Part shown: one piece after another, positions 1 through 64,000 of the stretch
Position numbering within the stretch: position 1 is the first letter of the stretch
How the letters are laid out: every line of letters starts with the position of its first letter
From: an uncultured delta proteobacterium
GTDB taxonomy: Bacteria; Desulfobacterota; Syntrophorhabdia; Syntrophorhabdales; WCHB1-27
Assembly (NCBI GenBank): GCA_963810935.1
Contig: CAWEPK010000007.1
Location: 224,001-288,000, forward strand
Length of the DNA: 64,000 nucleotides
Direction of reading: 5' to 3'
Translations under genes and position numbers: made by a program
The notes under the pieces: generated by a model
What the model saw: only the letters and a program-made list of their open reading frames with translations
What the model was told of the DNA's origin: nothing
Databases searched by the model: none

Positions 1-34
1 GCGGCTGTTCACCCCGGAAGACACGGCGCTCGCG

Positions 35-1042
35 TTGCACCTGACGCTTATCCCCGAGGAGCCCCGCGTGATTGCGCGGCGGGCCGGGATCGCGGTCGGG
101 GAGGCTGCCGGGCGGCTTGCGGACATGGACAAGAGGGGACTTGTCCTTGCCGTCCGGCGCGAGGGCGGGACCGTCCTTTACATGGCCCAGCAATTCGTCG
201 TGGGCATCTGGGAGGCGCAGATAAACAGGCTGAGCAAGGAGCTTGTCGAGGACTACGAAGAATACGCGCCGTCCCTGCTCGACATCGACACGTGGAAGAA
301 GGCCCCGCAGCTTCGCACGATCCCGGTGAACAAGAGCATCGACGCAAAGAGCGAGATCATGCCCTACGAGCAGGCCGAAGAGCTGGTGGCCGCCAAGGAA
401 ACCTTCGCCGTCTCCAATTGCATCTGCAGGCAGGAGCGGCAGGTTATGGGCAAGGGGTGCGGGAAGCCCCTGGAAAGCTGCCTCCAGATGGGCATGGCGG
501 CGGAAAGCGTGGTGCGCACCGGCCGGGGCAGGGCCATCAGCCGCGAGGAAGCCCTCGAAATCCTCCACCGGGCGGAAAAGGCAGGTCTGGTCCTTCAGCC
601 GTCGAATGCCAAAGACGTGCTGTTCATCTGCACGTGCTGCGGCTGCTGCTGCGGTGTGCTCAAGAGCCTCAGGCACCACCCGAAGCCCGCAAGCGTCGTT
701 TCGAGCCCGTTCTTTGCGAAGCTCGATGCAAAGACGTGCAAGGGCTGCGGCGCATGTGTCAAACGCTGCCAGATGAGGGCCTTTTCCGTCAAAGACGATA
801 AGGCGGCGCTCGATGCGGACCGCTGCATAGGATGCGGGCTCTGCGTTACCACGTGTCCCACCGGCTCCCTCTCGCTCGTGCGGAAGACGGAGCAGCCGTA
901 CCTGCCGGGAAATATAATCGGAACTTACATAAGGCTGGGCAGGGCGAGGGGCAAATTGAGCATCAGGAGGCTGATCGGCATGCAGATAAAATCGAAGTTA
1001 GACCGTCTGCTTGCACACAAACGGATCAATCGTGCGGGGTGA
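35..1042 (+). CDS. 4Fe-4S dicluster domain protein (5' end probably before the window)
   Basis: CxCR...C, ICTCCGCCC and two CxxCxxCxxxC(P) ferredoxin motifs. Confidence 0.85.
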   Translation: MHLTLIPEEPRVIARRAGIAVGEAAGRLADMDKRGLVLAVRREGGTVLYMAQQFVVGIWEAQINRLSKELVEDYEEYAPSLLDIDTWKKAPQLRTIPVNKSIDAKSEIMPYEQAEELVAAKETFAVSNCICRQERQVMGKGCGKPLESCLQMGMAAESVVRTGRGRAISREEALEILHRAEKAGLVLQPSNAKDVLFICTCCGCCCGVLKSLRHHPKPASVVSSPFFAKLDAKTCKGCGACVKRCQMRAFSVKDDKAALDADRCIGCGLCVTTCPTGSLSLVRKTEQPYLPGNIIGTYIRLGRARGKLSIRRLIGMQIKSKLDRLLAHKRINRAG

Positions 1043-2054
1043 TGATGACTTTGAGGCAGTCCTTCCCTGCGCCCGCTGTCCTGAACCCCTTCGCGATGTC
1101 GGCAAGGCCGAACCTGTGCGTGATCATGTCCCGCACCTCGACGCTCCCCGCCGTGATTAAGTCGAGCGCCTGCCTGTTATCGAGCGGCGCGGCCCCGTAG
1201 CACGTCTTCATCCGCACGTCGTTGCGCCAGAACGGCGTCAGGTCCACGCTCAACATCTCGCCGGGGTTCGGCACCGCAAAGAAGAGCACAGTCCCGCCAC
1301 GGTCAACCGCCAGAAGCGCCTGCTGCGCAGCCGACAGCACGCCTGCGCAGACGATCACCTTGTCCGCGAGCCGCCCGCCCGTGACCTCGCGGATTGCGGC
1401 GGGCAGGTCCGCGTCCGCCCGTATCGCAACCTGCGCGCCGAAGCGTTTTGCCGCCTCCAGCCTGTATGCGTCTACGTCGGTCGCTATGATGCTGCCTGCG
1501 CCCAGGGCGCGCGCTACCTTTATCATGAGCAGGCCCGCAAGCCCGCAGCCGAGCACGGCGAGCGTATCGCCCGGCGAAATCTCTATCGCCCTCATGCCCC
1601 TGACTACCGTGCCCAGGGGCTCGATGAACGATCCCTGTTCGTAGGAGACGCTGTCCGGCAGCACGAGCGTGCCCGTCTCGATGCTCTTTCCCGTCACGCG
1701 CAGGTATTCCGCAAAGCCGCCGGGGTCGAAATTGTTCTTCGTCTGGAATACCGGGCAGGCCGTCTGGTGGCCGCGCACGCACCAATGGCAGGCGTCGCAC
1801 GGGACATGGTGCGTCGCGAAGACCCTGTCGCCCGGCTTGAATTCCGTGATCGCCTCGCCGACCTCGACCACCTCGCCGGCAAGCTCATGGCCTAGTACGA
1901 GGGGCGCCTTCTTTATGCGGTACCATTCGAGCACGTCGCTGCCGCAGATGCCGCTCGCCATGACTTTTATAAGGATGTCCCTCGCGCCGACCTTCGGCAC
2001 CGGCAGCTCTTCGAGCTCGACTTTGCTGTTGTTGTAGTACATCCCGACGCGCAT
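1026..2054 (-). CDS. Zn-dependent (sorbitol/threonine-DH-like) alcohol dehydrogenase
   Basis: GICGSD, GHE, CxxCxxC...C structural Zn site, GxGxxG Rossmann motif. Confidence 0.9.
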   Translation of the reverse strand: MRVGMYYNNSKVELEELPVPKVGARDILIKVMASGICGSDVLEWYRIKKAPLVLGHELAGEVVEVGEAITEFKPGDRVFATHHVPCDACHWCVRGHQTACPVFQTKNNFDPGGFAEYLRVTGKSIETGTLVLPDSVSYEQGSFIEPLGTVVRGMRAIEISPGDTLAVLGCGLAGLLMIKVARALGAGSIIATDVDAYRLEAAKRFGAQVAIRADADLPAAIREVTGGRLADKVIVCAGVLSAAQQALLAVDRGGTVLFFAVPNPGEMLSVDLTPFWRNDVRMKTCYGAAPLDNRQALDLITAGSVEVRDMITHRFGLADIAKGFRTAGAGKDCLKVIITPHD

Positions 2055-2077
2055 GTGACGCCCTCTATCTTTCGGTG

Positions 2078-2980
2078 CTACCGTTTTTTCCGGCCCTTCG
2101 ATTGCGCGGCCTTCTCCGACAGGTAAAAGTCATACGCAGCCTTCGGTTTTTCATTCTCGTGGACGACCTTCCTCACCGCCTTTATCATCGCGACGGGCGC
2201 GTCCGACTGAAAAATATTGCGCCCCATGTCAACGCCCGATGCGCCCTGCTGGAGCGCGTTGTAGGCCATCGTCAGCGCGTCCAGCTCGGGCAGTTTCTTC
2301 CCGCCCGCGATGACTATCGGCACGGGGCACGAGGCAGCGACCGTGTCGAACCCTTCTTCCGTGTAGTACGTCTTGACGTAGGTGACGCCAAGCTCCGCGA
2401 TGATGCGGCAGGCGAGGCGCATATATTTCGCGTCGCGGGCCATGTTCGTGCCGACGGCGGTGACGCCCAGCGTGGGGATGCCGTAGCGGTTGCCCATGTC
2501 GACGAGGCGCGTCATGTTGTGTACCGACTGCGTCTCCATCTTGCCGCCGATAAAGACCTGCACGGCCATGGCCGCGACGTTCAGGCGGATCGCCTCGTCG
2601 ATGTCGATGGCGATCTGCTCGTTCGACAGGTCGCTTAAAATGCTCGGGCCGCCGCTCGCCCGCAGCACGATCCCCTTGCCGAACGTGGGCGGTATGACCG
2701 CGCGCAGGATGCCGCGCGTAAGCATCAGCGTGTCTGCGTAGGGCAGCAGCGGCAGGATGGTGACGTCGACGCGCTCAAGGCCCGTTGTCGGCCCCTGGAA
2801 ATATCCGTGGTCGATAGCGAGCATGACGGTCCTACCGGAGACAGGGTCGAATATCCGCGACAGGCGGTTCTTCATCCCCCAGTCGGTGGAGTTGCAGCCT
2901 TTCAGAAAGAACGCCTCGCACGTGGCCGGGACGTCCGTATAAAACTCTTTTTCCTTTTGCGATTCATCGGCTTCGGGCAT
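2078..2980 (-). CDS. lsrF: LsrF-family aldolase/thiolase (3-hydroxy-5-phosphonooxypentane-2,4-dione thiolase)
   Basis: [46 protein letters not shown] match LsrF. Confidence 0.9.
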
Positions 2981-3071
2981 GGTCTGCTCCTGGAGTAAAT
3001 TTGACTCTCGCTTCAGGTATTATGCCACAGTCGGGGTGCGAAATAAATGAACCGCTGCCTGCGGGCCGTCT

Positions 3072-3378
3072 TTACACCTCTTTCAGCACCATGATCGACG
3101 TGGACTCTCTGAGGTCTTTTACAGCCTTCGAGAAGGCCAACATGTGCGGCGTCGCCCCGTGGGCCTTCAGCGCGTCTATGTCCTCCCACTTCTCCAGTAT
3201 GACAACCCTGCTCGCGTCGCGCGCCTGGCCCGGCAGACCCGCGTCCATATCGACGGCGACGAAATACTCGACGCAGCCCTTCTCCTTCCTCACGCTCAAG
3301 CGCCGTCTCATTGAACAGTCGCAGAAAATCGTTCAGCTTCCCTTCCTTCGCCTTGATAGAAACGAGAAGATGGATCAT
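3072..3378 (-). CDS. Antibiotic biosynthesis monooxygenase (ABM/LsrG-like) protein, one apparent frameshift near 3300
   Basis: MIHLLVSIKAKEGK joins VRKEKGCVEY...ILEKWEDIDALKAHGATPHM across a one-base shift. Confidence 0.7.
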
Positions 3379-3506
3379 TTTGGCCTCCCTGGTCATTGGT
3401 CTTGTGGTTTTTTTACATAGCGATAAATAGAAATTTAACAGAGCCGCCGAAGGCGGTCAAGGAAAGCCCGCTGGGTTTTGAGGGGTCGATTGTCTAAGGC
3501 TATACC

Positions 3507-3983
3507 TTACTCTCGACCCATGTTCCATAGGAAACGTGGATATCTGATGTAAGGAACGCCTAAGAGGGAACAGATGTCAGGTATTTTCTTTTTGATAGGC
3601 GCAGTAACTCCTGGCCTTGGTACCTCATTTGTTACGACCGTTGCGTCTAGTTGGATAGCGTGTGCTATCAAATACGGGTCCGCTTTTCTATCTAGTATTT
3701 CTATATCAACGTCGTCCATCTCACCATAAGCCGTGAGGACGCTGCTGATATGCGGTAAAGCTGATGTGATATTTTCTCTTCGAATTCCTGACAGACCAGT
3801 GAGAAGGCGGAATAGGCCATCGTCACCCCTCTCTATTTCCTCCATTACCTTGTCGCATATCAATATCTGGTGTTCGTTATCAGGGTCTCGAATCCAATCC
3901 CAAAAATCACCGTGATTGCCATCCGGTGGAAAATCATAACGGAAAGCGTGAATCAGAGCATCGGAGTCCATCAGGAATATCAC
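3507..3983 (-). CDS. PIN-domain protein, DUF4411 family
   Basis: MDSDALI, EEI, ADPYLIAHA, VVTNE, KIPDIC motifs; overlaps the XRE-peptidase stop. Confidence 0.85.
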   Translation of the reverse strand: MIFLMDSDALIHAFRYDFPPDGNHGDFWDWIRDPDNEHQILICDKVMEEIERGDDGLFRLLTGLSGIRRENITSALPHISSVLTAYGEMDDVDIEILDRKADPYLIAHAIQLDATVVTNEVPRPGVTAPIKKKIPDICSLLGVPYIRYPRFLWNMGRE

Positions 3984-5194
3984 GCCTTAGCACCAGTATA
4001 CAGCTTACTAAAATGATCGATTTTAACGTTCATGAGCTGCGAGGCATTGAGGAAAGATAATTTTCCTGCTTGAGCGGCTTCAATGATGGTCTTTATCAAC
4101 CTCTTGCCCAGTCTGTTCTGAACTCTCATTGCGTATCCTGGACCTCCCTCTGCTTCTTGCAAGCGTTCTTTATCTGCTTGCCACTGGACCTTGATCTGTT
4201 TATAGAAGGTCCAGTAAAACTTCTCATCTATCATACCCAAGTTCAGAAGCCTTCGAGCGACGACTATTCGGCTAACTCTAAACATGTGAGATATGTTTGC
4301 AATAGAGTCGTATAGATTGGGCTGTCGAAATTGCCATTCATTGCGCAACTCATCCTCTGGAACAAGAAATTCCGCCGCCACTTTATTGCAGAACGCCTCA
4401 TTGATCCGTTGGTTAGTCCTGCTGACAGCCAGAGCGTCCTCGTTAGATACCCCTGTTTCTCCGAGCCATAGATGAGATAATTCATGAATTAACGAGAAAA
4501 TCCTGGCCACCTTGGGGTCATTAGGATTAATGACAACCATTGGGGCAACGGGATCACTAATCGCTAAGCCACGGAATTGATCTGTCGATATTGCGCTATG
4601 GTGACTACCCAAATTACCTTCAAGAAGGACCAATATTCCGACTTCCTCGGCCCTATTGCGGATGAGCGAAAACAGGTTTTCCGAGGTCTTGGTCTTCCGT
4701 TGGTCCTGAATAGAGAATCTAATCACTTGCCTTATGCTCGCGACCACCTCTTTTATAGGCGTATCGAAGCGAACGGAGCCGATGAAAGAAAGAACCCCTT
4801 TTCTTTCCTCCTTGAGCAAGTCTTTCACTTGTCTCTGAAAACTCTCTGCATGGCGGATAAAGGCTGCAAATTCGGGAGAGTCAGTCCTGCCAACCAGAGC
4901 GTCCCCAATAGTGCGGAAATCAGCTATTTTGGTTTCAGAAAACGGAGGGTTTGCCAAAAAAAACGTCAGGACCGGCCGCCTATAAGCCTTTGCCATTTTC
5001 TCTAATTGTGCGAAGGTAGGCGATTCCGAGCCGCCCTCCCATCTCTCAAGCCGTTCGGGCGCATTCATGCCTTTGAACGCTCCCCTTGGCTTGAGATTTT
5101 GAAGTCCCGCCCTGCTGGCCGCCTCTTCAAGAGAAAGCCGCGCTTCTTCTCTCGCCCATTTTAAAATTCTGCTATTTATGGGTGCTCTTTCCAT
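3980..5194 (-). CDS. XRE HTH + ImmA/IrrE metallopeptidase
   Basis: N-terminal HTH (LKWARE...WEGG..SPT), FSLIHELSH (HExxH), EAFCNKVAAEFLVP. Confidence 0.9.
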   Translation of the reverse strand: MERAPINSRILKWAREEARLSLEEAASRAGLQNLKPRGAFKGMNAPERLERWEGGSESPTFAQLEKMAKAYRRPVLTFFLANPPFSETKIADFRTIGDALVGRTDSPEFAAFIRHAESFQRQVKDLLKEERKGVLSFIGSVRFDTPIKEVVASIRQVIRFSIQDQRKTKTSENLFSLIRNRAEEVGILVLLEGNLGSHHSAISTDQFRGLAISDPVAPMVVINPNDPKVARIFSLIHELSHLWLGETGVSNEDALAVSRTNQRINEAFCNKVAAEFLVPEDELRNEWQFRQPNLYDSIANISHMFRVSRIVVARRLLNLGMIDEKFYWTFYKQIKVQWQADKERLQEAEGGPGYAMRVQNRLGKRLIKTIIEAAQAGKLSFLNASQLMNVKIDHFSKLYTGAKA

Positions 5195-5342
5195 AAGGCC
5201 CGCCCTTTGCGCATTTTATCGTGCCCGAATGCGTGTGTCAATAACTCATAGTGTAACTACTTTGATTGAAGGGAACAAGCAGTGCTATTTTGCTGATTAT
5301 TCTTATAAGACCGGGCCGGCCGCCCTCCTTATGTATGGATAG

Positions 5343-5514
5343 TCACTCCGCACCCGGGGACGAAGGCGGAATCGCCGGCATTTGCACTGGCGTCCTCGCC
5401 GTCTGCCTCGCGCAACGGCGCGGTCCTCTCAGCCATGACGTTTATCACGCCGTCCTTGCACTCAAGCGAGCCGTTAATGATGAGAAGCGGTTCCAGGCGG
5501 ACTACCTGCCTGTA
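5343..5514 (-). pseudogene. Second copy of the dnaE2 3' end (remnant)
   Basis: 5412-5514 is a near-direct repeat of 9283-9386; reads YRQVVRLEPLLIINGSLECKDGVINVMAERTAPL...*. Confidence 0.75.
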
Positions 5515-5523
5515 ACTTGCCCG

Positions 5524-5805
5524 CTAACCGAACCTCAAGCTTACGCCGCAGCCGCCTGTGGGGAAGCGCCATTCTATGTTGAGGTGCGGGCATGCCACCC
5601 TGCACGAGCCGCATTCCACGCAGCCTTCCCAGGCAACGCCGATGCGGCCGTTTTCGAGGCGGTAGACGTTTGCGGGACAGAAATAGAGGCACGGCTGTCC
5701 TGCGCAGCGCGTTTCACAGACCGCGCCGTCGATGATCCTGATATGGGCCTCGTCTGCTATGCGGAAGCGGTCGAGGAACAGCTCGTCTTCGATCTTTACG
5801 CTCAC
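5524..5805 (-). CDS. fixX: FixX-like ferredoxin
   Basis: PCLYFCPANVY, EGCVECGSCRVAC, WRFPTGG; coupled to fixC. Confidence 0.85.
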   Translation of the reverse strand: MSVKIEDELFLDRFRIADEAHIRIIDGAVCETRCAGQPCLYFCPANVYRLENGRIGVAWEGCVECGSCRVACPHLNIEWRFPTGGCGVSLRFG

Positions 5806-7104
5806 TTTACGCTCCTCCAGCCGTCCCACAGGATACGGAGCAGCCTGAGGGCGGGGGCCTGTTTGAAGATCCCCCGCCTGATGGCCTTCTGCTTCACTTT
5901 TTTGGGCGTCCCATCAACAGTCAGCATCTCCCTGGCCGCAAACGCGGCGGCCTGCGGCAGCCCGGAGAACAGCTCGTGACGGCGGAGGCGGAACGCGTTG
6001 AACCCCCGGTATTTTTTCATATCGGCGATCACGTAGGAGTCCCGCAGGCGGGACACGTAGCCTCCGAGGCCGCGCCTGCTGAAATCACCTTTTCCGAAAG
6101 CCTCGGCGATAGATTCCGCGGCCAGCCTGCCGGAGGCCATGGCCATGTTCGACCCTTCCCTGTGAAGGGCGTTGAAGAGCATCCCCGAATCGCCCGCGAT
6201 GAGATAACCGTCCCCTGCCAAATCGGGCATGGAGTCGTAGCCGCCCTCCGCTATCCAGTGGGCCATGTACTCCCTCGGCTTGCCGCCCGCGATGAGGGGC
6301 GCGACGCGCGGGTGCGCCTTGAATTCATCGAGCATCTCGTACGGTCTCACCCGGTGCGCCTGAAGGTCGGAAAGGTTGGCGCCGACGGCGACGGAGAGGG
6401 AGGTCCGGTTCGTGTAAATTATGGCTATCCCGTCCATGCCCTTCGTAATCGTGCCCAGCACCTCCGCGGTTACGCCCGAGCCCGTGCCGACGTGGAACCG
6501 CTCGTTGATCGTCTCTTCGGACAGCTCTATGACCTCCTTGACGGCCAGCGCCACCTGGTCGGGTTTCACTTCCGGCCTGAAACCCGTCTTTGCGGCAAGC
6601 GGCGAGTTGACGCCGTCCGCCAGGAGCACGACCTTCGCGCGGACGTCGCCGTCGGGACGGTCGGTCCGCACGCCCGCCACACGGCCGCCCGTCCCTAAGC
6701 AGGTCGGTGACCACGGTGGCCGGCACGACGAGCGCGCCCCTGGATGCCGCCTGCTCCGCGAGCCATCGGTCGAATTTGGCCCTGCCTACGGTGAAGCTGT
6801 TCAGCCTGCGGTCCTCCTCGAAGGCCCGGTCGAGGAAAGAGACGGTGTAGCCGCCGCTGTCGGAGAGGTACCACATCTGGGTTTCGACGATGTTCCGCTC
6901 GACGGGGCAATTCTTGGCCGCGAAATCGGGGACGACTGCGGCCAGGTCATGCCCGTACATGACGCCGCCCGACATATTCTTGGCGCCGGGGTATTCTCCC
7001 CGCTCGAAGACTATGGTCTTTACGCCTTTTTCCGCAAGGATGCACGCGGCCGAGCTGCCGGCCGGACCCGCTCCGACTATGGCGACGTCGAATTCTTCTC
7101 CCAT
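5802..7104 (-). CDS. fixC: FixC-like ETF:quinone oxidoreductase flavoprotein, apparent frameshift near 6690
   Basis: VGAGPAG, ERGEYPGAKNMSGG, LADGVNS, LIAGDSG, HREGSNMAMASG split over ORFs 6325-7104 and 5802-6680. Confidence 0.85.
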
Positions 7105-7110
7105 GTCCGC

Positions 7111-8369
7111 CTTAAGCCTCTCTCGTCTTCCCTTTTATCCTGCGCTCTAATTCGTCTGTGAAAAGGGGCAGTACTTTTCCTGTAATCGCCTACGATGCTT
7201 ACATCCGCCACGCCGAATATGGGCGCGTGAGGGTCCGAGTTGATGGCCACGATCCGCTCCGAGCCCTGCATGCCGACGAGGTGCTGGACGGCCCCGGAGA
7301 CGCCCACGGCCACGTACAGCCTGGGCGCGACCGTCTTTCCGGTCTGGCCGACCTGCCGCTCGTAGGGCAGAAGGCCCGACTCGACGACCGGCCTGGAACA
7401 GGCGACTGCGCCGCCGAGGACGTCCGCGAGCCGCTCCAGCATAGGCATCGCTTCCGCGTCGCATGCCCCTTTTCCGGCTACGATAAGGGCTGGGAATCGG
7501 GTAATATCGACCTTGCCGTCCGCCGCGTCTTTGATGAACTCGACCATGGACGGCAGATCGCCCGGCGGCGGATCGAACGGGTGATGGTGTATGTCCCCTT
7601 TTCTTTCCGGGTCTTCTTTCGGCAGGCCGAAGACCTTGGGCCTGACGGTGCTCATCTGCGGCCTGTGCCGCTCGCAGAATATAGTCGCCATGATGTTGCC
7701 GCCGAAGGTAGGCCGCGTCATCAGCAGGATGCGCTTTTCCTCATCGATGTCGAGGCCGGTGCAGTCCGCCGTCAGCCCGGTCTCCAGGATGGTGGCCACT
7801 ACGCCGGACAGGTCGCGGCCGGCAAGGGTCGCGCCGATCAGCAGTATCTCGGGCTTGACCGCAGCGCAAAGGTCGCTTAGCGCCTTGCCGTAAGGGCGGG
7901 ACAGGTAGGAGGCAAGCATCGGGTCGTCGATAACGTGCACGTCGTCGCAGCCGTAAGCTACGGCCTGCCTTGCCACGTCCTCCACCCCGCTGCCCAGAAC
8001 GAAGCCGATCACGGTCGTGCCGAGCTTTGCCGCCAGCTCCCTTGCCTTGCCCGCAAGCTCCCATGATACGGTCGCGCCCCGGCCGTCTGCTATCTCGACG
8101 AAGATGCCTACCCCGGCGTAACCGGGGACGCCCGCCTGCGCCTTCTTCGGCCCTGCGCCCTTGCGCCTTTTGCCTTCGAACTTGATCGAATCGACCGGGC
8201 AGACGTCGAAGCACTTCCCGCAGCCGATGCAGACCTCGGGGTCGATGCGTGCCGTGCCGTCCGCCATCTCGATGGCGCCTACCGGGCAGACGCCCGTGCA
8301 AACCTGGCAGCCGATGCATTTGTCGGTTATTATCTCGGCAAGCTCGAACCCCTTTTTATTTTTCGCCAT
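7111..8369 (-). CDS. etfA: ETF alpha subunit with N-terminal 2x[4Fe-4S] domain (extra A in a run near 7175 distorts the C-terminus)
   Basis: Two CxxCxxCxxxCP motifs, [35 protein letters not shown]. Confidence 0.9.
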
Positions 8370-8379
8370 CTCTCTTTTT

Positions 8380-9216
8380 TCAGCTCTCCCAGCGCTTCAA
8401 AAGCCCCTCTGCATACGCCTCGTTTCCCATGAGGGCGTCCACGCAGGCCTCGACCGCAGCCATGGGGTCCTCCCGCCCGTCAAAGCTGGACCCGCCTTTC
8501 TTCGCAGGGGGCGAGAATATCTTTCTCACCCACGTAGGCGAGCCTTTCAGGCCCAACCGCCCGGCATCCGCCTGCAAGGACGCGGCGTCCCACACGTCCA
8601 CCTGCGCGCGCAGCGATGCGATCAGGCGGGGGAGGGAAGCCCTTTTTATTGCGACCATATCCAGCTCGACAGTGAGTACAGCGGGCAGGCTGCCGGCTAT
8701 CACTTCCGCGCCGCCCTCCGCTTTTCGTCTCACCGTCACGCCGCCCGCGGCTGTATCGACGTGGACGATCTCCGTTACGTAGGTGAGCTGCGTGAAGCCG
8801 AGGCGGGTAGCGACGCCCGGTCCCACCTGCGCCGTATCGCCGTCGATGGCCTGTTTCCCGCATATCACCAGGTCTACGGGGGCATCCTGCCGCAGCCTGT
8901 CGATTGCGCGCGCGAGGGTGTAGCTCGTCGCGAGGGTGTCGGCGCCGGCGAACGCCCGGTCGGAGAGCAGGACTGCCCTGTCCCCGCCGATAGAGAGCGT
9001 TTCCCGCAGGGCCTGTTCCGCCTGGGCCGGCCCCATAGTTATGACCGTGACCGTTCCGCCGCAGCTTTCCTTCAGGTTAACCGCCGCCTGCACGGCTACG
9101 AGGTCGTACGGGTTGGTGATCGACTCGATCCCTGCCCGGATGAGCGTGTTCGTCTCCGGATCGATCTTTACGTCCGCAGTGTCGGGCACCTGTTTGATGC
9201 AGCAAACGATGTTCAT
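8380..9216 (-). CDS. etfB: ETF beta subunit (FixA-like)
   Basis: CIKQVPD, NPYD, DRAFAGADTLAT, GKQAIDGDTAQVGP, GLKGSPT. Confidence 0.92.
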   Translation of the reverse strand: MNIVCCIKQVPDTADVKIDPETNTLIRAGIESITNPYDLVAVQAAVNLKESCGGTVTVITMGPAQAEQALRETLSIGGDRAVLLSDRAFAGADTLATSYTLARAIDRLRQDAPVDLVICGKQAIDGDTAQVGPGVATRLGFTQLTYVTEIVHVDTAAGGVTVRRKAEGGAEVIAGSLPAVLTVELDMVAIKRASLPRLIASLRAQVDVWDAASLQADAGRLGLKGSPTWVRKIFSPPAKKGGSSFDGREDPMAAVEACVDALMGNEAYAEGLLKRWES

Positions 9217-9251
9217 ATTCTCCTTGGGCCGGGGCCAGATCGTGGTGTAGT

Positions 9252-12200
9252 TTATAGCAATATATGTCCCGGAAGCCCGGTTTGCAGGGGCGCGATTTTT
9301 TCGGCCATGACGTTTATCACGCCGTCCTTGCGCTCAAGCGAGCCGTCAACGACGAGAAGCGGTTCCAGGCGGACGACCTGCCTGTATTTGTTGTAGACGT
9401 CGGGCCTTAGCACTACGTTGATCAGGCCGTCCGGGTCTTCGAGCGTTATGAAGGCGAAGCCCCTGGCCGTAGGCGGCATCTGAAGGCAGACGTTGTAGCC
9501 GCTCACCCTGACGGGCCTGCCTGCGCGCAGGCGTGCAAGGTCGCTGCTTTTTGCAACGCCCGCGCGGGATAGCCCCTCTTCGTATATGTCCAGGAGGTGG
9601 CCCGTCGCGGAAAAGCCCTGCACGCCGTAAGCGGCAAGCAGCTCATCTGTGCCGCTCATCTCGTCGAGTGGCGCAATTTCCGCGGCCCCGAAGTCGATCG
9701 CGTCCGCCGCGTGCGCGCCCTGGCCCATCGCGCCGAGTGCCCAGAGCAACTGCCTGCGCGAGCGTTCCAGGGCGTCGAAGGCGCCGACGACGATCAGACT
9801 CCGCAGAGCGCCTTTATCGAGGCGCGTGCGGACTGTGAAATCTTTGAAAGAGAGGAAAGGGCCGTCCTTGTCCCGTGCAGCCTCTACGGCGCGCGCTGCC
9901 TCCTCGCCCAGGTCCTTCACATAGCGGAAACCGAGTCGCACCTTTTTCTCCTTCGACTGCGCAGAGCGGCCCGCTCGCGTTCACGTCAACGGGGAGAATC
10001 GCGACATCGTGCCGCCTCGCGTTGCCCACGATCACCTCCGGCAGGTAGAACCCCATCGGCTGGTTGTTCAGAAGTGCGCAGTAGAATTCCGCCGGGTAGT
10101 AGAGCTTCAGGTAGGCGGAGCGGTAGCAGAGCAGCGCGAAGCTCATGGCGTGGCTCTTACAGAAGCCGAACTCGGCAAAGCCGCCGATCAGCTCGAATAT
10201 GGCGCAGCGCGGTCTGCCCGTCTATCCCTTTCTCCTTTCGCGCCTGCGACGAAGCGCTCCTGCCATCTTGCGAACTCGGCCCGCGCGTACTTCCGCCCCA
10301 TCGCCTTGCGCAGCCCGTTCGCCTCGGCTGCGGTGAAGCCCGCCGCGGCCATCGCCACTTGCAATATCTGCTCCTGAAAGAGTATGACGCCGAGGGTCTC
10401 CCGCAGCACGGGCTCCAGGAGCGGATGGATGTAGGATGGCGGCTCGCGGCCTGCGCGCCTGCGCATGTAAGGGTTGACCATGTGCCCCTGCAATGGGCCG
10501 GGGCGTATGATGGCGACTTCTATCCCTAAGTCTTCGAGGCTCTTAGGCTTCACCCTCGGCAGGCTCTGCATCTGGGCGCGGCTCTCGACCTGGAAGACGC
10601 CCACCGTATCGGCCCTGCCTATCATGTCGTAGACGCGCGGGTCGTCCTCGGGCAGGCGGTCGAAATCGGGCGCGGCAGCCGCACCGCGCGTATGCCTTAT
10701 CAGGCGGAGCGCCTCGTCGATGAGGGAGAGCATGCGCAGGCCGAGGAGGTCCATCTTGATCAACCCCGAGTCATCGACGCCGTCCTTGTCCCACTGGCAG
10801 ACTACGCGACCTTCCGCCCGCGCCCGCTCAAGGGGGACCATACGGGAGATCGGCTCACACGAGACGATCATCCCGCCGACGTGGATGGACAGGTGCCTCG
10901 GGAAATCGGCTATCTGCCCGGCGACGGCGGTGAAGCGGCCCCACGCTTCCGAGCCGAGGTACCGGGCGAACTCCGGTACGTTCCGCAGGTCGTCAATGGC
11001 GGAGGCGGGGCTGTAAGCGGAGACTGATTTCGCCATCCTGTCGAGCACGTGGGGCGGCAGGCCGAAGGCCTTGCCCACCTCGCGTATCGCGTTGCGCGCC
11101 CGGAACGTCACGTAGGTGCAGACCATCGCCGCGTGCTCTTCGCCGTACTTCCGGTAGACGTACTGGATCACTTCCTCGCGCCGCTGCGTGTCGATATCTA
11201 TGTCGATGTCCGGGACAGCGGACGACTCGTTCAGGAAGCGGCCGACGAAAAGGGCGTGCCTGATGGGATCGACGGGGGTGATGCCCAGCAGATAGGCGAC
11301 GAGCGAGCCTGCGGCCGAGCCGCGCCCCTGCGCGAGGATGGCGTGCGAACGGGCGAACTCTATGATGTCCCATACAATGAGGAAATAGCCGCACATGCCC
11401 TTGCGCTCGATGATGGCAAGCTCCTGGTCGAGCCTCGGCAGCGCATCGGGGGGAGGGGCTTCGCCGTAGCGCACCGGGATGCGCTCTATGCAGAGCCGCC
11501 GCAGGAGGGCAGATTCGGTCTCTCCCGGCGGACACGCGAACACAGGCAGCGAGTAGGACGAGAAATCGAGGTCGAACGCGCAGGCGTCCGCGACCGCGAG
11601 TGTCCGCCGTATCGCGTCCTCCGGCATGCCCGAAAGGCGGCGCATTTCGTCATATCCTTTCAGGTAGTATTCCGAGTTGGGGCGGCGGAAAGGAGCGGAG
11701 TCATCGAGGCTCACCCTGTTTTTGATGCAGGCGAGCACGTCTGCGAGCCTGTGGCCTGGCCGGGCGGCGTAGTGGACGTTGTTCGTGGCAACAGCGGGGA
11801 TGCCTGTTGCGCGGGCGAGGTCACAAAGCTTGCGGCAGAAGCGCGCGTCGCCGGGGTTGAGGTGGTGCTGAAGCTCGATGAAAAAATTGCCGGGGCCGAA
11901 AAGGGAAAGCAGGCGGCGGGCGGCTGCCTGCGCGTCGTCGTACCTGTGCGCGGCAACAAGGGAGGGGACTTCACCTTTCGCGCAGCCGGAAAGGCAGATA
12001 AGTCCGTCCGTCCGGCCCGCGAGAAGGGCAGGGTCGAGGCGCGGCAAGCCTTTGACACCGGAGAGCTGGGATTTTGTAATCAGGCCGCTCAAATTCGCAT
12101 AGCCGACAGCATTGCGGACAAGCAGGGTAAGGTGGGCGCCGCCGCAAAGAGTCAACTCCGCGCCGACAATAGGCTTGACGCCGGCGGCGCCGGCGGCGCG

Positions 12201-12350
12201 GCAAAAGCGCGGGACGGCGTAGAGGCCGTCGTGGTCGGTGAGGGCGAGGGCGGAAAGGCGCATCTGAGATGCGGCCTCAACGAGGGCTTCCGGGAAGGAT
12301 GCTCCGTCGAGGAGGGAAAAGTTGGAATGGGCATGAAGCTCGGCGTACAT
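9252..12350 (-). CDS. dnaE2: Error-prone DNA polymerase III alpha (DnaE2), apparent frameshifts near 9945 and 10200-10240
   Basis: YAELHAHSNFSLLDGAS PHP domain, GRGSAA, PDIDID, LIKMDLLGL, GVFQVESRAQ, GFCKSHA, LLNNQPMGFY, OB-fold FITLED. Confidence 0.9.
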
Positions 12351-12443
12351 TTTCTATCGGAGCTTGACCTGTACAGACATTAGATGTACATAAGAAAGGC
12401 AGCCAGAGATTACAAACAAGAGCAGGAGCAGAAGGAGTAAACC

Positions 12444-12550
12444 ATGAAGTGCGACAAAGAAGAGAAATCTATTCTCGACGCATACAGCAAGGGTAAGCTG
12501 ACTCTATCCATCCCTTCAAAGAAGAAGCTTGATACAATCAAGGCCGCTGT
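12444..12550 (+). pseudogene. Truncated antitoxin-like ORF, preceded by a tiny toxin-like C-terminal remnant
   Basis: MKCDKEEKSILDAYSKG resembles N-termini of CopG/BrnA-like antitoxins; similarity stops at a hairpin-repeat half copy; upstream RKAARDY...* and TTGACC-17-TACATA. Confidence 0.4.
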
Positions 12551-12604
12551 GGCAAGTGGCGAGAACCAAATGAAGGGCAAGTCAAGTTGGTCAATTACAT
12601 CCCC
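12551..12604 (+). repeat. 80-bp hairpin repeat, partial copy 0
   Basis: ggcaagtggcgagaaccaaatgaagggcaagtcaagttggtcaattacatcccc matches the 3' two-thirds of copies 1-3. Confidence 0.85.
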
Positions 12605-12614
12605 TATCGTCCGG

Positions 12615-13013
12615 TCATGCCCAGTTCTCGATCGTGAGCCCCGGGATTCTTTTGAATTCCTTCAGATTGTTGGTCACGAGAATCGCGTCAAGGCTCCGGG
12701 CGTGAGAGGCGATCATCAGATCCATCGCCCCTATGGGCAGTCCCGCCTTCTCCAGATGAGTTCTTATCTCTCCGTAGTGGACCGCCGCAATGTCGTCAAA
12801 AGGAGCTATCTCGAAAGGAGCAAGAAAGCCCATTAGTGCTTCTTCGTTGCGCTCCGGACTGCCGCTCTTGACGACGCCATACCTCAATTCGGCGAGAGTT
12901 ACCGACGATATGCCGACATCGAAGGGCTTCAACGCCCTGAGCCGTTTGGCTACGGCAGGGGGGTTCTTCTTGATGACGTATATGCAGATGTTCGTATCGA
13001 GCATGAAGCGCAT
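12615..13013 (-). CDS. vapC: VapC PIN toxin
   Basis: MLDTNICIY, ELRYG, IGAMDLMIASHA, LVTNNLKEF. Confidence 0.93.
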   Translation of the reverse strand: MRFMLDTNICIYVIKKNPPAVAKRLRALKPFDVGISSVTLAELRYGVVKSGSPERNEEALMGFLAPFEIAPFDDIAAVHYGEIRTHLEKAGLPIGAMDLMIASHARSLDAILVTNNLKEFKRIPGLTIENWA

Positions 13014-13237
13014 CAGAAGTCCCTTTGTTCCACGGCCGGCTGCTTTCTTTCGGTCATGAAATCGTCGGAGAAGCGGCCGAGACTTTCGAAGAACGGCTTC
13101 CACGGGTCTTCCTTCGGAAAGAGGATTACGGTGCCTCCAACCTTGTTCACGTAAACCTCATCCCCCTCGAAACGATACTCCTTCGGCAGTCTTATTGCCT
13201 GGCTCTTGCCGTTCTTGAATATCTTCGCAGTATGCAT
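13013..13237 (-). CDS. vapB: VapB antitoxin (AbrB/MazE type)
   Basis: TAKIFKNGKSQAIRLPKEYRF; TGATG coupling to vapC. Confidence 0.93.
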   Translation of the reverse strand: MHTAKIFKNGKSQAIRLPKEYRFEGDEVYVNKVGGTVILFPKEDPWKPFFESLGRFSDDFMTERKQPAVEQRDF

Positions 13238-13320
13238 GTCCGAGCCTCCTTCTTAGTCTATACTTATGAGTATATACCTTGTGGTGAAGAAGTGCAACTA
13301 TATGTGGGGGGACTATGTGG

Positions 13321-13400
13321 GGGGACGTAGTTGACTAAGTTGACAAGGCAAATGGCGAGAACCAAATGAGGGGCAAGTCAAGTTAGTCAACTGCGTCACC
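13321..13400 (+). repeat. 80-bp hairpin repeat copy 1
   Basis: GGGGACGTAGTTGACTAAGTTGAC...GTCAAGTTAGTCAACTGCGTCACC, ~24-bp terminal inverted repeats. Confidence 0.9.
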
Positions 13401-14393
13401 TAATCGGTTCAGGCTTTTTCGGCGACCGAGGTTATTTACTTATTTACGGTCGTCCCCTTGGGCTTCCTACGCCGTGTGCGCGGTTGTGGACTATGGATAG
13501 CTGCGTCCTTTAGCTGGCCCGGCGGTCGAGTATTTCTTCCTGAAGGGCTATATTTCGCTCGACTGGGCCGAGGGCAAGTGTTACAATCCGTAATGATTGC
13601 TCTAACCAGGAGATATGAGCTTTCCGAGAAAGGGCAAGGGCCGGCTTCATTCATTGAGTCAACAAACGAAACAACCTTGCCACCGACTCCCTAAGCGGCC
13701 CCAACAAAAAAAGAGACTATGTCGATATGACCATGCTTATCACTGAAATCCATTGTATAAATAGCCTATTATCTAATGGCTTTATCGTATTCGCCGCAGA
13801 CCGGCGTATTTCGCGAAGCGGTAATTACGAGGGTAGTCGAAAAAAAATATTCCCTATTCCATATCTTAGGGCCGGGATTGGTTTCTTCGGCCTGGCTGAG
13901 GTGTTTATTACACCCACAACGTCCTTGCCTATGAGCGATTGGCTGTCGAGCTTTATACGAAATAATTCAAGTCTTGGGACTCTGTCACTTTTTGCGAATA
14001 AATTGGCGGAGCAGTTAAACACAGCTATTCCCGCGCAGTCACGACAGAAATATATATCGGGGTTTCACATTGCCGGTTATACTGCTGGTGGAATGCCAGA
14101 ATTCTGGTTCGTCCGCAATGTGGAGGATGATCGCAAAAGTATCACAGGAGTGTACGCGGCAAGGGAGGATTTTCTTAGCAGAGATGCACGGGTCATGGGC
14201 TATGATGGAGTGAATGCGAGTTCGATTAGAACGTCATTTAGACAGACATACCGAAATGGTGATATTCGAGCGCATGTCACGGTGTGGGAGAAGATTGATG
14301 AGGGGTTTTCAGCTCTCGCTAGAGCAGCCGGAATTCAAGAAACTCAGGACGATTTCTGACTATGAGGAGTACGTCAAATTCAAAATGGAAATA

Positions 14394-15042
14394 ATTTCAT
14401 TCTGGTAAACCCCCGGCTCTGCCGGGGGAATCCCGGAGTTTGACAATTCCGGGAATATATAGGAAAGCCTCCTGTATCCGTGAACCGTTTAGGCGGTCGG
14501 CAGAGTTAAGGAGGCTTTCGGTGGAAGATATTCAGAGCTTATGTCATACGGTATGGGATTGCAAGTATCATGTGGTGTGGATTCCGAAGTACCGGAAAAA
14601 GGTACTATACGGGAATCTCAGGAAGGAGCTAGGGCCCATCATCAAGGAGCTGGCGCGGCAGAAGGAGAGCGAGGTGTTGGAGGGGAAACTGGTAGTGGAC
14701 CACGTCCACGTGTTGCTCTCGGTTCCCCCAAAGTATGCCGTTGCCCAGGTGGTAGGCTTTATCAAAGGGAAGAGCGCGATCTACATAGCCCGGATGAGCG
14801 GCAGGAGACGCAACTTCGTAGGTCAGAGCTTTTGGGCCAGAGGTTATTGCGTATCGACCATAGGGTTGGACGAGCAAGCCATACGAGCGTACATCCAAGC
14901 CCAGGAAGAGACAGATCGAAGGCTCGACCAGATGAAACTGTTTGAGAAGGACAAATAGCTGCCTTTAGGCAGCTAACGCACAACTAACCGCTTTGAGCGG
15001 TTCACGGTTTTAACAAACCCCCGGCTTTGCCGGGGGTAGATG
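14394..15042 (+). mobile_element. IS200/IS605-family element (tnpA only)
   Basis: Subterminal hairpins aaacccccggctctgccggggg (~14407) and aaacccccggctttgccggggg (~15015) flank a Y1 transposase; exact ends uncertain by a few bp. Confidence 0.88.
14521..14958 (+). CDS. tnpA: IS200 Y1 HUH transposase
   Basis: CKYHVVWIPKYRKK, DHVHVLL (HUH), FWARGY, IRAYIQAQ. Confidence 0.93.
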   Translation: MEDIQSLCHTVWDCKYHVVWIPKYRKKVLYGNLRKELGPIIKELARQKESEVLEGKLVVDHVHVLLSVPPKYAVAQVVGFIKGKSAIYIARMSGRRRNFVGQSFWARGYCVSTIGLDEQAIRAYIQAQEETDRRLDQMKLFEKDK

Positions 15043-15165
15043 ATTGCGTACTTCTATAAGAGGTATTGTCGAACATCAATTATTGCGAGGCCGATTGACG
15101 CGTTTTCAATCAGTGGGAACACGGGGTAGTGCGATGCCACTTAATAAGTGAGTACCTGTGACGTG

Positions 15166-15245
15166 GGGGACGTGGTTGACTAAGTTGACAAGGCAAATGG
15201 CGAGAACAAAATGAGGGGCAAGTCAAGTTAGTCAACTACGTCTCC
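15166..15245 (+). repeat. 80-bp hairpin repeat copy 2
   Basis: Same sequence and orientation as copy 1 with a few substitutions. Confidence 0.9.
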
Positions 15246-15271
15246 TATCGGTGTAGAAGGAGGTCGCAGAG

Positions 15272-15484
15272 ATGATGAGATGTAATATGACCGACCGGTG
15301 CAATGGCAAGTTTGATTTCACTCAGGGACGAGGAAGGAAAAGAGACTACCGTGATTGTCCTCATCACGGCAACCATACGCCAACAACGGGGGCCTACAAT
15401 GGTAGGGTCGGAAACTGCATGGGAGCCAATCAATGTCCAAATAGAACGCAGGACGCATGGTGCGAGTATGTAAAAGAGGATTAA
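15272..15484 (+). CDS. Small Cys/His-rich hypothetical protein (70 aa)
   Basis: AAGGAGG RBS; 6 Cys; fills the space between repeat copies 2 and 3. Confidence 0.6.
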   Translation: MMRCNMTDRCNGKFDFTQGRGRKRDYRDCPHHGNHTPTTGAYNGRVGNCMGANQCPNRTQDAWCEYVKED

Positions 15485-15506
15485 TATCGCGGCCAAGACG
15501 GACATG

Positions 15507-15586
15507 GGGGACGTAGTTGACTAAATTGACAAGGCAAATGGCGAGAACCAAATGAGGGGCAAGTCAACTCAGTCAACTACGTCCCC
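15507..15586 (+). repeat. 80-bp hairpin repeat copy 3
   Basis: ggggacgtagttgactaaattgac...gtcaactcagtcaactacgtcccc. Confidence 0.9.
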
Positions 15587-15694
15587 TATCGGTGTATCGG
15601 TGTCCTGGCCGACGCAGAGTGGGCTATGTGAGTCACACAACAAACGGATGGAGCCGACTACTTATCGTCCGGTTCAGCCACGCGTGAAAGCTAT

Positions 15695-16567
15695 ATGAAG
15701 AAAAAGAACTATAAGATAGGGCTTGTTGTCGGCCTCTTTCCCGAACAGTATAGGATTGCTGATCCGCGACTGAACAAGCCCGTTTGCCACCAGCAAATAG
15801 AAGAAGGGAAAGTTACAGGCTCAATGCTGCTGCAGGACCTTGAGATAGCAACAATCGACGGAGGCAAAGAGGTTACCTATTTTTGCCCCAACAATGTAGC
15901 CGTATTGTTGTCTGTGAGTTCCAAGGCCCTTGGCAAGGCAAAAGAGTTGTACAAGAAGTTCTTTCGCGCGCCGGATATGGAGTTTCGGATAGAAAAGATT
16001 GAAGGGGACAAGAAGGCTTTTCTAAATCAGGTATCCAGCGAGGTATGCGATTATATCGAGTACGTACAGACGTCCGTTGTGTTTGCTTACACGGCCTTGG
16101 AGACATTTACAAATCTCAGCATTCCTGAAGGATACCTGTATCAGACTGAAAACAAATCGAAAGGCGTAAAAGAAACTTATGACAAAAATGCCATAGAGCG
16201 CTGGCTAAGTCTGAAGGTCAAGGTCCAGCATATCCTAACGGAAATCTATGCAACTGAGAAGGCGGAACATAGGGAATGGTGGGGACACCTTTCTAATTTG
16301 GAACGGTACCGCAATGACATTATCCATCAAAAGACGATTACCAGCACCAGCTTCTATAAAGAGTATTTCAAGGCCACTGTTTTCCCAGCCTGTGAATGCC
16401 CACTGGCAATAATGAAATTCTTCTATGAAGCACACGCACACAACAACAGAACAAACCCGATATGGCCTTGGCTTGTTAACGAGAAGAACTATTTTCCTGT
16501 AAACACTCAATATGATTCGCAGGGTTTTGAAGTAATAGGGAATGCGTATGAAGGAATAAAGGAATGA
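15695..16567 (+). CDS. Hypothetical protein with HEPN-like RxxxxH motif
   Basis: AT-rich 290-aa ORF; AYTALE and RNDIIH. Confidence 0.65.
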   Translation: MKKKNYKIGLVVGLFPEQYRIADPRLNKPVCHQQIEEGKVTGSMLLQDLEIATIDGGKEVTYFCPNNVAVLLSVSSKALGKAKELYKKFFRAPDMEFRIEKIEGDKKAFLNQVSSEVCDYIEYVQTSVVFAYTALETFTNLSIPEGYLYQTENKSKGVKETYDKNAIERWLSLKVKVQHILTEIYATEKAEHREWWGHLSNLERYRNDIIHQKTITSTSFYKEYFKATVFPACECPLAIMKFFYEAHAHNNRTNPIWPWLVNEKNYFPVNTQYDSQGFEVIGNAYEGIKE

Positions 16568-16678
16568 TCTCTAACCGTGCTATGCAGAGAACCGCGCACC
16601 GCTCCCGATGATGGGCCTGATGGCCCAGTGGTTGATATAGGCGACAAGCCATGTAGCCAGCGCATATATGCTACTATA

Positions 16679-16930
16679 TTACATGCTATCCTGCCGGAAC
16701 CACCCGTCGCTGATTAGGTCGCGGAATAGGGTGATGCGCTTCCGGTTTTCCAGCTCGACCAGGAAATAGAGCCGCGAGACTTCGTCTCGCCACCATTCTT
16801 CGTCGATGCGCCATGCATCTACGATACTTGCCACCCGCAGCCGCCTCTTTTTATAGGCTACCGCCAGTGGCCTCCCTTCGCCGTCTATCACGTCAATACC
16901 TTCCGGCTCGTATGGGCCCGGCCTGGACAT
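16679..16930 (-). CDS. DUF6504-like small protein (resembles the ImuB C-terminal module)
   Basis: WRIDEEWWR...RLYFLVE...LFRD...GWF motif typical of imuB-dnaE2 cassettes. Confidence 0.75.
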   Translation of the reverse strand: MSRPGPYEPEGIDVIDGEGRPLAVAYKKRRLRVASIVDAWRIDEEWWRDEVSRLYFLVELENRKRITLFRDLISDGWFRQDSM

Positions 16931-17023
16931 TACTAACCTGTTCTTACCGCGTTACTTATGGGACGTTTCAATATCCCGGCTTGCCTGCATTACGGCTTTG
17001 CTCTCGCTGCGTCCGCCTCACGA

Positions 17024-17128
17024 CACCCCTCCTCCCCCCCCAAAGGGAGAGGGAAAAGGGTAGCCTGCATCGCTTTTGCAGTATCCCAACTATCAACCTA
17101 GGACAACCCGCTCTTACCGCCGCCCAAT
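17024..17128 (+). repeat. Dispersed repeat related to 44203-44335 and (inverted) 43145-43233
   Basis: acccctc...gggagaggg...gcatcgcttttgcagtatccc...acaacccgctcttaccgccgcccaa. Confidence 0.7.
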
Positions 17129-17388
17129 GGATGCGCAGCATCGCTGCTTCCGTTAGCGGCGGTTGCGGTTGGAGGAACGCCTCAAGGGGTCGTGATATGT
17201 GGATGCAATGTGAGACGTGGCGGCCGGAGATCGTACATAGGTACATCGGAGGCCCCAAGTCGAGCAGGGCGCCGCATAGCGCGGCCCCGCAGCAGGCGCG
17301 AGTCCAGCCGCCCGCAGTGCTCCGCCGTTGCTTTTTTGCCTCTTGTTTTTGTCACATCTATCCGCGTTGGTTTTGCCACCACCACCCG

Positions 17389-18573
17389 CTACGCATCCAC
17401 AAACCTCAACTGTCTCTCCGGCAGGCGCGAGTATGTGTCCCCTTCCTCCACCTTCAAAAGCGGCATATGCCCGTACCGTGCATTGAAATAGGACCGCACG
17501 CCGTCCAGGCGCTCAAGGAACGCCGAGCGCTTGCGGAACAGGCTCTCCTGCTCGCCGTCCGCGAAGACCGGCTCCGGTATCGCTAGCCGCAGCGCTACTA
17601 CCGGCCCGTCCAGGGTTAGGCTCTCTACGAAGTCCGACAGCCGCGCAAGCACCTCGTGGGCCTGTCCCGCCGGCTTCTTCATCACGATGGCCTTCTTGAG
17701 CGCACCCCCGCCCTGGAGGCGGAAAGACGCCTCGATCTTCCTGCACGCCATGCGCATGCGGCCAAGCTCTTCGGCAAGCTCCGACAACAGGCCCTCCATA
17801 ACTGCGCGCACCTGCCCCGACGTCTCTAAGGGCGCGTCGCACGTAAACTCCCTTTCAAGGCAGATAGGGTTGCGGCGCCGTACGATGGGTCTTCTCTCGT
17901 CCATGCCGTGCGCGGTCTCGAAAATGGCGGACCCCTTCGGGCCGAATTGCGCAGTGAGCGCCTTGCGCGACAGGGCGGCGACTTTTTTCAGCGTTGACAG
18001 GCCCAGCATCTGCAAATGCTCTTTTTCCGCCTCGTCGAGGGGGAGGGCATCGGCGGGCAGGAGCGAAAGAAACTCGATCTCTCCGCCCGGCTCGATGACG
18101 AGGCTGTCCCAGGCGCAGGATGCGGCCTGCCGCGCGATAAAGCGCGAGTTGCCGACGCCCGTCCTCGCACGCAAACGCGCGAGAGCGAGCATGTCGCGGC
18201 AGACGGCGGCGGCAGCGGCCTTCTCTCCGCCGTGGACGTGCGACGCCCTGGTGATGTCCAGGTAGGCCGTCCCGCATCCTTCCGGCTCGATCCTCAAAGA
18301 GAAGGCGCCGAGGGCGAATAAAACGTCCGCCCATACGGATTGGCACTTGCCGCTGTCGGGGAGGAAGAGGGCGTCGGGGCAGCGCAGGGAGGCGTCCCGC
18401 ATCGACATGCCGGCAAGCACGCCGGCCTGCGCTGCCTCTTCCGAGCAGTCGAGGGCGCGCCCGCCGCCATCCGCCGCATCGTATATGACGACAGGGCGGT
18501 CAGGGGGAAGGGGGCGGGACAAGCCCTCGACCTGGACATAGAAATGAGGAAAATGAACGCAGATAATTCGCAT
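17389..18573 (-). CDS. imuB: ImuB-type Y-family polymerase homolog (probably catalytically inactive)
   Basis: MRIICVHFPHFYVQ, CSEEAAQAGVLAGM, AYLD, GVGNSRFIA, RLPERQ; the DinB catalytic Asp/SIDE motifs are replaced. Confidence 0.85.
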   Translation of the reverse strand: MRIICVHFPHFYVQVEGLSRPLPPDRPVVIYDAADGGGRALDCSEEAAQAGVLAGMSMRDASLRCPDALFLPDSGKCQSVWADVLFALGAFSLRIEPEGCGTAYLDITRASHVHGGEKAAAAAVCRDMLALARLRARTGVGNSRFIARQAASCAWDSLVIEPGGEIEFLSLLPADALPLDEAEKEHLQMLGLSTLKKVAALSRKALTAQFGPKGSAIFETAHGMDERRPIVRRRNPICLEREFTCDAPLETSGQVRAVMEGLLSELAEELGRMRMACRKIEASFRLQGGGALKKAIVMKKPAGQAHEVLARLSDFVESLTLDGPVVALRLAIPEPVFADGEQESLFRKRSAFLERLDGVRSYFNARYGHMPLLKVEEGDTYSRLPERQLRFVDA

Positions 18574-18576
18574 GGC

Positions 18577-18612
18577 TTGATTAATATAGTACATGCGTAC
18601 TATATTAATCAA
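18577..18612. promoter_or_regulatory. Perfect palindrome, candidate LexA operator upstream of imuB
   Basis: TTGATTAATATAGTAC-ATGC-GTACTATATTAATCAA (16-bp arms, GTAC-N4-GTAC core). Confidence 0.65.
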
Positions 18613-18906
18613 GTGTTATTTGGGACGCGGCCGGCGGACCGGGATCTTTCCGCGCCTTTCGCGTCGTTTTCTCGGGCGCGAGTCCTCACTTGCCACCCGC
18701 GCCTGGCAAGCCCTGAGCGCGGGTACCCGGCTACCATTTTATACGCTCCGGCTCGCTTCGTCGAAAAACAACGCGAAATCCATCGGAAATCTCCCGATCC
18801 GCCAGCCGCGTCTTGTGATTTTTCCGGCTTATCGCTTGCCCATCCCTGTGTTCTTTTGTTGATTTGTATTGATATCCCTTACGCGTCATGATACATTTGT
18901 ATTACT

Positions 18907-19533
18907 ATGGCACCCAGGACAACCCCTACCAGGGACAAAATGCTTGCTTTCCTGCAGGAACATCGCCTCCAGCACGGCTACGCGCCCACTATGCGCGAGA
19001 TTGCGCGGGCGTGCGGGGTGAAGAGCCTTTCTGCCGTCCAGTTCCACCTAGACAGGCTGGAGCGGGACGGGATCATAAAGAGGGACAGGGAAAAGTCGCG
19101 TTGCATCGCCCTTTCTGAACAGGTTGGGGAACACGAGGCAATACCCGTGCTGGGCGCAATCGCGGCAGGCAGTCCCGTGGCTGTGCCTGACGCCGATACG
19201 CGGCGTACTGCCGGGGAGTGGCTGGACGTGCCGCTGGCAGTCACGCAGGGGAAGAAAGACGTCTACGCGCTGCGCGTGCGCGGCAACTCGATGGTCGACG
19301 CCCTCATCGGCGACGGCGACATAGTGATCATGCAGGCGGGCGAAGAAGTGCGCAGCGGCGACGTGGCCGCCTGCTGGCTCAAAAACCAGCAGGAAGTAAC
19401 GCTAAAGAAGATCTACTTCGAAGGCGAGCGCGTCCGGCTCCAGCCCTGCAACCCTTACATGATGCCGATTTACGAAGCTGCGGACAACGTCGAGGTGCAG
19501 GGGAAGCTCGTCGGCGTGATGCGCAAGGTGTAA
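18907..19533 (+). CDS. lexA: LexA repressor
   Basis: PTMREI wHTH, IAAG cleavage site, VRGNSM (Ser), VTLKK (Lys). Confidence 0.95.
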   Translation: MAPRTTPTRDKMLAFLQEHRLQHGYAPTMREIARACGVKSLSAVQFHLDRLERDGIIKRDREKSRCIALSEQVGEHEAIPVLGAIAAGSPVAVPDADTRRTAGEWLDVPLAVTQGKKDVYALRVRGNSMVDALIGDGDIVIMQAGEEVRSGDVAACWLKNQQEVTLKKIYFEGERVRLQPCNPYMMPIYEAADNVEVQGKLVGVMRKV

Positions 19534-19556
19534 GCCGTAGAACATCCTTGATAGCC

Positions 19557-19600
19557 AAAAAGCCCGTCGGGGCCACGGTTTGCGCGGCCCCGACGGGTGT
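19557..19600. terminator. Hairpin terminator between convergent genes
   Basis: aaaaagcccgtcggggcc...ggccccgacgggt. Confidence 0.6.
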
Positions 19601-19636
19601 GCGTTTTCCCCTTCCCCTTTTTCCATACAGCTTTCG

Positions 19637-20035
19637 TTAATGCTTGATAGCCGACAGGAAGTTTTGCAGGTTGATCCCTCCCGTGACCGACGAGTTGATC
19701 AGTATCGTGATGTTGATGGGCATCTGAACGGTGGAATTGACTGCGTTCACAACGCCCAGCCCGCTCTGGCTGCTGCCGGAGAGCATGATGGAGTTTTTGA
19801 ACGTCATGTCGCTGGCGTTGAACGTGTACGTGTTCGATCCGCCTGAAGTCGAGCCCGTGCCCCAGAAGTTCCCCGACATAAGCGAGTTGGCGTCGAAAAA
19901 GAAATCGAGGCCCCGCGCGTGGACGCCGTCCAGCTCTGTGTCGCTCACCGCCTGCAGGCCCTTCGCGAACGATGGGCTTGCGGCGACGAGGAAGACGAAC
20001 GCCATAATGAATGCGAGATATTTTACCTTACCCAT
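19637..20035 (-). CDS. Secreted small Fap-like protein with a single repeat
   Basis: Signal peptide, VSDTELDGVHARG motif, NSIMLSGSSQSGLGVVNAVNS repeat unit. Confidence 0.75.
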   Translation of the reverse strand: MGKVKYLAFIMAFVFLVAASPSFAKGLQAVSDTELDGVHARGLDFFFDANSLMSGNFWGTGSTSGGSNTYTFNASDMTFKNSIMLSGSSQSGLGVVNAVNSTVQMPINITILINSSVTGGINLQNFLSAIKH

Positions 20036-20146
20036 TGTCTCCTCCTTGTAAAGACTTTATTCACCCCGGCGCCGGCCATCCGCCCGTGCCCGAGGCATGA
20101 GGATTGAGGGGCTTAACTACGCCCCTCAATCCATCCCCCTATACCC

Positions 20147-23100
20147 CTACCAAGCCTTCTGGAAGTTCGTCTGGTAGATCGCTCCGCCCCTCGCGTTGTA
20201 TATGGTTGCGATGTTCTGCCCGACGTTGACCGCCGACCCTACAGCGTTCAGGATGATCATGCCGGACGTATTCGACTGCGAGCCGTCCAGGACGATCGAA
20301 GAGCTGTTGTTCTGCCCGCCTGACGATCCCATATAGCTGTTAGACTGGTCCGCTTTGCTCTTTGCATAAGCGTACTGAACGTTGACCTGGTGGATATCGA
20401 CGTCCGCCCCGCAGGCTTCGATGATGTTCTGACCCACGTTGACGGCCGACATGGCTGCGTTCACTACGGACAGTGCCGATAACCCGTTCTGCGAGTTGAT
20501 AAGGTCTATGGAGCCGTTGTTGGCAGTCTGGGACATCGTTTTTCCGGACTTCACCTGCTGGTCCGCATAGACGTCGGCTGCTGCGACCTGCAGGTTCGCC
20601 TGTAGCACGTTTATATGGCTTCCCGCCTGGACCGTGGCTATGTTCTGGCCGATGTTGCCCGCCGACCCCGCCAGGTTCGCGATGGATTCCGCAGACGCGT
20701 AATCCTGCGAGCCGACCATCTGTATGGAGGCGTTGTTCGCCGTCGCCTTGTCCGTGTCGCCGTTCATGATCGACTGTGTGTAAGTGCCCAGGACGCCTGA
20801 TGCCTGCGCGTTCGCCTGGATGAAGCCCGCGTTCATGGTCGCGGTTACGTCTGCTACGTTCTGGCCGACGTTGGCCGCGGAGCCTGCCGCGTTAAGGATG
20901 GAGAGTGCGCTCGTGACGCTCTGGGAGTCGATAAGCTGGATCGAGGCGTTGTTGCTCGCCTGCTTCATTACGCCTTTGCTGCCGACTTCCTGCGTTACGG
21001 CGGTGTCGAGTCCGGCGCCCTGGAGGTTCGCCTGGACAAAGTAAACGTTTTTCCCGTCCGCCGTGGCGATGTTCTGCCCTATGTTGCCGGCGGTGGCGGC
21101 CATGTTAGCAAAAGAGATCCCCTTCCCGTCGTTCTGTGAATCGACGGCCTGCACGGAGCCGTTGTTATTGGCCTGCTGCATCACGCCGTAGCTCATCACC
21201 GTCTGGAGGACCGGCGCCGCTTCGAGCGCGACCTGCACGTTGGCCTGCGCGAACGCTACAAGCGCGGACTGCATTTTGTCCACTCCCTCGACGTTCGCTA
21301 TGTTCTGGCCGATGTTAGCCGCAGAACCCGCGATGTTGGCCAGGGAATCGGCATCAACGTAGTTCTGCGAGCCGCCGCCCAGGAGCTGCACCGATCCGTT
21401 GTTGTTAGCCTGCTTCGTGGCCATGCCGCTCGCCACTGTCTGGGCCGACCCGTTGTAGGAGGCCGCGAGCTGGAGGTTGAGCTGGAGGAAAGCTGCCGCT
21501 TCGGCCACTTCCACGCTCGCCATGTTCTGCCCTACGTTCGCCGCCGAAGAGGCTACGTTTGCCACTGAAAGTGCCTGGACGTGGTTCTGGGAGTCATCGA
21601 GCCGGACGGAAGCGTTGTTATTCACCTGTTCTGTTGCACTGCCGCTCACGACTGTCTGTGAGAAGCCTTCCGTGCTGAGCGCGACCTGGCCGTTCAACTG
21701 GGTAAAGATGGCCCCTAAGGCCTCGACGTTCGCTATGTTCTGGCCGATGTTGCCCGCCGAGCCCGCGATGTTGGCCAGGGAATCGGCATCAACGTAGTTC
21801 TGCGAGCCGCCGCCCAGGATCTGGAGGGACCCGTTGTTATTGGCCTGTCCCGTCACGCCGTACCCGGTCACGAACTGTACGCCCGTCGCCTCCGTAGAGG
21901 CAGTCTGGAGGTTGGCCTGCGCGAACCCGGCCAGGCCGGCCACCACGCTCGCGACGTTCTGACCGAGGTTGACGGAAGAGAGGGCCGCGTCGAGTATCGA
22001 GACGCCGCTTGCGATGTTCTGGCTGTCGATCATGTAGACCGAGCCGTTGTTGTTCGTCTGGCTGGTCGCGTTCATATTATCCACGTACTGGACTGCGGTG
22101 CTGTCCACTCCGGTCTTCTGGAGGTTGGTCTGGAGGAAACTCGTGCTCAGCGCGGCGACGTCGATGATGTTCTGCCCGATGTTGGCCGCGGCGCCCGCCA
22201 GGTTGGCAATGCTCATCGCGCTCGCGTTGCCTTGCGAACCGGAGAGCCATACGGAGTCGTAATTGTTGTTGGAGTAAGAAGAGTCGCCCGGTCTTCTTTC
22301 GCCCGGCACCAGGCCGTCGACTGCGACTACCTTGTCGCTCTGCAAGTTCTTCTGCGTGGCATAGGCCACCTTTGTGGTGGTGATGCTCGCGATGTTCTGG
22401 CCGATATTGGCCTGCGTCTCAGCCGCATTCAGGATCGACAGGCCGGTCGCGGCGTTCTGGGCGCCTGCGAGCTGCACCGACTCGGCGTTGTTGTTCTGGT
22501 GGTCGGTCATGCCCTTGTTTTCGACCGTCTGCCCGTAAGTAATCTCCGTTGCGTCGATCTGCGCGGATTGCTTGTTCGTCTGCTTGACGTTCGTATCGCC
22601 CATGCTTGTCACGTCGGCCACGTTCTGCCCCACGTTGACCGCCGACGCTGCGGCGTTGACGAGGGAGTCGGCGGAGACGGCGTTCTGGGCGTCCCATATC
22701 TGGACGGAGCCGTCGTTGTTGAACTGGTTGCTCGTCTTCCCGTAGTTGGTCACGTACTGGGAGGCATCCGCTTCAGAAAAGGCGGTCTGCCTGTTCAACT
22801 GCGTCACGTCGAAAGGCCCGTTCTTGACGGAGGCGATGTTCTGCCCGACGTTGACGGCAGACTGCGCGGCGTTCGTCATGGCGATGGCGTTCACGCTGTT
22901 CTGAGCGCCGTCATACACCTGGACGGACCCGGCGTTGTTGATCTGGCCGGCTACGCCCTTCTTGTTCTCGACCGTCTGGTACACGTCGCCGGAGTTGTTT
23001 GCGGTCTGCACGTTTTTCTGATTGACGCTTATGTACGCCTTGTCCCCGCCGCCCGTTATCGAGGCGACGTTCTGCCCGACGTTGACGGCAGACAGCGCGG

Positions 23101-24478
23101 CGTCGACCAGCGCTATAGACGAGGCGCCTTCCTGTGCGTTATCCGCAGCCATGACGGAGGCGTTGGAGTTGGCCTGGTTCGTGACCATGCCGTAATTGGT
23201 GACTTTCTGCGTGTTGCCCGTGATTATCGGGTCGTCGAAAACGCCGTTGTTCGCCGTCTGATAATTCTTCTGGTTGAAGGAGAACTTGCCGCGTTCCATC
23301 ATGCCGGACATATCTGCGGAGGCGATGTTCTGCCCCACGTTGACAGCCGAGTTGGCGGTGTTCGTCAGGGCGTCCGTCTTCGAGTAAGACTGCGCCGAAT
23401 CGCCGATGGCGACAGCGGTGCTGAAGTTGCTCTGACCCGTGACGGCGTACTTGTTCTTCACCGTCTGCTCAGTCGCGGCGAAATTGGTTGCATCCTGGCT
23501 ATTGTTCTGGCTCGCCTTGAGGTCGTACGCCGTAGAGGAGATGAAGTTCTGGCCGATATTAACCGCTGAAAGGGCCGCGTTGGCGATAGCAAGGCCGCTG
23601 GCCTCATTCTGCGCGGTATCGCCGGCAACTACCGAGCCGTTGTTACTTGCCTGGCCGGCGACTGTCCCGTAGTTCTTGACGTACTGTACGGCCGACGCGT
23701 CGCTTGTCGCTTCCTGGGAATTGACCTGCTGGACGTAGATGCCGTCAGCCTTGCCCAGGGAGGCCAGCGTCTGCCCGATATTAAGCGCCGAGGCTGCCAC
23801 GTTCCCGAGCGCCAATGCCGAGATATTCGACTGGGCCGAGCCGCCCAGGTCGACCGACCCGTTGTTGTTGGCCTGGCTCATGACCCACATCTTGTTTGTA
23901 ACTTTCTGCTCGGCCGCGCCTGTGAACGTGCCGACCTGGGAGTTGTTCTGGCGGAGGTCGACGTCGGATGACATATCTCCCACGCTCGCGATCTGCTGGG
24001 AGATATCGGCTGCTGCGTACCCGGAGTTGAGCATCTGGAATGCTGAGGCCCCCGACTGCGCGCTCCCGCCCAATACCACCGAGCCCACGTTATTGTACTG
24101 GTTGCCCACGGAGGTGTGGTTTGTCTGGGAGACGAAGAGCGGCATCGCACTATTCGTCGCGCTCTCGGTCGTGTCTGAATAGGAGCTGAAGTGCGTCACG
24201 CTTTCGAGATCGACGATGTTCTGGTGGATGTTCATGTTATCCATGACCACGTTGTAGACAGTCATGGCGGAGGAGCCTGATTGGGCCGTCCCTCCGAGTT
24301 GCACGGCATTGAAATTGTTGTATTCCGCTGAAATCCCCGGTGTAACCGTTTCGAAGCCCTTTGCGCTGACTGTCCCGAGGTCTTCGTCGGTCATCACGCT
24401 GACGCCCGCTGACGCGGTGAAGAATGGCGCGACGACGAGAAGAGACGATAACACGAACCGAAAAACGGACCGTTTCAT
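20147..24478 (-). CDS. Giant secreted Asn/Gln/Ala/Ser-rich repeat protein, Fap-amyloid-like
   Basis: Signal peptide, MTDEDLGTVSAKG, ~19 repeats of ~73 aa with QxNNNGSVxL..SQ..AS..S..N.A.SA.N(V/I)GQN(I/V)A. Confidence 0.85.
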   Translation of the reverse strand: MKRSVFRFVLSSLLVVAPFFTASAGVSVMTDEDLGTVSAKGFETVTPGISAEYNNFNAVQLGGTAQSGSSAMTVYNVVMDNMNIHQNIVDLESVTHFSSYSDTTESATNSAMPLFVSQTNHTSVGNQYNNVGSVVLGGSAQSGASAFQMLNSGYAAADISQQIASVGDMSSDVDLRQNNSQVGTFTGAAEQKVTNKMWVMSQANNNGSVDLGGSAQSNISALALGNVAASALNIGQTLASLGKADGIYVQQVNSQEATSDASAVQYVKNYGTVAGQASNNGSVVAGDTAQNEASGLAIANAALSAVNIGQNFISSTAYDLKASQNNSQDATNFAATEQTVKNKYAVTGQSNFSTAVAIGDSAQSYSKTDALTNTANSAVNVGQNIASADMSGMMERGKFSFNQKNYQTANNGVFDDPIITGNTQKVTNYGMVTNQANSNASVMAADNAQEGASSIALVDAALSAVNVGQNVASITGGGDKAYISVNQKNVQTANNSGDVYQTVENKKGVAGQINNAGSVQVYDGAQNSVNAIAMTNAAQSAVNVGQNIASVKNGPFDVTQLNRQTAFSEADASQYVTNYGKTSNQFNNDGSVQIWDAQNAVSADSLVNAAASAVNVGQNVADVTSMGDTNVKQTNKQSAQIDATEITYGQTVENKGMTDHQNNNAESVQLAGAQNAATGLSILNAAETQANIGQNIASITTTKVAYATQKNLQSDKVVAVDGLVPGERRPGDSSYSNNNYDSVWLSGSQGNASAMSIANLAGAAANIGQNIIDVAALSTSFLQTNLQKTGVDSTAVQYVDNMNATSQTNNNGSVYMIDSQNIASGVSILDAALSSVNLGQNVASVVAGLAGFAQANLQTASTEATGVQFVTGYGVTGQANNNGSLQILGGGSQNYVDADSLANIAGSAGNIGQNIANVEALGAIFTQLNGQVALSTEGFSQTVVSGSATEQVNNNASVRLDDSQNHVQALSVANVASSAANVGQNMASVEVAEAAAFLQLNLQLAASYNGSAQTVASGMATKQANNNGSVQLLGGGSQNYVDADSLANIAGSAANIGQNIANVEGVDKMQSALVAFAQANVQVALEAAPVLQTVMSYGVMQQANNNGSVQAVDSQNDGKGISFANMAATAGNIGQNIATADGKNVYFVQANLQGAGLDTAVTQEVGSKGVMKQASNNASIQLIDSQSVTSALSILNAAGSAANVGQNVADVTATMNAGFIQANAQASGVLGTYTQSIMNGDTDKATANNASIQMVGSQDYASAESIANLAGSAGNIGQNIATVQAGSHINVLQANLQVAAADVYADQQVKSGKTMSQTANNGSIDLINSQNGLSALSVVNAAMSAVNVGQNIIEACGADVDIHQVNVQYAYAKSKADQSNSYMGSSGGQNNSSSIVLDGSQSNTSGMIILNAVGSAVNVGQNIATIYNARGGAIYQTNFQKAW

Positions 24479-24559
24479 AATTCCTCCTTTCTCTGATTTT
24501 TTGTTCGATCCTCAGCATTTTAGGCTGTTACTCCTCCCCTGCAATGCGTTTTCTTAATA

Positions 24560-24889
24560 TCACCTCCCTTGTCTTTCTTCGTTTTTGATGCTGATCGAAA
24601 TCGACATGTGCCTGGCTGCGCCCATCGGCCCCTCGTCCCAGAGGATTATCCTGCCGGGGTTCGCCCTGCGGGCAACAATGAGGTCTGCGGGGCTTGCCGC
24701 AATCCCTTTCGCGAATACTGCGTCCATCTCTTTCTGGCTGAGGAGCCGGAAAGAACCGTGTTTCGGCGCAGGTTTTTCCTCGCCTGGCGATGCTTGCGCC
24801 TGTGCAAAGAGCAGGGCAGGGGCCAGGAGAAAAAGGCAGATGAAGAGCAAATAAAACAGGCGGCTGTGACGTGCGTTACCCCCCATAAG
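24560..24889 (-). CDS. Secreted hypothetical protein, first gene of the Fap-like operon
   Basis: Signal peptide; LSQKEMDAVFAKG motif shared with the two downstream genes. Confidence 0.65.
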   Translation of the reverse strand, partial: LMGGNARHSRLFYLLFICLFLLAPALLFAQAQASPGEEKPAPKHGSFRLLSQKEMDAVFAKGIAASPADLIVARRANPGRIILWDEGPMGAARHMSISISIKNEERQGR

Positions 24890-25060
24890 GCACCCCTTTC
24901 TTGTTAGAGGTCTCCACAATTACCGGGGCTAGCGTCGCCCCCTCCACGAACAAAGTCCGTCGGGGTACCCGCTTTAGCGGGTCGTCCCCCTCAATGACTC
25001 GCTTCGCTCGTTGTCCTGAATACCCTGCCGGCTGCAGCAGGGTCACTTACTAAGGCTGTG

Positions 25061-25076
25061 AGCAAGGGCTGTGCCA
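25061..25076 (-). promoter_or_regulatory. sigma54 -24/-12 promoter of the Fap-like operon
   Basis: TGGCACAGCCCTTGCT on the minus strand. Confidence 0.75.
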
Positions 25077-25309
25077 AATCTAACTATCTGAAATGACGGG
25101 ATATTGTGTTACAGTGTAAGGCCATGAGATGTAAAATAAACAGGACAGATGTAAAGTCGGAATCAACGTTAGAGGCGAGACTGGTTAAACCTATTTTACT
25201 CTTTCAGACAGACAAAGACGGGGGTGTAAAAACCGGTGCGCCGTTATATAAGGCGCGTCAGTTTTTACACCCCCGTGGTAAGGAGGAGATGGCCGGTAAA
25301 GGCCGTGGG

Positions 25310-25663
25310 TTACTTGCCCGATTTCTTTATTACGTCGCCGCACACCTGGTAGAGGATCTTTTCTTTACCGAGGACCTGCCAGGCCACCTTTACGTTCACG
25401 AGCCCGTCATTCTGCTTCGCGAACTGCTTGCGGGCCTTCCCGATGCTGTCCGTCAGCACGTTGTTCATGAGCTGGGAGACGTCCTTCTCTTGTTTCGGGT
25501 AGCCGAGGGTATAGACGAAGCACGTGTTGTCAACGACCTTATAGGTCGCTATCCCGCCCGTCCCGAAAGAGACGACGAAATCGTTATCCGCCGCCGGGGC
25601 CGCGCAGGGCGCTGCCGCAAAGATCAGTAACAGGGCTGCCAGCATTGCAAGTCTGCTCGTCAT
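25310..25663 (-). CDS. Secreted hypothetical protein (117 aa)
   Basis: Signal peptide, AGGAG RBS, two Cys. Confidence 0.75.
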   Translation of the reverse strand: MTSRLAMLAALLLIFAAAPCAAPAADNDFVVSFGTGGIATYKVVDNTCFVYTLGYPKQEKDVSQLMNNVLTDSIGKARKQFAKQNDGLVNVKVAWQVLGKEKILYQVCGDVIKKSGK

Positions 25664-25739
25664 GTCTCATCTCCTGTGTTTTTATTGAAGGGGCCGGGCT
25701 GGGACGGCGTTTGCCGACGGCCGCTTGAAGGATCAGGAA

Positions 25740-25755
25740 AGCAATAGGCGTGCCA
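25740..25755 (-). promoter_or_regulatory. sigma54 promoter
   Basis: TGGCACGCCTATTGCT. Confidence 0.75.
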
Positions 25756-26079
25756 TTGTGTAACTAATTGATATTACTGGGGACGTATGGAGACAGGGCC
25801 AAGTGTAATGTAAATGAAACGGACAGTGTATAGGAGGGTGGAGCACGGAAACCAGCGCCGGCAGCGGGAATGCGGGCGCAATGGGGCGTGCATGAGCGGC
25901 GGATGGACATGTAAAGGAAGCGGTCAGGTGTGAAATAGGCGCAAAGCAGCGGGGGTTTTGGAGGGATGGGGTGGGTGAGAGTGTAAAGAAAGCGGGCACG
26001 TGCAATGATCGATCGACGTGCTGATTTGCCATCCACTTACACGGTACAGCGGTACAGCTCTTGACATACTTATCACCGG

Positions 26080-26448
26080 GTGATAACGTTAAGTGTGACG
26101 ACTGATTTGCCTGACAGTGATTACGAGCTTCGCTTCTTACTGGATCTGGATGGGATAACTTATCATATGTCAGGAGGATATTGGGTCAAATTTGATGTTT
26201 GGATGGTCGAACCAACCAGAGAAGTCCCGCACGGGGTAAGGTATTCGCTGACTCTGCATGACAGGAACAATTTGAGAGTTGTCGGATACGATAATGCCCA
26301 CGGGGGACTACCAGGAAAAGGCAGATACCAGGCGCGTAAATCGACATGGGATCATGTTCATAAACAAGACCGAATTTATCCCTATGAATTTGATTCCGCA
26401 GCGCAATTGCTGGAAGATTTCTGGAATACGGTTGAAGAATATGTCTAG
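26080..26448 (+). CDS. TumE/DUF6516-family toxin-like protein
   Basis: PHGVRYSLTLHD...RVVGYDNAH...WDHVH...YEF..AAQLLEDFW. Confidence 0.75.
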   Translation: MITLSVTTDLPDSDYELRFLLDLDGITYHMSGGYWVKFDVWMVEPTREVPHGVRYSLTLHDRNNLRVVGYDNAHGGLPGKGRYQARKSTWDHVHKQDRIYPYEFDSAAQLLEDFWNTVEEYV

Positions 26449-26467
26449 CCGGGAAAGGAGGTTCTCA

Positions 26468-26825
26468 ATGGTCCGCAAAATGGAAATAGGCATTATGTCG
26501 CGCGATAAGTTTAAGCAATACACGCTGGACATTGCCGGGGGCAAACGAAAACCCCAAAAAGGAGAACCGAAGATATGGTTCGACTCACTGGAGTCGCTGG
26601 CTCAGGTGTTGAGCACTAAGAACAGAGAGCTTCTGAAAATAATCAAAGAACGGACGCCCGGCTCGCTCAAAGAACTCGCAGAGGTTACGGGGCGGACCCC
26701 GGGTAATCTGTCCCGGACATTAAAGAACATGGAACAGTATGGAATTGTCGAGCCTGCGCAAGGAAAAGAAGACCGTTAAACCACTTGTCTGCTTCGATTC
26801 TTTTGAGGCCGAGTTCGGCTATTAA
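26468..26825 (+). CDS. Cognate HTH antitoxin/regulator, apparent frameshift near 26753
   Basis: IWFDSLESLAQVLS..NRELL, SLKELAEVTGR..GNLSRTLK; alternative frame gives RKEKKTVKPLV...*. Confidence 0.75.
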
Positions 26826-27039
26826 AGATTCCTATCCCGCCGTTCCGGTGCAGGCAGGCATGAAAGATTCCTGATGCCATACGTCGAAAAAGAGGAGGGG
26901 CGCCCGCGGGTGTCCGGCGCGGGCGCCCTTTTGAGAGGCATGCAGCTTGGGGAGAGCGTGCAGCCTGTTCGGGGGGTACGTATCTTACATTCCGATCGTA
27001 ATAATCATCTGTCGCTCCATTCCGTAGCGCCGATGGCCA

Positions 27040-28755
27040 TCACGCAGCCATCGAGTCGCCGTCCGGATACGCCGTCATGCCGAACTCCGGGACATCGAGA
27101 CCTTCCTGCTCAACTTCCTTCGATACGCGCATAGGCTTGATCGCGTTCACGATCTTGAAGACGATGAACGTAAAGAGGAACGAATACAGGCAGATCATCG
27201 TGGCGCCGCCGAGCTGCAGGAAGAACTGGGTCGAGTCGCCGTGCAGCAGGCCCGTCACGCCCTGACCGGCCTTTCCGAGGTAGCTCGTCGCGCCGACGCC
27301 GTTCCAACCCGCGCCATACGTGCCGTCGGCGAAAATACCAACGCTGACCGCCCCCAGCCAACCGCAGTAGCCGTGCACGGAGATGGCGCCGCACGGGTCA
27401 TCTACCTTAATAACCCGCTCGTTGAAGAGGACGCCGACGCAGACGAGTATACCTGCAAGGATGCCGATTACTACGGCGCCGTTCGGGCTGACGAAGGCGC
27501 AGGGCGCCGTGATGGCGACAAGGCCCGCGAGCATGCCGTTACACGCCATACTGATATCCGGCTTGCCGAATTTGATGTACCAGAAAATGAGCGCTGTGGC
27601 CGACGCTGCGACGGCCGCGAGGTTGGTATTGACGGCGACGACCGAGATGCGCAGGTCGGACGAGCCGAGGGTGGAGCCGGGGTTGAAGCCCATCCACCCG
27701 AAAAGGAGGATGAAAGTGCCCGTCACGACAAAGGCGATGTTGTGCGCAGGGAAGGCGCGCGGCTTGCCGTCCGGCCCGTACTTGCCGAGGCGCGGGCCGA
27801 GGATGACCGCGAGCGCCATGGCGCAGAAGCCGCCTACCGCGTGTACGACGGTCGAGCCCGCGAAATCGACGTAGCCGTGGGCCAGTCCCATGGTGTTGCC
27901 GAGCTGGGAGAGCCAGCCGCCGCCCCATACCCAGCAGCCGGACATCGGGTAGAGGATGCCGCCGATGAACAGCTCGGCGATGACGAACGCCCAGAAGGTG
28001 ATGCGCTCGCAGATGGCGCCGACGATGATGTAGCCCGCCGTCTCCATGAAGACGACCTGGAAGAGGGTGAGGCACATGCTGCCCGCGTCATAACCCGGTC
28101 CGCTTAAGAAGAAGCCTTTGCCGCCCAAAAACCCCCACAGCCCGCTGCCGAGCAGGAACTTGTCGAGCGTCGGGGTGCCTCCGAGGTTCGCCGGCGCGGC
28201 GTTCACAGCGGCAGCGCCGAACTGGAAGGCGTAGCCGCATACGTAGTAGGCAAGGAATGCGAATACATAAGCCGCAAAGTTAAGCATCATAAGGTGCGCC
28301 GCGTTCTTCCTTCGCACGAGGCCGCAGGTGAGCAATGCAAAGCCTGCCTGCATGAAGAGGACCAGATACCCGGTCAGGAGGGTCCAGCTAAAGTTGCCGC
28401 CGATCCGCACGTGCCCCACGGAATCCGCAAGCTTCATGGCCAGCGGCTCTTTCACGGCCTGTTCCTTGAACTGATCGTACTCTTTCTTCTTATCCGCGTA
28501 GTCCGCGGCCTTCTTGTCGGTCGGCTCCGCGACGACGAACGGGTTGCCGGCCGCGTCGAGTACGTTCGATTTGTCTCCCGTCGCAATGCCTGCCGGGTCG
28601 GGCTTGGGGCCGGGCGGAACACCCGGCGCCGCTGCCGTCTGCTGCGCGGCGCCCTGGCCGGGCGGCTCGTCCGCAGCCGCCGGCAGCGCCAGCAGCGTAA
28701 GGCCGATGACCAATAAAACCGTCAGAACCGGGTATACTCTTTCTCGTAGTCTCAT
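27040..28755 (-). CDS. amtB: Ammonium transporter
   Basis: FMQAGFA, DFAGSTVVH, GWMGFNPGS, DDPCGAISVHG (twin His present). Confidence 0.95.
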   Translation of the reverse strand: MRLRERVYPVLTVLLVIGLTLLALPAAADEPPGQGAAQQTAAAPGVPPGPKPDPAGIATGDKSNVLDAAGNPFVVAEPTDKKAADYADKKKEYDQFKEQAVKEPLAMKLADSVGHVRIGGNFSWTLLTGYLVLFMQAGFALLTCGLVRRKNAAHLMMLNFAAYVFAFLAYYVCGYAFQFGAAAVNAAPANLGGTPTLDKFLLGSGLWGFLGGKGFFLSGPGYDAGSMCLTLFQVVFMETAGYIIVGAICERITFWAFVIAELFIGGILYPMSGCWVWGGGWLSQLGNTMGLAHGYVDFAGSTVVHAVGGFCAMALAVILGPRLGKYGPDGKPRAFPAHNIAFVVTGTFILLFGWMGFNPGSTLGSSDLRISVVAVNTNLAAVAASATALIFWYIKFGKPDISMACNGMLAGLVAITAPCAFVSPNGAVVIGILAGILVCVGVLFNERVIKVDDPCGAISVHGYCGWLGAVSVGIFADGTYGAGWNGVGATSYLGKAGQGVTGLLHGDSTQFFLQLGGATMICLYSFLFTFIVFKIVNAIKPMRVSKEVEQEGLDVPEFGMTAYPDGDSMAA

Positions 28756-28785
28756 TTCAGTATCTCCTCTCATTATGGTTCAACA

Positions 28786-29184
<399 letters not shown>

Positions 29185-29430
29185 TTATAGTCTCCCCCTA
29201 GAGGGGTAAAGATGCCGTTCTTGAGCCGGTCAGGGCGCACCTAGCCTGACAGATGCGGACCGTGCCGTTTTTTTTGCGATGCTCGATTATTGCCGCTTCT
29301 AGGCCCTGATGTACCGGAAAGCGGATGCGCCAGCGCATATTTTAGGGGGGGCCGAACCGCGTCGTCCGGCCCCTGGGAGGAGAGGGCGCCTCACGCAAGA
29401 GTGTGAGTCGCCCCCGCTGATAACTGTAAT

Positions 29431-29446
29431 ATCAATTACCGTGCCA
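29431..29446 (-). promoter_or_regulatory. sigma54 promoter upstream of glnK-amtB
   Basis: TGGCACGGTAATTGAT (one mismatch at -12). Confidence 0.6.
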
Positions 29447-29680
29447 CGGGTCTCGCGAAAAGGATGGCGCGCTTGAAATACGCGCCGTTACAGGAAATTA
29501 GCGATGTCTTCGGTTATTGCGGGCCCATGCCGGGCCAAAAGAGGCGGGATGGGAAAGATACATAAACGTAAGGATCGGGAGCATGGATCATACGTAAATG
29601 TAGACGCTTTGCAGAATGACGCAAGATAGGCAAATGAGAATGCCTCTTACTTGCCGGTCGAAAGAGCACGCGCGAAATGG

Positions 29681-30091
29681 CTACGCTATCTCTTTACCGG
29701 CTTTTTTGGCTTCGCCTTGCGGCGAACCCTCCTTAAGCCATCGGACGGCGTCCTCCCGCGAAGTGAATACCCCGATTTCATAAGGGAGTTTTCCGGCCGC
29801 TTCATTCCGGAACATCTCGGCAATCGCCTCCTGCAATCCGTTGTAAACGAGAATGGCCGACCTGTTCCCGACGAAATCTTTTCCACAAAGGCCGGCTACC
29901 TCCCGTACCATGCCTGGATACTCGGCTAAGCTAATGAAAAGGCTGGTATTAAAAAACCAGAGATCGCACCGTTCCTTCCGGGGGTCTCTGCGCGCAAGCT
30001 CCGTTATTGCGTGGAGGATCTCCAGCGCCGAGGTAGGGTCCCACACACGGACCTCGAATATCGAATCAACTTCATCTATTTGGTAGGGCAT
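29681..30091 (-). CDS. Hypothetical protein (SpoIIAA/STAS-like)
   Basis: Ends VFTSREDAVRWL; RBS present. Confidence 0.6.
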   Translation of the reverse strand: MPYQIDEVDSIFEVRVWDPTSALEILHAITELARRDPRKERCDLWFFNTSLFISLAEYPGMVREVAGLCGKDFVGNRSAILVYNGLQEAIAEMFRNEAAGKLPYEIGVFTSREDAVRWLKEGSPQGEAKKAGKEIA

Positions 30092-30224
30092 CTAACCTCT
30101 CAGGATAGATTGAGAAAAATGCGAGCGAGAAAGCGCCGCTCTTATTCGCGCGTTAATCATATACTAAAAAGACGAACCGATAGTGGTAGTTTAATGAGGC
30201 GATAATGTGGTGATATTTACTATA

Positions 30225-31863
30225 TTATTTGAGCGACTGCAAGTATGACTGAAGATTGACCTTCTTATTATTCAGACCCAGTTTCTGTCTGATGCTGTTT
30301 CTATATGAATTGACCGCATCGGCAGCGACTCCTACGATCTGCGCTATCTCCTTTGTGGTCTTTCCTTCTTTTACCAGGTTTGCGACCTGTATTTCTCTGG
30401 GGCTGAGGTTGATCTGCTGTAAGTTGTGAAGGAGCGGGGACATGATTTCATTGAGATTGGCTTCCATTATATCGAGGTAGGAGCTTTGTTGCTTATCGAG
30501 CCGGCTTTTGTTTATCTTTTTTAGATAAGGCAGAACGAGCTTGTTAACATTAGCCACGAATCTCTGCTCGAGAGTGTCTTTGTCTTCCTGGACCTGACGC
30601 AGGAGGACCCTCAGCGCCACGTTGAGCTCCTCGACGGCTTCCGATTTCATCCGCAGCTCCTGAGTCTGCTCCCATACCAATGTCTCAAGGTTCTTGCGGT
30701 GTTCTTTCAACTCTTCTTCCGCGGCCTGCTGCTCGGTTACGTCCCGTATCGCCATGAGAAAAACGGAGCGTCCTTTAAGGGTGAGATAACTCAAAGAAAT
30801 ATCAACAGGGAAAATTGTATTATCTTTTTTCCTGTGATGATGAAGCTGCACCCTTGTCTGGTGTTTTTCCCATGCCCTCCGTGACAGTTTGGGCTCCGCG
30901 GACAAATCGGCTGCTTTCATTTGTTTCAATTCTTGTTGTCTGTATTGATACAGGACGCAGGCAGCTTCGTTGAGGTCGAGTATCTCCTCTGTCTCTTCAT
31001 CAATCAGGAATACCGCATCGCTTTCTACTGCAAAAACGTTCCGGTATTTCTCCTCGCTGTCCCGGAGCTGTTCCTCCATCAACTTGCGCACCGTGATATC
31101 TTTAAGTATTCCGCAAATTCCATCGGGTTGCCCATTATCATCAAAGAGCAATTGGCAGCTCAATGATGCATAAATAGGCGTTCCATCCTTCTTCTTCAGC
31201 GCCACATCATAGTCCCTGACATGCTTTTCTTCTGCAAGAATAGACAGAAGCAATTTCCTGTCGCCTGGTTCGACGTAGACATCGGCGACAGACCGTCCGA
31301 TAAGCTCCGTCGGGCTCCCAGCCTGCGATACGCTTCAACGAAGGGGAGAGGATCCTTATCCTTCCTTTGTTGTCCGTCTGATAGTATACGTCGTCAAGCG
31401 ACTCGAAAATCCGCCGGTACTTGATTTCGCTCGAAGCCAGCTTTTGTTCGATGTGCTTGCGCTCCGTGATGTCTCTCGCCATTACCGCAACCAGCTTCTG
31501 TCCGTTCCGCTCTTGAAATACGGAGCACGACGTCTCGACCGGAAATTCAGTCCCATCCTTGCGGCGGAACAGCAGCTCCCCCTTGAACCGGCCGGTCCGT
31601 CTTCGCTCCTCGGAGGCGGCCTCAAGCTTGCCATCCTGGACGACTATCCCCTGTCTGCCCGCCAGTCTTATCTCGTCCTCAGTCATCCCGAGCATTTGAC
31701 AGACCTCGTGGTTCGCATAGATGATAGCGCCATCAAGCGATACGAGCATGGCGCCGTCGAGACTGTGATCGAAAAGTGAGCGAAACTGTCCCTCAGGCGT
31801 CTCTTTCATTGATTTCTCATGGACTTTCGTAGTAGAGCATTTTGCCTTCCTGGCATCTTTCAT
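30225..31863 (-). CDS. Multi-PAS LuxR-family regulator, apparent frameshift near 31300
   Basis: Three PAS/PAC units (RKDGTEFPVE, DITERK), C-terminal LSPREIQVANLVKEGKTTKEIA HTH. Confidence 0.85.
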
Positions 31864-31950
31864 CCGGGCTCACCTCAGTCCTTTTGGGATACGAACGTAT
31901 CGACAACGAATACAGTACAAAAGATCGCTCTCATCCACCCGCGCACGAGA

Positions 31951-33219
31951 CTAGTCCCTGCGTTCGAGCAGCGGCCTGAACGGGCGGTATAGGGGGTCGC
32001 CGATGAGGACCATCCGCCACGACCAGAACGGGTTCGATACCATATAGCATTCGACGAGGGCGCCCCCGTCGAGGAGGCAGCCGAAGAAGGCCTCCGGCGC
32101 GGGAAACGATTCCAGGTACGGCTCGGCCACGGGGCCGACCGTGGCGGCCACCCCTTTTTCCAGCATCCGCTTGCACCATACTGTGCTGCCCGCATCCTTC
32201 AGGGTAGTGCATTCCGCGCTCGCCACGTGGTAGGCGACCGCCCCCCTTGCCCAGGTGAAGGCGTCGATATATTTCCCAAGGCTGTACCAGCCGCAGTAAA
32301 GCGCGGCGTCCGGCGCCTCATTGGGGCCGAAGAGGGCCTCGCGCTCGTCCAGGACTACCGGCATCCTGCCGGTTTTTTTGACTATGCGGGCCGTATTATG
32401 GATCGCCTTGTCGTAAAGCCTGTAATGGGACGTCTCATTGGCGGACGGATAGGGCCAGCGCGCGTCGAAGTACGCCTTGCCCTTCAGGCCGTGCTCCTCG
32501 GCGAAAAGGCTGTCGTCGATGATGCGGCGGACGGTCGCTTCCGTGGGCCCGTCAAGGCGGCAGACGGCCATCACCGAAAGCGGCATGTCGGGTATATCTT
32601 TTCCCCTGAAAGCGGCGAAGTACCTGTTGCGGAGCCATCCTTCCAGGGTATGTTTGTCTTCCATCACGAGGGCGATCTCCGAATCTACGGACGCGCCCTG
32701 GCTCGACAGGGAAAGGCGCGATATCTCGCCTTCCGTCCGGGCGATCTCATCATTCAGCGCCTTTGCTTCCTGCGGGTTGTTCGCGGCCGTTGCCTTCTGC
32801 CTCAAGGGGCCAAGCTGCGCCCGCAGCTCGCGGATGTGCAGGCTGTCGAGCGGCCCGGGGCGGGGCGGTCCTACGCGCAGGGGCATGCCGTAGAAAAGGA
32901 CGATGCACGCGAAGTTCGTTCCTTCGCGGCCGTGCCTGGACAGAAAGCTGCGGACCGGCCCGGCTATCTGTTTTTCGTAATCCTGGCGGCTGATGTCTTC
33001 CCCCGTGACTGTCTCGACAGACATTATGTTTTGCAGCGGCACGCCGCGCTTTTGCGCGTAGTACCGGGCGAGGCGATTGCTTCCCGGCACGGCCCTGTTT
33101 ATCAAGAGGAGGAGCTGGCCGGGCTTCATGGCGGATTGAGCCGGGGAAGGAAAGAGCAGGGCGGCAGCAGCCATGAAGGAAAGCAACAGCAGGCAATAAT
33201 GTCTGTAACGTATAGTCAC
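31951..33219 (-). CDS. TIGR03790-family protein (PEP-CTERM/EPS-associated)
   Basis: Signal peptide, ARYYAQKRGVP, ASVDSEIAL, RLDGP, YCGWYS, GPVAEPYL, IGDPLYRP. Confidence 0.85.
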   Translation of the reverse strand: MTIRYRHYCLLLLSFMAAAALLFPSPAQSAMKPGQLLLLINRAVPGSNRLARYYAQKRGVPLQNIMSVETVTGEDISRQDYEKQIAGPVRSFLSRHGREGTNFACIVLFYGMPLRVGPPRPGPLDSLHIRELRAQLGPLRQKATAANNPQEAKALNDEIARTEGEISRLSLSSQGASVDSEIALVMEDKHTLEGWLRNRYFAAFRGKDIPDMPLSVMAVCRLDGPTEATVRRIIDDSLFAEEHGLKGKAYFDARWPYPSANETSHYRLYDKAIHNTARIVKKTGRMPVVLDEREALFGPNEAPDAALYCGWYSLGKYIDAFTWARGAVAYHVASAECTTLKDAGSTVWCKRMLEKGVAATVGPVAEPYLESFPAPEAFFGCLLDGGALVECYMVSNPFWSWRMVLIGDPLYRPFRPLLERRD

Positions 33220-33476
33220 GCCATGAAGAATAGCATGGATCGGGGCCGCCGGGGTAGGCTGTATAAACGGGCCGCGCGGGCGGCGCGCTCATTTTCCGGT
33301 TGACAAGACCTCGCCCTTCCTTTACCATTGTATTTGACCATCGTACTCGTAAGACAATGCGATAAGCTAGTGGCCGGGTAGAACGTACTCGCCGGGGGCC
33401 GGCCGCCCCCTTCGAAAGACTGAAGAAAAACAAAGAAAAGAACCAGGTATCCAACCTTAAATGAGGAGGCTGGAGA

Positions 33477-35408
33477 ATGCGTGTAAACATGTGGGTCTCA
33501 GGCCGGGGTCTGCCGGCTTTCTTTGTCTGTTTGTTTCTTCTTGCGGTTTATTCGTGGCCGGCCTGCGGGCAGGACGCGGCATGCCCGAGAGCGAACGACG
33601 GACAATCGCAAGTAACTGCGCAGGCGGCCGAAGGGGCGAAGGGCGCAGCCGTCGTGAAAGAGGCGGCGCCCGCAGAGGCGCCCGTTGAAGAACCTGCGCA
33701 TGATACCGAGGCGGTCAGGACCGCTTCGGACCTGATCAAATGGGAGGAGTACGACAAGGCGCTCGATATCCTCGAAAAAGAGGTGGCCGCAAACCCCTCG
33801 AATGTCTCTGCCCGCTGCCAGTACCTGATCGCCCTGGGTAAGAAGCACAGGGCAGAAGATGTGATCAACCAGTACGCAGTCGTGGATGCCATCTACTCGG
33901 AGGTTACAGAAGGCTCCGACGAGGCGCAGACCCGCCCCGAGGTTGTACCCATCGCTGCGACGGAGGCCGTGGCGGAGGCCCTCGTCTCGCTTAGGAGACC
34001 GCTTGAGGCGCGCCGGTACTACGAGCGAATGCTTGCCCAGAGCCCGTCCACTTCGTTCAAAGCGTACATGGGCATCTACACGACGTCCACCGCGCTGCGG
34101 GACTGGAAAACGGCCGCCGAGACGTGGAAGAAGATCGAAGAGTTGATGCAGAGCGGCGACCTCAACTGGATGGAGCGGCACGAGGCGCTGACTGCGCGGG
34201 GCTGGCTCCTCATCGGCCAGGACAGGCTGGCCGAGGCCCAGAAGCATTTCGAGTCCCTGTTGATGGAAGCTGGGCTCGACTCCGGCTTCAGGTCCGGCCT
34301 CGCCCATGTCTATTATTACAGGGGATGGCCCACGCTGGCCCTTGAGCAGTTCAAGATAGGGGAGAACGTAAACCCGGAGGAGACGACCAACAAGGTCGGC
34401 CTCGCGCAGACGCTCCTCGACCTCGATTACAAGGTCCAGGCTGCGTCTCTCGCCTCGCAGCTATACTCCGTATATCCTTACGACATGAACGTGCGCGATG
34501 TCTACGAGAACATCCGCCTTAACGGAGAGCCCCAGGTGACGGGGGATGCCCGCTTCATCAACGAGGCGCCGGGGACTACCGAGTGGAGGGCCATGCTGGC
34601 CGCAACTATGCCCATCACGCCCTCCTTCAAGCTCTTTACCGACGTCCTCCACATGCACGCGTACCAGACGCTCGCGGACGACCGGTTCTCAACGACATGG
34701 GACAGGTTCGGCGCGGGAGCGAGTTACCTCGTCGTGCCTGGGCTCAGCGTATCGGAGGAGCTTAGCTGGGACTACGTCAAGAGCGCACAGTTCGGCTCTA
34801 CCACCAAGGTCGGCTGGCAGGCGGACGACCACTTCAAGCTCCTTGCCGGCTTCGAGTCGTTCAGCCTCGACCTGCCGCTGCGGGCGATGGTCGCCGGTAT
34901 TACCGGCCAGTCGGGCATCATCGACATGCACTACCACGAGAGCGACCTGCGCGGGTACGGACTTATCCTCCAGTCGAACTGGTTCTCCGACGGCAACGTC
35001 AACCAGTCGGCCATAGGCCGCTTCGAGCAGACGGTGCTCCAGGGCGACGACTGGAGGCTGCGTATAGAGCCGGAGGCCTATTACGGGCGATACGCGAAGA
35101 GCCAGGAGGCCGTCCCTTATTTCAGCCCGACCAACGAGGCGAGCGTCGTTATCAAGCCCGTCCTCCACATCACCCACTACGATCTTTACGACGCGTCGCT
35201 CAAATCGAGCATCTACGCCGATGCGGGTTTCTATAAGGAGCACCTCTTCCCCACGTACTACCTGATCGGCGGGTTCGGCTATATCCAGGAGCTGAAGATA
35301 TCGAAGACCGTGTCGCTCCGATGGACGGCGGGTTATGCGGAACGCGTGTACGACGGGAAGTATACGAATGTTTTTGAGGTCGGGCTGCGGGTGAATAAGT
35401 ACTTTTAG
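33477..35408 (+). CDS. pgaA: PgaA-like PNAG export porin (TPR + beta-barrel)
   Basis: Signal peptide, TPR region with YYYRGWP, PYFSP, YDG and terminal F; upstream of pgaB. Confidence 0.8.
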   Translation: MRVNMWVSGRGLPAFFVCLFLLAVYSWPACGQDAACPRANDGQSQVTAQAAEGAKGAAVVKEAAPAEAPVEEPAHDTEAVRTASDLIKWEEYDKALDILEKEVAANPSNVSARCQYLIALGKKHRAEDVINQYAVVDAIYSEVTEGSDEAQTRPEVVPIAATEAVAEALVSLRRPLEARRYYERMLAQSPSTSFKAYMGIYTTSTALRDWKTAAETWKKIEELMQSGDLNWMERHEALTARGWLLIGQDRLAEAQKHFESLLMEAGLDSGFRSGLAHVYYYRGWPTLALEQFKIGENVNPEETTNKVGLAQTLLDLDYKVQAASLASQLYSVYPYDMNVRDVYENIRLNGEPQVTGDARFINEAPGTTEWRAMLAATMPITPSFKLFTDVLHMHAYQTLADDRFSTTWDRFGAGASYLVVPGLSVSEELSWDYVKSAQFGSTTKVGWQADDHFKLLAGFESFSLDLPLRAMVAGITGQSGIIDMHYHESDLRGYGLILQSNWFSDGNVNQSAIGRFEQTVLQGDDWRLRIEPEAYYGRYAKSQEAVPYFSPTNEASVVIKPVLHITHYDLYDASLKSSIYADAGFYKEHLFPTYYLIGGFGYIQELKISKTVSLRWTAGYAERVYDGKYTNVFEVGLRVNKYF

Positions 35409-35425
35409 TGTGCGTCGGACCTACT

Positions 35426-35612
35426 CCGGGGGTGGTGTGAGCATAGAGACAAAGGCGGATGTGTGGCAAGGTTTGGTCGCGCCTCAAAGACCACCCGCAT
35501 GCACGGTGGCGTCTTTTCAGCACGCGCTCTACCGTGCGGGCACCCGGCAAACCGACTTTGAACTGATAGGACGGATGCGGCGAAATGTGCGCCTTGCGCC
35601 CTCCGACGTACA
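35426..35612 (+). repeat. ~190-bp dispersed repeat copy A (copy B at 42947-43139)
   Basis: gaccacccgcatgcacggtggc.tcttttcagcacgcg...cgggcacccggcaaacc...ccctccgacgtaca shared by both copies. Confidence 0.8.
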
Positions 35613-35752
35613 GACGTACGCCGGTCAGCAAGGCGCACATTTCATCCGCCTATCACGATCCTTATGAGGCGCTCCTTAAGACCACGGCAGCAATTGAGCC
35701 GGGGGCCAATTGCTGCAACTGCAAGTGAGATGTAATTGCAAGGCGGTCTACC

Positions 35753-35951
35753 TCCGTCATTCCGGCGTACGCCGGAATCCATTGATCCGAGAAATCTGGA
35801 CCCCGGCTTTCGCCGGGGTGACGGAGAAAGGAAGAGTGACGGAAGGAGGGAACAAGTTCTTTATGAACGATTGCTGTAACTGCGGATGGGATGTAATTGT
35901 AGGGCTGACATTGGCTTTCCTCCGTCATTCCGGCGCACGCCGGAATCCATT
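35753..35951. repeat. REP-like palindrome cluster
   Basis: ccgtcattccggcg(t/c)acgccggaatcca twice plus an inverted tggaccccggctttcgccggggtgacgg. Confidence 0.8.
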
Positions 35952-35989
35952 TTGCCTTCATGCGTGATTGCGGCAACTGGGGGTGATCG

Positions 35990-37930
35990 ATGAAACGCTG
36001 CGTCCTTATTCTTTCGATCCTGCTTCTTCTCCTGGCGCCTGCGGCCTCCTGCTTTGCCGGTGATCGGTTCCTTGCCGTCTGCTATCACGACATTACCGAG
36101 AGGCCGGTTGCGCGGGAGGATTTTACGCCGGATGATCTGGCGAAGCAGCTCGCCTTTTTCCGCGAGAACGGCTACCGGCCTGTCCGCATCGCAGACATTG
36201 AGGAGGCGGCGGCGGGCAGAAAAGCACTCCCCGAAAAGGCGCTCCTCCTTACTTTCGACGACGGCTACCTCAGCTTCTACAAGATCGTCTACCCCATTCT
36301 CCGCGCGTTCAACTGGCCTGCGGTCCTTTCGGTGGTCACGTCATGGGCGGATGGACGCGACGCCCCCGGCCCGCCTTACAAGGATAAACAGTTCCTGACG
36401 TGGGACCAGATAAGGGAAGTGGCTGCCTCCGGGCTCGTCACCGTCGTTCCACATTCGGACTCCATGCACGAGTTCGTCCGCTCGAACCCGCAGGGCAACA
36501 TCGAGCCGTCGATGACTACGTTCATATTCGATGATAAGGCGGGCGCGTACGAGACGGAGGAGCACTACAGGGCGCGGGTCAGGGCTGACATGGAGAAGAC
36601 CGTTTCCGTTTTTTCAGAGCGGCTCGGCTCGAAGCCTACCGTCTACACGTGGCCGTACAGCGCCTACAACAGCATAGCCCTCGACGAGGCGAAGAGGGCG
36701 GGCTTCCGCGTCTTTTTGACCGTTGACGAGGGCCTTGCAGATACGGGTCGCCTCGACCGCGTCAACCGCATCTACGCGCAGAACATGGTCTGTCCGGCGC
36801 CCTCCTTCAAGGAAGATTTGAAAGGCGGGCTCGTCGATGCAATGCCCATCCGCGCAGTCCAGATCGACCTGGACAAGATAGTCGATCCGGCTTCGGCAAA
36901 AGAGAGCGACGCGCGCTTGGGCGCGTGCCTGGACAGGCTCGCTTCCCTCGGCGTTAACACCGTCATCGTCCAGGCCTTCTGCGACACGGAAGGCACGGGC
37001 AATGTGAAGTCCGTCTATTTCGCGACCTCGGCGCTTCCCGTAGTGATGGATTTTCTGAGCCACGCAGTCAACCGGATAATGGCCAGGGGCATGCAGGCAT
37101 TCGTCTGGATGCCGTCCCTTGCCTTCGAGACGCCCGACACGGCGGCGAACGAGGCACTCCGGGTGCGCGAGCTTCGCGGCGGGAAGGTGCACTTATCCGA
37201 TGCGTCGTATAAGAGGCTTTCTCCCTTCGACGCAAGGAGCCTTGTTGCTTCGAGGCAGATCTTCCGCGACCTCGCTGCATACGTAGATTTCGACGGCCTT
37301 CTCTTCCAGGACGATGCGTACCTGACCGACGAAGAGGACTACCACCCGGCGGCGGCAGCGGCATTCAAAAAAAGGTTCCGCATGGACCTCTCGCCCAAGG
37401 CGCTCAAAAAGAAGGGGGTCATGACGAGGTGGGCGGCTATGAAGACACAGGCGATCGACAGGTACCTGGCCGACCTCACCGGCGTCGTGCGCGCGTACCA
37501 CCCGTGCGCGAAGATTGCAAGGAACATTTACAGCGAGGTCGTCACCAACCCGGAAGCGACCGTCTGGTTCGCCCAGGACCTGCCGTCGTTCCTGCGCAAC
37601 TACGATTATACGGTTATCATGGCCTATTCGCGCATGGAGAAGATCAGGGATAAGGCGAAGGCGAGAAGGTGGTTCAAAGAGATGTTCGACCGGGTGAAGG
37701 CCGCTCACGGGACGGACAAGGTCATATTCAAGGTACAGGCTTACGACTGGGACAAGGACGCATGGATCGACGAGTCCGCGATAAGGGAAGAGATCGAGTA
37801 CGTGCTATCCCTCGGCGCAAAGCATGTGGCGTATTATCCTGACGGCGTGATAGAGGACAAGCCGGGAAAGGACAAGATAGCGCCGGTCATCTCGGGTCAG
37901 GAGTACGTGCGCGACATCAGGCGGCACTAG
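35990..37930 (+). CDS. pgaB: PgaB PNAG N-deacetylase/hydrolase, copy 1
   Basis: CYHD, LLTFDDGY, HSDSMH, WPY, RLSPF, FQDDAYL, YYPD. Confidence 0.9.
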   Translation: MKRCVLILSILLLLLAPAASCFAGDRFLAVCYHDITERPVAREDFTPDDLAKQLAFFRENGYRPVRIADIEEAAAGRKALPEKALLLTFDDGYLSFYKIVYPILRAFNWPAVLSVVTSWADGRDAPGPPYKDKQFLTWDQIREVAASGLVTVVPHSDSMHEFVRSNPQGNIEPSMTTFIFDDKAGAYETEEHYRARVRADMEKTVSVFSERLGSKPTVYTWPYSAYNSIALDEAKRAGFRVFLTVDEGLADTGRLDRVNRIYAQNMVCPAPSFKEDLKGGLVDAMPIRAVQIDLDKIVDPASAKESDARLGACLDRLASLGVNTVIVQAFCDTEGTGNVKSVYFATSALPVVMDFLSHAVNRIMARGMQAFVWMPSLAFETPDTAANEALRVRELRGGKVHLSDASYKRLSPFDARSLVASRQIFRDLAAYVDFDGLLFQDDAYLTDEEDYHPAAAAAFKKRFRMDLSPKALKKKGVMTRWAAMKTQAIDRYLADLTGVVRAYHPCAKIARNIYSEVVTNPEATVWFAQDLPSFLRNYDYTVIMAYSRMEKIRDKAKARRWFKEMFDRVKAAHGTDKVIFKVQAYDWDKDAWIDESAIREEIEYVLSLGAKHVAYYPDGVIEDKPGKDKIAPVISGQEYVRDIRRH

Positions 37931-38082
37931 CAGGCCGAGCCGCCGGCCGGACCCGCGCCTGCCGCCGAGACACCTGACATTCAGTCGGCCCAGAAACATG
38001 ATGGCCTGCTATATTGGAAGCCTACGATTTTCCTTGCCTTTCGGGCGGTCACTACGCAACAAGCGTCACACCGGGGATATGT

Positions 38083-38337
38083 CTATGCCCGGCAATTCAT
38101 GATCAAGGCATCGTCCCGCAATTCCATGGGCGCGTAATTATGATGTGCCGCGACATTGCCCATGCGATCAATCGCAAAAAGGCAGCGCGCATCCTTCCCG
38201 GACTCCTCGAAATGCTCAGCCTTCACGAAGATGTAAACGTACTCTTTCTCGACCCATCCTCCTATCTCAAGGTGCCGTGGCATTCTCTGCACCTTCGCTA
38301 TGATCTTCCGTACCTTCTTCATCTGTGCATAGTTCAT
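38083..38337 (-). CDS. Hypothetical protein (84 aa)
   Basis: AAGGA RBS, open frame MNYAQMKK... Confidence 0.5.
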   Translation of the reverse strand: MNYAQMKKVRKIIAKVQRMPRHLEIGGWVEKEYVYIFVKAEHFEESGKDARCLFAIDRMGNVAAHHNYAPMELRDDALIMNCRA

Positions 38338-38892
38338 CGTACATCCTTCTTTCTTTTCCCTCTCAAGGGATGAGATATAGCCTAAATGCCGGCATGCATC
38401 TCTTGAATGCATGAAAGGTGCCACAATATGTTCACCAAGCTGAACACAATTGACTATTCAGGAGGGCGACAGGACTTGCCGTTTACTATGCTGAACATAT
38501 ATAGGCCGCCCATCGTAGTTCGCAGTATGCTGCGGAATCCGCCGTATTCTATAGTATCCCCGCAAAACCGCGGAAGGGCCTTTTGCGCATCGATAGAGGT
38601 TTTTACCCTCCCTTCGGCCGGGCCCGCGCCTGCTGCGGACCATCCGGATTCACGTTGGCCTCTTTCCTCACTCGCTGTCCGGACGCTATGTCTGAAGTCA
38701 ACGAGCGGCGGGCAGTATTCCAAAAATGACATAGCACCGGGCATATCCGCCCATGTCAAGTAGCTGCGGAACGGCCGGGGCCGCCATTTGCCTGCCGCGT
38801 ATATCTTGATATTACAGTAACTTACGCGATAGCCACAGAATAATCTCACTTTGGCACGATGATCGCTATATGGACGGGCGAGAGGTGAGATT

Positions 38893-39273
38893 ATGTCGCT
38901 AAGCCGCCTGATGCGCCTATCGCCCATTTTTCTCTTCCTGGTCCTCGTCTCCTGCGCCAACTGCCGGGAGACTGCCATCCGTGACGCCCGCGTCCTGGCC
39001 CCCCAGCATCCGACGCGGGTCGCATGCTACCACACGGCCCCGCGCCCATCCCTCGGTTACGTGTTCTGGCCGTCGCACTGTCAGGCGCAGGCCGAGCTGA
39101 ACGGGGAATGGAAATGGGTATCGAACGGGAAGATTACGGGGGAGACGGATTTCTCCTTGAGCCGCACAAAACAGGAGACGGAAATCTATACCCCTGAACA
39201 AATGGAACGGCTGATACAGGATAACCCCCGGGCAGATTGGTGGAAAATCGCGTTGCTGATATTGCTGATATAA
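38893..39273 (+). CDS. Putative lipoprotein
   Basis: LVSC lipobox-like; C-terminal hydrophobic tail; sigma54-like TGGCACGATGATCGCT at 38852-38867. Confidence 0.6.
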   Translation: MSLSRLMRLSPIFLFLVLVSCANCRETAIRDARVLAPQHPTRVACYHTAPRPSLGYVFWPSHCQAQAELNGEWKWVSNGKITGETDFSLSRTKQETEIYTPEQMERLIQDNPRADWWKIALLILLI

Positions 39274-39352
39274 CGAGGAAAAGATGCCGCCGGCACGGCT
39301 GATACGCAGGCCGTGCAAGCGGCATTGTTTTTGCCCGGTTGTGAGCGTGCCG

Positions 39353-40378
39353 TTAATCGGCAGCGCCGTTTGCGCCTGCGGAAGGCGCAGGCCTGGCAGA
39401 CAGGAGAAGCTCCCACTTCGGCAGCGCCATCCTCAGCATAAGCGCCTTTCGGGTCTTCACGCTTTCGGCCCACGCCTTTGCTGCAAGCGCCCCCCTGGCC
39501 CGGCCCTTCACGGTCTTATAGGGCGCGCGGTGCAGAGGGGTGGCTGCTGCCGATGTTTGCACGTTTGCCACGCTCTCTTTCGGCCCTCCGGGGTCCGCGG
39601 CCGGCGTGGCTGCGACCGGGCCGGCGCAGGCCATTTTGAAGAGCGTTGCCCCCTGCGGGTCGGCAGCGGCAGCCGAGCCCGAATACGGCCATGAGAAGCC
39701 GGCATACGCCTGGAGGCCGCTCCGTTCGACGCGGGCCGGCCACATCCGGCCGTCCGTTGTCGAGATGGCCGCAGGCCGCACGGATGCTATTATCGTTTTT
39801 TCTTCGAGGATCCTCGCAGGGGCAGGGTAGGTCTGCCAGGCCTCGTTGGCGTCCGCCGTGCTATGGGCGATCTCACCGGCGATGAGGACCCAGAATACCG
39901 CACACGCCGCGCCGACCAGGAAGAACGATGCCTCGGGATAAAGGCGCGGGACAGCCCCTTCAGATGCTCTCAGGCCGCCCCACGGGATACAGTTGTACGA
40001 AACCCATAGTAGATAGAGGGAAGCGACGGCAAGGACTATCTTGCCGAGGTCCAGAAGAATCGGAACCAGCGTCGAGGGCCGGGAGGCGAAGAGCCCGAAG
40101 CCCGGCAGGTCGGAGAGGCTCGCGTGGAAAGGGCCGAGGCTGAATGCGCCTTTTGCGAGCCTCTCCGACAGGCCGGGCGCTATCACCTGGGCCAGCGGCA
40201 GCAGGCAATAAAGGAAGGCGGCCCACAGGCTTAAAGTGACGGCCCATTCAAAGACCAGCCGCCTATCCGATTTCAGCTCCGCAATGTCAATAATACCGGC
40301 GTGCTGTCCGCTGTTTCCTGCGATGCGGCGCTGCGGTGGCGGGCCGCAGCGCATGTGTCTCACGGGCGTACCTCTCAT
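39353..40378 (-). CDS. PgaD-like membrane protein with long C-terminal extension
   Basis: IID...E..VTLSLWAAFLY and LLWVSYN PgaD-type helices; operonic with pgaC. Confidence 0.6.
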   Translation of the reverse strand: MRGTPVRHMRCGPPPQRRIAGNSGQHAGIIDIAELKSDRRLVFEWAVTLSLWAAFLYCLLPLAQVIAPGLSERLAKGAFSLGPFHASLSDLPGFGLFASRPSTLVPILLDLGKIVLAVASLYLLWVSYNCIPWGGLRASEGAVPRLYPEASFFLVGAACAVFWVLIAGEIAHSTADANEAWQTYPAPARILEEKTIIASVRPAAISTTDGRMWPARVERSGLQAYAGFSWPYSGSAAAADPQGATLFKMACAGPVAATPAADPGGPKESVANVQTSAAATPLHRAPYKTVKGRARGALAAKAWAESVKTRKALMLRMALPKWELLLSARPAPSAGANGAAD

Positions 40379-40385
40379 CGGCCCA

Positions 40386-41366
40386 TCACGCGACGCACGG
40401 CGCTGACCCGTTTACCGGTTGAGGGGCAGGGATGAAAACGGGGGCCTGGCCCAGGCGCTCGTCGATTGACGGGGGTTTGGCCTTCCCCTTCCGCTGGGGA
40501 CGGGGCGCCTTTACCGTCTGACCCGATTGCTGTGCTGAAGGCGCTGCCTGGGCAGGTGCGCCCATCGGCTGTCGGGTCGCGCGCTGCGCAGCCGGCCCAT
40601 CCGCTATCCCGGCCGGCGCACTGTTTTCAACCTGGTCGCACGCATTGGCCTCCGGCTTTGCGCGGCGTGAGCTGCGGCGCCTGCGGATGGTCTTCACCTC
40701 CGGCCGGTCCTCCAGCGATGCGTCGGGGAACCTGCCCGTCAGCAGCCTGAACGCCTCGCCGGGCTGTTTGAAGCGGAGGATGAGGTGGTTATAACAAATC
40801 CAGAGTGTGTACAGGGCGAGGACCGCGAAGGCGATCTGTCCGGTCAGGAGGACGAGCCCCATGAGGCTCGGAGCGGTTGCCGGGAAGGCGCCGCCGCCGA
40901 GCAGGTCCCATATGGTGCCGCTGAGGGAGCCGAGGACGACCGGGACTGTGGCGAGGCCGGGCCAGGCGAGCGCCACCAGCGCCCTGATGGCGGGCAGCAT
41001 GCAATAAAGGAAAGCCCCCCACAAGCCCGCCGTCAGGACCGTTTCCGTGATGATACGCGTTTTCGATTTCAGGTACGGCTTGTCGATGACGTTGAGCCCG
41101 CCTTGCTTATTTGCCGCGTCCGTTCTTCCGGGCAGGGCGGGGCGCATCTCCAGCACGTCGCCCCAAAACTGCTTGGAGCCCTGGTGCTGCTGTCCGGGCC
41201 GGGGAGCCACCAGCGCGCGTATGTCCTGTACCTCATTGCCCCCGCCTTGCAGGTTCCTTGTCTGCACTATAAGGACGGTATCGACGGACTGCCGGCGGGA
41301 CGCCAGGTTGTCCAGGATGTTCTGCACCCCCGACCAGCTCACTGCGCGTGCCGGAACCGCCGCCAT
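40386..41366 (-). CDS. PgaD-like membrane protein with N- and C-terminal extensions
   Basis: VIDKP...ETVLTAGLWGAFLY, LWICYNHLILRF; immediately after pgaC. Confidence 0.65.
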   Translation of the reverse strand: MAAVPARAVSWSGVQNILDNLASRRQSVDTVLIVQTRNLQGGGNEVQDIRALVAPRPGQQHQGSKQFWGDVLEMRPALPGRTDAANKQGGLNVIDKPYLKSKTRIITETVLTAGLWGAFLYCMLPAIRALVALAWPGLATVPVVLGSLSGTIWDLLGGGAFPATAPSLMGLVLLTGQIAFAVLALYTLWICYNHLILRFKQPGEAFRLLTGRFPDASLEDRPEVKTIRRRRSSRRAKPEANACDQVENSAPAGIADGPAAQRATRQPMGAPAQAAPSAQQSGQTVKAPRPQRKGKAKPPSIDERLGQAPVFIPAPQPVNGSAPCVA

Positions 41367-42682
41367 ATTACTTCCGTGCGCTTGTTTCCCGTTAACGTGT
41401 GTATCCCTCTGTCCGGACTCTGCCACGCTGCGCATATTCTTGACCTCCTTGTAATTAGTTTATAAACCGCGGTTATGCAGGCAAGGCTTTGGATCAGCCA
41501 GTATGCTGCCGGATACCATACGATCCAAAAGTAGATCTTCAGCCGGCTTGTGTGCTTCTCGTAGTGGAAATCGATGATGAGGCTCACCAGGAACTGCCAC
41601 ATGCAAAGCATGGCGAGGACCGTGCGGGTGGCAGCCGTGTCGGGCGACGAGGGCGCGAGAGCGGCGAACGCGACTTTAAGGCCGTCCGCGGCGGAGGGCG
41701 CCTGGGCCACCGAGCGGACGATGTCGACCCCGGCCGAGCACACCATGTACAGGCAGGAAAATATCAGGAGGTGGGCCCAGACGGTCGAAAACACGTACTC
41801 CATGTAAATGGGCCACAGCCGCCTGTGCCTCGCCTGGAACATCACCCGGTAATGCTTTTTCAATACCTCGATCCCTCCCTGGGCCCAGCGCACCCTCTGC
41901 CGCCACAGCCCCCCGACGGTCTCCGGGACGAGGACCCAGCAAAGGGCGCGCGGCTCGTAGCGCACATCCCAGGACCTGGTGTGCATCTTCCACGTTATCT
42001 CGATGTCTTCGGTGACTGCGGCAGGGTCGAAGAGGCCCACGTCGAAGACGGCGCTTTTTCTGTACGCCACTACCGCGCCGGAAACCGTGAGTATCCTGCC
42101 GTAGACCCGCTGCGCCCTTTTAATAAGGCCGATGATATAAGAATATTCGCCCACCTGTATCTTTCCGAGGAGCGTGGTGCGGTTCCGGACGCGCGGGCTG
42201 CCCGTCACAGCGCCGACGTTGTCCGATGCGACGAAGTGACCGACGAGGTAGGTAAGGGCGTCTTTCTCAAGCAAGCTGTCCGCGTCGACGACGACGATTA
42301 TCTCGCCGTTCGCCTTCGCCACTGCCTTGTTGAGGGCCATCGCCTTACCCTTGTTCGGAGATTGATGCATGGCCTTGAGCCACTGGGAGTTCTGCGCCGC
42401 CATGCGGTCTATGATCCGGCCCGTCCTGTCCGTGCTGCCGTCATCCACCACTATGACCTCGTAATAGGGGTACTCGAGGTCCCTCATGTTGTCGAGGGTC
42501 TCCTGGATGCAGTCTTCCTCGTCGTGGGCAGGCACAACGATTGTGACGAAGGGGTATATTCCGTCGCCGGCAACGTTCTTGTTCTCCCAGCGGAGCCTGA
42601 ATATAATTCCCCCTACTACCCAGACGACCACCATGCAGATCGGGTAAAAGAGAAGAAAATAGCCCGTCAAGCTTGCGACCAT
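41339..42682 (-). CDS. pgaC: PgaC PNAG synthase (GT2)
   Basis: DDGSTD, GKAMALN, DAD, TEDI, QRVRW, WQSPDRG. Confidence 0.93.
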   Translation of the reverse strand: MVASLTGYFLLFYPICMVVVWVVGGIIFRLRWENKNVAGDGIYPFVTIVVPAHDEEDCIQETLDNMRDLEYPYYEVIVVDDGSTDRTGRIIDRMAAQNSQWLKAMHQSPNKGKAMALNKAVAKANGEIIVVVDADSLLEKDALTYLVGHFVASDNVGAVTGSPRVRNRTTLLGKIQVGEYSYIIGLIKRAQRVYGRILTVSGAVVAYRKSAVFDVGLFDPAAVTEDIEITWKMHTRSWDVRYEPRALCWVLVPETVGGLWRQRVRWAQGGIEVLKKHYRVMFQARHRRLWPIYMEYVFSTVWAHLLIFSCLYMVCSAGVDIVRSVAQAPSAADGLKVAFAALAPSSPDTAATRTVLAMLCMWQFLVSLIIDFHYEKHTSRLKIYFWIVWYPAAYWLIQSLACITAVYKLITRRSRICAAWQSPDRGIHTLTGNKRTEVIWRRFRHAQ

Positions 42683-42791
42683 TGAAGTCCTCCGGATGTT
42701 TATGTAGTATGTCGTAAACCGGCGATAGGGACGGGAAGTGAAAAGCGCCTACCGATAGTCAGCCGCTTCCTGTCCTTGTTCGTGAGGGAAA

Positions 42792-42807
42792 AGCAAGGAG
42801 CGTGCCA
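42792..42807 (-). promoter_or_regulatory. sigma54 promoter upstream of pgaC
   Basis: TGGCACGCTCCTTGCT. Confidence 0.75.
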
Positions 42808-42946
42808 TCGCAAAGTATTGCGCTATTACAAGTAATGACAAGTTAAAGTGAACAATGACATGGTCGGCTGATGTAAAGGAATAGAACAGGCGGGGCCGGG
42901 GCGGACAGGACAGAGAGTGCTGCAGAGCGAGGTGGGACAAGGGTTT

Positions 42947-43139
42947 CGGGGGTGGTGTAGGATTAGTTGTCAGTATAAAGGAAACGTACAGTGGGGTGAC
43001 TCGCGCCGTCCGCGGACCACCCGCATGCACGGTGGCATCTTTTCAGCACGCGTTTTACCGTGCGGGCACCCGGCAAACCTACTTTCAACCGATATGACGG
43101 ATGCGGCGCCCTGCTCAGCGCGTGCCCTCCGACGTACAT
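42947..43139 (+). repeat. ~190-bp dispersed repeat copy B
   Basis: Direct copy of 35426-35612. Confidence 0.8.
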
Positions 43140-43144
43140 TCAAT

Positions 43145-43233
43145 GTGATACTGCAAAGGCAATGCTACTGGCACTAAGAGCGGGCTATACCATATCTCCC
43201 TCGCCCCTTGGGGGAGAGGGTAGGGTGAGGGGT
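43145..43233. repeat. Left ~90-bp inverted repeat flanking the hydratase gene
   Basis: Aligns with the reverse complement of 44203-44292. Confidence 0.8.
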
Positions 43234-43319
43234 GGATTTGTCTTGCAACGAACAAGAGGGTGTGCAAGAATGGACAACGGAAGTCAGACGAATCATAACT
43301 GAAAATAAATGGGGGAAAC

Positions 43320-44198
43320 ATGAGAGTACGTAGGCCGGAAAGCGTTGTTGCATTGTCGGTCATGATGTCGATCCTTTTTCTTGCGGTCGTCTTTTGTGAG
43401 GCGAATGCGGCAGGCACAGGCGCACAGCTCGCCGGGCAATTCCTTAATAAGACGCCCGTGACAACGAGCGATCCGGCAATGACCATGGAGCAGGGGATAA
43501 AAGCCCAGGAAGAGTTTATCGGTGCTATCAGCAGGGAGTTTGGAGAGCCGGTAGGTTACAAGGCCGGGCTGACGAACCCCGTCGCACAGAAAATGTTCGG
43601 CGTCTCCCAGCCGGTCAGGGGCACCATGCTCAGGAAGATGTTCCTGCCGAATGGGAGTGTCGTGCCTGCGGCATTCGGCTCCCTTCCCTTCTGTGAAGGG
43701 GACCTGGTCGTCCGGGTAGGGGACGAGGCCGTCAACCAGGCCAAAACGCCGGAAGAGACCTTGAAATGGCTCGATGCGGTTATCCCTTTCACCGAGCTTC
43801 CGGATATGGTCTATGACAAGAGCGTCAAGCTGACCGCGCCTGCCGTTGTCGCGATTAACGTCGGCGCCCGCTACGGTATAATCGGCGTCCCGATCCCTCT
43901 CTCCGCGACACCCGAGTGGATTGCGCGCCTGAAGGATTTCTCTGTAAAAGTGGTTGACGAAAAAGGGACGGTCCTCGGCGAAGGCAAGGGTACCGCGCTG
44001 CTGGGCGGCCCGCTCAACGTAGTCCTGTGGATCAAAAACTCCCTCGCCGCGGAGGGCAAGAAGCTAAAGAAGGGCGACCTTCTATCTCTCGGTTCGCTGA
44101 CGAGGCCGATACAAGTCAAACCAGGCATGACCGTCCGTTCCATATATACAGGTCTGGATCCAAAAGGCCCGGTAGAAATATCGGTAAGTTTTAAGTGA
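43320..44198 (+). CDS. FAH-family 2-oxopent-4-enoate hydratase-like protein with signal peptide
   Basis: VGYKAGLT, PVRG, EGDL, ELPD, INVGAR, LKKGDLLSLGS. Confidence 0.8.
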   Translation: MRVRRPESVVALSVMMSILFLAVVFCEANAAGTGAQLAGQFLNKTPVTTSDPAMTMEQGIKAQEEFIGAISREFGEPVGYKAGLTNPVAQKMFGVSQPVRGTMLRKMFLPNGSVVPAAFGSLPFCEGDLVVRVGDEAVNQAKTPEETLKWLDAVIPFTELPDMVYDKSVKLTAPAVVAINVGARYGIIGVPIPLSATPEWIARLKDFSVKVVDEKGTVLGEGKGTALLGGPLNVVLWIKNSLAAEGKKLKKGDLLSLGSLTRPIQVKPGMTVRSIYTGLDPKGPVEISVSFK

Positions 44199-44202
44199 GA
44201 AG

Positions 44203-44335
44203 ACCCCTCACCCCGCCCTCTCCCCCAAGGGGAGAGGGAGACAGGGGGGCAGCCCGCCCTTAGCGCCGTTGGCATCGCTTTTGTAGTATCCCACATTACG
44301 CCATAGTACAACCCGCCCTTGCCGCCGCCCAAAGC
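44203..44335. repeat. Right inverted repeat / REP-like element
   Basis: cccctcaccccgccctctcccccaaggggagaggg...gcatcgcttttgtagtatccc. Confidence 0.8.
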
Positions 44336-44391
44336 ATTGGTTTTGCTTTTTTTTTGGCCTATCGCGATTTGATGGCGATCGCTCCCACCCG

Positions 44392-46389
44392 CTAGTGCTT
44401 GCGCATGTCGCGTATATACTCCTGGCCTGACAGTACTGACGCTATCGCGTCCCTCCTCGGTTTATCCTCCGTCACGCCGTCGGGGGTGTACGCCACGTGC
44501 TTCGCGCCTAGTGAAAGCAGGTAAGAGATCTCCTCCTTCAACGTCGTCTCGTCGACCCATGCCTGCCTGTCCCAGTCGTATGCCTGGACCTCGAAGATGG
44601 CCTTCGCCGTCCCGTTCTCTTTTTTCACGCGGTCGAACATGGTCCTCATCCATTTTTTGACGCTGCTTTTGCCGCCGATCTTCTCCGCGCGGGAGTGCGC
44701 CATGATGAGCGTGTAATCGTAGTTCCTGACGAAGGAGGCGAGCTCCTGGGCAAACCTTTCCTGGGAAGCCGGGTTGGTGACGACCTCGCTGTAAATGCTC
44801 CGCGCCGTCTTGATGATGGGCCGGAAGGTACGGACGGTCTCGATGAGGGCCGCAACGTATGCATCGAGGGCGGCCGTCTTCATGGCCGTCCATTCCTTCG
44901 CGGACTCAGGATCGGCGAGGGCATCAGGCGAGAGCGCCCGGCCGAACGCTTTCTCGTAAGCGGATGACGCGGCCGGATGGTAGTCCTCCTCGTCGGAGAG
45001 GTAGGCGTCGTCCTCGATGAGTATCCCGTCGAAGTCCATCTGGGCGGCCAGGTCTTTGAACATGGCCCGCGAGACCTGGAGGCTTCCGGCGTCAAATGGG
45101 GAAAGTCGCTTGTGCGATGAGTCGGAAGCGCGGACCTTACCGTCCTCCCTATCGCGGACCCAAAGGGGTTCGGTCTTCGGTGTATCGGGCAGATCAAAGG
45201 CGAGTGCCGGCATAGACACGAAGACCTGCATCCCCCTTGCCCTTATCCTGTTGACTGCGTGGCTCAGGAAGTCCATCTCAACGGGCAGGGTCTGGTTGCT
45301 GAAGTACAGCGCGCGCGCGCTGCCTGTCCCGTCAGGGTCGGAGAACGCCGGCACGATGACCGTGTTGACTCCGAGGGCCGAGAGCCTGTCGAGGCACTTG
45401 CCCAGGTTCGCGTCGCTTCCTTCGTAAGAACCCCGCTCCACGATCCTGTCGAGGTCGATCCGGACGGCCCTGATGAGGAGCGCGTCGAGGAGCCCCTGCT
45501 TCATCTCTTCCTTGAAGGTGGGCACCCAGTAGAGCATGTTGTGCGCGTAATAGCGGTTTATCCTGTCCAGGCGGTGTATGTCGCCGAAACCGTCGTCGAG
45601 TGTGAGGAAAACGGCGAAGCCCGCCTTCTTCCCTTCTTCCAGGGCGATCATGTTATAGGCCCCGTAAGGCCAGGTGTAGACGACGGGTTTTTTTCCGAGC
45701 TTCTCCCCGAAGACGGCAAGGGTCTTTTCCATGTCGGCCCGTATACGCCTTCTGAAGCCCTCCTCCGTCTCGTAGGAGCTGCTTGTCCGGTCGTAGACGA
45801 ACGTCACGCCTGCGGGCTCGATATTGCCCTGGGGATTCGAAGCGACCAGCTTATGGAGCCCGTCCGAGTGGGTGGCCATAGTGACGAGACCGGAGGCCGC
45901 CACCTCACGTACCTGGTCCCAGCTCATGAACTGCTTTTCCTTATAAAAGGCGCCGGGTGCGTCCCTCCGGTCCGTCCAGGAAGTGACTATGGAGAGGACT
46001 GCCGGGTAGCTGTAGAGCTTAAGCGCAGGGTAGACGATCTTATAGAAGCTCTCGTAGCCGTCGTCGAACGTGAGGAGGAGCGCCCTTTCGGGCAGCGCCT
46101 TTTTGCCTGCCGCGGCCTCCAGTATATCGTTCATGGAGACGGGGTGAAAACCCGCGGCCCGGAAAAAGCCGAGCTGCTCGATGAACTTCTCGGGAGTGAA
46201 GTCGTCAGGCGCTACGGGCTTATCCGTTATATCGTGATAGGTCACGGCGATGAACCGGTCCGATTCGGCGGAACCGGCGCTCGGCGGGCAGGCCGCCGGC
46301 AGGACGGCAGTCGCCACGAAGATTAGGGCTGCAGTCAGGACCCTGAAAGTATTTCTCGATCCGGAGGAAGATCTCGGGGACATCGGCAT
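44392..46389 (-). CDS. pgaB: PgaB PNAG N-deacetylase/hydrolase, copy 2 (start uncertain)
   Basis: TYHD, LLTFDDGY, HSDGLH, WPYG, IEDDAYL; colinear paralog of 35990-37930. Confidence 0.9.
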   Translation of the reverse strand: MPMSPRSSSGSRNTFRVLTAALIFVATAVLPAACPPSAGSAESDRFIAVTYHDITDKPVAPDDFTPEKFIEQLGFFRAAGFHPVSMNDILEAAAGKKALPERALLLTFDDGYESFYKIVYPALKLYSYPAVLSIVTSWTDRRDAPGAFYKEKQFMSWDQVREVAASGLVTMATHSDGLHKLVASNPQGNIEPAGVTFVYDRTSSSYETEEGFRRRIRADMEKTLAVFGEKLGKKPVVYTWPYGAYNMIALEEGKKAGFAVFLTLDDGFGDIHRLDRINRYYAHNMLYWVPTFKEEMKQGLLDALLIRAVRIDLDRIVERGSYEGSDANLGKCLDRLSALGVNTVIVPAFSDPDGTGSARALYFSNQTLPVEMDFLSHAVNRIRARGMQVFVSMPALAFDLPDTPKTEPLWVRDREDGKVRASDSSHKRLSPFDAGSLQVSRAMFKDLAAQMDFDGILIEDDAYLSDEEDYHPAASSAYEKAFGRALSPDALADPESAKEWTAMKTAALDAYVAALIETVRTFRPIIKTARSIYSEVVTNPASQERFAQELASFVRNYDYTLIMAHSRAEKIGGKSSVKKWMRTMFDRVKKENGTAKAIFEVQAYDWDRQAWVDETTLKEEISYLLSLGAKHVAYTPDGVTEDKPRRDAIASVLSGQEYIRDMRKH

Positions 46390-46669
46390 ACCTCCCATGT
46401 TAAGCTCGTGTTGCCTTGGGGGGGGCGACGCGGAAAAGGCGCATACGGCCTTCGCATCCCGCCCGGCTTTTTTGCCTCTCTCGGCTTCTCTTCTTCTGTC
46501 TTGGTCTGTTCTTTGCTTCGAAGGGCGGCCCGAAAAGCCGCCCGCTGTCCGGTACGACAACTATTTACATGGTAATTGGAAGCAGTGGGCTTGTCAACCG
46601 GAAAATGGACTTATGCCCGCGCCGGCATCAATTGCCTTGACAACGCGAGTCGCTATTTGATATATCGGC

Positions 46670-46812
46670 TTTGTCGGTCCTGTGAGCTTAAGGCTCGACC
46701 CACAGCCGGGACGCCACGTTCGGCGGGCGGTTCGATTTGTTTGCGGCCGAACGATAGCACCGCACCTTGAGCAGGGGTAAGGGGGCGCCTTCGGGCGCCC
46801 CCTTATTCTTTT
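46670..46812 (+). ncRNA. Candidate small structured RNA
   Basis: TTGACA at ~46637 with a TATAT-like -10, two hairpins, then a GC hairpin + T-run terminator; family not recognised. Confidence 0.35.
46778..46812. terminator. Rho-independent terminator
   Basis: aagggggcgcc-ttcg-ggcgcccccttattctttt. Confidence 0.8.
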
Positions 46813-46866
46813 GTGGAATCGTAAAACTCGAAGACAATTGTTGTTACGTTGGAAACGGGGCGCGGG

Positions 46867-47283
46867 CTACTTCGGCGCCCCTTCCGGCGCCGCCGGCGCG
46901 CTTGCCTGCGGCTGCTGCGCCTTCGCGTCTTTAATGAGCTGCGCCACCCTCGACGTCGCCGACACCGGCTCGATTATGACGATATGCTGCTTATTGATGC
47001 TCATATGGTCGGGGCCGTGCCACTCGCTCCCCCGCTTCACCAATATATTCGCCACCTGCTTGCCGTCCGGCGAGGTCTGCCTGCCTATATAATAGACGTC
47101 GCGCAAAAGCGGAAAGGCGGAAGCCCCCTTCTCCATCTTGCCGAAGAATACCTGCCCGTTGTCCATGAAGACCGCCTGGTACTCCGTCGTCAGCGCCGGG
47201 CCGCCCTGCTCGCACGCGCCCAGGAAAAGGCACAGCACCGCCAGCAGGACTATGCCGAAAAGAGCCCTCTTTGGTGGCATCAT
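46867..47283 (-). CDS. Conserved hypothetical lipoprotein
   Basis: LGAC lipobox; YQAVFMDNGQVFFGK...LVKRGSEWHGP. Confidence 0.75.
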   Translation of the reverse strand: MMPPKRALFGIVLLAVLCLFLGACEQGGPALTTEYQAVFMDNGQVFFGKMEKGASAFPLLRDVYYIGRQTSPDGKQVANILVKRGSEWHGPDHMSINKQHIVIIEPVSATSRVAQLIKDAKAQQPQASAPAAPEGAPK

Positions 47284-47309
47284 ATATCTCCTTTCAATTC
47301 CTTTTTAGT

Positions 47310-49577
47310 TTAGCGCTTGCCTGCCGGTTTCTTTCGCCGGGTCCGCATGCGCAGGCCGTAAAGGCCCGCGAGCCCCGGCGCCAGAAGCAGAATGCCCGGC
47401 GGTACAGGGGTAACGACGAGGTATGCATCGTTCGACTCGTAATCCATATAGAAATCGGTAGACCCCGTCAACTGCGCGAACGTACCGGTCAATCCGCCTG
47501 CCGCGTGGACGATGTCGAACCTGTCACCCGCCATTATGACCGCCCCGGTGAGGACGTTGATCTGGAGAGTGCCTCCCAGCACGGTTACGCCGGTGCTGTT
47601 CACTACGAGCTGGCTGTAGCCCGTCCCGGCGCCGCCTGCTGCTTTCAGTATGTCGACGGCAAGTGCGCCCGTGTTGGAGTAAGTGCCGTTCACCGTGACT
47701 ACCCCAGGCGAGTTGCCCGGATGCAGGCTGCCGCCCGTCCCTACCGTTAGGCCCCCGTTGATGCTGCCTGCGCCTTGCAGGATCCCGCCCTGGATGGAGA
47801 TAAGGTCTGCGGACAGGCCGCCGTTTACTACGGTCGTGCCTGCGGTTTGCGTATAGGCGCCGCCGCCTCCGACCGCAAAGGTGCTGCCCGTCCCGAAGGT
47901 CATCGAACCCGCGTTGCTGAAGGCCCCGGCGGTGGTAAAATTGGCGCCGTTCGTGATGGTGAAGCTGCCTCCGGCCGCGTTCGCACTGAAGCCGGAGAGG
48001 GCGTTCGAGCTGTCTGGGCGGGTGATCGACGCGGACGCGCCGTTTAGGATGATCGTCGCTGCGTTGGTCTGGATGCTGTCGGTGGTCAGGACCGGCAGGA
48101 CGAGCGTGCCAGCCACGTCGTACGTGCCGCCCGTAAGCGTGCCGGCGGAGTAGTTGGCGAGACTTCCGGAGACATTCAAAGTACTGCCGGAAGAGGCGCG
48201 CAATGTGCCCGTATTCGTGAAGGAGCCCGTGACATTAATGTTCAACCCGCCTGTCCCGGTCGCCTGCATGATATTTGAGTTGCTGCTGGCGCCGCCCAGG
48301 TACACGGTGAGGACGCTGCTCTGGTCGGCCGTGATCGTGCCGTTGTTCGTGACCTGGCCGCCCACTATGCCCGCGCCCCTGATGGTGTGGAGCGTATCGT
48401 TCACGAGCGCGGCGCCGGGGCTGCCGAGAACACCGCCGTTCGACAGCGTGAGCGTACCCGAGCCGGAAAGCGTCAGGCTGCCCATCCCAGGGCTGATGGT
48501 TGCGTTGTTGAGGGTTATGGCGCCGTTGTTGGTTATGGTGCCTGTAGCCGTCAGAGACTGGCCCGGGTTTACCTGTAAGCCGGCATTTTGGCCTATGGTC
48601 ATGCTGACGTTCATAAGGGAGGCATTACCGGAGCTGAGGATAAGCGAGCCTGCGCCGGTCGCCGTGAAGCTGCCGCCCGTGAACATACTGCTGCCCAAAT
48701 CGACGGTGCCGCCACCCGACGCGCTGATCGTGCCGCCCGCATTGTTTACGGTGCTGCTCCCGAATAATACCGTGCCCCCGGCGCCTGCCTGAATAGCGCC
48801 CGAATTGGTGAGCGCCTGTGAGTTTAAAGTCATGGTCGCGTTCGTGGCCTGCATGGCGCCCTGGTTGATAAGGGGCCCCGTCATCTGTACCGGCCCGCCC
48901 GCTGCCAGGATATTGCCCGTGTTCGTGAAGGAGCCCGTGACATTAATGTTCAACCCGCCTGTCCCGGTCGCCTGCATGATATTTGAGTTGCTGCTGGCGC
49001 CGCCCAGGTACACGGTGAGGACGCTGCTCTGGTCGGCCGTGATCGTGCCGTTGTTCGTGACCTGGCCGCCCACTATGCCCGCGCCCCTGATGGTGTGGAG
49101 CGTATCGTTCACGAGCGCGGCGCCGGGGCTGCCGAGAACACCGCCGTTCGACAGCGTGAGCGTACCCGAGCCGGAAAGCGTCAGGCTGCCCATCCCAGGG
49201 CTGATGGTTGCGTTGTTGAGGGTTATGGCGCCGTTGTTGGTTATGGTGCTTGCCCCGCCCAGGCCGGAAAGCGTTAGAAGGTTGCCGGACGACGCAGAGA
49301 GGCTTTGGCCGGAGGCAAGAGTCAGGTCGGCGATAGAGGCGGATTGGTCCAGGGTGACGGCCCCGGTGTTTATAAATACGTCATAACCGCCGTTCGGTAC
49401 GGTAGCGGGGTTCCAGTTGCTGCTGACGCTCCAGTCGCCCGTTCCTCCGGTCCATGTTGCAGTCGTAGGCGTTTGCGCCAGGCCCGCGACAGGCAGCGAA
49501 CATAACATTAACAGGGAGGCCAGCGAGAGGGATAGCCCCCTCACCAACGCCGGCCCTCTTTCCAACCTGCTTGCCAT
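47310..49577 (-). CDS. Beta-helix adhesin-like surface protein with PEP-CTERM-like sorting signal
   Basis: Signal peptide, WTGGTGDWS..NW, G/T/N-rich repeats, PGNSPG, C-terminal TPVPPGILLLAPGLAGLYGLRMRTRRKK. Confidence 0.85.
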   Translation of the reverse strand: MASRLERGPALVRGLSLSLASLLMLCSLPVAGLAQTPTTATWTGGTGDWSVSSNWNPATVPNGGYDVFINTGAVTLDQSASIADLTLASGQSLSASSGNLLTLSGLGGASTITNNGAITLNNATISPGMGSLTLSGSGTLTLSNGGVLGSPGAALVNDTLHTIRGAGIVGGQVTNNGTITADQSSVLTVYLGGASSNSNIMQATGTGGLNINVTGSFTNTGNILAAGGPVQMTGPLINQGAMQATNATMTLNSQALTNSGAIQAGAGGTVLFGSSTVNNAGGTISASGGGTVDLGSSMFTGGSFTATGAGSLILSSGNASLMNVSMTIGQNAGLQVNPGQSLTATGTITNNGAITLNNATISPGMGSLTLSGSGTLTLSNGGVLGSPGAALVNDTLHTIRGAGIVGGQVTNNGTITADQSSVLTVYLGGASSNSNIMQATGTGGLNINVTGSFTNTGTLRASSGSTLNVSGSLANYSAGTLTGGTYDVAGTLVLPVLTTDSIQTNAATIILNGASASITRPDSSNALSGFSANAAGGSFTITNGANFTTAGAFSNAGSMTFGTGSTFAVGGGGAYTQTAGTTVVNGGLSADLISIQGGILQGAGSINGGLTVGTGGSLHPGNSPGVVTVNGTYSNTGALAVDILKAAGGAGTGYSQLVVNSTGVTVLGGTLQINVLTGAVIMAGDRFDIVHAAGGLTGTFAQLTGSTDFYMDYESNDAYLVVTPVPPGILLLAPGLAGLYGLRMRTRRKKPAGKR
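48214..49249. repeat. Internal direct duplication, 48214-48541 and 48922-49249
   Basis: ~328 bp apparently identical, offset 708 bp (in frame). Confidence 0.85.
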
Positions 49578-49812
49578 AAACTCTCCAAGGACTGCGCAAC
49601 AAGAAAAGGCATGCGTGGAAATAAGGCTACCCGGACGGCCGCGCGGACGAACGACGTACGGCAACCCACGCAACGGGCTTCCCGGGTCATACACTCTTTA
49701 AGGAATGAACCATACTAAAACAGTGTATAACCGGATGTCAAGAACAAAAGGATTGGGGGAAAATAGATGTTTACGTTGCGAAGCCCTGGCTTTCGAATCC
49801 CGGTAACTGCTT

Positions 49813-51408
49813 TTAGAGCATGAAGTCCTTTACTGCTCCCTTCAGCTCCTTCGCCGTGGTTTTGAGGTTCATCATGGCCCCGTGCGTATCCTGGACGACC
49901 AACGCGGTCTTTTTTGCCTGGTGGCCGAGCGCCTCCATGTTGCGGGCGATGTCGTCGGAGACGGACGTTTGCTGCTCCGTGGCTACGGCGATCCTGTCTA
50001 TCATCTCCAGGGCGTGCCGGGTCCCCTGGACGATGGTCGCAAGAGCGGAGGCTGCGTTCTGTGCAAGCGATACCCCTCCCTGGGCGTCCTCGCTGGTTTT
50101 TACGATCATCGCCACGGAGGCCCGTGATTTCTCCTGAATGCCCCTGATCTTGCCTGCTATCTCGGCCGTTGCCCCGGACGTCTTTTCAGCCAGCTTCTTC
50201 ACTTCGTCCGCAACGACCGCAAACCCCCGGCCCTGCTGCCCGGCCCTTGCAGCCTCGATGGCCGCGTTGAGGGCGAGCAGGTTGGTCTGGTCCGCGATGT
50301 CGTTGATCACCGTCACGATCTGGCCTATCTCCTGGGAGCTTTCACCCAGCTCGCGGATAACGTCGGAAGACATCCGCAAGGAATCGGAGACCGTCAGTAT
50401 GGAGGTCACCACCTGGCTGACCGCAGTGGTCCCCTCGTCGGCGATCAGCGTGGCGTTCCTTGCCGCCTTCGACGCGGACGCGGCGTTCTTAGCCACGTCG
50501 ATTATCGTCTGGGACATCTCGACTGCCGCCGAGGCGACGTGCTCGGCCTGCTCCTGCGATTCGGCCGCGGCCGCTTCTATCTCGGCCCCCTTCTCGCGGG
50601 CGGTGCGAACGCTCGCGTTCATGCCGGAGGCAAGCTCGTGTACCTTCGTGACGGTCCGCCTGAAGTTGTCGAGGATGGCGTTGTATGTCTCTTTCAATAT
50701 GTGGCCGGAGTCGGCGATGCGGTTCTCTTCCCGCAGGTCGTTGTTCTTCAGTGTCTCCAGGCACGAGAGCGTCTCGTGGAGGCTCCTTCGGGCCGCCTTA
50801 TAGGACAAGACCAAAAAGAGCGAAAGGAGTGCGAAGGCCGCGAGCGTCGCCGCGAGGGCCGCGGTCGCGGCCGTCCTTATTGCTGCCCCGCAGGAGGCGA
50901 CGCCGCTGCGTAACCGTGTTTCCTGGGCCTCGACTGCCGTGCCGATGGCAGCGCGCAATTCCCGGTTGGCGGTTGCCTGCCTGGCCGAAAGTATTGCGGC
51001 TGCCTCGTCTTTTTTGCCGTCAGCAGCCAGGGCCTGGACCTGCCTCTTGAGGCCGTCGTCTTCGTCCCAGCCTGCCTTTATGTTTGCCAGCTTTTCCCTC
51101 ACGTCGCCTGCGGAAAGGGCCAGGGCCGCGCCGTATGCCTTCGCGAACCGGTCGCAGGCCGCCTGGTAGCTTTCTTTGGCCGTTGCGTCCTGGGGATCAA
51201 TGAAGATGCTGCGCGTGGCGTGGCTGGTCACGAGGGCAGCCGAGTCGATCTCATTAAGGTCCCGGAGGACGGCCTGGCCGCGCTTTGTTACCACTTCCAG
51301 CTTCGTATTTGCGCGCGCGTTGAAAAAGAGGAAAGTGCAGGCTATGAGGCCGAGGAGGAGGGCGTTAGCGAAGGCCATTGCCACATAAGCTTTCTTGCCG
51401 ATCATCAT
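49813..51408 (-). CDS. Methyl-accepting chemotaxis protein
   Basis: Two TM segments, [31 protein letters not shown]. Confidence 0.95.
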
Positions 51409-51671
51409 TCCTCCTCACTAAGGTAGCGTTTTTACGGCCAAATGGGCCTTCGGTCCTTATAGTCCGGCCCCTTCTATCGATGATCGCGCGATAGGGCCAA
51501 AGCTTAAGGCGGCCCAACGGGCGAGGATAGGGAAGGGGATGTCATACAAAGTATGATAACAGTGTAATACATGAGGATGGGGCCGTGCGCGCCGAAAGAT
51601 GTGGAGGTTGGATCAAACGAAAGGCCGGGGCGCGTGCCCCGGCCTTTTAAGATCAGCGGGTGTTAAGGCTT

Positions 51672-52118
51672 TCAGACGTTGTGGCGGCTCGGGATCGGGG
51701 TCTCCGGCAGGGGCCGGGCCGATGCGGAGGAGTGCGACAGGTCGGCGAAAGCGCGGAAACCGCCTCTATCGCTGAACAGGGTGGCGCTCCCGTACATGAA
51801 GCCGCCCCTATTCATGAAAGTGCTGCCGGCGCTGCCGCTACTCCCGAACAGAGTGGCGCTGGCAACGTTCGAGGTGCTGCCGTACAGAGTCGTGCTGCCG
51901 TATGTGGCGGGGGGCTGTCCGAACGAGGCCTGGACCTGGGTCAGGCAATAATCCCCGAAAAGCCCCTGTGCGGCCTGGGCAGCAGCGGGAGGTGGGGAGC
52001 CGATCGCAGCAGCGTGTGACCAGTCGCAGGCCGGAGCGGGTACGTAGCCAAAAGTCGCGGAAGTGAAAATCCCGAAGGCAACCAGGGTTAATGCAACTAC
52101 CAAAGCTGTCGTTCTCAT
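51672..52118 (-). CDS. Secreted low-complexity hypothetical protein
   Basis: AAGGAGG RBS, signal peptide, repeated S(A/T)TL(F/Y) and RGGF motifs. Confidence 0.6.
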   Translation of the reverse strand: MRTTALVVALTLVAFGIFTSATFGYVPAPACDWSHAAAIGSPPPAAAQAAQGLFGDYCLTQVQASFGQPPATYGSTTLYGSTSNVASATLFGSSGSAGSTFMNRGGFMYGSATLFSDRGGFRAFADLSHSSASARPLPETPIPSRHNV

Positions 52119-52242
52119 GGTGCGCCTCCTTTTGTGATGCTTCGCGAAGGTTTTGCCTCCGCCGGCTCCCATATTCTTTCCATGGTGAGCTTAATCGCAA
52201 TGTAATACTAGGTCTTACCGAATGCAAGGAAAAGGTCGAGCG

Positions 52243-53295
52243 CTAGTTCGCGTCGGAAGGGGAGGAAGACGCGCCCTGATTAAAGGCGGTCACCCATTCA
52301 GCAAGGACTTTCACAATTTCAATGAAGTCGGGCTGCGTGCTGAAGAACATACTTTTCATGTTCCTGTAGTCTTCCAGAAGTTCGTCCATCCTTGCCGAGG
52401 ACGGTGCAAGGCGGAGAGTGCCTTTTCTCGCCTCTTCGTAGCGCGCCCAGCGACTCTGGAAGAATATCATCTTGTGCCGAACCACCCGACCGAGCAATTC
52501 CAGGTTGGCCGTCGCCTTTTCTCCGAGCCCCGCTTCTATAAGACGGGACAGATCATAATAGTGACGCGACAGCCGGTTGGGCGTCGTCTTATCCGGAGGG
52601 CGATGGTATTCTGCGTGGAGAAGGGTCGCCTTTTCCCAGAACGTTCTTTCCGGGGCAAGGACTTTGACCTGAAAAGACGGAGTTTTAAAGGCCGCTGAGA
52701 AATGAAGGGCAGTATAAGACGCAATCGTCGTTCGTTCACTCGGCCAGTGATCCGACCGCGCACCCATTTCGATCTTCACCCCTGGTCTTATGTACCGATC
52801 CCCGTCTGCTTTCGTCGTTGTCGGATATGCGTAGAGCAGTGTCTGCGCGTCGGGGTCTGATTCGTCGATGGTCAGCTTCCACCCTTCAGTGGTACCGAGG
52901 GAAGTCGCTACAACCGAAGCCAGGGCGGGCATCAAATTATTGACAACCCTCATTTGGCAGGCTTCCTGAAGCCGCTCGATCCGTCGTTTCCGCTCATTGC
53001 TCCCGATGTCCGCCTCAGGATCGCAATCGGTGCCCGCAAAGCCAAGGCTTGCCCGATCGATCGACAGGTCTACATCCTCGGAAAACCTTTCGATCAGACC
53101 GTACGCTTTCGATAAGGAAGTCCCGCCCTTGAAGATCAACGTCGGCCCGACATCGTCAAGAGAGAACAGCTTCTCGAGCACCCAGCATACCCAGAAGTCC
53201 TTTTCCACCATTTGAGGGCTAAGGCCCATTCTCTGCCCTGTTTCCACAAAGTAGTCGAGACGTTCATTCTCCGAAAGGCGGGCAAAGAGATTCAT
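52243..53295 (-). CDS. AbiEii-family nucleotidyltransferase toxin
   Basis: EKDFWV, FKGGTSLSK, RFSEDVD, TFWEK, SRHYYD. Confidence 0.92.
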   Translation of the reverse strand: MNLFARLSENERLDYFVETGQRMGLSPQMVEKDFWVCWVLEKLFSLDDVGPTLIFKGGTSLSKAYGLIERFSEDVDLSIDRASLGFAGTDCDPEADIGSNERKRRIERLQEACQMRVVNNLMPALASVVATSLGTTEGWKLTIDESDPDAQTLLYAYPTTTKADGDRYIRPGVKIEMGARSDHWPSERTTIASYTALHFSAAFKTPSFQVKVLAPERTFWEKATLLHAEYHRPPDKTTPNRLSRHYYDLSRLIEAGLGEKATANLELLGRVVRHKMIFFQSRWARYEEARKGTLRLAPSSARMDELLEDYRNMKSMFFSTQPDFIEIVKVLAEWVTAFNQGASSSPSDAN

Positions 53296-53921
53296 GATTG
53301 CCGTCCTCCCGTTGCGATCCTTCGCAGATACATACCCGCCCAGGCAGGGGCGTAGGCGATGTCTTTAATCAACCGCAATTTGTCCCGATCGCTCAATTTC
53401 TTACGCAGAATGGCAATAACCCGGTCATCCACGTAATTAGGGCCAAGATGGCGGAGGGCCTGAATAACCAGGCCGCTTACACGGCCCGCTGTCGCCATGT
53501 TTCGCGGCACGGTGTGCTGGAGCCGTATCTCCTGCTTACCGATGCGCACCACCCGAGATGGACCGTCTGTGAGGAAGACGACCTTCGCAGGGACCTGTTC
53601 GGACAAGCCCAGAACGTTTGCCGCATAGGCCCCTGTCGGCTGAAGGTGGATGCCATGCTTGCCCGAAAGTGCCTTGGCGACCTTGTCGGGATTGGGTGAT
53701 ACAACCCCGATAATGGGATGAGATTTTGGGTAGTCGTACAGACCGCGGGCCAAGCGGCGTAAGGTGCCTCTTTGAACCAGCCGCGAGAGTACTTTGTCGA
53801 TCGCAGCCCGGCTCGCGAGATCGAGAAAGTTACTTGTAGTGAAGACTGAACCCCTACCGGACCCGTAAATTCTGTTTAGCATTCTGCTATCAATGCTTTT
53901 TGAGCGTTTTCCCTGTGGCAT
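53292..53921 (-). CDS. AbiEi-like antitoxin (DUF6088)
   Basis: LSRL...RRLARGLY, GAYAANVLGLSEQVP, FLTDG; ATGA-coupled to the toxin. Confidence 0.88.
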   Translation of the reverse strand: MPQGKRSKSIDSRMLNRIYGSGRGSVFTTSNFLDLASRAAIDKVLSRLVQRGTLRRLARGLYDYPKSHPIIGVVSPNPDKVAKALSGKHGIHLQPTGAYAANVLGLSEQVPAKVVFLTDGPSRVVRIGKQEIRLQHTVPRNMATAGRVSGLVIQALRHLGPNYVDDRVIAILRKKLSDRDKLRLIKDIAYAPAWAGMYLRRIATGGRQS

Positions 53922-54048
53922 TTGTCAGAAAAGATAGCATATATTTCTGACAAAGAAAACCACTTTTATCGGCGATAAAATGTATGAAGTGCGGTTCACC
54001 GAAAGGCGAGGTACAGTGATGACGTAGGACTGCAAAGTGTCCTTCCTA

Positions 54049-54345
54049 TTACCTCGTGACCAGGAAACTCCTCAGCAGCGATTCATACGAGCAGACTACC
54101 TTGCGCGGCGGCTTGCCCAGCCATTGGTAGAATATTGCCTTGTGGCTGCGCAGCTCTTCGCGGTGGCGCATGGCTGTCCGGCTTGTCCATCCCAGGACTG
54201 AGGCTATCTGTTCCCATCCCTGGAGGCGCGGCTCGCCGATGGGCGGGCGTATCGGGCGTCCGCCGCCTGCGCGTCGGCCTCCTGCGCTGCCCGTCACAGC
54301 GGCCCGCCGCTGCGCTCCCGGCTGCTCCTGTTGGCGCTCAGCCAT
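54049..54345 (-). CDS. Small HTH (excisionase-like) protein
   Basis: LQGWEQIASVLGWTSRTAMR motif. Confidence 0.6.
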   Translation of the reverse strand: MAERQQEQPGAQRRAAVTGSAGGRRAGGGRPIRPPIGEPRLQGWEQIASVLGWTSRTAMRHREELRSHKAIFYQWLGKPPRKVVCSYESLLRSFLVTR

Positions 54346-55331
54346 CGGAGCCGTCCGGGAATTGCCCTGTTATTGGATCGAGCCCATGCCTTACGAGGAT
54401 TTCCTTGAGCGGCTCCGGGCCCGTGAAGATGCGTGAGAGTGTCGTGCCCGTTACCGCCGGGAGCGAACAACTGCGCCTGCCCGCCGCAGGGCTGCGCTCC
54501 CGGAAAGCCGCCACCAGGGTCAGCCCGGCCTCTGCCTGCGCCCGCCCAGTGCGCTTCCGCACCCCGCCTTTCGCCTTCGGCATGGCCGGTCTCGTCCTCC
54601 CAGCCTTTCGCATCGAGCCAGTTGGCGGGGTAGGGGATGTACTTGCCGCCGTCGCGCTGCCAGTCGGGTGAGGCCCTTGCCCGATCGATCGCCGCAAGTA
54701 TCTGCGCGAGGAGCGCCGCGTCCGGCCTGAGCCTGGCCCAGACTTTCTCGGCGAGGCCTTTCGATTTCTTTCTGGGGTAGGCTTTCCAGAATTGCGCAAA
54801 CGGCGCATCTTCCGCCCGCGCGGCCGCCGCCGCGCATGCCCCGGTTTCGGGCCGGTCTTCTGTTTCAGTTTCAGTTTCCGCTTCAGTTTCAGCTTGCTCG
54901 TGAGCCTCTCCGGAGGTGCTCGGGAGTGCTATTGTTGGGGCGGGGCCGCCCGTATCGCCCGCACTGCCGTTTGTTGTGTCTGCCTGCCGGTGCAGCTCGG
55001 GCGGGGGCGCGGGGTTGCGCGCGGGCGAGGGGTGCTGGATCTTCTGGTGTTTGAGGAAGCCGGGGATGAAGTAGTACTGCTCGCCGTTGACCGTGTAGGG
55101 CAATATGCGGCGCAGGCCCGCCAGGTCGGAAAGCCACTTCTCGATCTGACCGGGCGGGAGGTTGTCATAGGGGAATATCTGTGATTTCAGCCACAGCGGG
55201 TGACCCTTGCTCCTGCCCGTGTCGTCGCACGTGTTCCAGAGGCCGATGTAGAGCAGCCGTGCCGGCAGGTCCACCATCGCCAGCTTCTCGTCGCTCCAGA
55301 ACTCCGGTTTGATTACTCTGCTTCTCGCCAT
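54294..55331 (-). CDS. Phage-type replication initiator protein (C-terminus uncertain)
   Basis: MARSRVIKPEFWSDEK, LLYIGLW..CDD.G, FLKHQKI, FAQFWKAYPRK, YIPYPANWL...WED. Confidence 0.8.
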   Translation of the reverse strand: MARSRVIKPEFWSDEKLAMVDLPARLLYIGLWNTCDDTGRSKGHPLWLKSQIFPYDNLPPGQIEKWLSDLAGLRRILPYTVNGEQYYFIPGFLKHQKIQHPSPARNPAPPPELHRQADTTNGSAGDTGGPAPTIALPSTSGEAHEQAETEAETETETEDRPETGACAAAAARAEDAPFAQFWKAYPRKKSKGLAEKVWARLRPDAALLAQILAAIDRARASPDWQRDGGKYIPYPANWLDAKGWEDETGHAEGERRGAEAHWAGAGRGRADPGGGFPGAQPCGGQAQLFAPGGNGHDTLTHLHGPGAAQGNPRKAWARSNNRAIPGRLRWLSANRSSRERSGGPL

Positions 55332-55504
55332 GTGTCACCTTCGCATAGAGCCGAATGAACCTTTATGATAGCAGACTGCCGATGAAGACCTGATACCTGC
55401 CATAACTATTACCACTACGGGAGTATACTGTCAAGTAGTTTCTTAGAGAATACTCCCATAGTACTCTATTGTCTTTTTGGCGGGATATCCGATAATAGCG
55501 TCTT

Positions 55505-56170
55505 ATGGTAAGGAGGAAACAGCGCAAGAAGATCAAGGAGATGACGCCCGCCGAGCTGGAGACTGCGGACGATGGCATAGTAATTGCTTGGAATTTCATC
55601 CGGATTCGCGAGCGCCTGGATTTAACCCAGGAAGCCGCAGCAGCGTTGGCGGAAGTAACCGTGGGATACGTTGGAAAGGTGGAGACCGCCGCGGTGAGCT
55701 TCGGGACGAGGGCACAACAAAAGTGGTCAAAAATCTTTCATGTAGACAGAACCGAGTTCCTGAGGAAGCCTGAAGCAGGGATACCGGTCATCGGGGATGT
55801 GATGGAGAAAGGCGCCGTTCATCGCCGTAACCAATCTGACCGTGAAGTGGAGTTCGTTCCAGTCTGCCCCGGATATTCACGGGAAAACCCGCCTGCGCCC
55901 GGCCTCTACTGCCTGAAGGTGGCCACAGACACACTACACCCATACCTACGCCGGGGCTCCTATTTATATGTCAAAAGCGTGCCGCTTTCTGACATCAAAG
56001 ACGACAACCTGATCGTGTTTTACGATGACGGGCGCTCTGCGGCAGTCAAAGAAGTCGAGCTATTGCCGGACGGGCGCGTTCTCTTAAAAGGCCTCGGCAG
56101 AGGCAGCACAATAACTAAAGAAGCCAACGAGCTTTCCACTGCCGATAAGGTAATATTCATCGGCCTGTAA
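55505..56170 (+). CDS. XRE/CI-like repressor with S24-like C-terminal domain
   Basis: IRERLDLTQEAAA...YVGKVE HTH; YCLKVATDTLHP and AAVKEV at the peptidase positions. Confidence 0.75.
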   Translation: MVRRKQRKKIKEMTPAELETADDGIVIAWNFIRIRERLDLTQEAAAALAEVTVGYVGKVETAAVSFGTRAQQKWSKIFHVDRTEFLRKPEAGIPVIGDVMEKGAVHRRNQSDREVEFVPVCPGYSRENPPAPGLYCLKVATDTLHPYLRRGSYLYVKSVPLSDIKDDNLIVFYDDGRSAAVKEVELLPDGRVLLKGLGRGSTITKEANELSTADKVIFIGL

Positions 56171-56229
56171 GTCCCCAATTGCACTCGTTTGCCCCACGAT
56201 CTCCCTATCAGAATACATTCGCGTCGCCT

Positions 56230-56290
56230 ATAGTATTACTGTAGCGGTAGTATTTGCTTGACATCAGTATTACCGTAATAGTAATATGGT
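56230..56290. promoter_or_regulatory. Tandem operator-like sites around a TTGACA promoter
   Basis: TATTACTGTAGCGGTAGTA and TATTACCGTAATAGTAATA; related site at 55405-55426. Confidence 0.55.
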
Positions 56291-56575
56291 TAATGCAGAA
56301 GTATGGAACAAGGCGGGCGAATCATGGCGACGGAGCGGGCAGCGATGGGGCAGTGCGGCGCGACGAAGACGAGCCGGCGGGTCCTGGCTGCGTAGTGGAC
56401 GCGGACCTGCACTGCCCGCCCTCCCGGTACGACTGCGCCAGGCCCTGCCCGCTGACCGGCTGGGAGAGAAGGGAAGGGGGGAGGAAGCATTGAATTGCTT
56501 AAAGTGCCTGCCCCGGCCGGCTTGCCGCTCCGTCATACCCGCGGCGGTAAAATCACTGATAGTGTCGAGGGGTGC

Positions 56576-56803
56576 ATGTATATGAATTTTGACAGGTGGC
56601 TTACGGAGACGCCCGGAGGGAGACATTGCCTCACGATACTCGCAGCGTCGGAGTGCGAGGCGGGGCCTGTGGTGCTGGAGCTGGCGTTCGTCGCAGGCCA
56701 GATCGACCAGGCGGAAAGGGACCGGGCGCTCATGCAGGAAAAGCTCAGCGTACAACCCGCCGGCGGCACCGCCGCAGATGCCGTCACACCGGGCCGCGGC
56801 TAA
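56576..56803 (+). CDS. Small phage-like hypothetical protein
   Basis: GAGGGG RBS; MYMNFDRWLTETPGG... Confidence 0.45.
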   Translation: MYMNFDRWLTETPGGRHCLTILAASECEAGPVVLELAFVAGQIDQAERDRALMQEKLSVQPAGGTAADAVTPGRG

Positions 56804-56998
56804 CGGAGCAGACCGCGCCTTTGCCCTTTACCCGACTTCGCCAGCCACGCCCGAGGGCATGCGGTCATAGTCAGTTTCACTGTTACTTTGGAAAGCCGTG
56901 CCGGTCGCTCCCGCAGAGAATGCACGAAGCCACCTACAAGCTAGAGGCGCCTGGTTTTCTCCCCGGGGCGACATCAAACCGGCCCACGGCGTCTACCG

Positions 56999-58572
56999 TT
57001 AGCGGGAGGCCTGCGATTTGCACAGCGCCTTCATATCGTTGTCTATCTCATAGATCCTGGACCGCGCGTCCTCATACCTTCGCTTCATGAAGTCCAGGTT
57101 GTCCTGAGCCCTCGCCAGGTCGCCCAGGCTTATATACTCGTTACCCACCGCCTCGGCCAGGTCGATGGAGAGCTTGCTCGCCCGGAAGGCGAACTCACCC
57201 CACGGCCCCCACAGCTTGCCGAGGTACTGTTTCGAGGACTCCTCCGCGATATTGCTTTCTTCCATGAGTTTGTTGAACTCGTTCAGCGCCACGACAAGGC
57301 CATGCGTCTTCTTCTGCACCTCCCTGCCCGCTTCGTTGCCCGCTTTCGCGGCCTTCAGGAGGTCGTCCGCATGGAAGGCTATGGTATGCAGCGACCTGAT
57401 GATCAGGCCCCGCTTCTTCTTGCTCATCCCTTTCAGCTTCTCTATCTGGCGCCTCAGCCTTTCGGATTCTTTGAAGAACCCCTCCGCGTACTCCTTCGCC
57501 TCTTCGAGGGCACCCTTGATCAGGATGCGCTTCGCCTCCTCCCTGGCCTCTTTGAGGCCTTCCCGGGACGCCTCCAGGAGCGCCTCCGTCCTCTTGATCG
57601 CGTCGGCCTGAGCGGTAAGGCCAAAGGCAAGCCTGTCTCGGATTACCTTCTCCTGGGCGCAGTCGAAAATCCTTTCACCCCGCTGGTAGGCTGCCGGTTT
57701 GATACCGCCGGACACCGTGGCGGGATTCACGACGGGCATGACCGATGCCCGTTTCGACGTGGCCTTCTGGCCAGGGGTCGCTGCTGCTACCTGGGAAACC
57801 GTCGCAGGCTTGTCCGGCGCCTGCTCCGCCCCCTTCGCTTTGCTAAGATCGACGACGTTCGGGTCGCCGATCATCAGTTGAAGCCCGTCGGCGGGAGGGG
57901 GGCTCGCGACCGTGGCCGTGTAGCCTTTTTGTGGAAGCGGCGGGGCTGCCGGCGCGGCTCCACCCTTATCCCCTCCGAGTCCGAAGAACGCCGTGCCGCG
58001 CGGCCTCAGAGGGTCGTCGTCGCCCAGCATAAGGTCAAGGCCTCCGGCCTTGCCGTCAAAGTTAGAGGAGATTTGGAGCTTGTGAAGACAGACGGTCGTA
58101 CGCCTCCTGCCTCTTGCGCGCGTCTTCGGCTGCCCGTATGCGGGCCTGATCTTCCTCCCACTTGCGACGCATGGCGGCTTCCTGGGCCGCTTCTTGCGCT
58201 CTCTGTGCCTCTTCCGCCTCCTGGCGCGCTTTCTGTGCAGGGTCGCCGAAGAGCGTCTTGCCGATGGAGTCGCCGATAGCGTAACCAAGATTGTAAAACG
58301 GCTGGGAAAGTCCGCTTGCCGCCGCCCCGGCGCCGCTTTTTGGCGCACTGCCCCCGCGTTTCTCGCTCATGCACTGGTTATAGCAGGCCTGGTAATTGCA
58401 CCACCTGGGATCAGCAGGGTGGCTGCTGCCCCCGACACTCGTGCAATCGCACGGTGCGGATGCACACGCTCCCTGAACCTGGGCATTCACGGGAGGAGCA
58501 AAAAATACATTCAGGCCGCAGGTAATGACAGCAATCAGAAAAAACATTACTCCTGTTAACTGTCTTTTCATA
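56999..58572 (-). CDS. Secreted coiled-coil hypothetical protein, apparent frameshift near 58085
   Basis: Signal peptide + Cys-rich N-terminus (ORF 58062-58601) continues into KLQISSNF... (ORF 56999-58348). Confidence 0.65.
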
Positions 58573-58641
58573 CTTCTCCTCCTCGCATCGGCCTGCTTCA
58601 CAGGCCTCTCAGCTTCATGGGCCTGCCCCTTTCGTGACTTG

Positions 58642-59489
58642 CTACTGCTGCTCCTCTCCCTTTATCTTCCAGAAGGACATCTTCTCCCGTGCGGCCTTGG
58701 CATTCGGCGCATCGGGGAGAAGCTCAAGGTAGCGCTTCATATGAAAGACGGCTGACTTGTACGATCCAAGCTCACCTTCCAACACGGCCGCGTTGAAGAG
58801 CCCCTGTGGCCAAAAAGGTTCCATAGAGAGTCCCTTCTTGTAGTAGTCGAGGGCCTTCTTGAAGTCCTTGTTCTTGAATGCTTCCTCCGCAGCCATCCTG
58901 CAGCCCAGCACATCTTCGGGCAACTCGGGTTTGACGGCCAAGGCCCGCCATGCAAGCTGCCCCCTCCGAGAAAGAGCCATCCTCAGGTTTGTAGCCTTCC
59001 GCATAGCGTTTCAACACATAAAAGGCGTCGGCCAGGGAGACCGCTTCGTCCTCATTGCTTGAGATTATAAAAAATTGATGATCGCTTTTCATAGGAGTCT
59101 TATTTGCTCGCTGTGTTTTTGTTACTATACCCACCTCCACCCGATAACCCATCCCATGCTCAGATGATAACGAAGGAAACGCACCAATCTTCATGGATTT
59201 AAAATATGACGTATAGGACCACCAGTAGCCATCCGACCTCACGCAGGTCCACGTTACCTTGTCGGGACTTATCTTAATGTTCTTGAGCAAATCCGCAACA
59301 CCATAGTAGGTACCGCGATTTTCCATAGACTCTATTTTTATCTTGGCCTGTGGATATGACATCGTTAGCAACACGTCGTCGTTCGGCCGATAATCTTTGC
59401 TCGCGTCGCCATCAGCAGCTAAACTCGGTCGGATACTGAAGAGTAAGGTCATAACAGACTGCTATCAGAATGAGTCCTGTTTTCTTCAT
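58642..59489 (-). CDS. Secreted TPR protein, paralog 2 (apparent frameshifts near 58955 and 59460)
   Basis: PNDDVLLTMSY, LADAFYVLKRYAEGY, AFKNKDFKKALDYY shared with the neighbour. Confidence 0.7.
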
Positions 59490-59502
59490 CTTACTGTTCC
59501 TT

Positions 59503-60459
59503 TCATTTGGGCAGCCTTGTTCCATTGCCCGTTACCGTCATTTTCTCCAATTGCTCCTTAGCCTTTTCCTTCCAGAGATATATCTTTTCCCGTGCGGCTT
59601 TGGAGTTGGCTGCATCAGGAACGAGCTCTAGATAATGCTTCATATGAAGGGCGGCCCATCCGTAGGTTTGCAGTTCCGCTTCGAGCATGGCGGAGTTGAA
59701 TAAGCCCTGGGGCCAGAGGGGTTCGATAGCGAGGCCCTTCCGGTAATAATCGAGGGCCTTCTTGAAGTCTTTATTCTTGAATGCGTCCTCTGCCATTATC
59801 CGGCATTCCTGCACGGCTTCGGGAAGGGGAGGCTTAACCGGCATCTCGCGGTACGTCCTGGCTCTATTTAAGAATGCGGCCTGGGCAGAAGGATCTTCAG
59901 GCGTGTAGCCTTCCGCATAGCGTTTCAACACATAAAAGGCGTCGGCCAAAGGGACTGCTTCATCCCTATAGGGTGCGCACCAAAAATTAGCATTACCTAC
60001 ATAATCGTATCTATGCCTCGCAGTTTCATGCCACGAAGCGTCACCACGACCAAGCAATACGTCATACGTCCCATACGAACTTTTCCCAACAAAAGGATCC
60101 ATTGATTTTAAATACGACGTATGGAACCATACAACCACCCCAGAAGTATTATTTTCAGTCCAAGTTACCCTATCGAAAAGTATTTTGATGTCCTTGATTA
60201 TGGTGCAGTTATAATTATAGCAAGTGTAGCCGGAGGGAGCCAGGAGGTTGCGGCGTTCCATAGACTCTATTGTTTTTCGCGCCTGCGAATATGACATCGT
60301 TAGCAACAAGTCATCATTCGGCTTATAAACAACTTCCTCACCAGGGCGAAATTCGCAACTCGCCTCTGCGCTAGGTTGAATACAGAAAAGTAGTGTCATC
60401 ACAGATAATGCAAAAGACAAACAAAAAATAGCAAACATATGTGGGCAGCCTCGCTTCAT
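59503..60459 (-). CDS. Secreted TPR protein, paralog 1
   Basis: Signal peptide, C-terminal TPR (ALDYYRKGLAIEPLWP...YLELVPDA). Confidence 0.8.
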   Translation of the reverse strand: MKRGCPHMFAIFCLSFALSVMTLLFCIQPSAEASCEFRPGEEVVYKPNDDLLLTMSYSQARKTIESMERRNLLAPSGYTCYNYNCTIIKDIKILFDRVTWTENNTSGVVVWFHTSYLKSMDPFVGKSSYGTYDVLLGRGDASWHETARHRYDYVGNANFWCAPYRDEAVPLADAFYVLKRYAEGYTPEDPSAQAAFLNRARTYREMPVKPPLPEAVQECRIMAEDAFKNKDFKKALDYYRKGLAIEPLWPQGLFNSAMLEAELQTYGWAALHMKHYLELVPDAANSKAAREKIYLWKEKAKEQLEKMTVTGNGTRLPK

Positions 60460-61002
60460 CAAAAACCTCCCTTATTTTGTTGTCCTCTACCAGTGTTTTT
60501 AGCATTTATTATATTTTTTATAAACATATTAAGTATACAAAAATGTCAGACTTAAACGGTTTCAATAAGAAACTGTCTGATGTAGCGGTCCCGAAAAACG
60601 GTGTGATGCTACTCCCGGCATGTGGGCTTTTGTCATATCAATTCCCTCCCCGTGCTTGGGATGTCAATGTATCTTTCATACATAATCCTGGCCAATCTTC
60701 ATCGCTTTACGGTACACAAGGACGCGGGTTGGCGACGTAATTGAGGAAGGCGAAATTGCCCCTCATGGTGTTGCACGCGGTTTCATTCCCGCTCACACCC
60801 GTACTCTTCCCCAGCCAAAAGAAAACTTTCCCGCAATCATGATGAAATTTCAAGAAAAAACGTTACGGCTGTGTCAATGAATGCCAGTTAAAATTCAATA
60901 TGCCGCGAATGAGGGCCGGAGGCGTTTTTTCAGGAAGTACCCCGCAGCCGCGAACCAACCCCAGTTGTTGAAGATTACAGACCTGAGGGAGAACATCCTC
61001 CG

Positions 61003-62157
61003 TCAGCGGCTGGCGGGCAGCAGGAAGCCGGAGAGGGCGGTCAGGAGGCCGAGGGCGAATAGGCCTACCCGGAAGCTCACCAGGTCCCCGCAGAGTCCCA
61101 GAAGATAGGTGATGCCGCCCAGGCCGCAGACGGCGCCGCATGTCGCCACGAAGCCCGTCACCTGGCCCCTCTCTTCCTCGGAATACATGCGCGATATGAA
61201 AACCAGGGAAAGGGGCATGAAGGCCGGGATCACGGCCGCCTGAAGGTACAGGATTCTTTCGATCCAGGCAACGTCCCTCACTGTGAGCAGCATGGTGAGA
61301 ACCCCCGCGACGACCAGGATGGCCAGCGTCGTCTTCCTGATGCTGAAGCGGTCCACCCAAAACCCCGCGGCAATGGCGACCGGTATGGCCGCGATGCGCG
61401 AGAGGCCGAAAGTCATATTCGCTTTCGCCGCCTCCACGTGCCACTCCCTGGTCAGATAGAGGGGCATGATAAAGTAGACGGCGAGATAGGAGCCGCTCGC
61501 CAGGGCCCAGATCGCGCCCAGCAGCCACAGCTTCTTGTCCTTCAGCAGGGAGAATTGGAAGCAGCGTTTTTTCTCCTCCGGCCGGACGTCCCGCACCTTC
61601 CACGCGCACAGCACTGCGGCGATCAGGAAGGGGATGCCGAGCACGGCGAACATCGTGCGCCACGAAACGAAATAGAGGAAGAAGAGGACGACCAGGGGCC
61701 CCGCAAAGACGGCGACGGGCACTGCCGACTCGTGCATGCAGATGGCCTTGCCCCATAGGCCCTGCTCGTAGTAGCTGGTGATGAGGGGGATGGCGTTGGG
61801 CAGGTAGAAACCACACGCCAGGCCGATCACTGCGCATGCGAGATAGAGCGATCCCATGCCTCCGACCAGGGGCATGCACAAAAAAGTCAGTCCGCACGCG
61901 ACGAGGTAAGCGATGATGGACCTCTTCGGACCCAAATAATCGGTTATGAGAGGAGAGAAAAAGAGGGCGCAGGCATAAGACGCGAAGAGAACGGTGACGA
62001 TGCTGCCCGCGCCCGCGTGGCCTATGCCGAATTCGTCCTCGAACAGGGGCAGGACGGGGGCAAAGACGGTCTTCCCGATGAAGTTCAGAAACCAGAGGGA
62101 CCAAAGGAAGAAAAGAAATAAGAAACCCTTGCCTTTAAGGGATGGGAACCGGTTCAT
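61003..62157 (-). CDS. MFS transporter
   Basis: ~12 hydrophobic helices, DYLGPKR and DRFSIRK loop motifs. Confidence 0.88.
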   Translation of the reverse strand: MNRFPSLKGKGFLFLFFLWSLWFLNFIGKTVFAPVLPLFEDEFGIGHAGAGSIVTVLFASYACALFFSPLITDYLGPKRSIIAYLVACGLTFLCMPLVGGMGSLYLACAVIGLACGFYLPNAIPLITSYYEQGLWGKAICMHESAVPVAVFAGPLVVLFFLYFVSWRTMFAVLGIPFLIAAVLCAWKVRDVRPEEKKRCFQFSLLKDKKLWLLGAIWALASGSYLAVYFIMPLYLTREWHVEAAKANMTFGLSRIAAIPVAIAAGFWVDRFSIRKTTLAILVVAGVLTMLLTVRDVAWIERILYLQAAVIPAFMPLSLVFISRMYSEEERGQVTGFVATCGAVCGLGGITYLLGLCGDLVSFRVGLFALGLLTALSGFLLPASR

Positions 62158-62287
62158 GCGATACTGTATACTTGGGCGAGCGGCAAAAACAAGGGGGGCC
62201 GGGATCTTATCATTTCACTTGCATAGCAACATGCGTTTGATAATAATAGAGCTACGCATTGAAAGCGCATCCCGAGGAGGCCGTGAC

Positions 62288-63061
62288 ATGGCGGATAACA
62301 GGCCGGACGTGTTGGTCATCGATTTGAGCGTACCGCTCGCGCAGACGCAGCCGGGCGCGATGTTAAAGGTAGACATCGAGTACATGTCCCATGAAGAGAA
62401 CGCCAGGGCGCACGGCGCCGCCCTCGGCCTGACGCCCGACGACCTGCCGGACGGCAAGTTTGCGGCGGTCGAGAACGTGACGCTGACGACGCACAGCGGA
62501 ACGCACTTCGACGCGCCGTGGCATTTCGGCCCCACATCAGGCGGCAAGCCCAGCCGTACGATCGACGAGATACCCCTCGAATGGTGCTTCGGCGACGGCG
62601 TAGTCCTCGATTTCAGGCACAAGCTGGCGGGCGAAGAGATAGGCGTGGCAGACGTCGAGGCGGCCCTCGCAAAGATCGGCTACAGCCTCAAGCCTTTCGA
62701 CATCGTGCTCTTCATGACGGGGGCGTCGAAACATTACGGCAGGCCCGAGTATGCAGACGTCCATCCGGGGGCGACGCGCGCCTCGACGCTATGGCTCATC
62801 GACCGGGGCATCAGGGTCATGGGCATAGACGCGTGGGGATGGGACAGGCCGTTTGGGGTCATGGTCGAGGAATTGAAGCGGGGAGTCAAAGGCAGGGTAT
62901 GGGAGGCCCACTACGCGGGCAAGGAAAAGGAGTACTGCCATATCGAAAACCTGGCGAACCTGGATATGATACCCAAGCCGTTCGGTTTCAAGGTTGCGGT
63001 CTTCCCGATAAAGATAGAGAGGGCAAGCGCAGGCTGGTGCCGCGCTGTGGCACTTATATAG
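62288..63061 (+). CDS. Cyclase/kynurenine formamidase-like metal hydrolase
   Basis: IDLS, HSGTHFDAPWHF, GID, HIENLANL. Confidence 0.9.
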   Translation: MADNRPDVLVIDLSVPLAQTQPGAMLKVDIEYMSHEENARAHGAALGLTPDDLPDGKFAAVENVTLTTHSGTHFDAPWHFGPTSGGKPSRTIDEIPLEWCFGDGVVLDFRHKLAGEEIGVADVEAALAKIGYSLKPFDIVLFMTGASKHYGRPEYADVHPGATRASTLWLIDRGIRVMGIDAWGWDRPFGVMVEELKRGVKGRVWEAHYAGKEKEYCHIENLANLDMIPKPFGFKVAVFPIKIERASAGWCRAVALI

Positions 63062-63456
63062 GCGGCCGGGATCTTTTCGCGCTATGCACCTGTCCCTCAA
63101 GGCCGCGCGTCCTCACGTACACAATACGTACGCTCCGGGCGGCGGCCTTTCGGTCACGGTGCCTATCATCGAAATCTCTCGGCCCCTTGAAGGGCAAACA
63201 AAACATTGTGGTACTGCTTGTGTTACTTAGCGGCCTAATTGCTCCGCAATCGGCTCCATCCTATAACGGTAGACCTCGGAAATCTCACGGTCGTATCCGG
63301 GGTAGAAGCCCTTGGGCATGCCCAGCACGATGCGGGCGCCCCGGTTGAGGAGCACTCGGAATCGGCGTCGCCGTCGTCGACCGTAACAAACAGCTTGCCT
63401 TTCCGGTAGTGGATGCCCTGAAGCCATTGAGGGAGGCGGCTGAAGGTGGACCTTGA

Positions 63457-64000
63457 TCATACAGTTTCCGACTCTGTCCCTTCCCACCTTTTAAAAAGCG
63501 AATGGGGCACGTCGAACAGGTCGAGTATTTTGCCGACGGTGTGATCTACGATGTCGTCGATCGTTTTCGGATGAGGATAGAATGCGGGGACGGGAGGAAG
63601 GATTATCGCGCCATGGTCGGCCGCCTCCATCATGAGCTTCAGGTGTCCCTTATGGAGCGGCGTCTCCCTGACGACGAGGACGAGCCTCCTCCTTTCCTTG
63701 AGCGATACGTCGGCCGCCCGTATCATAAGGTTTTCGCCGTATGAATGGGCGATGCCGGACAGCGTCTTCACGGTGCATGGTGCTATTACCATTCCATCCG
63801 TCATGAAAGAACCGCTCGCCACGCTGGCGCCCAGGTTGTCGATATCGTGATTGAAGGACGCGAGGCGCTGCACGCTTTCGATCTGATAATCGGTCTCCAC
63901 TCCGATATTCTTCACCGCCTGGTCGGACATGACCAGGTGCGTCTCGACGCCGGAGTTGTGAAGCACTTCCAGGAGCCTGACCCCGTAAATAACGCCCGTC
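63457..64000 (-). CDS. ubiX: UbiX flavin prenyltransferase (5' end outside the window)
   Basis: ASGS, APCTVKTL, RAADVSLKERR, RETP, PPVPAFY, RWEG. Confidence 0.93.
   Translation of the reverse strand, partial: TGVIYGVRLLEVLHNSGVETHLVMSDQAVKNIGVETDYQIESVQRLASFNHDIDNLGASVASGSFMTDGMVIAPCTVKTLSGIAHSYGENLMIRAADVSLKERRRLVLVVRETPLHKGHLKLMMEAADHGAIILPPVPAFYPHPKTIDDIVDHTVGKILDLFDVPHSLFKRWEGTESETV

Follow-up and report, generated by a model that had tools for sequence, protein, structure and literature searches.

Co-oriented 80-bp Hairpin Repeats in an Accessory Island beside dnaE2 Are Likely Gene-less Miniatures of a Subclass 2.1 HUH Transposase Element

In integron cassette arrays, co-oriented single-stranded DNA (ssDNA) hairpins stand between AT-rich toxin–antitoxin (TA) and defence-like genes, and where at least two attC sites lack an integrase, the set is termed a CALIN. 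The TIRYT transposases and their terminal inverted repeat (TIR) families were described by Di Nocera, De Gregorio, and Rocco in 2013 (PMC3733652). In a TIRtron, a Y1 gene is flanked by TIRs headed by GGGG, one of which overlaps the stop codon, and TIRs are also found singly, as dimers, and in groups; the genome analyzed here resembles this description in both respects. TnpA-Y1 subclass 2.1 (Quentin et al. 2018, PMC6006769) is equivalent to RAYT Group 1 (Bertels et al. 2017, PMC5581495). It is the second-largest group of Y1 transposases, found in 14.9% of species (PMC6006769), and the sections devoted to it in these two papers give no REP-like partner, substrate, cleavage site, or function. In the TnpA-REP system of E. 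coli with REP/BIME (Ton-Hoang et al. 2012, PMC3333891), an HUH enzyme is associated with gene-less hairpin dimers, head-to-tail amplification, variable linkers, and a proposed capture of flanking genes, all of which have a likeness in the locus presented here.

The window analyzed is a stretch of 64,000 nucleotides from an uncultured delta-proteobacterium (genome G000) that contains four copies of an 80-bp repeat, all in the same orientation on the forward strand. Copies 2 (13321–13400), 3 (15166–15245), and 4 (15507–15586) are full length, and copy 1 (12551–12604) consists of the right-hand 54 bp, as a first-pass annotation of the bare sequence had reported. Copies 2–4 are identical to one another at 74–76 of 80 positions, with arms that are complementary at 21–22 of 24, and the remnant is identical to each full copy at 47 of 54. 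The full copies fold into long ssDNA hairpins (z from −5.4 to −7.0; 0 of 200 shuffles equally good), and the remnant gave no hairpin folding signal (z of +0.2). The GGGGAC and GTCCCC termini are both kept, intact, in copy 4 only; the termini of the other three copies are damaged, with the right terminus of copy 2 decayed and copy 1 cut within the spacer rather than at the element end, its left arm lost at a GGCAA microhomology with an antitoxin gene. The outer tails are common to the copies, over 10 bp for copies 3 and 4. The 80-mer was found nowhere else in the host genome and in none of 95 genomes of the order, and an exact metagenome scan with the element core returned 0 matches.

The matching enzyme is encoded outside the window, on another contig of the host genome. 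An intact gene for a 317-aa HUH/Y1 transposase (G000:C8:711999–712952), a TIRYT of subclass 2.1, is bounded by 27-bp perfect inverted repeats that hold the same arm as the 80-mers. The protein has a Y1_Tnp domain with the motifs NHFH (61), HLFQ (98), and YIHLNP (121) and matches PF01797 over the cut-off (E 2.7e-8) and NF047646 below it (E 9e-17); its C-terminal helix-turn-helix matches HTH_24 over the cut-off and Bac_DnaA_C with an E of 0.0026. These features agree with the NH[YF]H, FQ, and Y[IV]HLNP set and the C-terminal helix-turn-helix of subclass 2.1/RAYT Group 1, which is prevalent in delta-proteobacteria and more IS-like than other RAYTs (PMC6006769, PMC5581495). The 24-bp arms of the window repeats match the C8 terminal repeats at 21–23 of 24 nucleotides, and the window arm, GGGGACGT, agrees with 6 of the 8 positions of GGGGWSAS, a consensus said to be common to some or most TIRs, not all (PMC3733652). 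The arm tracks the enzyme: all five TIRYT homologues of at least 70% identity have upstream arms identical to the window arm at 21–23 of 24 nucleotides, and among homologues below 50% identity for which an arm was found, 23 of 24 arms score 12–18 against it and one scores 21.

Since this end sequence is common to the hairpins and the C8 transposase gene, the hairpins are likely its gene-less miniatures, that is, mini-TIRtrons or TIR dimers lacking a gene. The first-pass annotation had correctly regarded the repeats as non-autonomous, of HUH/RAYT type, and clustered at junctions of variable accessory DNA. Its placement of them outside any described family does not survive the comparison with the TIR dimers of TIRtrons (PMC3733652; subclass 2.1, PMC6006769), and its remark that no cognate recombinase is present holds for the window and fails for the genome. 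The 32-bp spacer resembles known TIRYT leaders over the first 11–12 bases only, so that the parent may be a sister TIRtron and not the C8 copy. That TIRYT enzymes may bind, nick, and move TIR elements is supported indirectly by near-identical TIRtrons (97–99%) at different sites in G010, G014, and G017, where homology stops 3–10 bp beyond the G-runs and no target duplication was seen. Our literature searches found no published measurement of TIRYT activity. In G012, a 153-bp mini ends in 50 bp that are 80–83% identical to TIRYT gene ends.

The locus also differs from each of the described systems. The TIRtron text (PMC3733652), where it treats TIRs, mentions neither arrays of co-oriented minis with cargo genes between them, nor micro-duplications at the termini, nor an association with attC. 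The accounts of subclass 2.1 (PMC6006769, PMC5581495) report no REP-like partner; seen here are minis that are non-autonomous, and TIRtron copies that are nearly identical but lie at new sites. Unlike the substrates of TnpA-REP (subclass 2.2), the 80-mers have no GTAG guide, carry GGGG at the outer end, and fold arm against arm into one long hairpin where REP sequences form short stems; they are few and lie in accessory islands, whereas REP/BIME number hundreds in core intergenic DNA. The IS200/IS605 elements share Y1 chemistry, ssDNA hairpins, and the lack of target duplication, but their hairpins are asymmetric and subterminal, without TIRs, and the 80-mers carry 24-bp TIRs. The likeness to an integron or CALIN extends to the co-oriented ssDNA hairpins among AT-rich TA and defence-like genes and to a real decayed attC; however, the 80-bp repeats have no attC boxes, no IntI is found in the genome, and the units do not each consist of a single gene with a single site.

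It is very improbable, and already contradicted, that the hairpins serve an integron integrase as atypical attC sites or are acted on by the TnpA of the IS200 within the array. Such a reading would accommodate ssDNA hairpins in a cassette-like array, an IS200 within that array, and integron integrases over the cut-off in 3 of 22 genomes of the family. However, no integron integrase (TIGR02249) over the cut-off was found in G000 (93% complete), and a profile built from 35 attC sites passes over the 80-mers and matches the decayed attC 50 bp away. The IS200 (14397..15045, forward strand; tnpA at 14521–14958, NF033573 over cut-off; ends defined from the copies) has its own hairpins and 7 genome copies without the 80-mer arms, which flank a different Y1 gene; it is a later insertion, unrelated to the 80-bp repeats.

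Terminal micro-duplications are a signature of the TIR family. The two noted earlier in the window are exact and belong to the repeats: a 13-bp tandem duplication of the left tail and start of the arm of copy 2 (13301–13313 and 13314–13326) and an 8-bp tandem duplication after copy 4 (15587–15594 and 15595–15602), both on the forward strand. Tail duplications of at least 8 nt accompany 28 of 186 strict TIR ends and 32 of 3610 other GGGACG sites (Fisher p 8e-22, with kin that are not independent); the count was made first on a loose set (29/215) and redone on the strict ends. At 17/22 identity, scanning for TIRs gave 152 matches versus 114 in the reversed control and was too permissive; the threshold used instead, 19/22, found 22 ends of all families in the 4.06-Mb genome and 1 in the reversed control. 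Among TIR-bearing repeats of at least 50 bp lying more than 150 bp apart, all 19 pairs (10 loci) are direct and none is inverted. Six additional co-oriented minis are present in G020:C24, and co-oriented minis flank TA cargo in two other genera.

The array occupies an island that starts at the start codon of the error-prone polymerase gene dnaE2, a junction defined against relatives. The 5′ ORF of dnaE2 (10188..12350, reverse strand; NF004225 E 5.9e-229, PF07733) continues in other frames to 9252. On the right are a conserved 83-aa ORF and an imuB-like gene (16679..18612, reverse strand; PF00817), which normally adjoin dnaE2 in relatives. The site between the imuB-linked ORF and dnaE2 is empty in 7 relatives, and in G002 it is filled by another island, 4.1 kb long and free of these arms, in which the attC profile found nothing. 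The insertion in an SOS mutasome claimed at the outset is correct as a position, and the link is positional only. The cargo is AT-rich as stated (GC 0.45–0.53, compared with 0.58 for the genome and 0.64–0.65 for imuB/dnaE2), but the description of one cargo unit per interval does not fit interval 2, which is composite.

To the left of copy 1 is a broken TA module (12351..12550, forward strand), which we take to be BrnT/BrnA-like. It keeps its promoter palindrome, the toxin is internally deleted, and the antitoxin is cut after about 36 codons at the GGCAA microhomology, the truncation recognized earlier. The module has 62–69% amino acid identity to intact modules in G005, G030, and G033, which have attC-like flanks by eye, one at 11.4 bits; the attC profile missed those in G005 and G030. 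Interval 1 carries an intact vapBC operon, from −35 box to toxin stop (12613..13298, reverse strand; NF047863 and NF047862 over cut-off), separated by 8 bp from copy 1 and by 2 bp from the tail duplication of copy 2; exactly this span is 95% identical to G014:C171, where such arms are absent. Interval 2 begins with the right end repeat of a second GGGGAC TIR family (13431..13457, reverse strand; 92–97% matches in G017-G019-G007 family loci), which matches a TIRYT-flanking arm at 20 of 22 positions. A conserved non-coding element of about 105 bp follows (13536..13640, forward strand; 72–86% matches in 12 loci of relatives and in 4 other places in the host genome), with a promoter-like site (9/12) and, in relatives, a third TIR type adjoining the element. 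Comparison with 6 integrase loci gave no support to 13466–13640 as an intI/attI remnant. The interval ends with an Ntn-hydrolase gene of proteasome-beta fold (13727..15141, forward strand), which is interrupted by the IS200 and resumes downstream of it with its C-terminus; it has a frameshift near 14317 in the assembly, and the extra base is missing from one public contig. Interval 3 carries a 70-aa Cys-rich ORFan with an RBS (15272..15484, forward strand), and both this ORF and vapBC lie within 2–25 bp of elements.

After copy 4, a decayed integron attC with a mutated R′ box (15636..15688, forward strand) is the second-best match to the attC profile in the genome (E 0.022; best E on the reversed genome, 2.9). 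Its first 21 nt are identical to an intact attC of G455, with 85% identity over 47 nt (E 2.9e-7). A 290-aa HEPN-like gene follows (15695..16567, forward strand), in which R206-x4-H211 is invariant, and a possible second, more decayed attC (16569..16620, forward strand) is seen by eye and is not detected by the profile; in CALIN terms, the island has one scored decayed attC and a second by eye only. Two of the five units resemble former integron cassettes, and two are broken. TIRs lie near 6 of 7 attC loci of the host's family under a loose multi-family pattern, and within 1.5 kb of 2 of 5 attC loci in the family and 1 of 25 in sister family f4 under a strict one, with arms taken mostly from the host's family; an attC match is present in 4 of 30 TIRYT-match loci. 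The TIR–attC association is not general.

The island is a hot spot and a palimpsest, with a decayed attC, a broken TA module, a second TIR family, and an IS200-split Ntn gene. Seen directly are the shared arms, the intact enzyme gene, clustering, co-orientation, micro-duplications, joints of unrelated DNA, the decayed attC, and broken cargo. We favor as the probable explanation that TIRYT miniatures multiplied locally and in one orientation inside an older, decayed integron-type cassette island whose cargo was trimmed by deletion. By analogy with the E. coli TnpA-REP mechanism as outlined in PMC3333891, the TIRYT would bind the single-stranded hairpin and nick it a few bases beyond the GGGG ends, whereupon the 3′-OH set free would prime copying or attack a second nick. 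The outcome would be head-to-tail repeats from 8 bp up to whole minis without target duplication, with neighboring DNA sometimes dragged along. Host deletions between and into the copies would halt at addictive TA operons, leaving an array that looks like a decaying relic. On this view, the copies stand today at joints where deletion likely trimmed the cargo, and broken or trimmed units are seen in the antitoxin cut at copy 1, the deleted toxin, and the gene tail and decayed attC after copy 4.

An alternative that we consider improbable is that minis jumped separately into a permissive hot spot, with the replication fork setting their orientation and host recombination acting between direct repeats. 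The site is a hot spot regardless of these arms, several TIR families and the IS200 have accumulated there, and all 7 IS200 copies follow the local GC skew. However, the 80-mer is confined to this locus and its copies have outer tails in common; the upstream-type arms agree with the skew at no more than 6 of 10 loci, and two on the same contig point the other way, with the reservation that the skew is weak and the arm type is partly inferred.

A further alternative, doubtful yet stronger than separate jumps, is that the minis are sites where TIRYT excises and integrates circles of element plus cargo, builds co-oriented arrays, and takes over cassettes whose attC then decays. If so, subclass 2.1 transposases might conceivably constitute a second, integrase-free cassette system, in which mini-TIRtrons would be directional ssDNA sites that capture, stack, and release TA and defence genes and invade integron arrays. 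The strict co-orientation of all the pairs is expected from such a system, and TIRYT genes are co-oriented with attC in 4 of the 4 loci that have both. TA and single-gene intervals lie between co-oriented minis in G020, G012, and G009, and TA operons are fused at the −35 box to element tails in G000 and G012. In the G012 pair, the TA promoter begins directly after the element tail, and synteny breaks upstream in 5 of 5 congeners; this joint and the abutment of vapBC and the 70-aa ORF fit precise capture as well as trimming. In G002, a 240-bp, 95% identical copy of a neighboring Rhs core lies between two co-oriented arms, within an island at a site that is empty in G000, and 5 of 5 other arm sites tested are in DNA absent from congeners. 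TnpA-REP also cuts far from its own hairpin, and sequestration of flanking genes has been proposed for it (PMC3333891). Against this reading, none of the cargo units was found elsewhere in the company of these arms: G014 carries vapBC, and G005, G030, and G033 carry the TA module, in each case without them. The island is not bounded by the elements, and G002 has filled the site with none of them. The units are composite or broken, and three of the four copies have damaged termini. The first-pass view that cargo is collected as in an integron without attC is weakened by the same broken units and unbounded island, the relative's arm-free cargo, and the decayed attC in the array. A putative excision joint from copy 2 (13345 to 17286) proved to be an isolated arm on contig C3, with another repeat next to it, and was rejected. 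No contig joint connects two copies, and contigs drop rare forms.

One genome thus appears to supply a matched pair, an intact 317-aa enzyme and a candidate 80-base substrate, with footprints (outer tails of 3–10 bp, micro-duplications, and strict co-orientation) that predict the cut site and copying mode, so that the long-open question of subclass 2.1 function becomes testable with oligonucleotides. If the enzyme moved cargo as well, TA and defence genes would have a hitherto unrecognized means of spread among anaerobic soil bacteria; otherwise, arrays of this kind are relics and ought not to be taken for new integrons.

Public contigs read through copy 4 into both flanks and also cover copy 1, a support that is not independent because the single study behind them may be the source of the assembly. 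Copy 3 contains a promoter-like site (TTGACA-16-CAAAAT) pointing to the next ORF, in a region where such sites are not above chance. No Rfam family reached threshold, and PADLOC gave no convincing match. A protein search with the 70-aa ORF returned only itself. The HEPN-like gene has 234 homologues across many phyla, none of them in 400 phylum genomes or viral loci, with 2 distant plasmid matches; its protein has a weak fold match to HEPN toxins (probability 0.97 but E 0.21). The Ntn gene is absent from the 21 family genomes searched and has 175 homologues, and the structure model of one of these matches 20S proteasome subunits (E 2e-6).

The 80-bp repeats described in the first-pass annotation were confirmed: three full copies start at 13321, 15166, and 15507, a right-hand remnant of 54 bp starts at 12551, and all four share the same orientation. 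The full copies differ from one another at 4–6 of 80 positions, have 21–22 complementary positions in their 24-bp terminal inverted repeat (TIR) arms, and are predicted to fold into long single-stranded hairpins (z of –5.4 to –7.0). Both reported micro-duplications are exact. Since both termini survive only in the copy at 15507, the set is decaying. The repetition holds for this locus only: a genome-wide search for the whole 80-mer found no other locus in the 4.06-Mb genome, no match in 95 further genomes of the order, and zero exact matches in metagenomes. The single arm is widespread: exact matches to an 18-mer were found at 19 loci in public species genomes, most of them delta-proteobacterial as judged from record titles, and 18 of 22 family genomes contain the arm with no more than one mismatch. 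All five of the other arm sites tested fall in DNA missing from congeners.

A transposase gene bounded by the same ends was located outside the window, as an intact 317-aa gene on contig C8. It is enclosed by a 27-bp perfect inverted repeat built of the same arm, and the right arm overlaps its stop codon. The protein combines a Y1_Tnp domain with a C-terminal HTH and has NHFH, FQ, and YIHLNP motifs; together these are the signature of TnpA-Y1 subclass 2.1. Quentin et al. (PMC6006769) treat this subclass and the TIRYTs described by Di Nocera et al. (PMC3733652) as equivalent, and the latter describe, in 2013, TIRtrons (TIR-flanked Y1 transposase genes) and TIR dimers. The terms TIRtron and TIRYT were found in only two works.

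Arm sequence and enzyme co-vary. The upstream arms of the five TIRYT homologues with at least 70% identity match the window arm at 21–23 of 24 positions, and 23 of the 24 homologues below 50% identity for which an arm was found score 12–18 (from a table of 39 rows, in 9 of which the arm was not found). The terminal 50 bp of a 153-bp miniature in comparison genome G012 match TIRYT gene ends at 80–83%. From the arm match, the co-variation, and this miniature, we infer that the 80-mer is a TIR dimer, a gene-less mini-TIRtron. The likeness of its spacer to TIRYT leaders is confined to the first 11–12 bases, and thus the parent may be a sister element. Genes for Rhs toxin tips and immunity-like genes surround the intact TIRtron (G000:C8:711350-715500, in the source genome); in G002:C24, at another chromosomal site, a related Rhs module carries three arms. 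Nested elements occur at G000:C5:357000-357870, where two arms of the 80-mer's family flank a 97-aa TIRYT that belongs to another TIR family and has an internal deletion.

Sequence comparison indicates that TIRtrons move: copies 97–99% identical occupy different sites in G010, G014, and G017, and no target duplication was seen at these sites. Homology between the copies ends 3–10 bp beyond the G-runs, which explains the tails common to the window copies. A tandemly duplicated outer tail is a family trait, as at least 8 nt are duplicated at 28 of 186 strict TIR ends versus 32 of 3610 other GGGACG sites, counts that include related genomes and are hence non-independent. Among all loci retrieved, 10 contain TIR-bearing repeats of at least 50 bp spaced by more than 150 bp, and every one of the 19 pairs they form is direct. 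Six more co-oriented miniatures of ~250 bp, spaced 1.1–4 kb apart, were found in G020:C24 with nucleotidyltransferase and DUF433/DUF5615 toxin-antitoxin (TA) genes as cargo. Two miniatures 97% identical enclose a PIN TA pair and an ankyrin gene in G012, where the TA promoter begins directly after the miniature's tail. Between two co-oriented arms in G002 lies a 240-bp copy (95%) of the neighboring Rhs core, within an island whose counterpart site in G000 is empty. No description of co-oriented mini-TIRtron arrays was found in literature on RAYT, Y1, or HUH enzymes with integrons, attC, cassettes, TA or defense islands, or on CALIN with IS200 or MITE, subscription journals aside; figures or supplements of the cited papers may show such clusters. 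The miniatures of G020:C24:1-10000 still contain TIRYT codons 1 to ~33, and the DNA between them carries accessory genes, TA genes among them.

Local amplification of the miniatures by a TIRYT, plus deletion, is the most likely account, and we favor it with some reserve. Arm identity, the intact enzyme gene, local clustering, polarity, duplications, junction position, and damaged cargo are established. The TIRYT would nick single-stranded DNA right outside the hairpin, and head-to-tail copies would arise by copying from the nick or by strand transfer, neighboring DNA sometimes being included. DNA between and into the copies would then be lost by deletion, up to an addictive TA operon. TnpA-REP of Escherichia coli cleaves far from its hairpin and performs strand transfer (PMC3333891), and the rolling-circle-like amplification model proposed for it fits the TIR patterns seen here. 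No comparable TIRYT assay of cleavage or strand transfer was found in the literature searched, and for this enzyme class the locus pairs an enzyme with a matching substrate and supplies quantified footprints. Independent insertion of each miniature is unlikely. Replication bias alone is a poor fit to the shared polarity, since all seven IS200 copies follow the local GC skew but upstream-type arms do so at 6 of 10 loci, the skew itself being weak.

True integron-like cassette capture by the 80-bp repeats, as first proposed, is doubtful, if less so than independent insertion. Element polarity, tight element-cargo junctions, and recurrence of the pattern in three genera speak for it; however, the same cargo with the same arms was not found in a second context, no contig joint links two copies (a weak test), and the cargo units are broken or composite. 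Unit 1 is a TA module, presumably BrnT/BrnA-like, with an internally deleted toxin and a cut antitoxin; it is intact in G005, G030, and G033. The antitoxin is cut where it shares a GGCAA microhomology with the spacer in the remnant at 12551, pointing to deletion of the host type and not to cleavage at an element end. Unit 2, vapBC, is 95% identical to DNA of G014 over a span running exactly from promoter to stop, with no arms in G014. Unit 3 combines an end repeat from a second TIR family with a conserved 105-bp element and with an Ntn-fold gene that IS200 interrupts. Unit 4 is a 70-aa ORFan, and in unit 5 the HEPN-like gene is preceded by a decayed attC (integron cassette recombination site) and by a short gene tail. 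The ~105-bp element (13536-13640) is non-coding, carries a TACAAT promoter-like box, and recurs in many family genomes, where it adjoins a different GGGGAC TIR and often lies upstream of AT-rich accessory genes. It has no match in Rfam and is possibly a mobile promoter. The Ntn/proteasome-beta-fold cargo (13727-15141) has 175 homologues of about 248 aa without a Pfam family, and is an uncharacterized mobile gene family.

The first 21 bases of the decayed attC are as in an intact attC of G455, and it is the second-best genome match of an attC profile built from 35 sites. The best match is 940 bp away from a different solitary arm; a strict TIR falls within 1 kb of a random position 0.86% of the time. 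With a loose pattern, a TIR or TIRtron lies within 1.5 kb in 6 of 7 family attC loci, one of the six being within an integron with a broken intI, and TIRYT and attC point the same way in each of the four loci that contain both. The TA module of G005, G030, and G033 has attC-like flanks by eye, one scoring 11.4 bits with the attC profile. The TIR-attC link is not general: of 25 attC loci in the sister family one shows it, and an attC accompanies 4 of 30 TIRYT loci. No integron integrase over the cut-off was found in G000, and attC or IS200 chemistry behind the hairpins is very improbable. An intact TIRtron lies co-oriented midway in an attC array at G010:C19:345000-361200, about 7 kb from a broken intI, and a second attC cluster holds a 99% identical copy of it.

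Comparison with empty loci upheld the insertion next to dnaE2, and did not uphold the repeats as its limits. The 83-aa ORF linked to the imuB-like gene and dnaE2 are at most ~110 bp apart in G001, G009, G011, G014, G017, G019, and G021. In G002, whose flanks are 92% identical, the same gap is filled by a different 4.1-kb island without the window arms. The site is therefore a hot spot even without the 80-bp elements, and these do not bound the island. The sole DNA common to both islands is an 80-bp stretch (13466-13544 versus G002:C6, 79% identity) that is not intI. dnaE2 (9252-12350, minus strand) falls into three separate reading frames (10188-12350, 9814-10146, and 9252-9941), which may reflect decay after the island parted it from imuB, or assembly errors. 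An abundant intergenic repeat of the multi-hairpin type has copies at 17063-17350, upstream of the 83-aa ORF; elsewhere, IS200 copies are inserted into another such repeat.

A 1443-aa protein at 20147-24478 (minus strand) contains at least 14 copies of a ~72-aa repeat, is adjoined by smaller genes of similar composition, and from its appearance is presumably curlin-like. Long inverted paralogous segments at 36144-37934 and 44388-46178, 71–76% complementary, enclose an 8-kb region.
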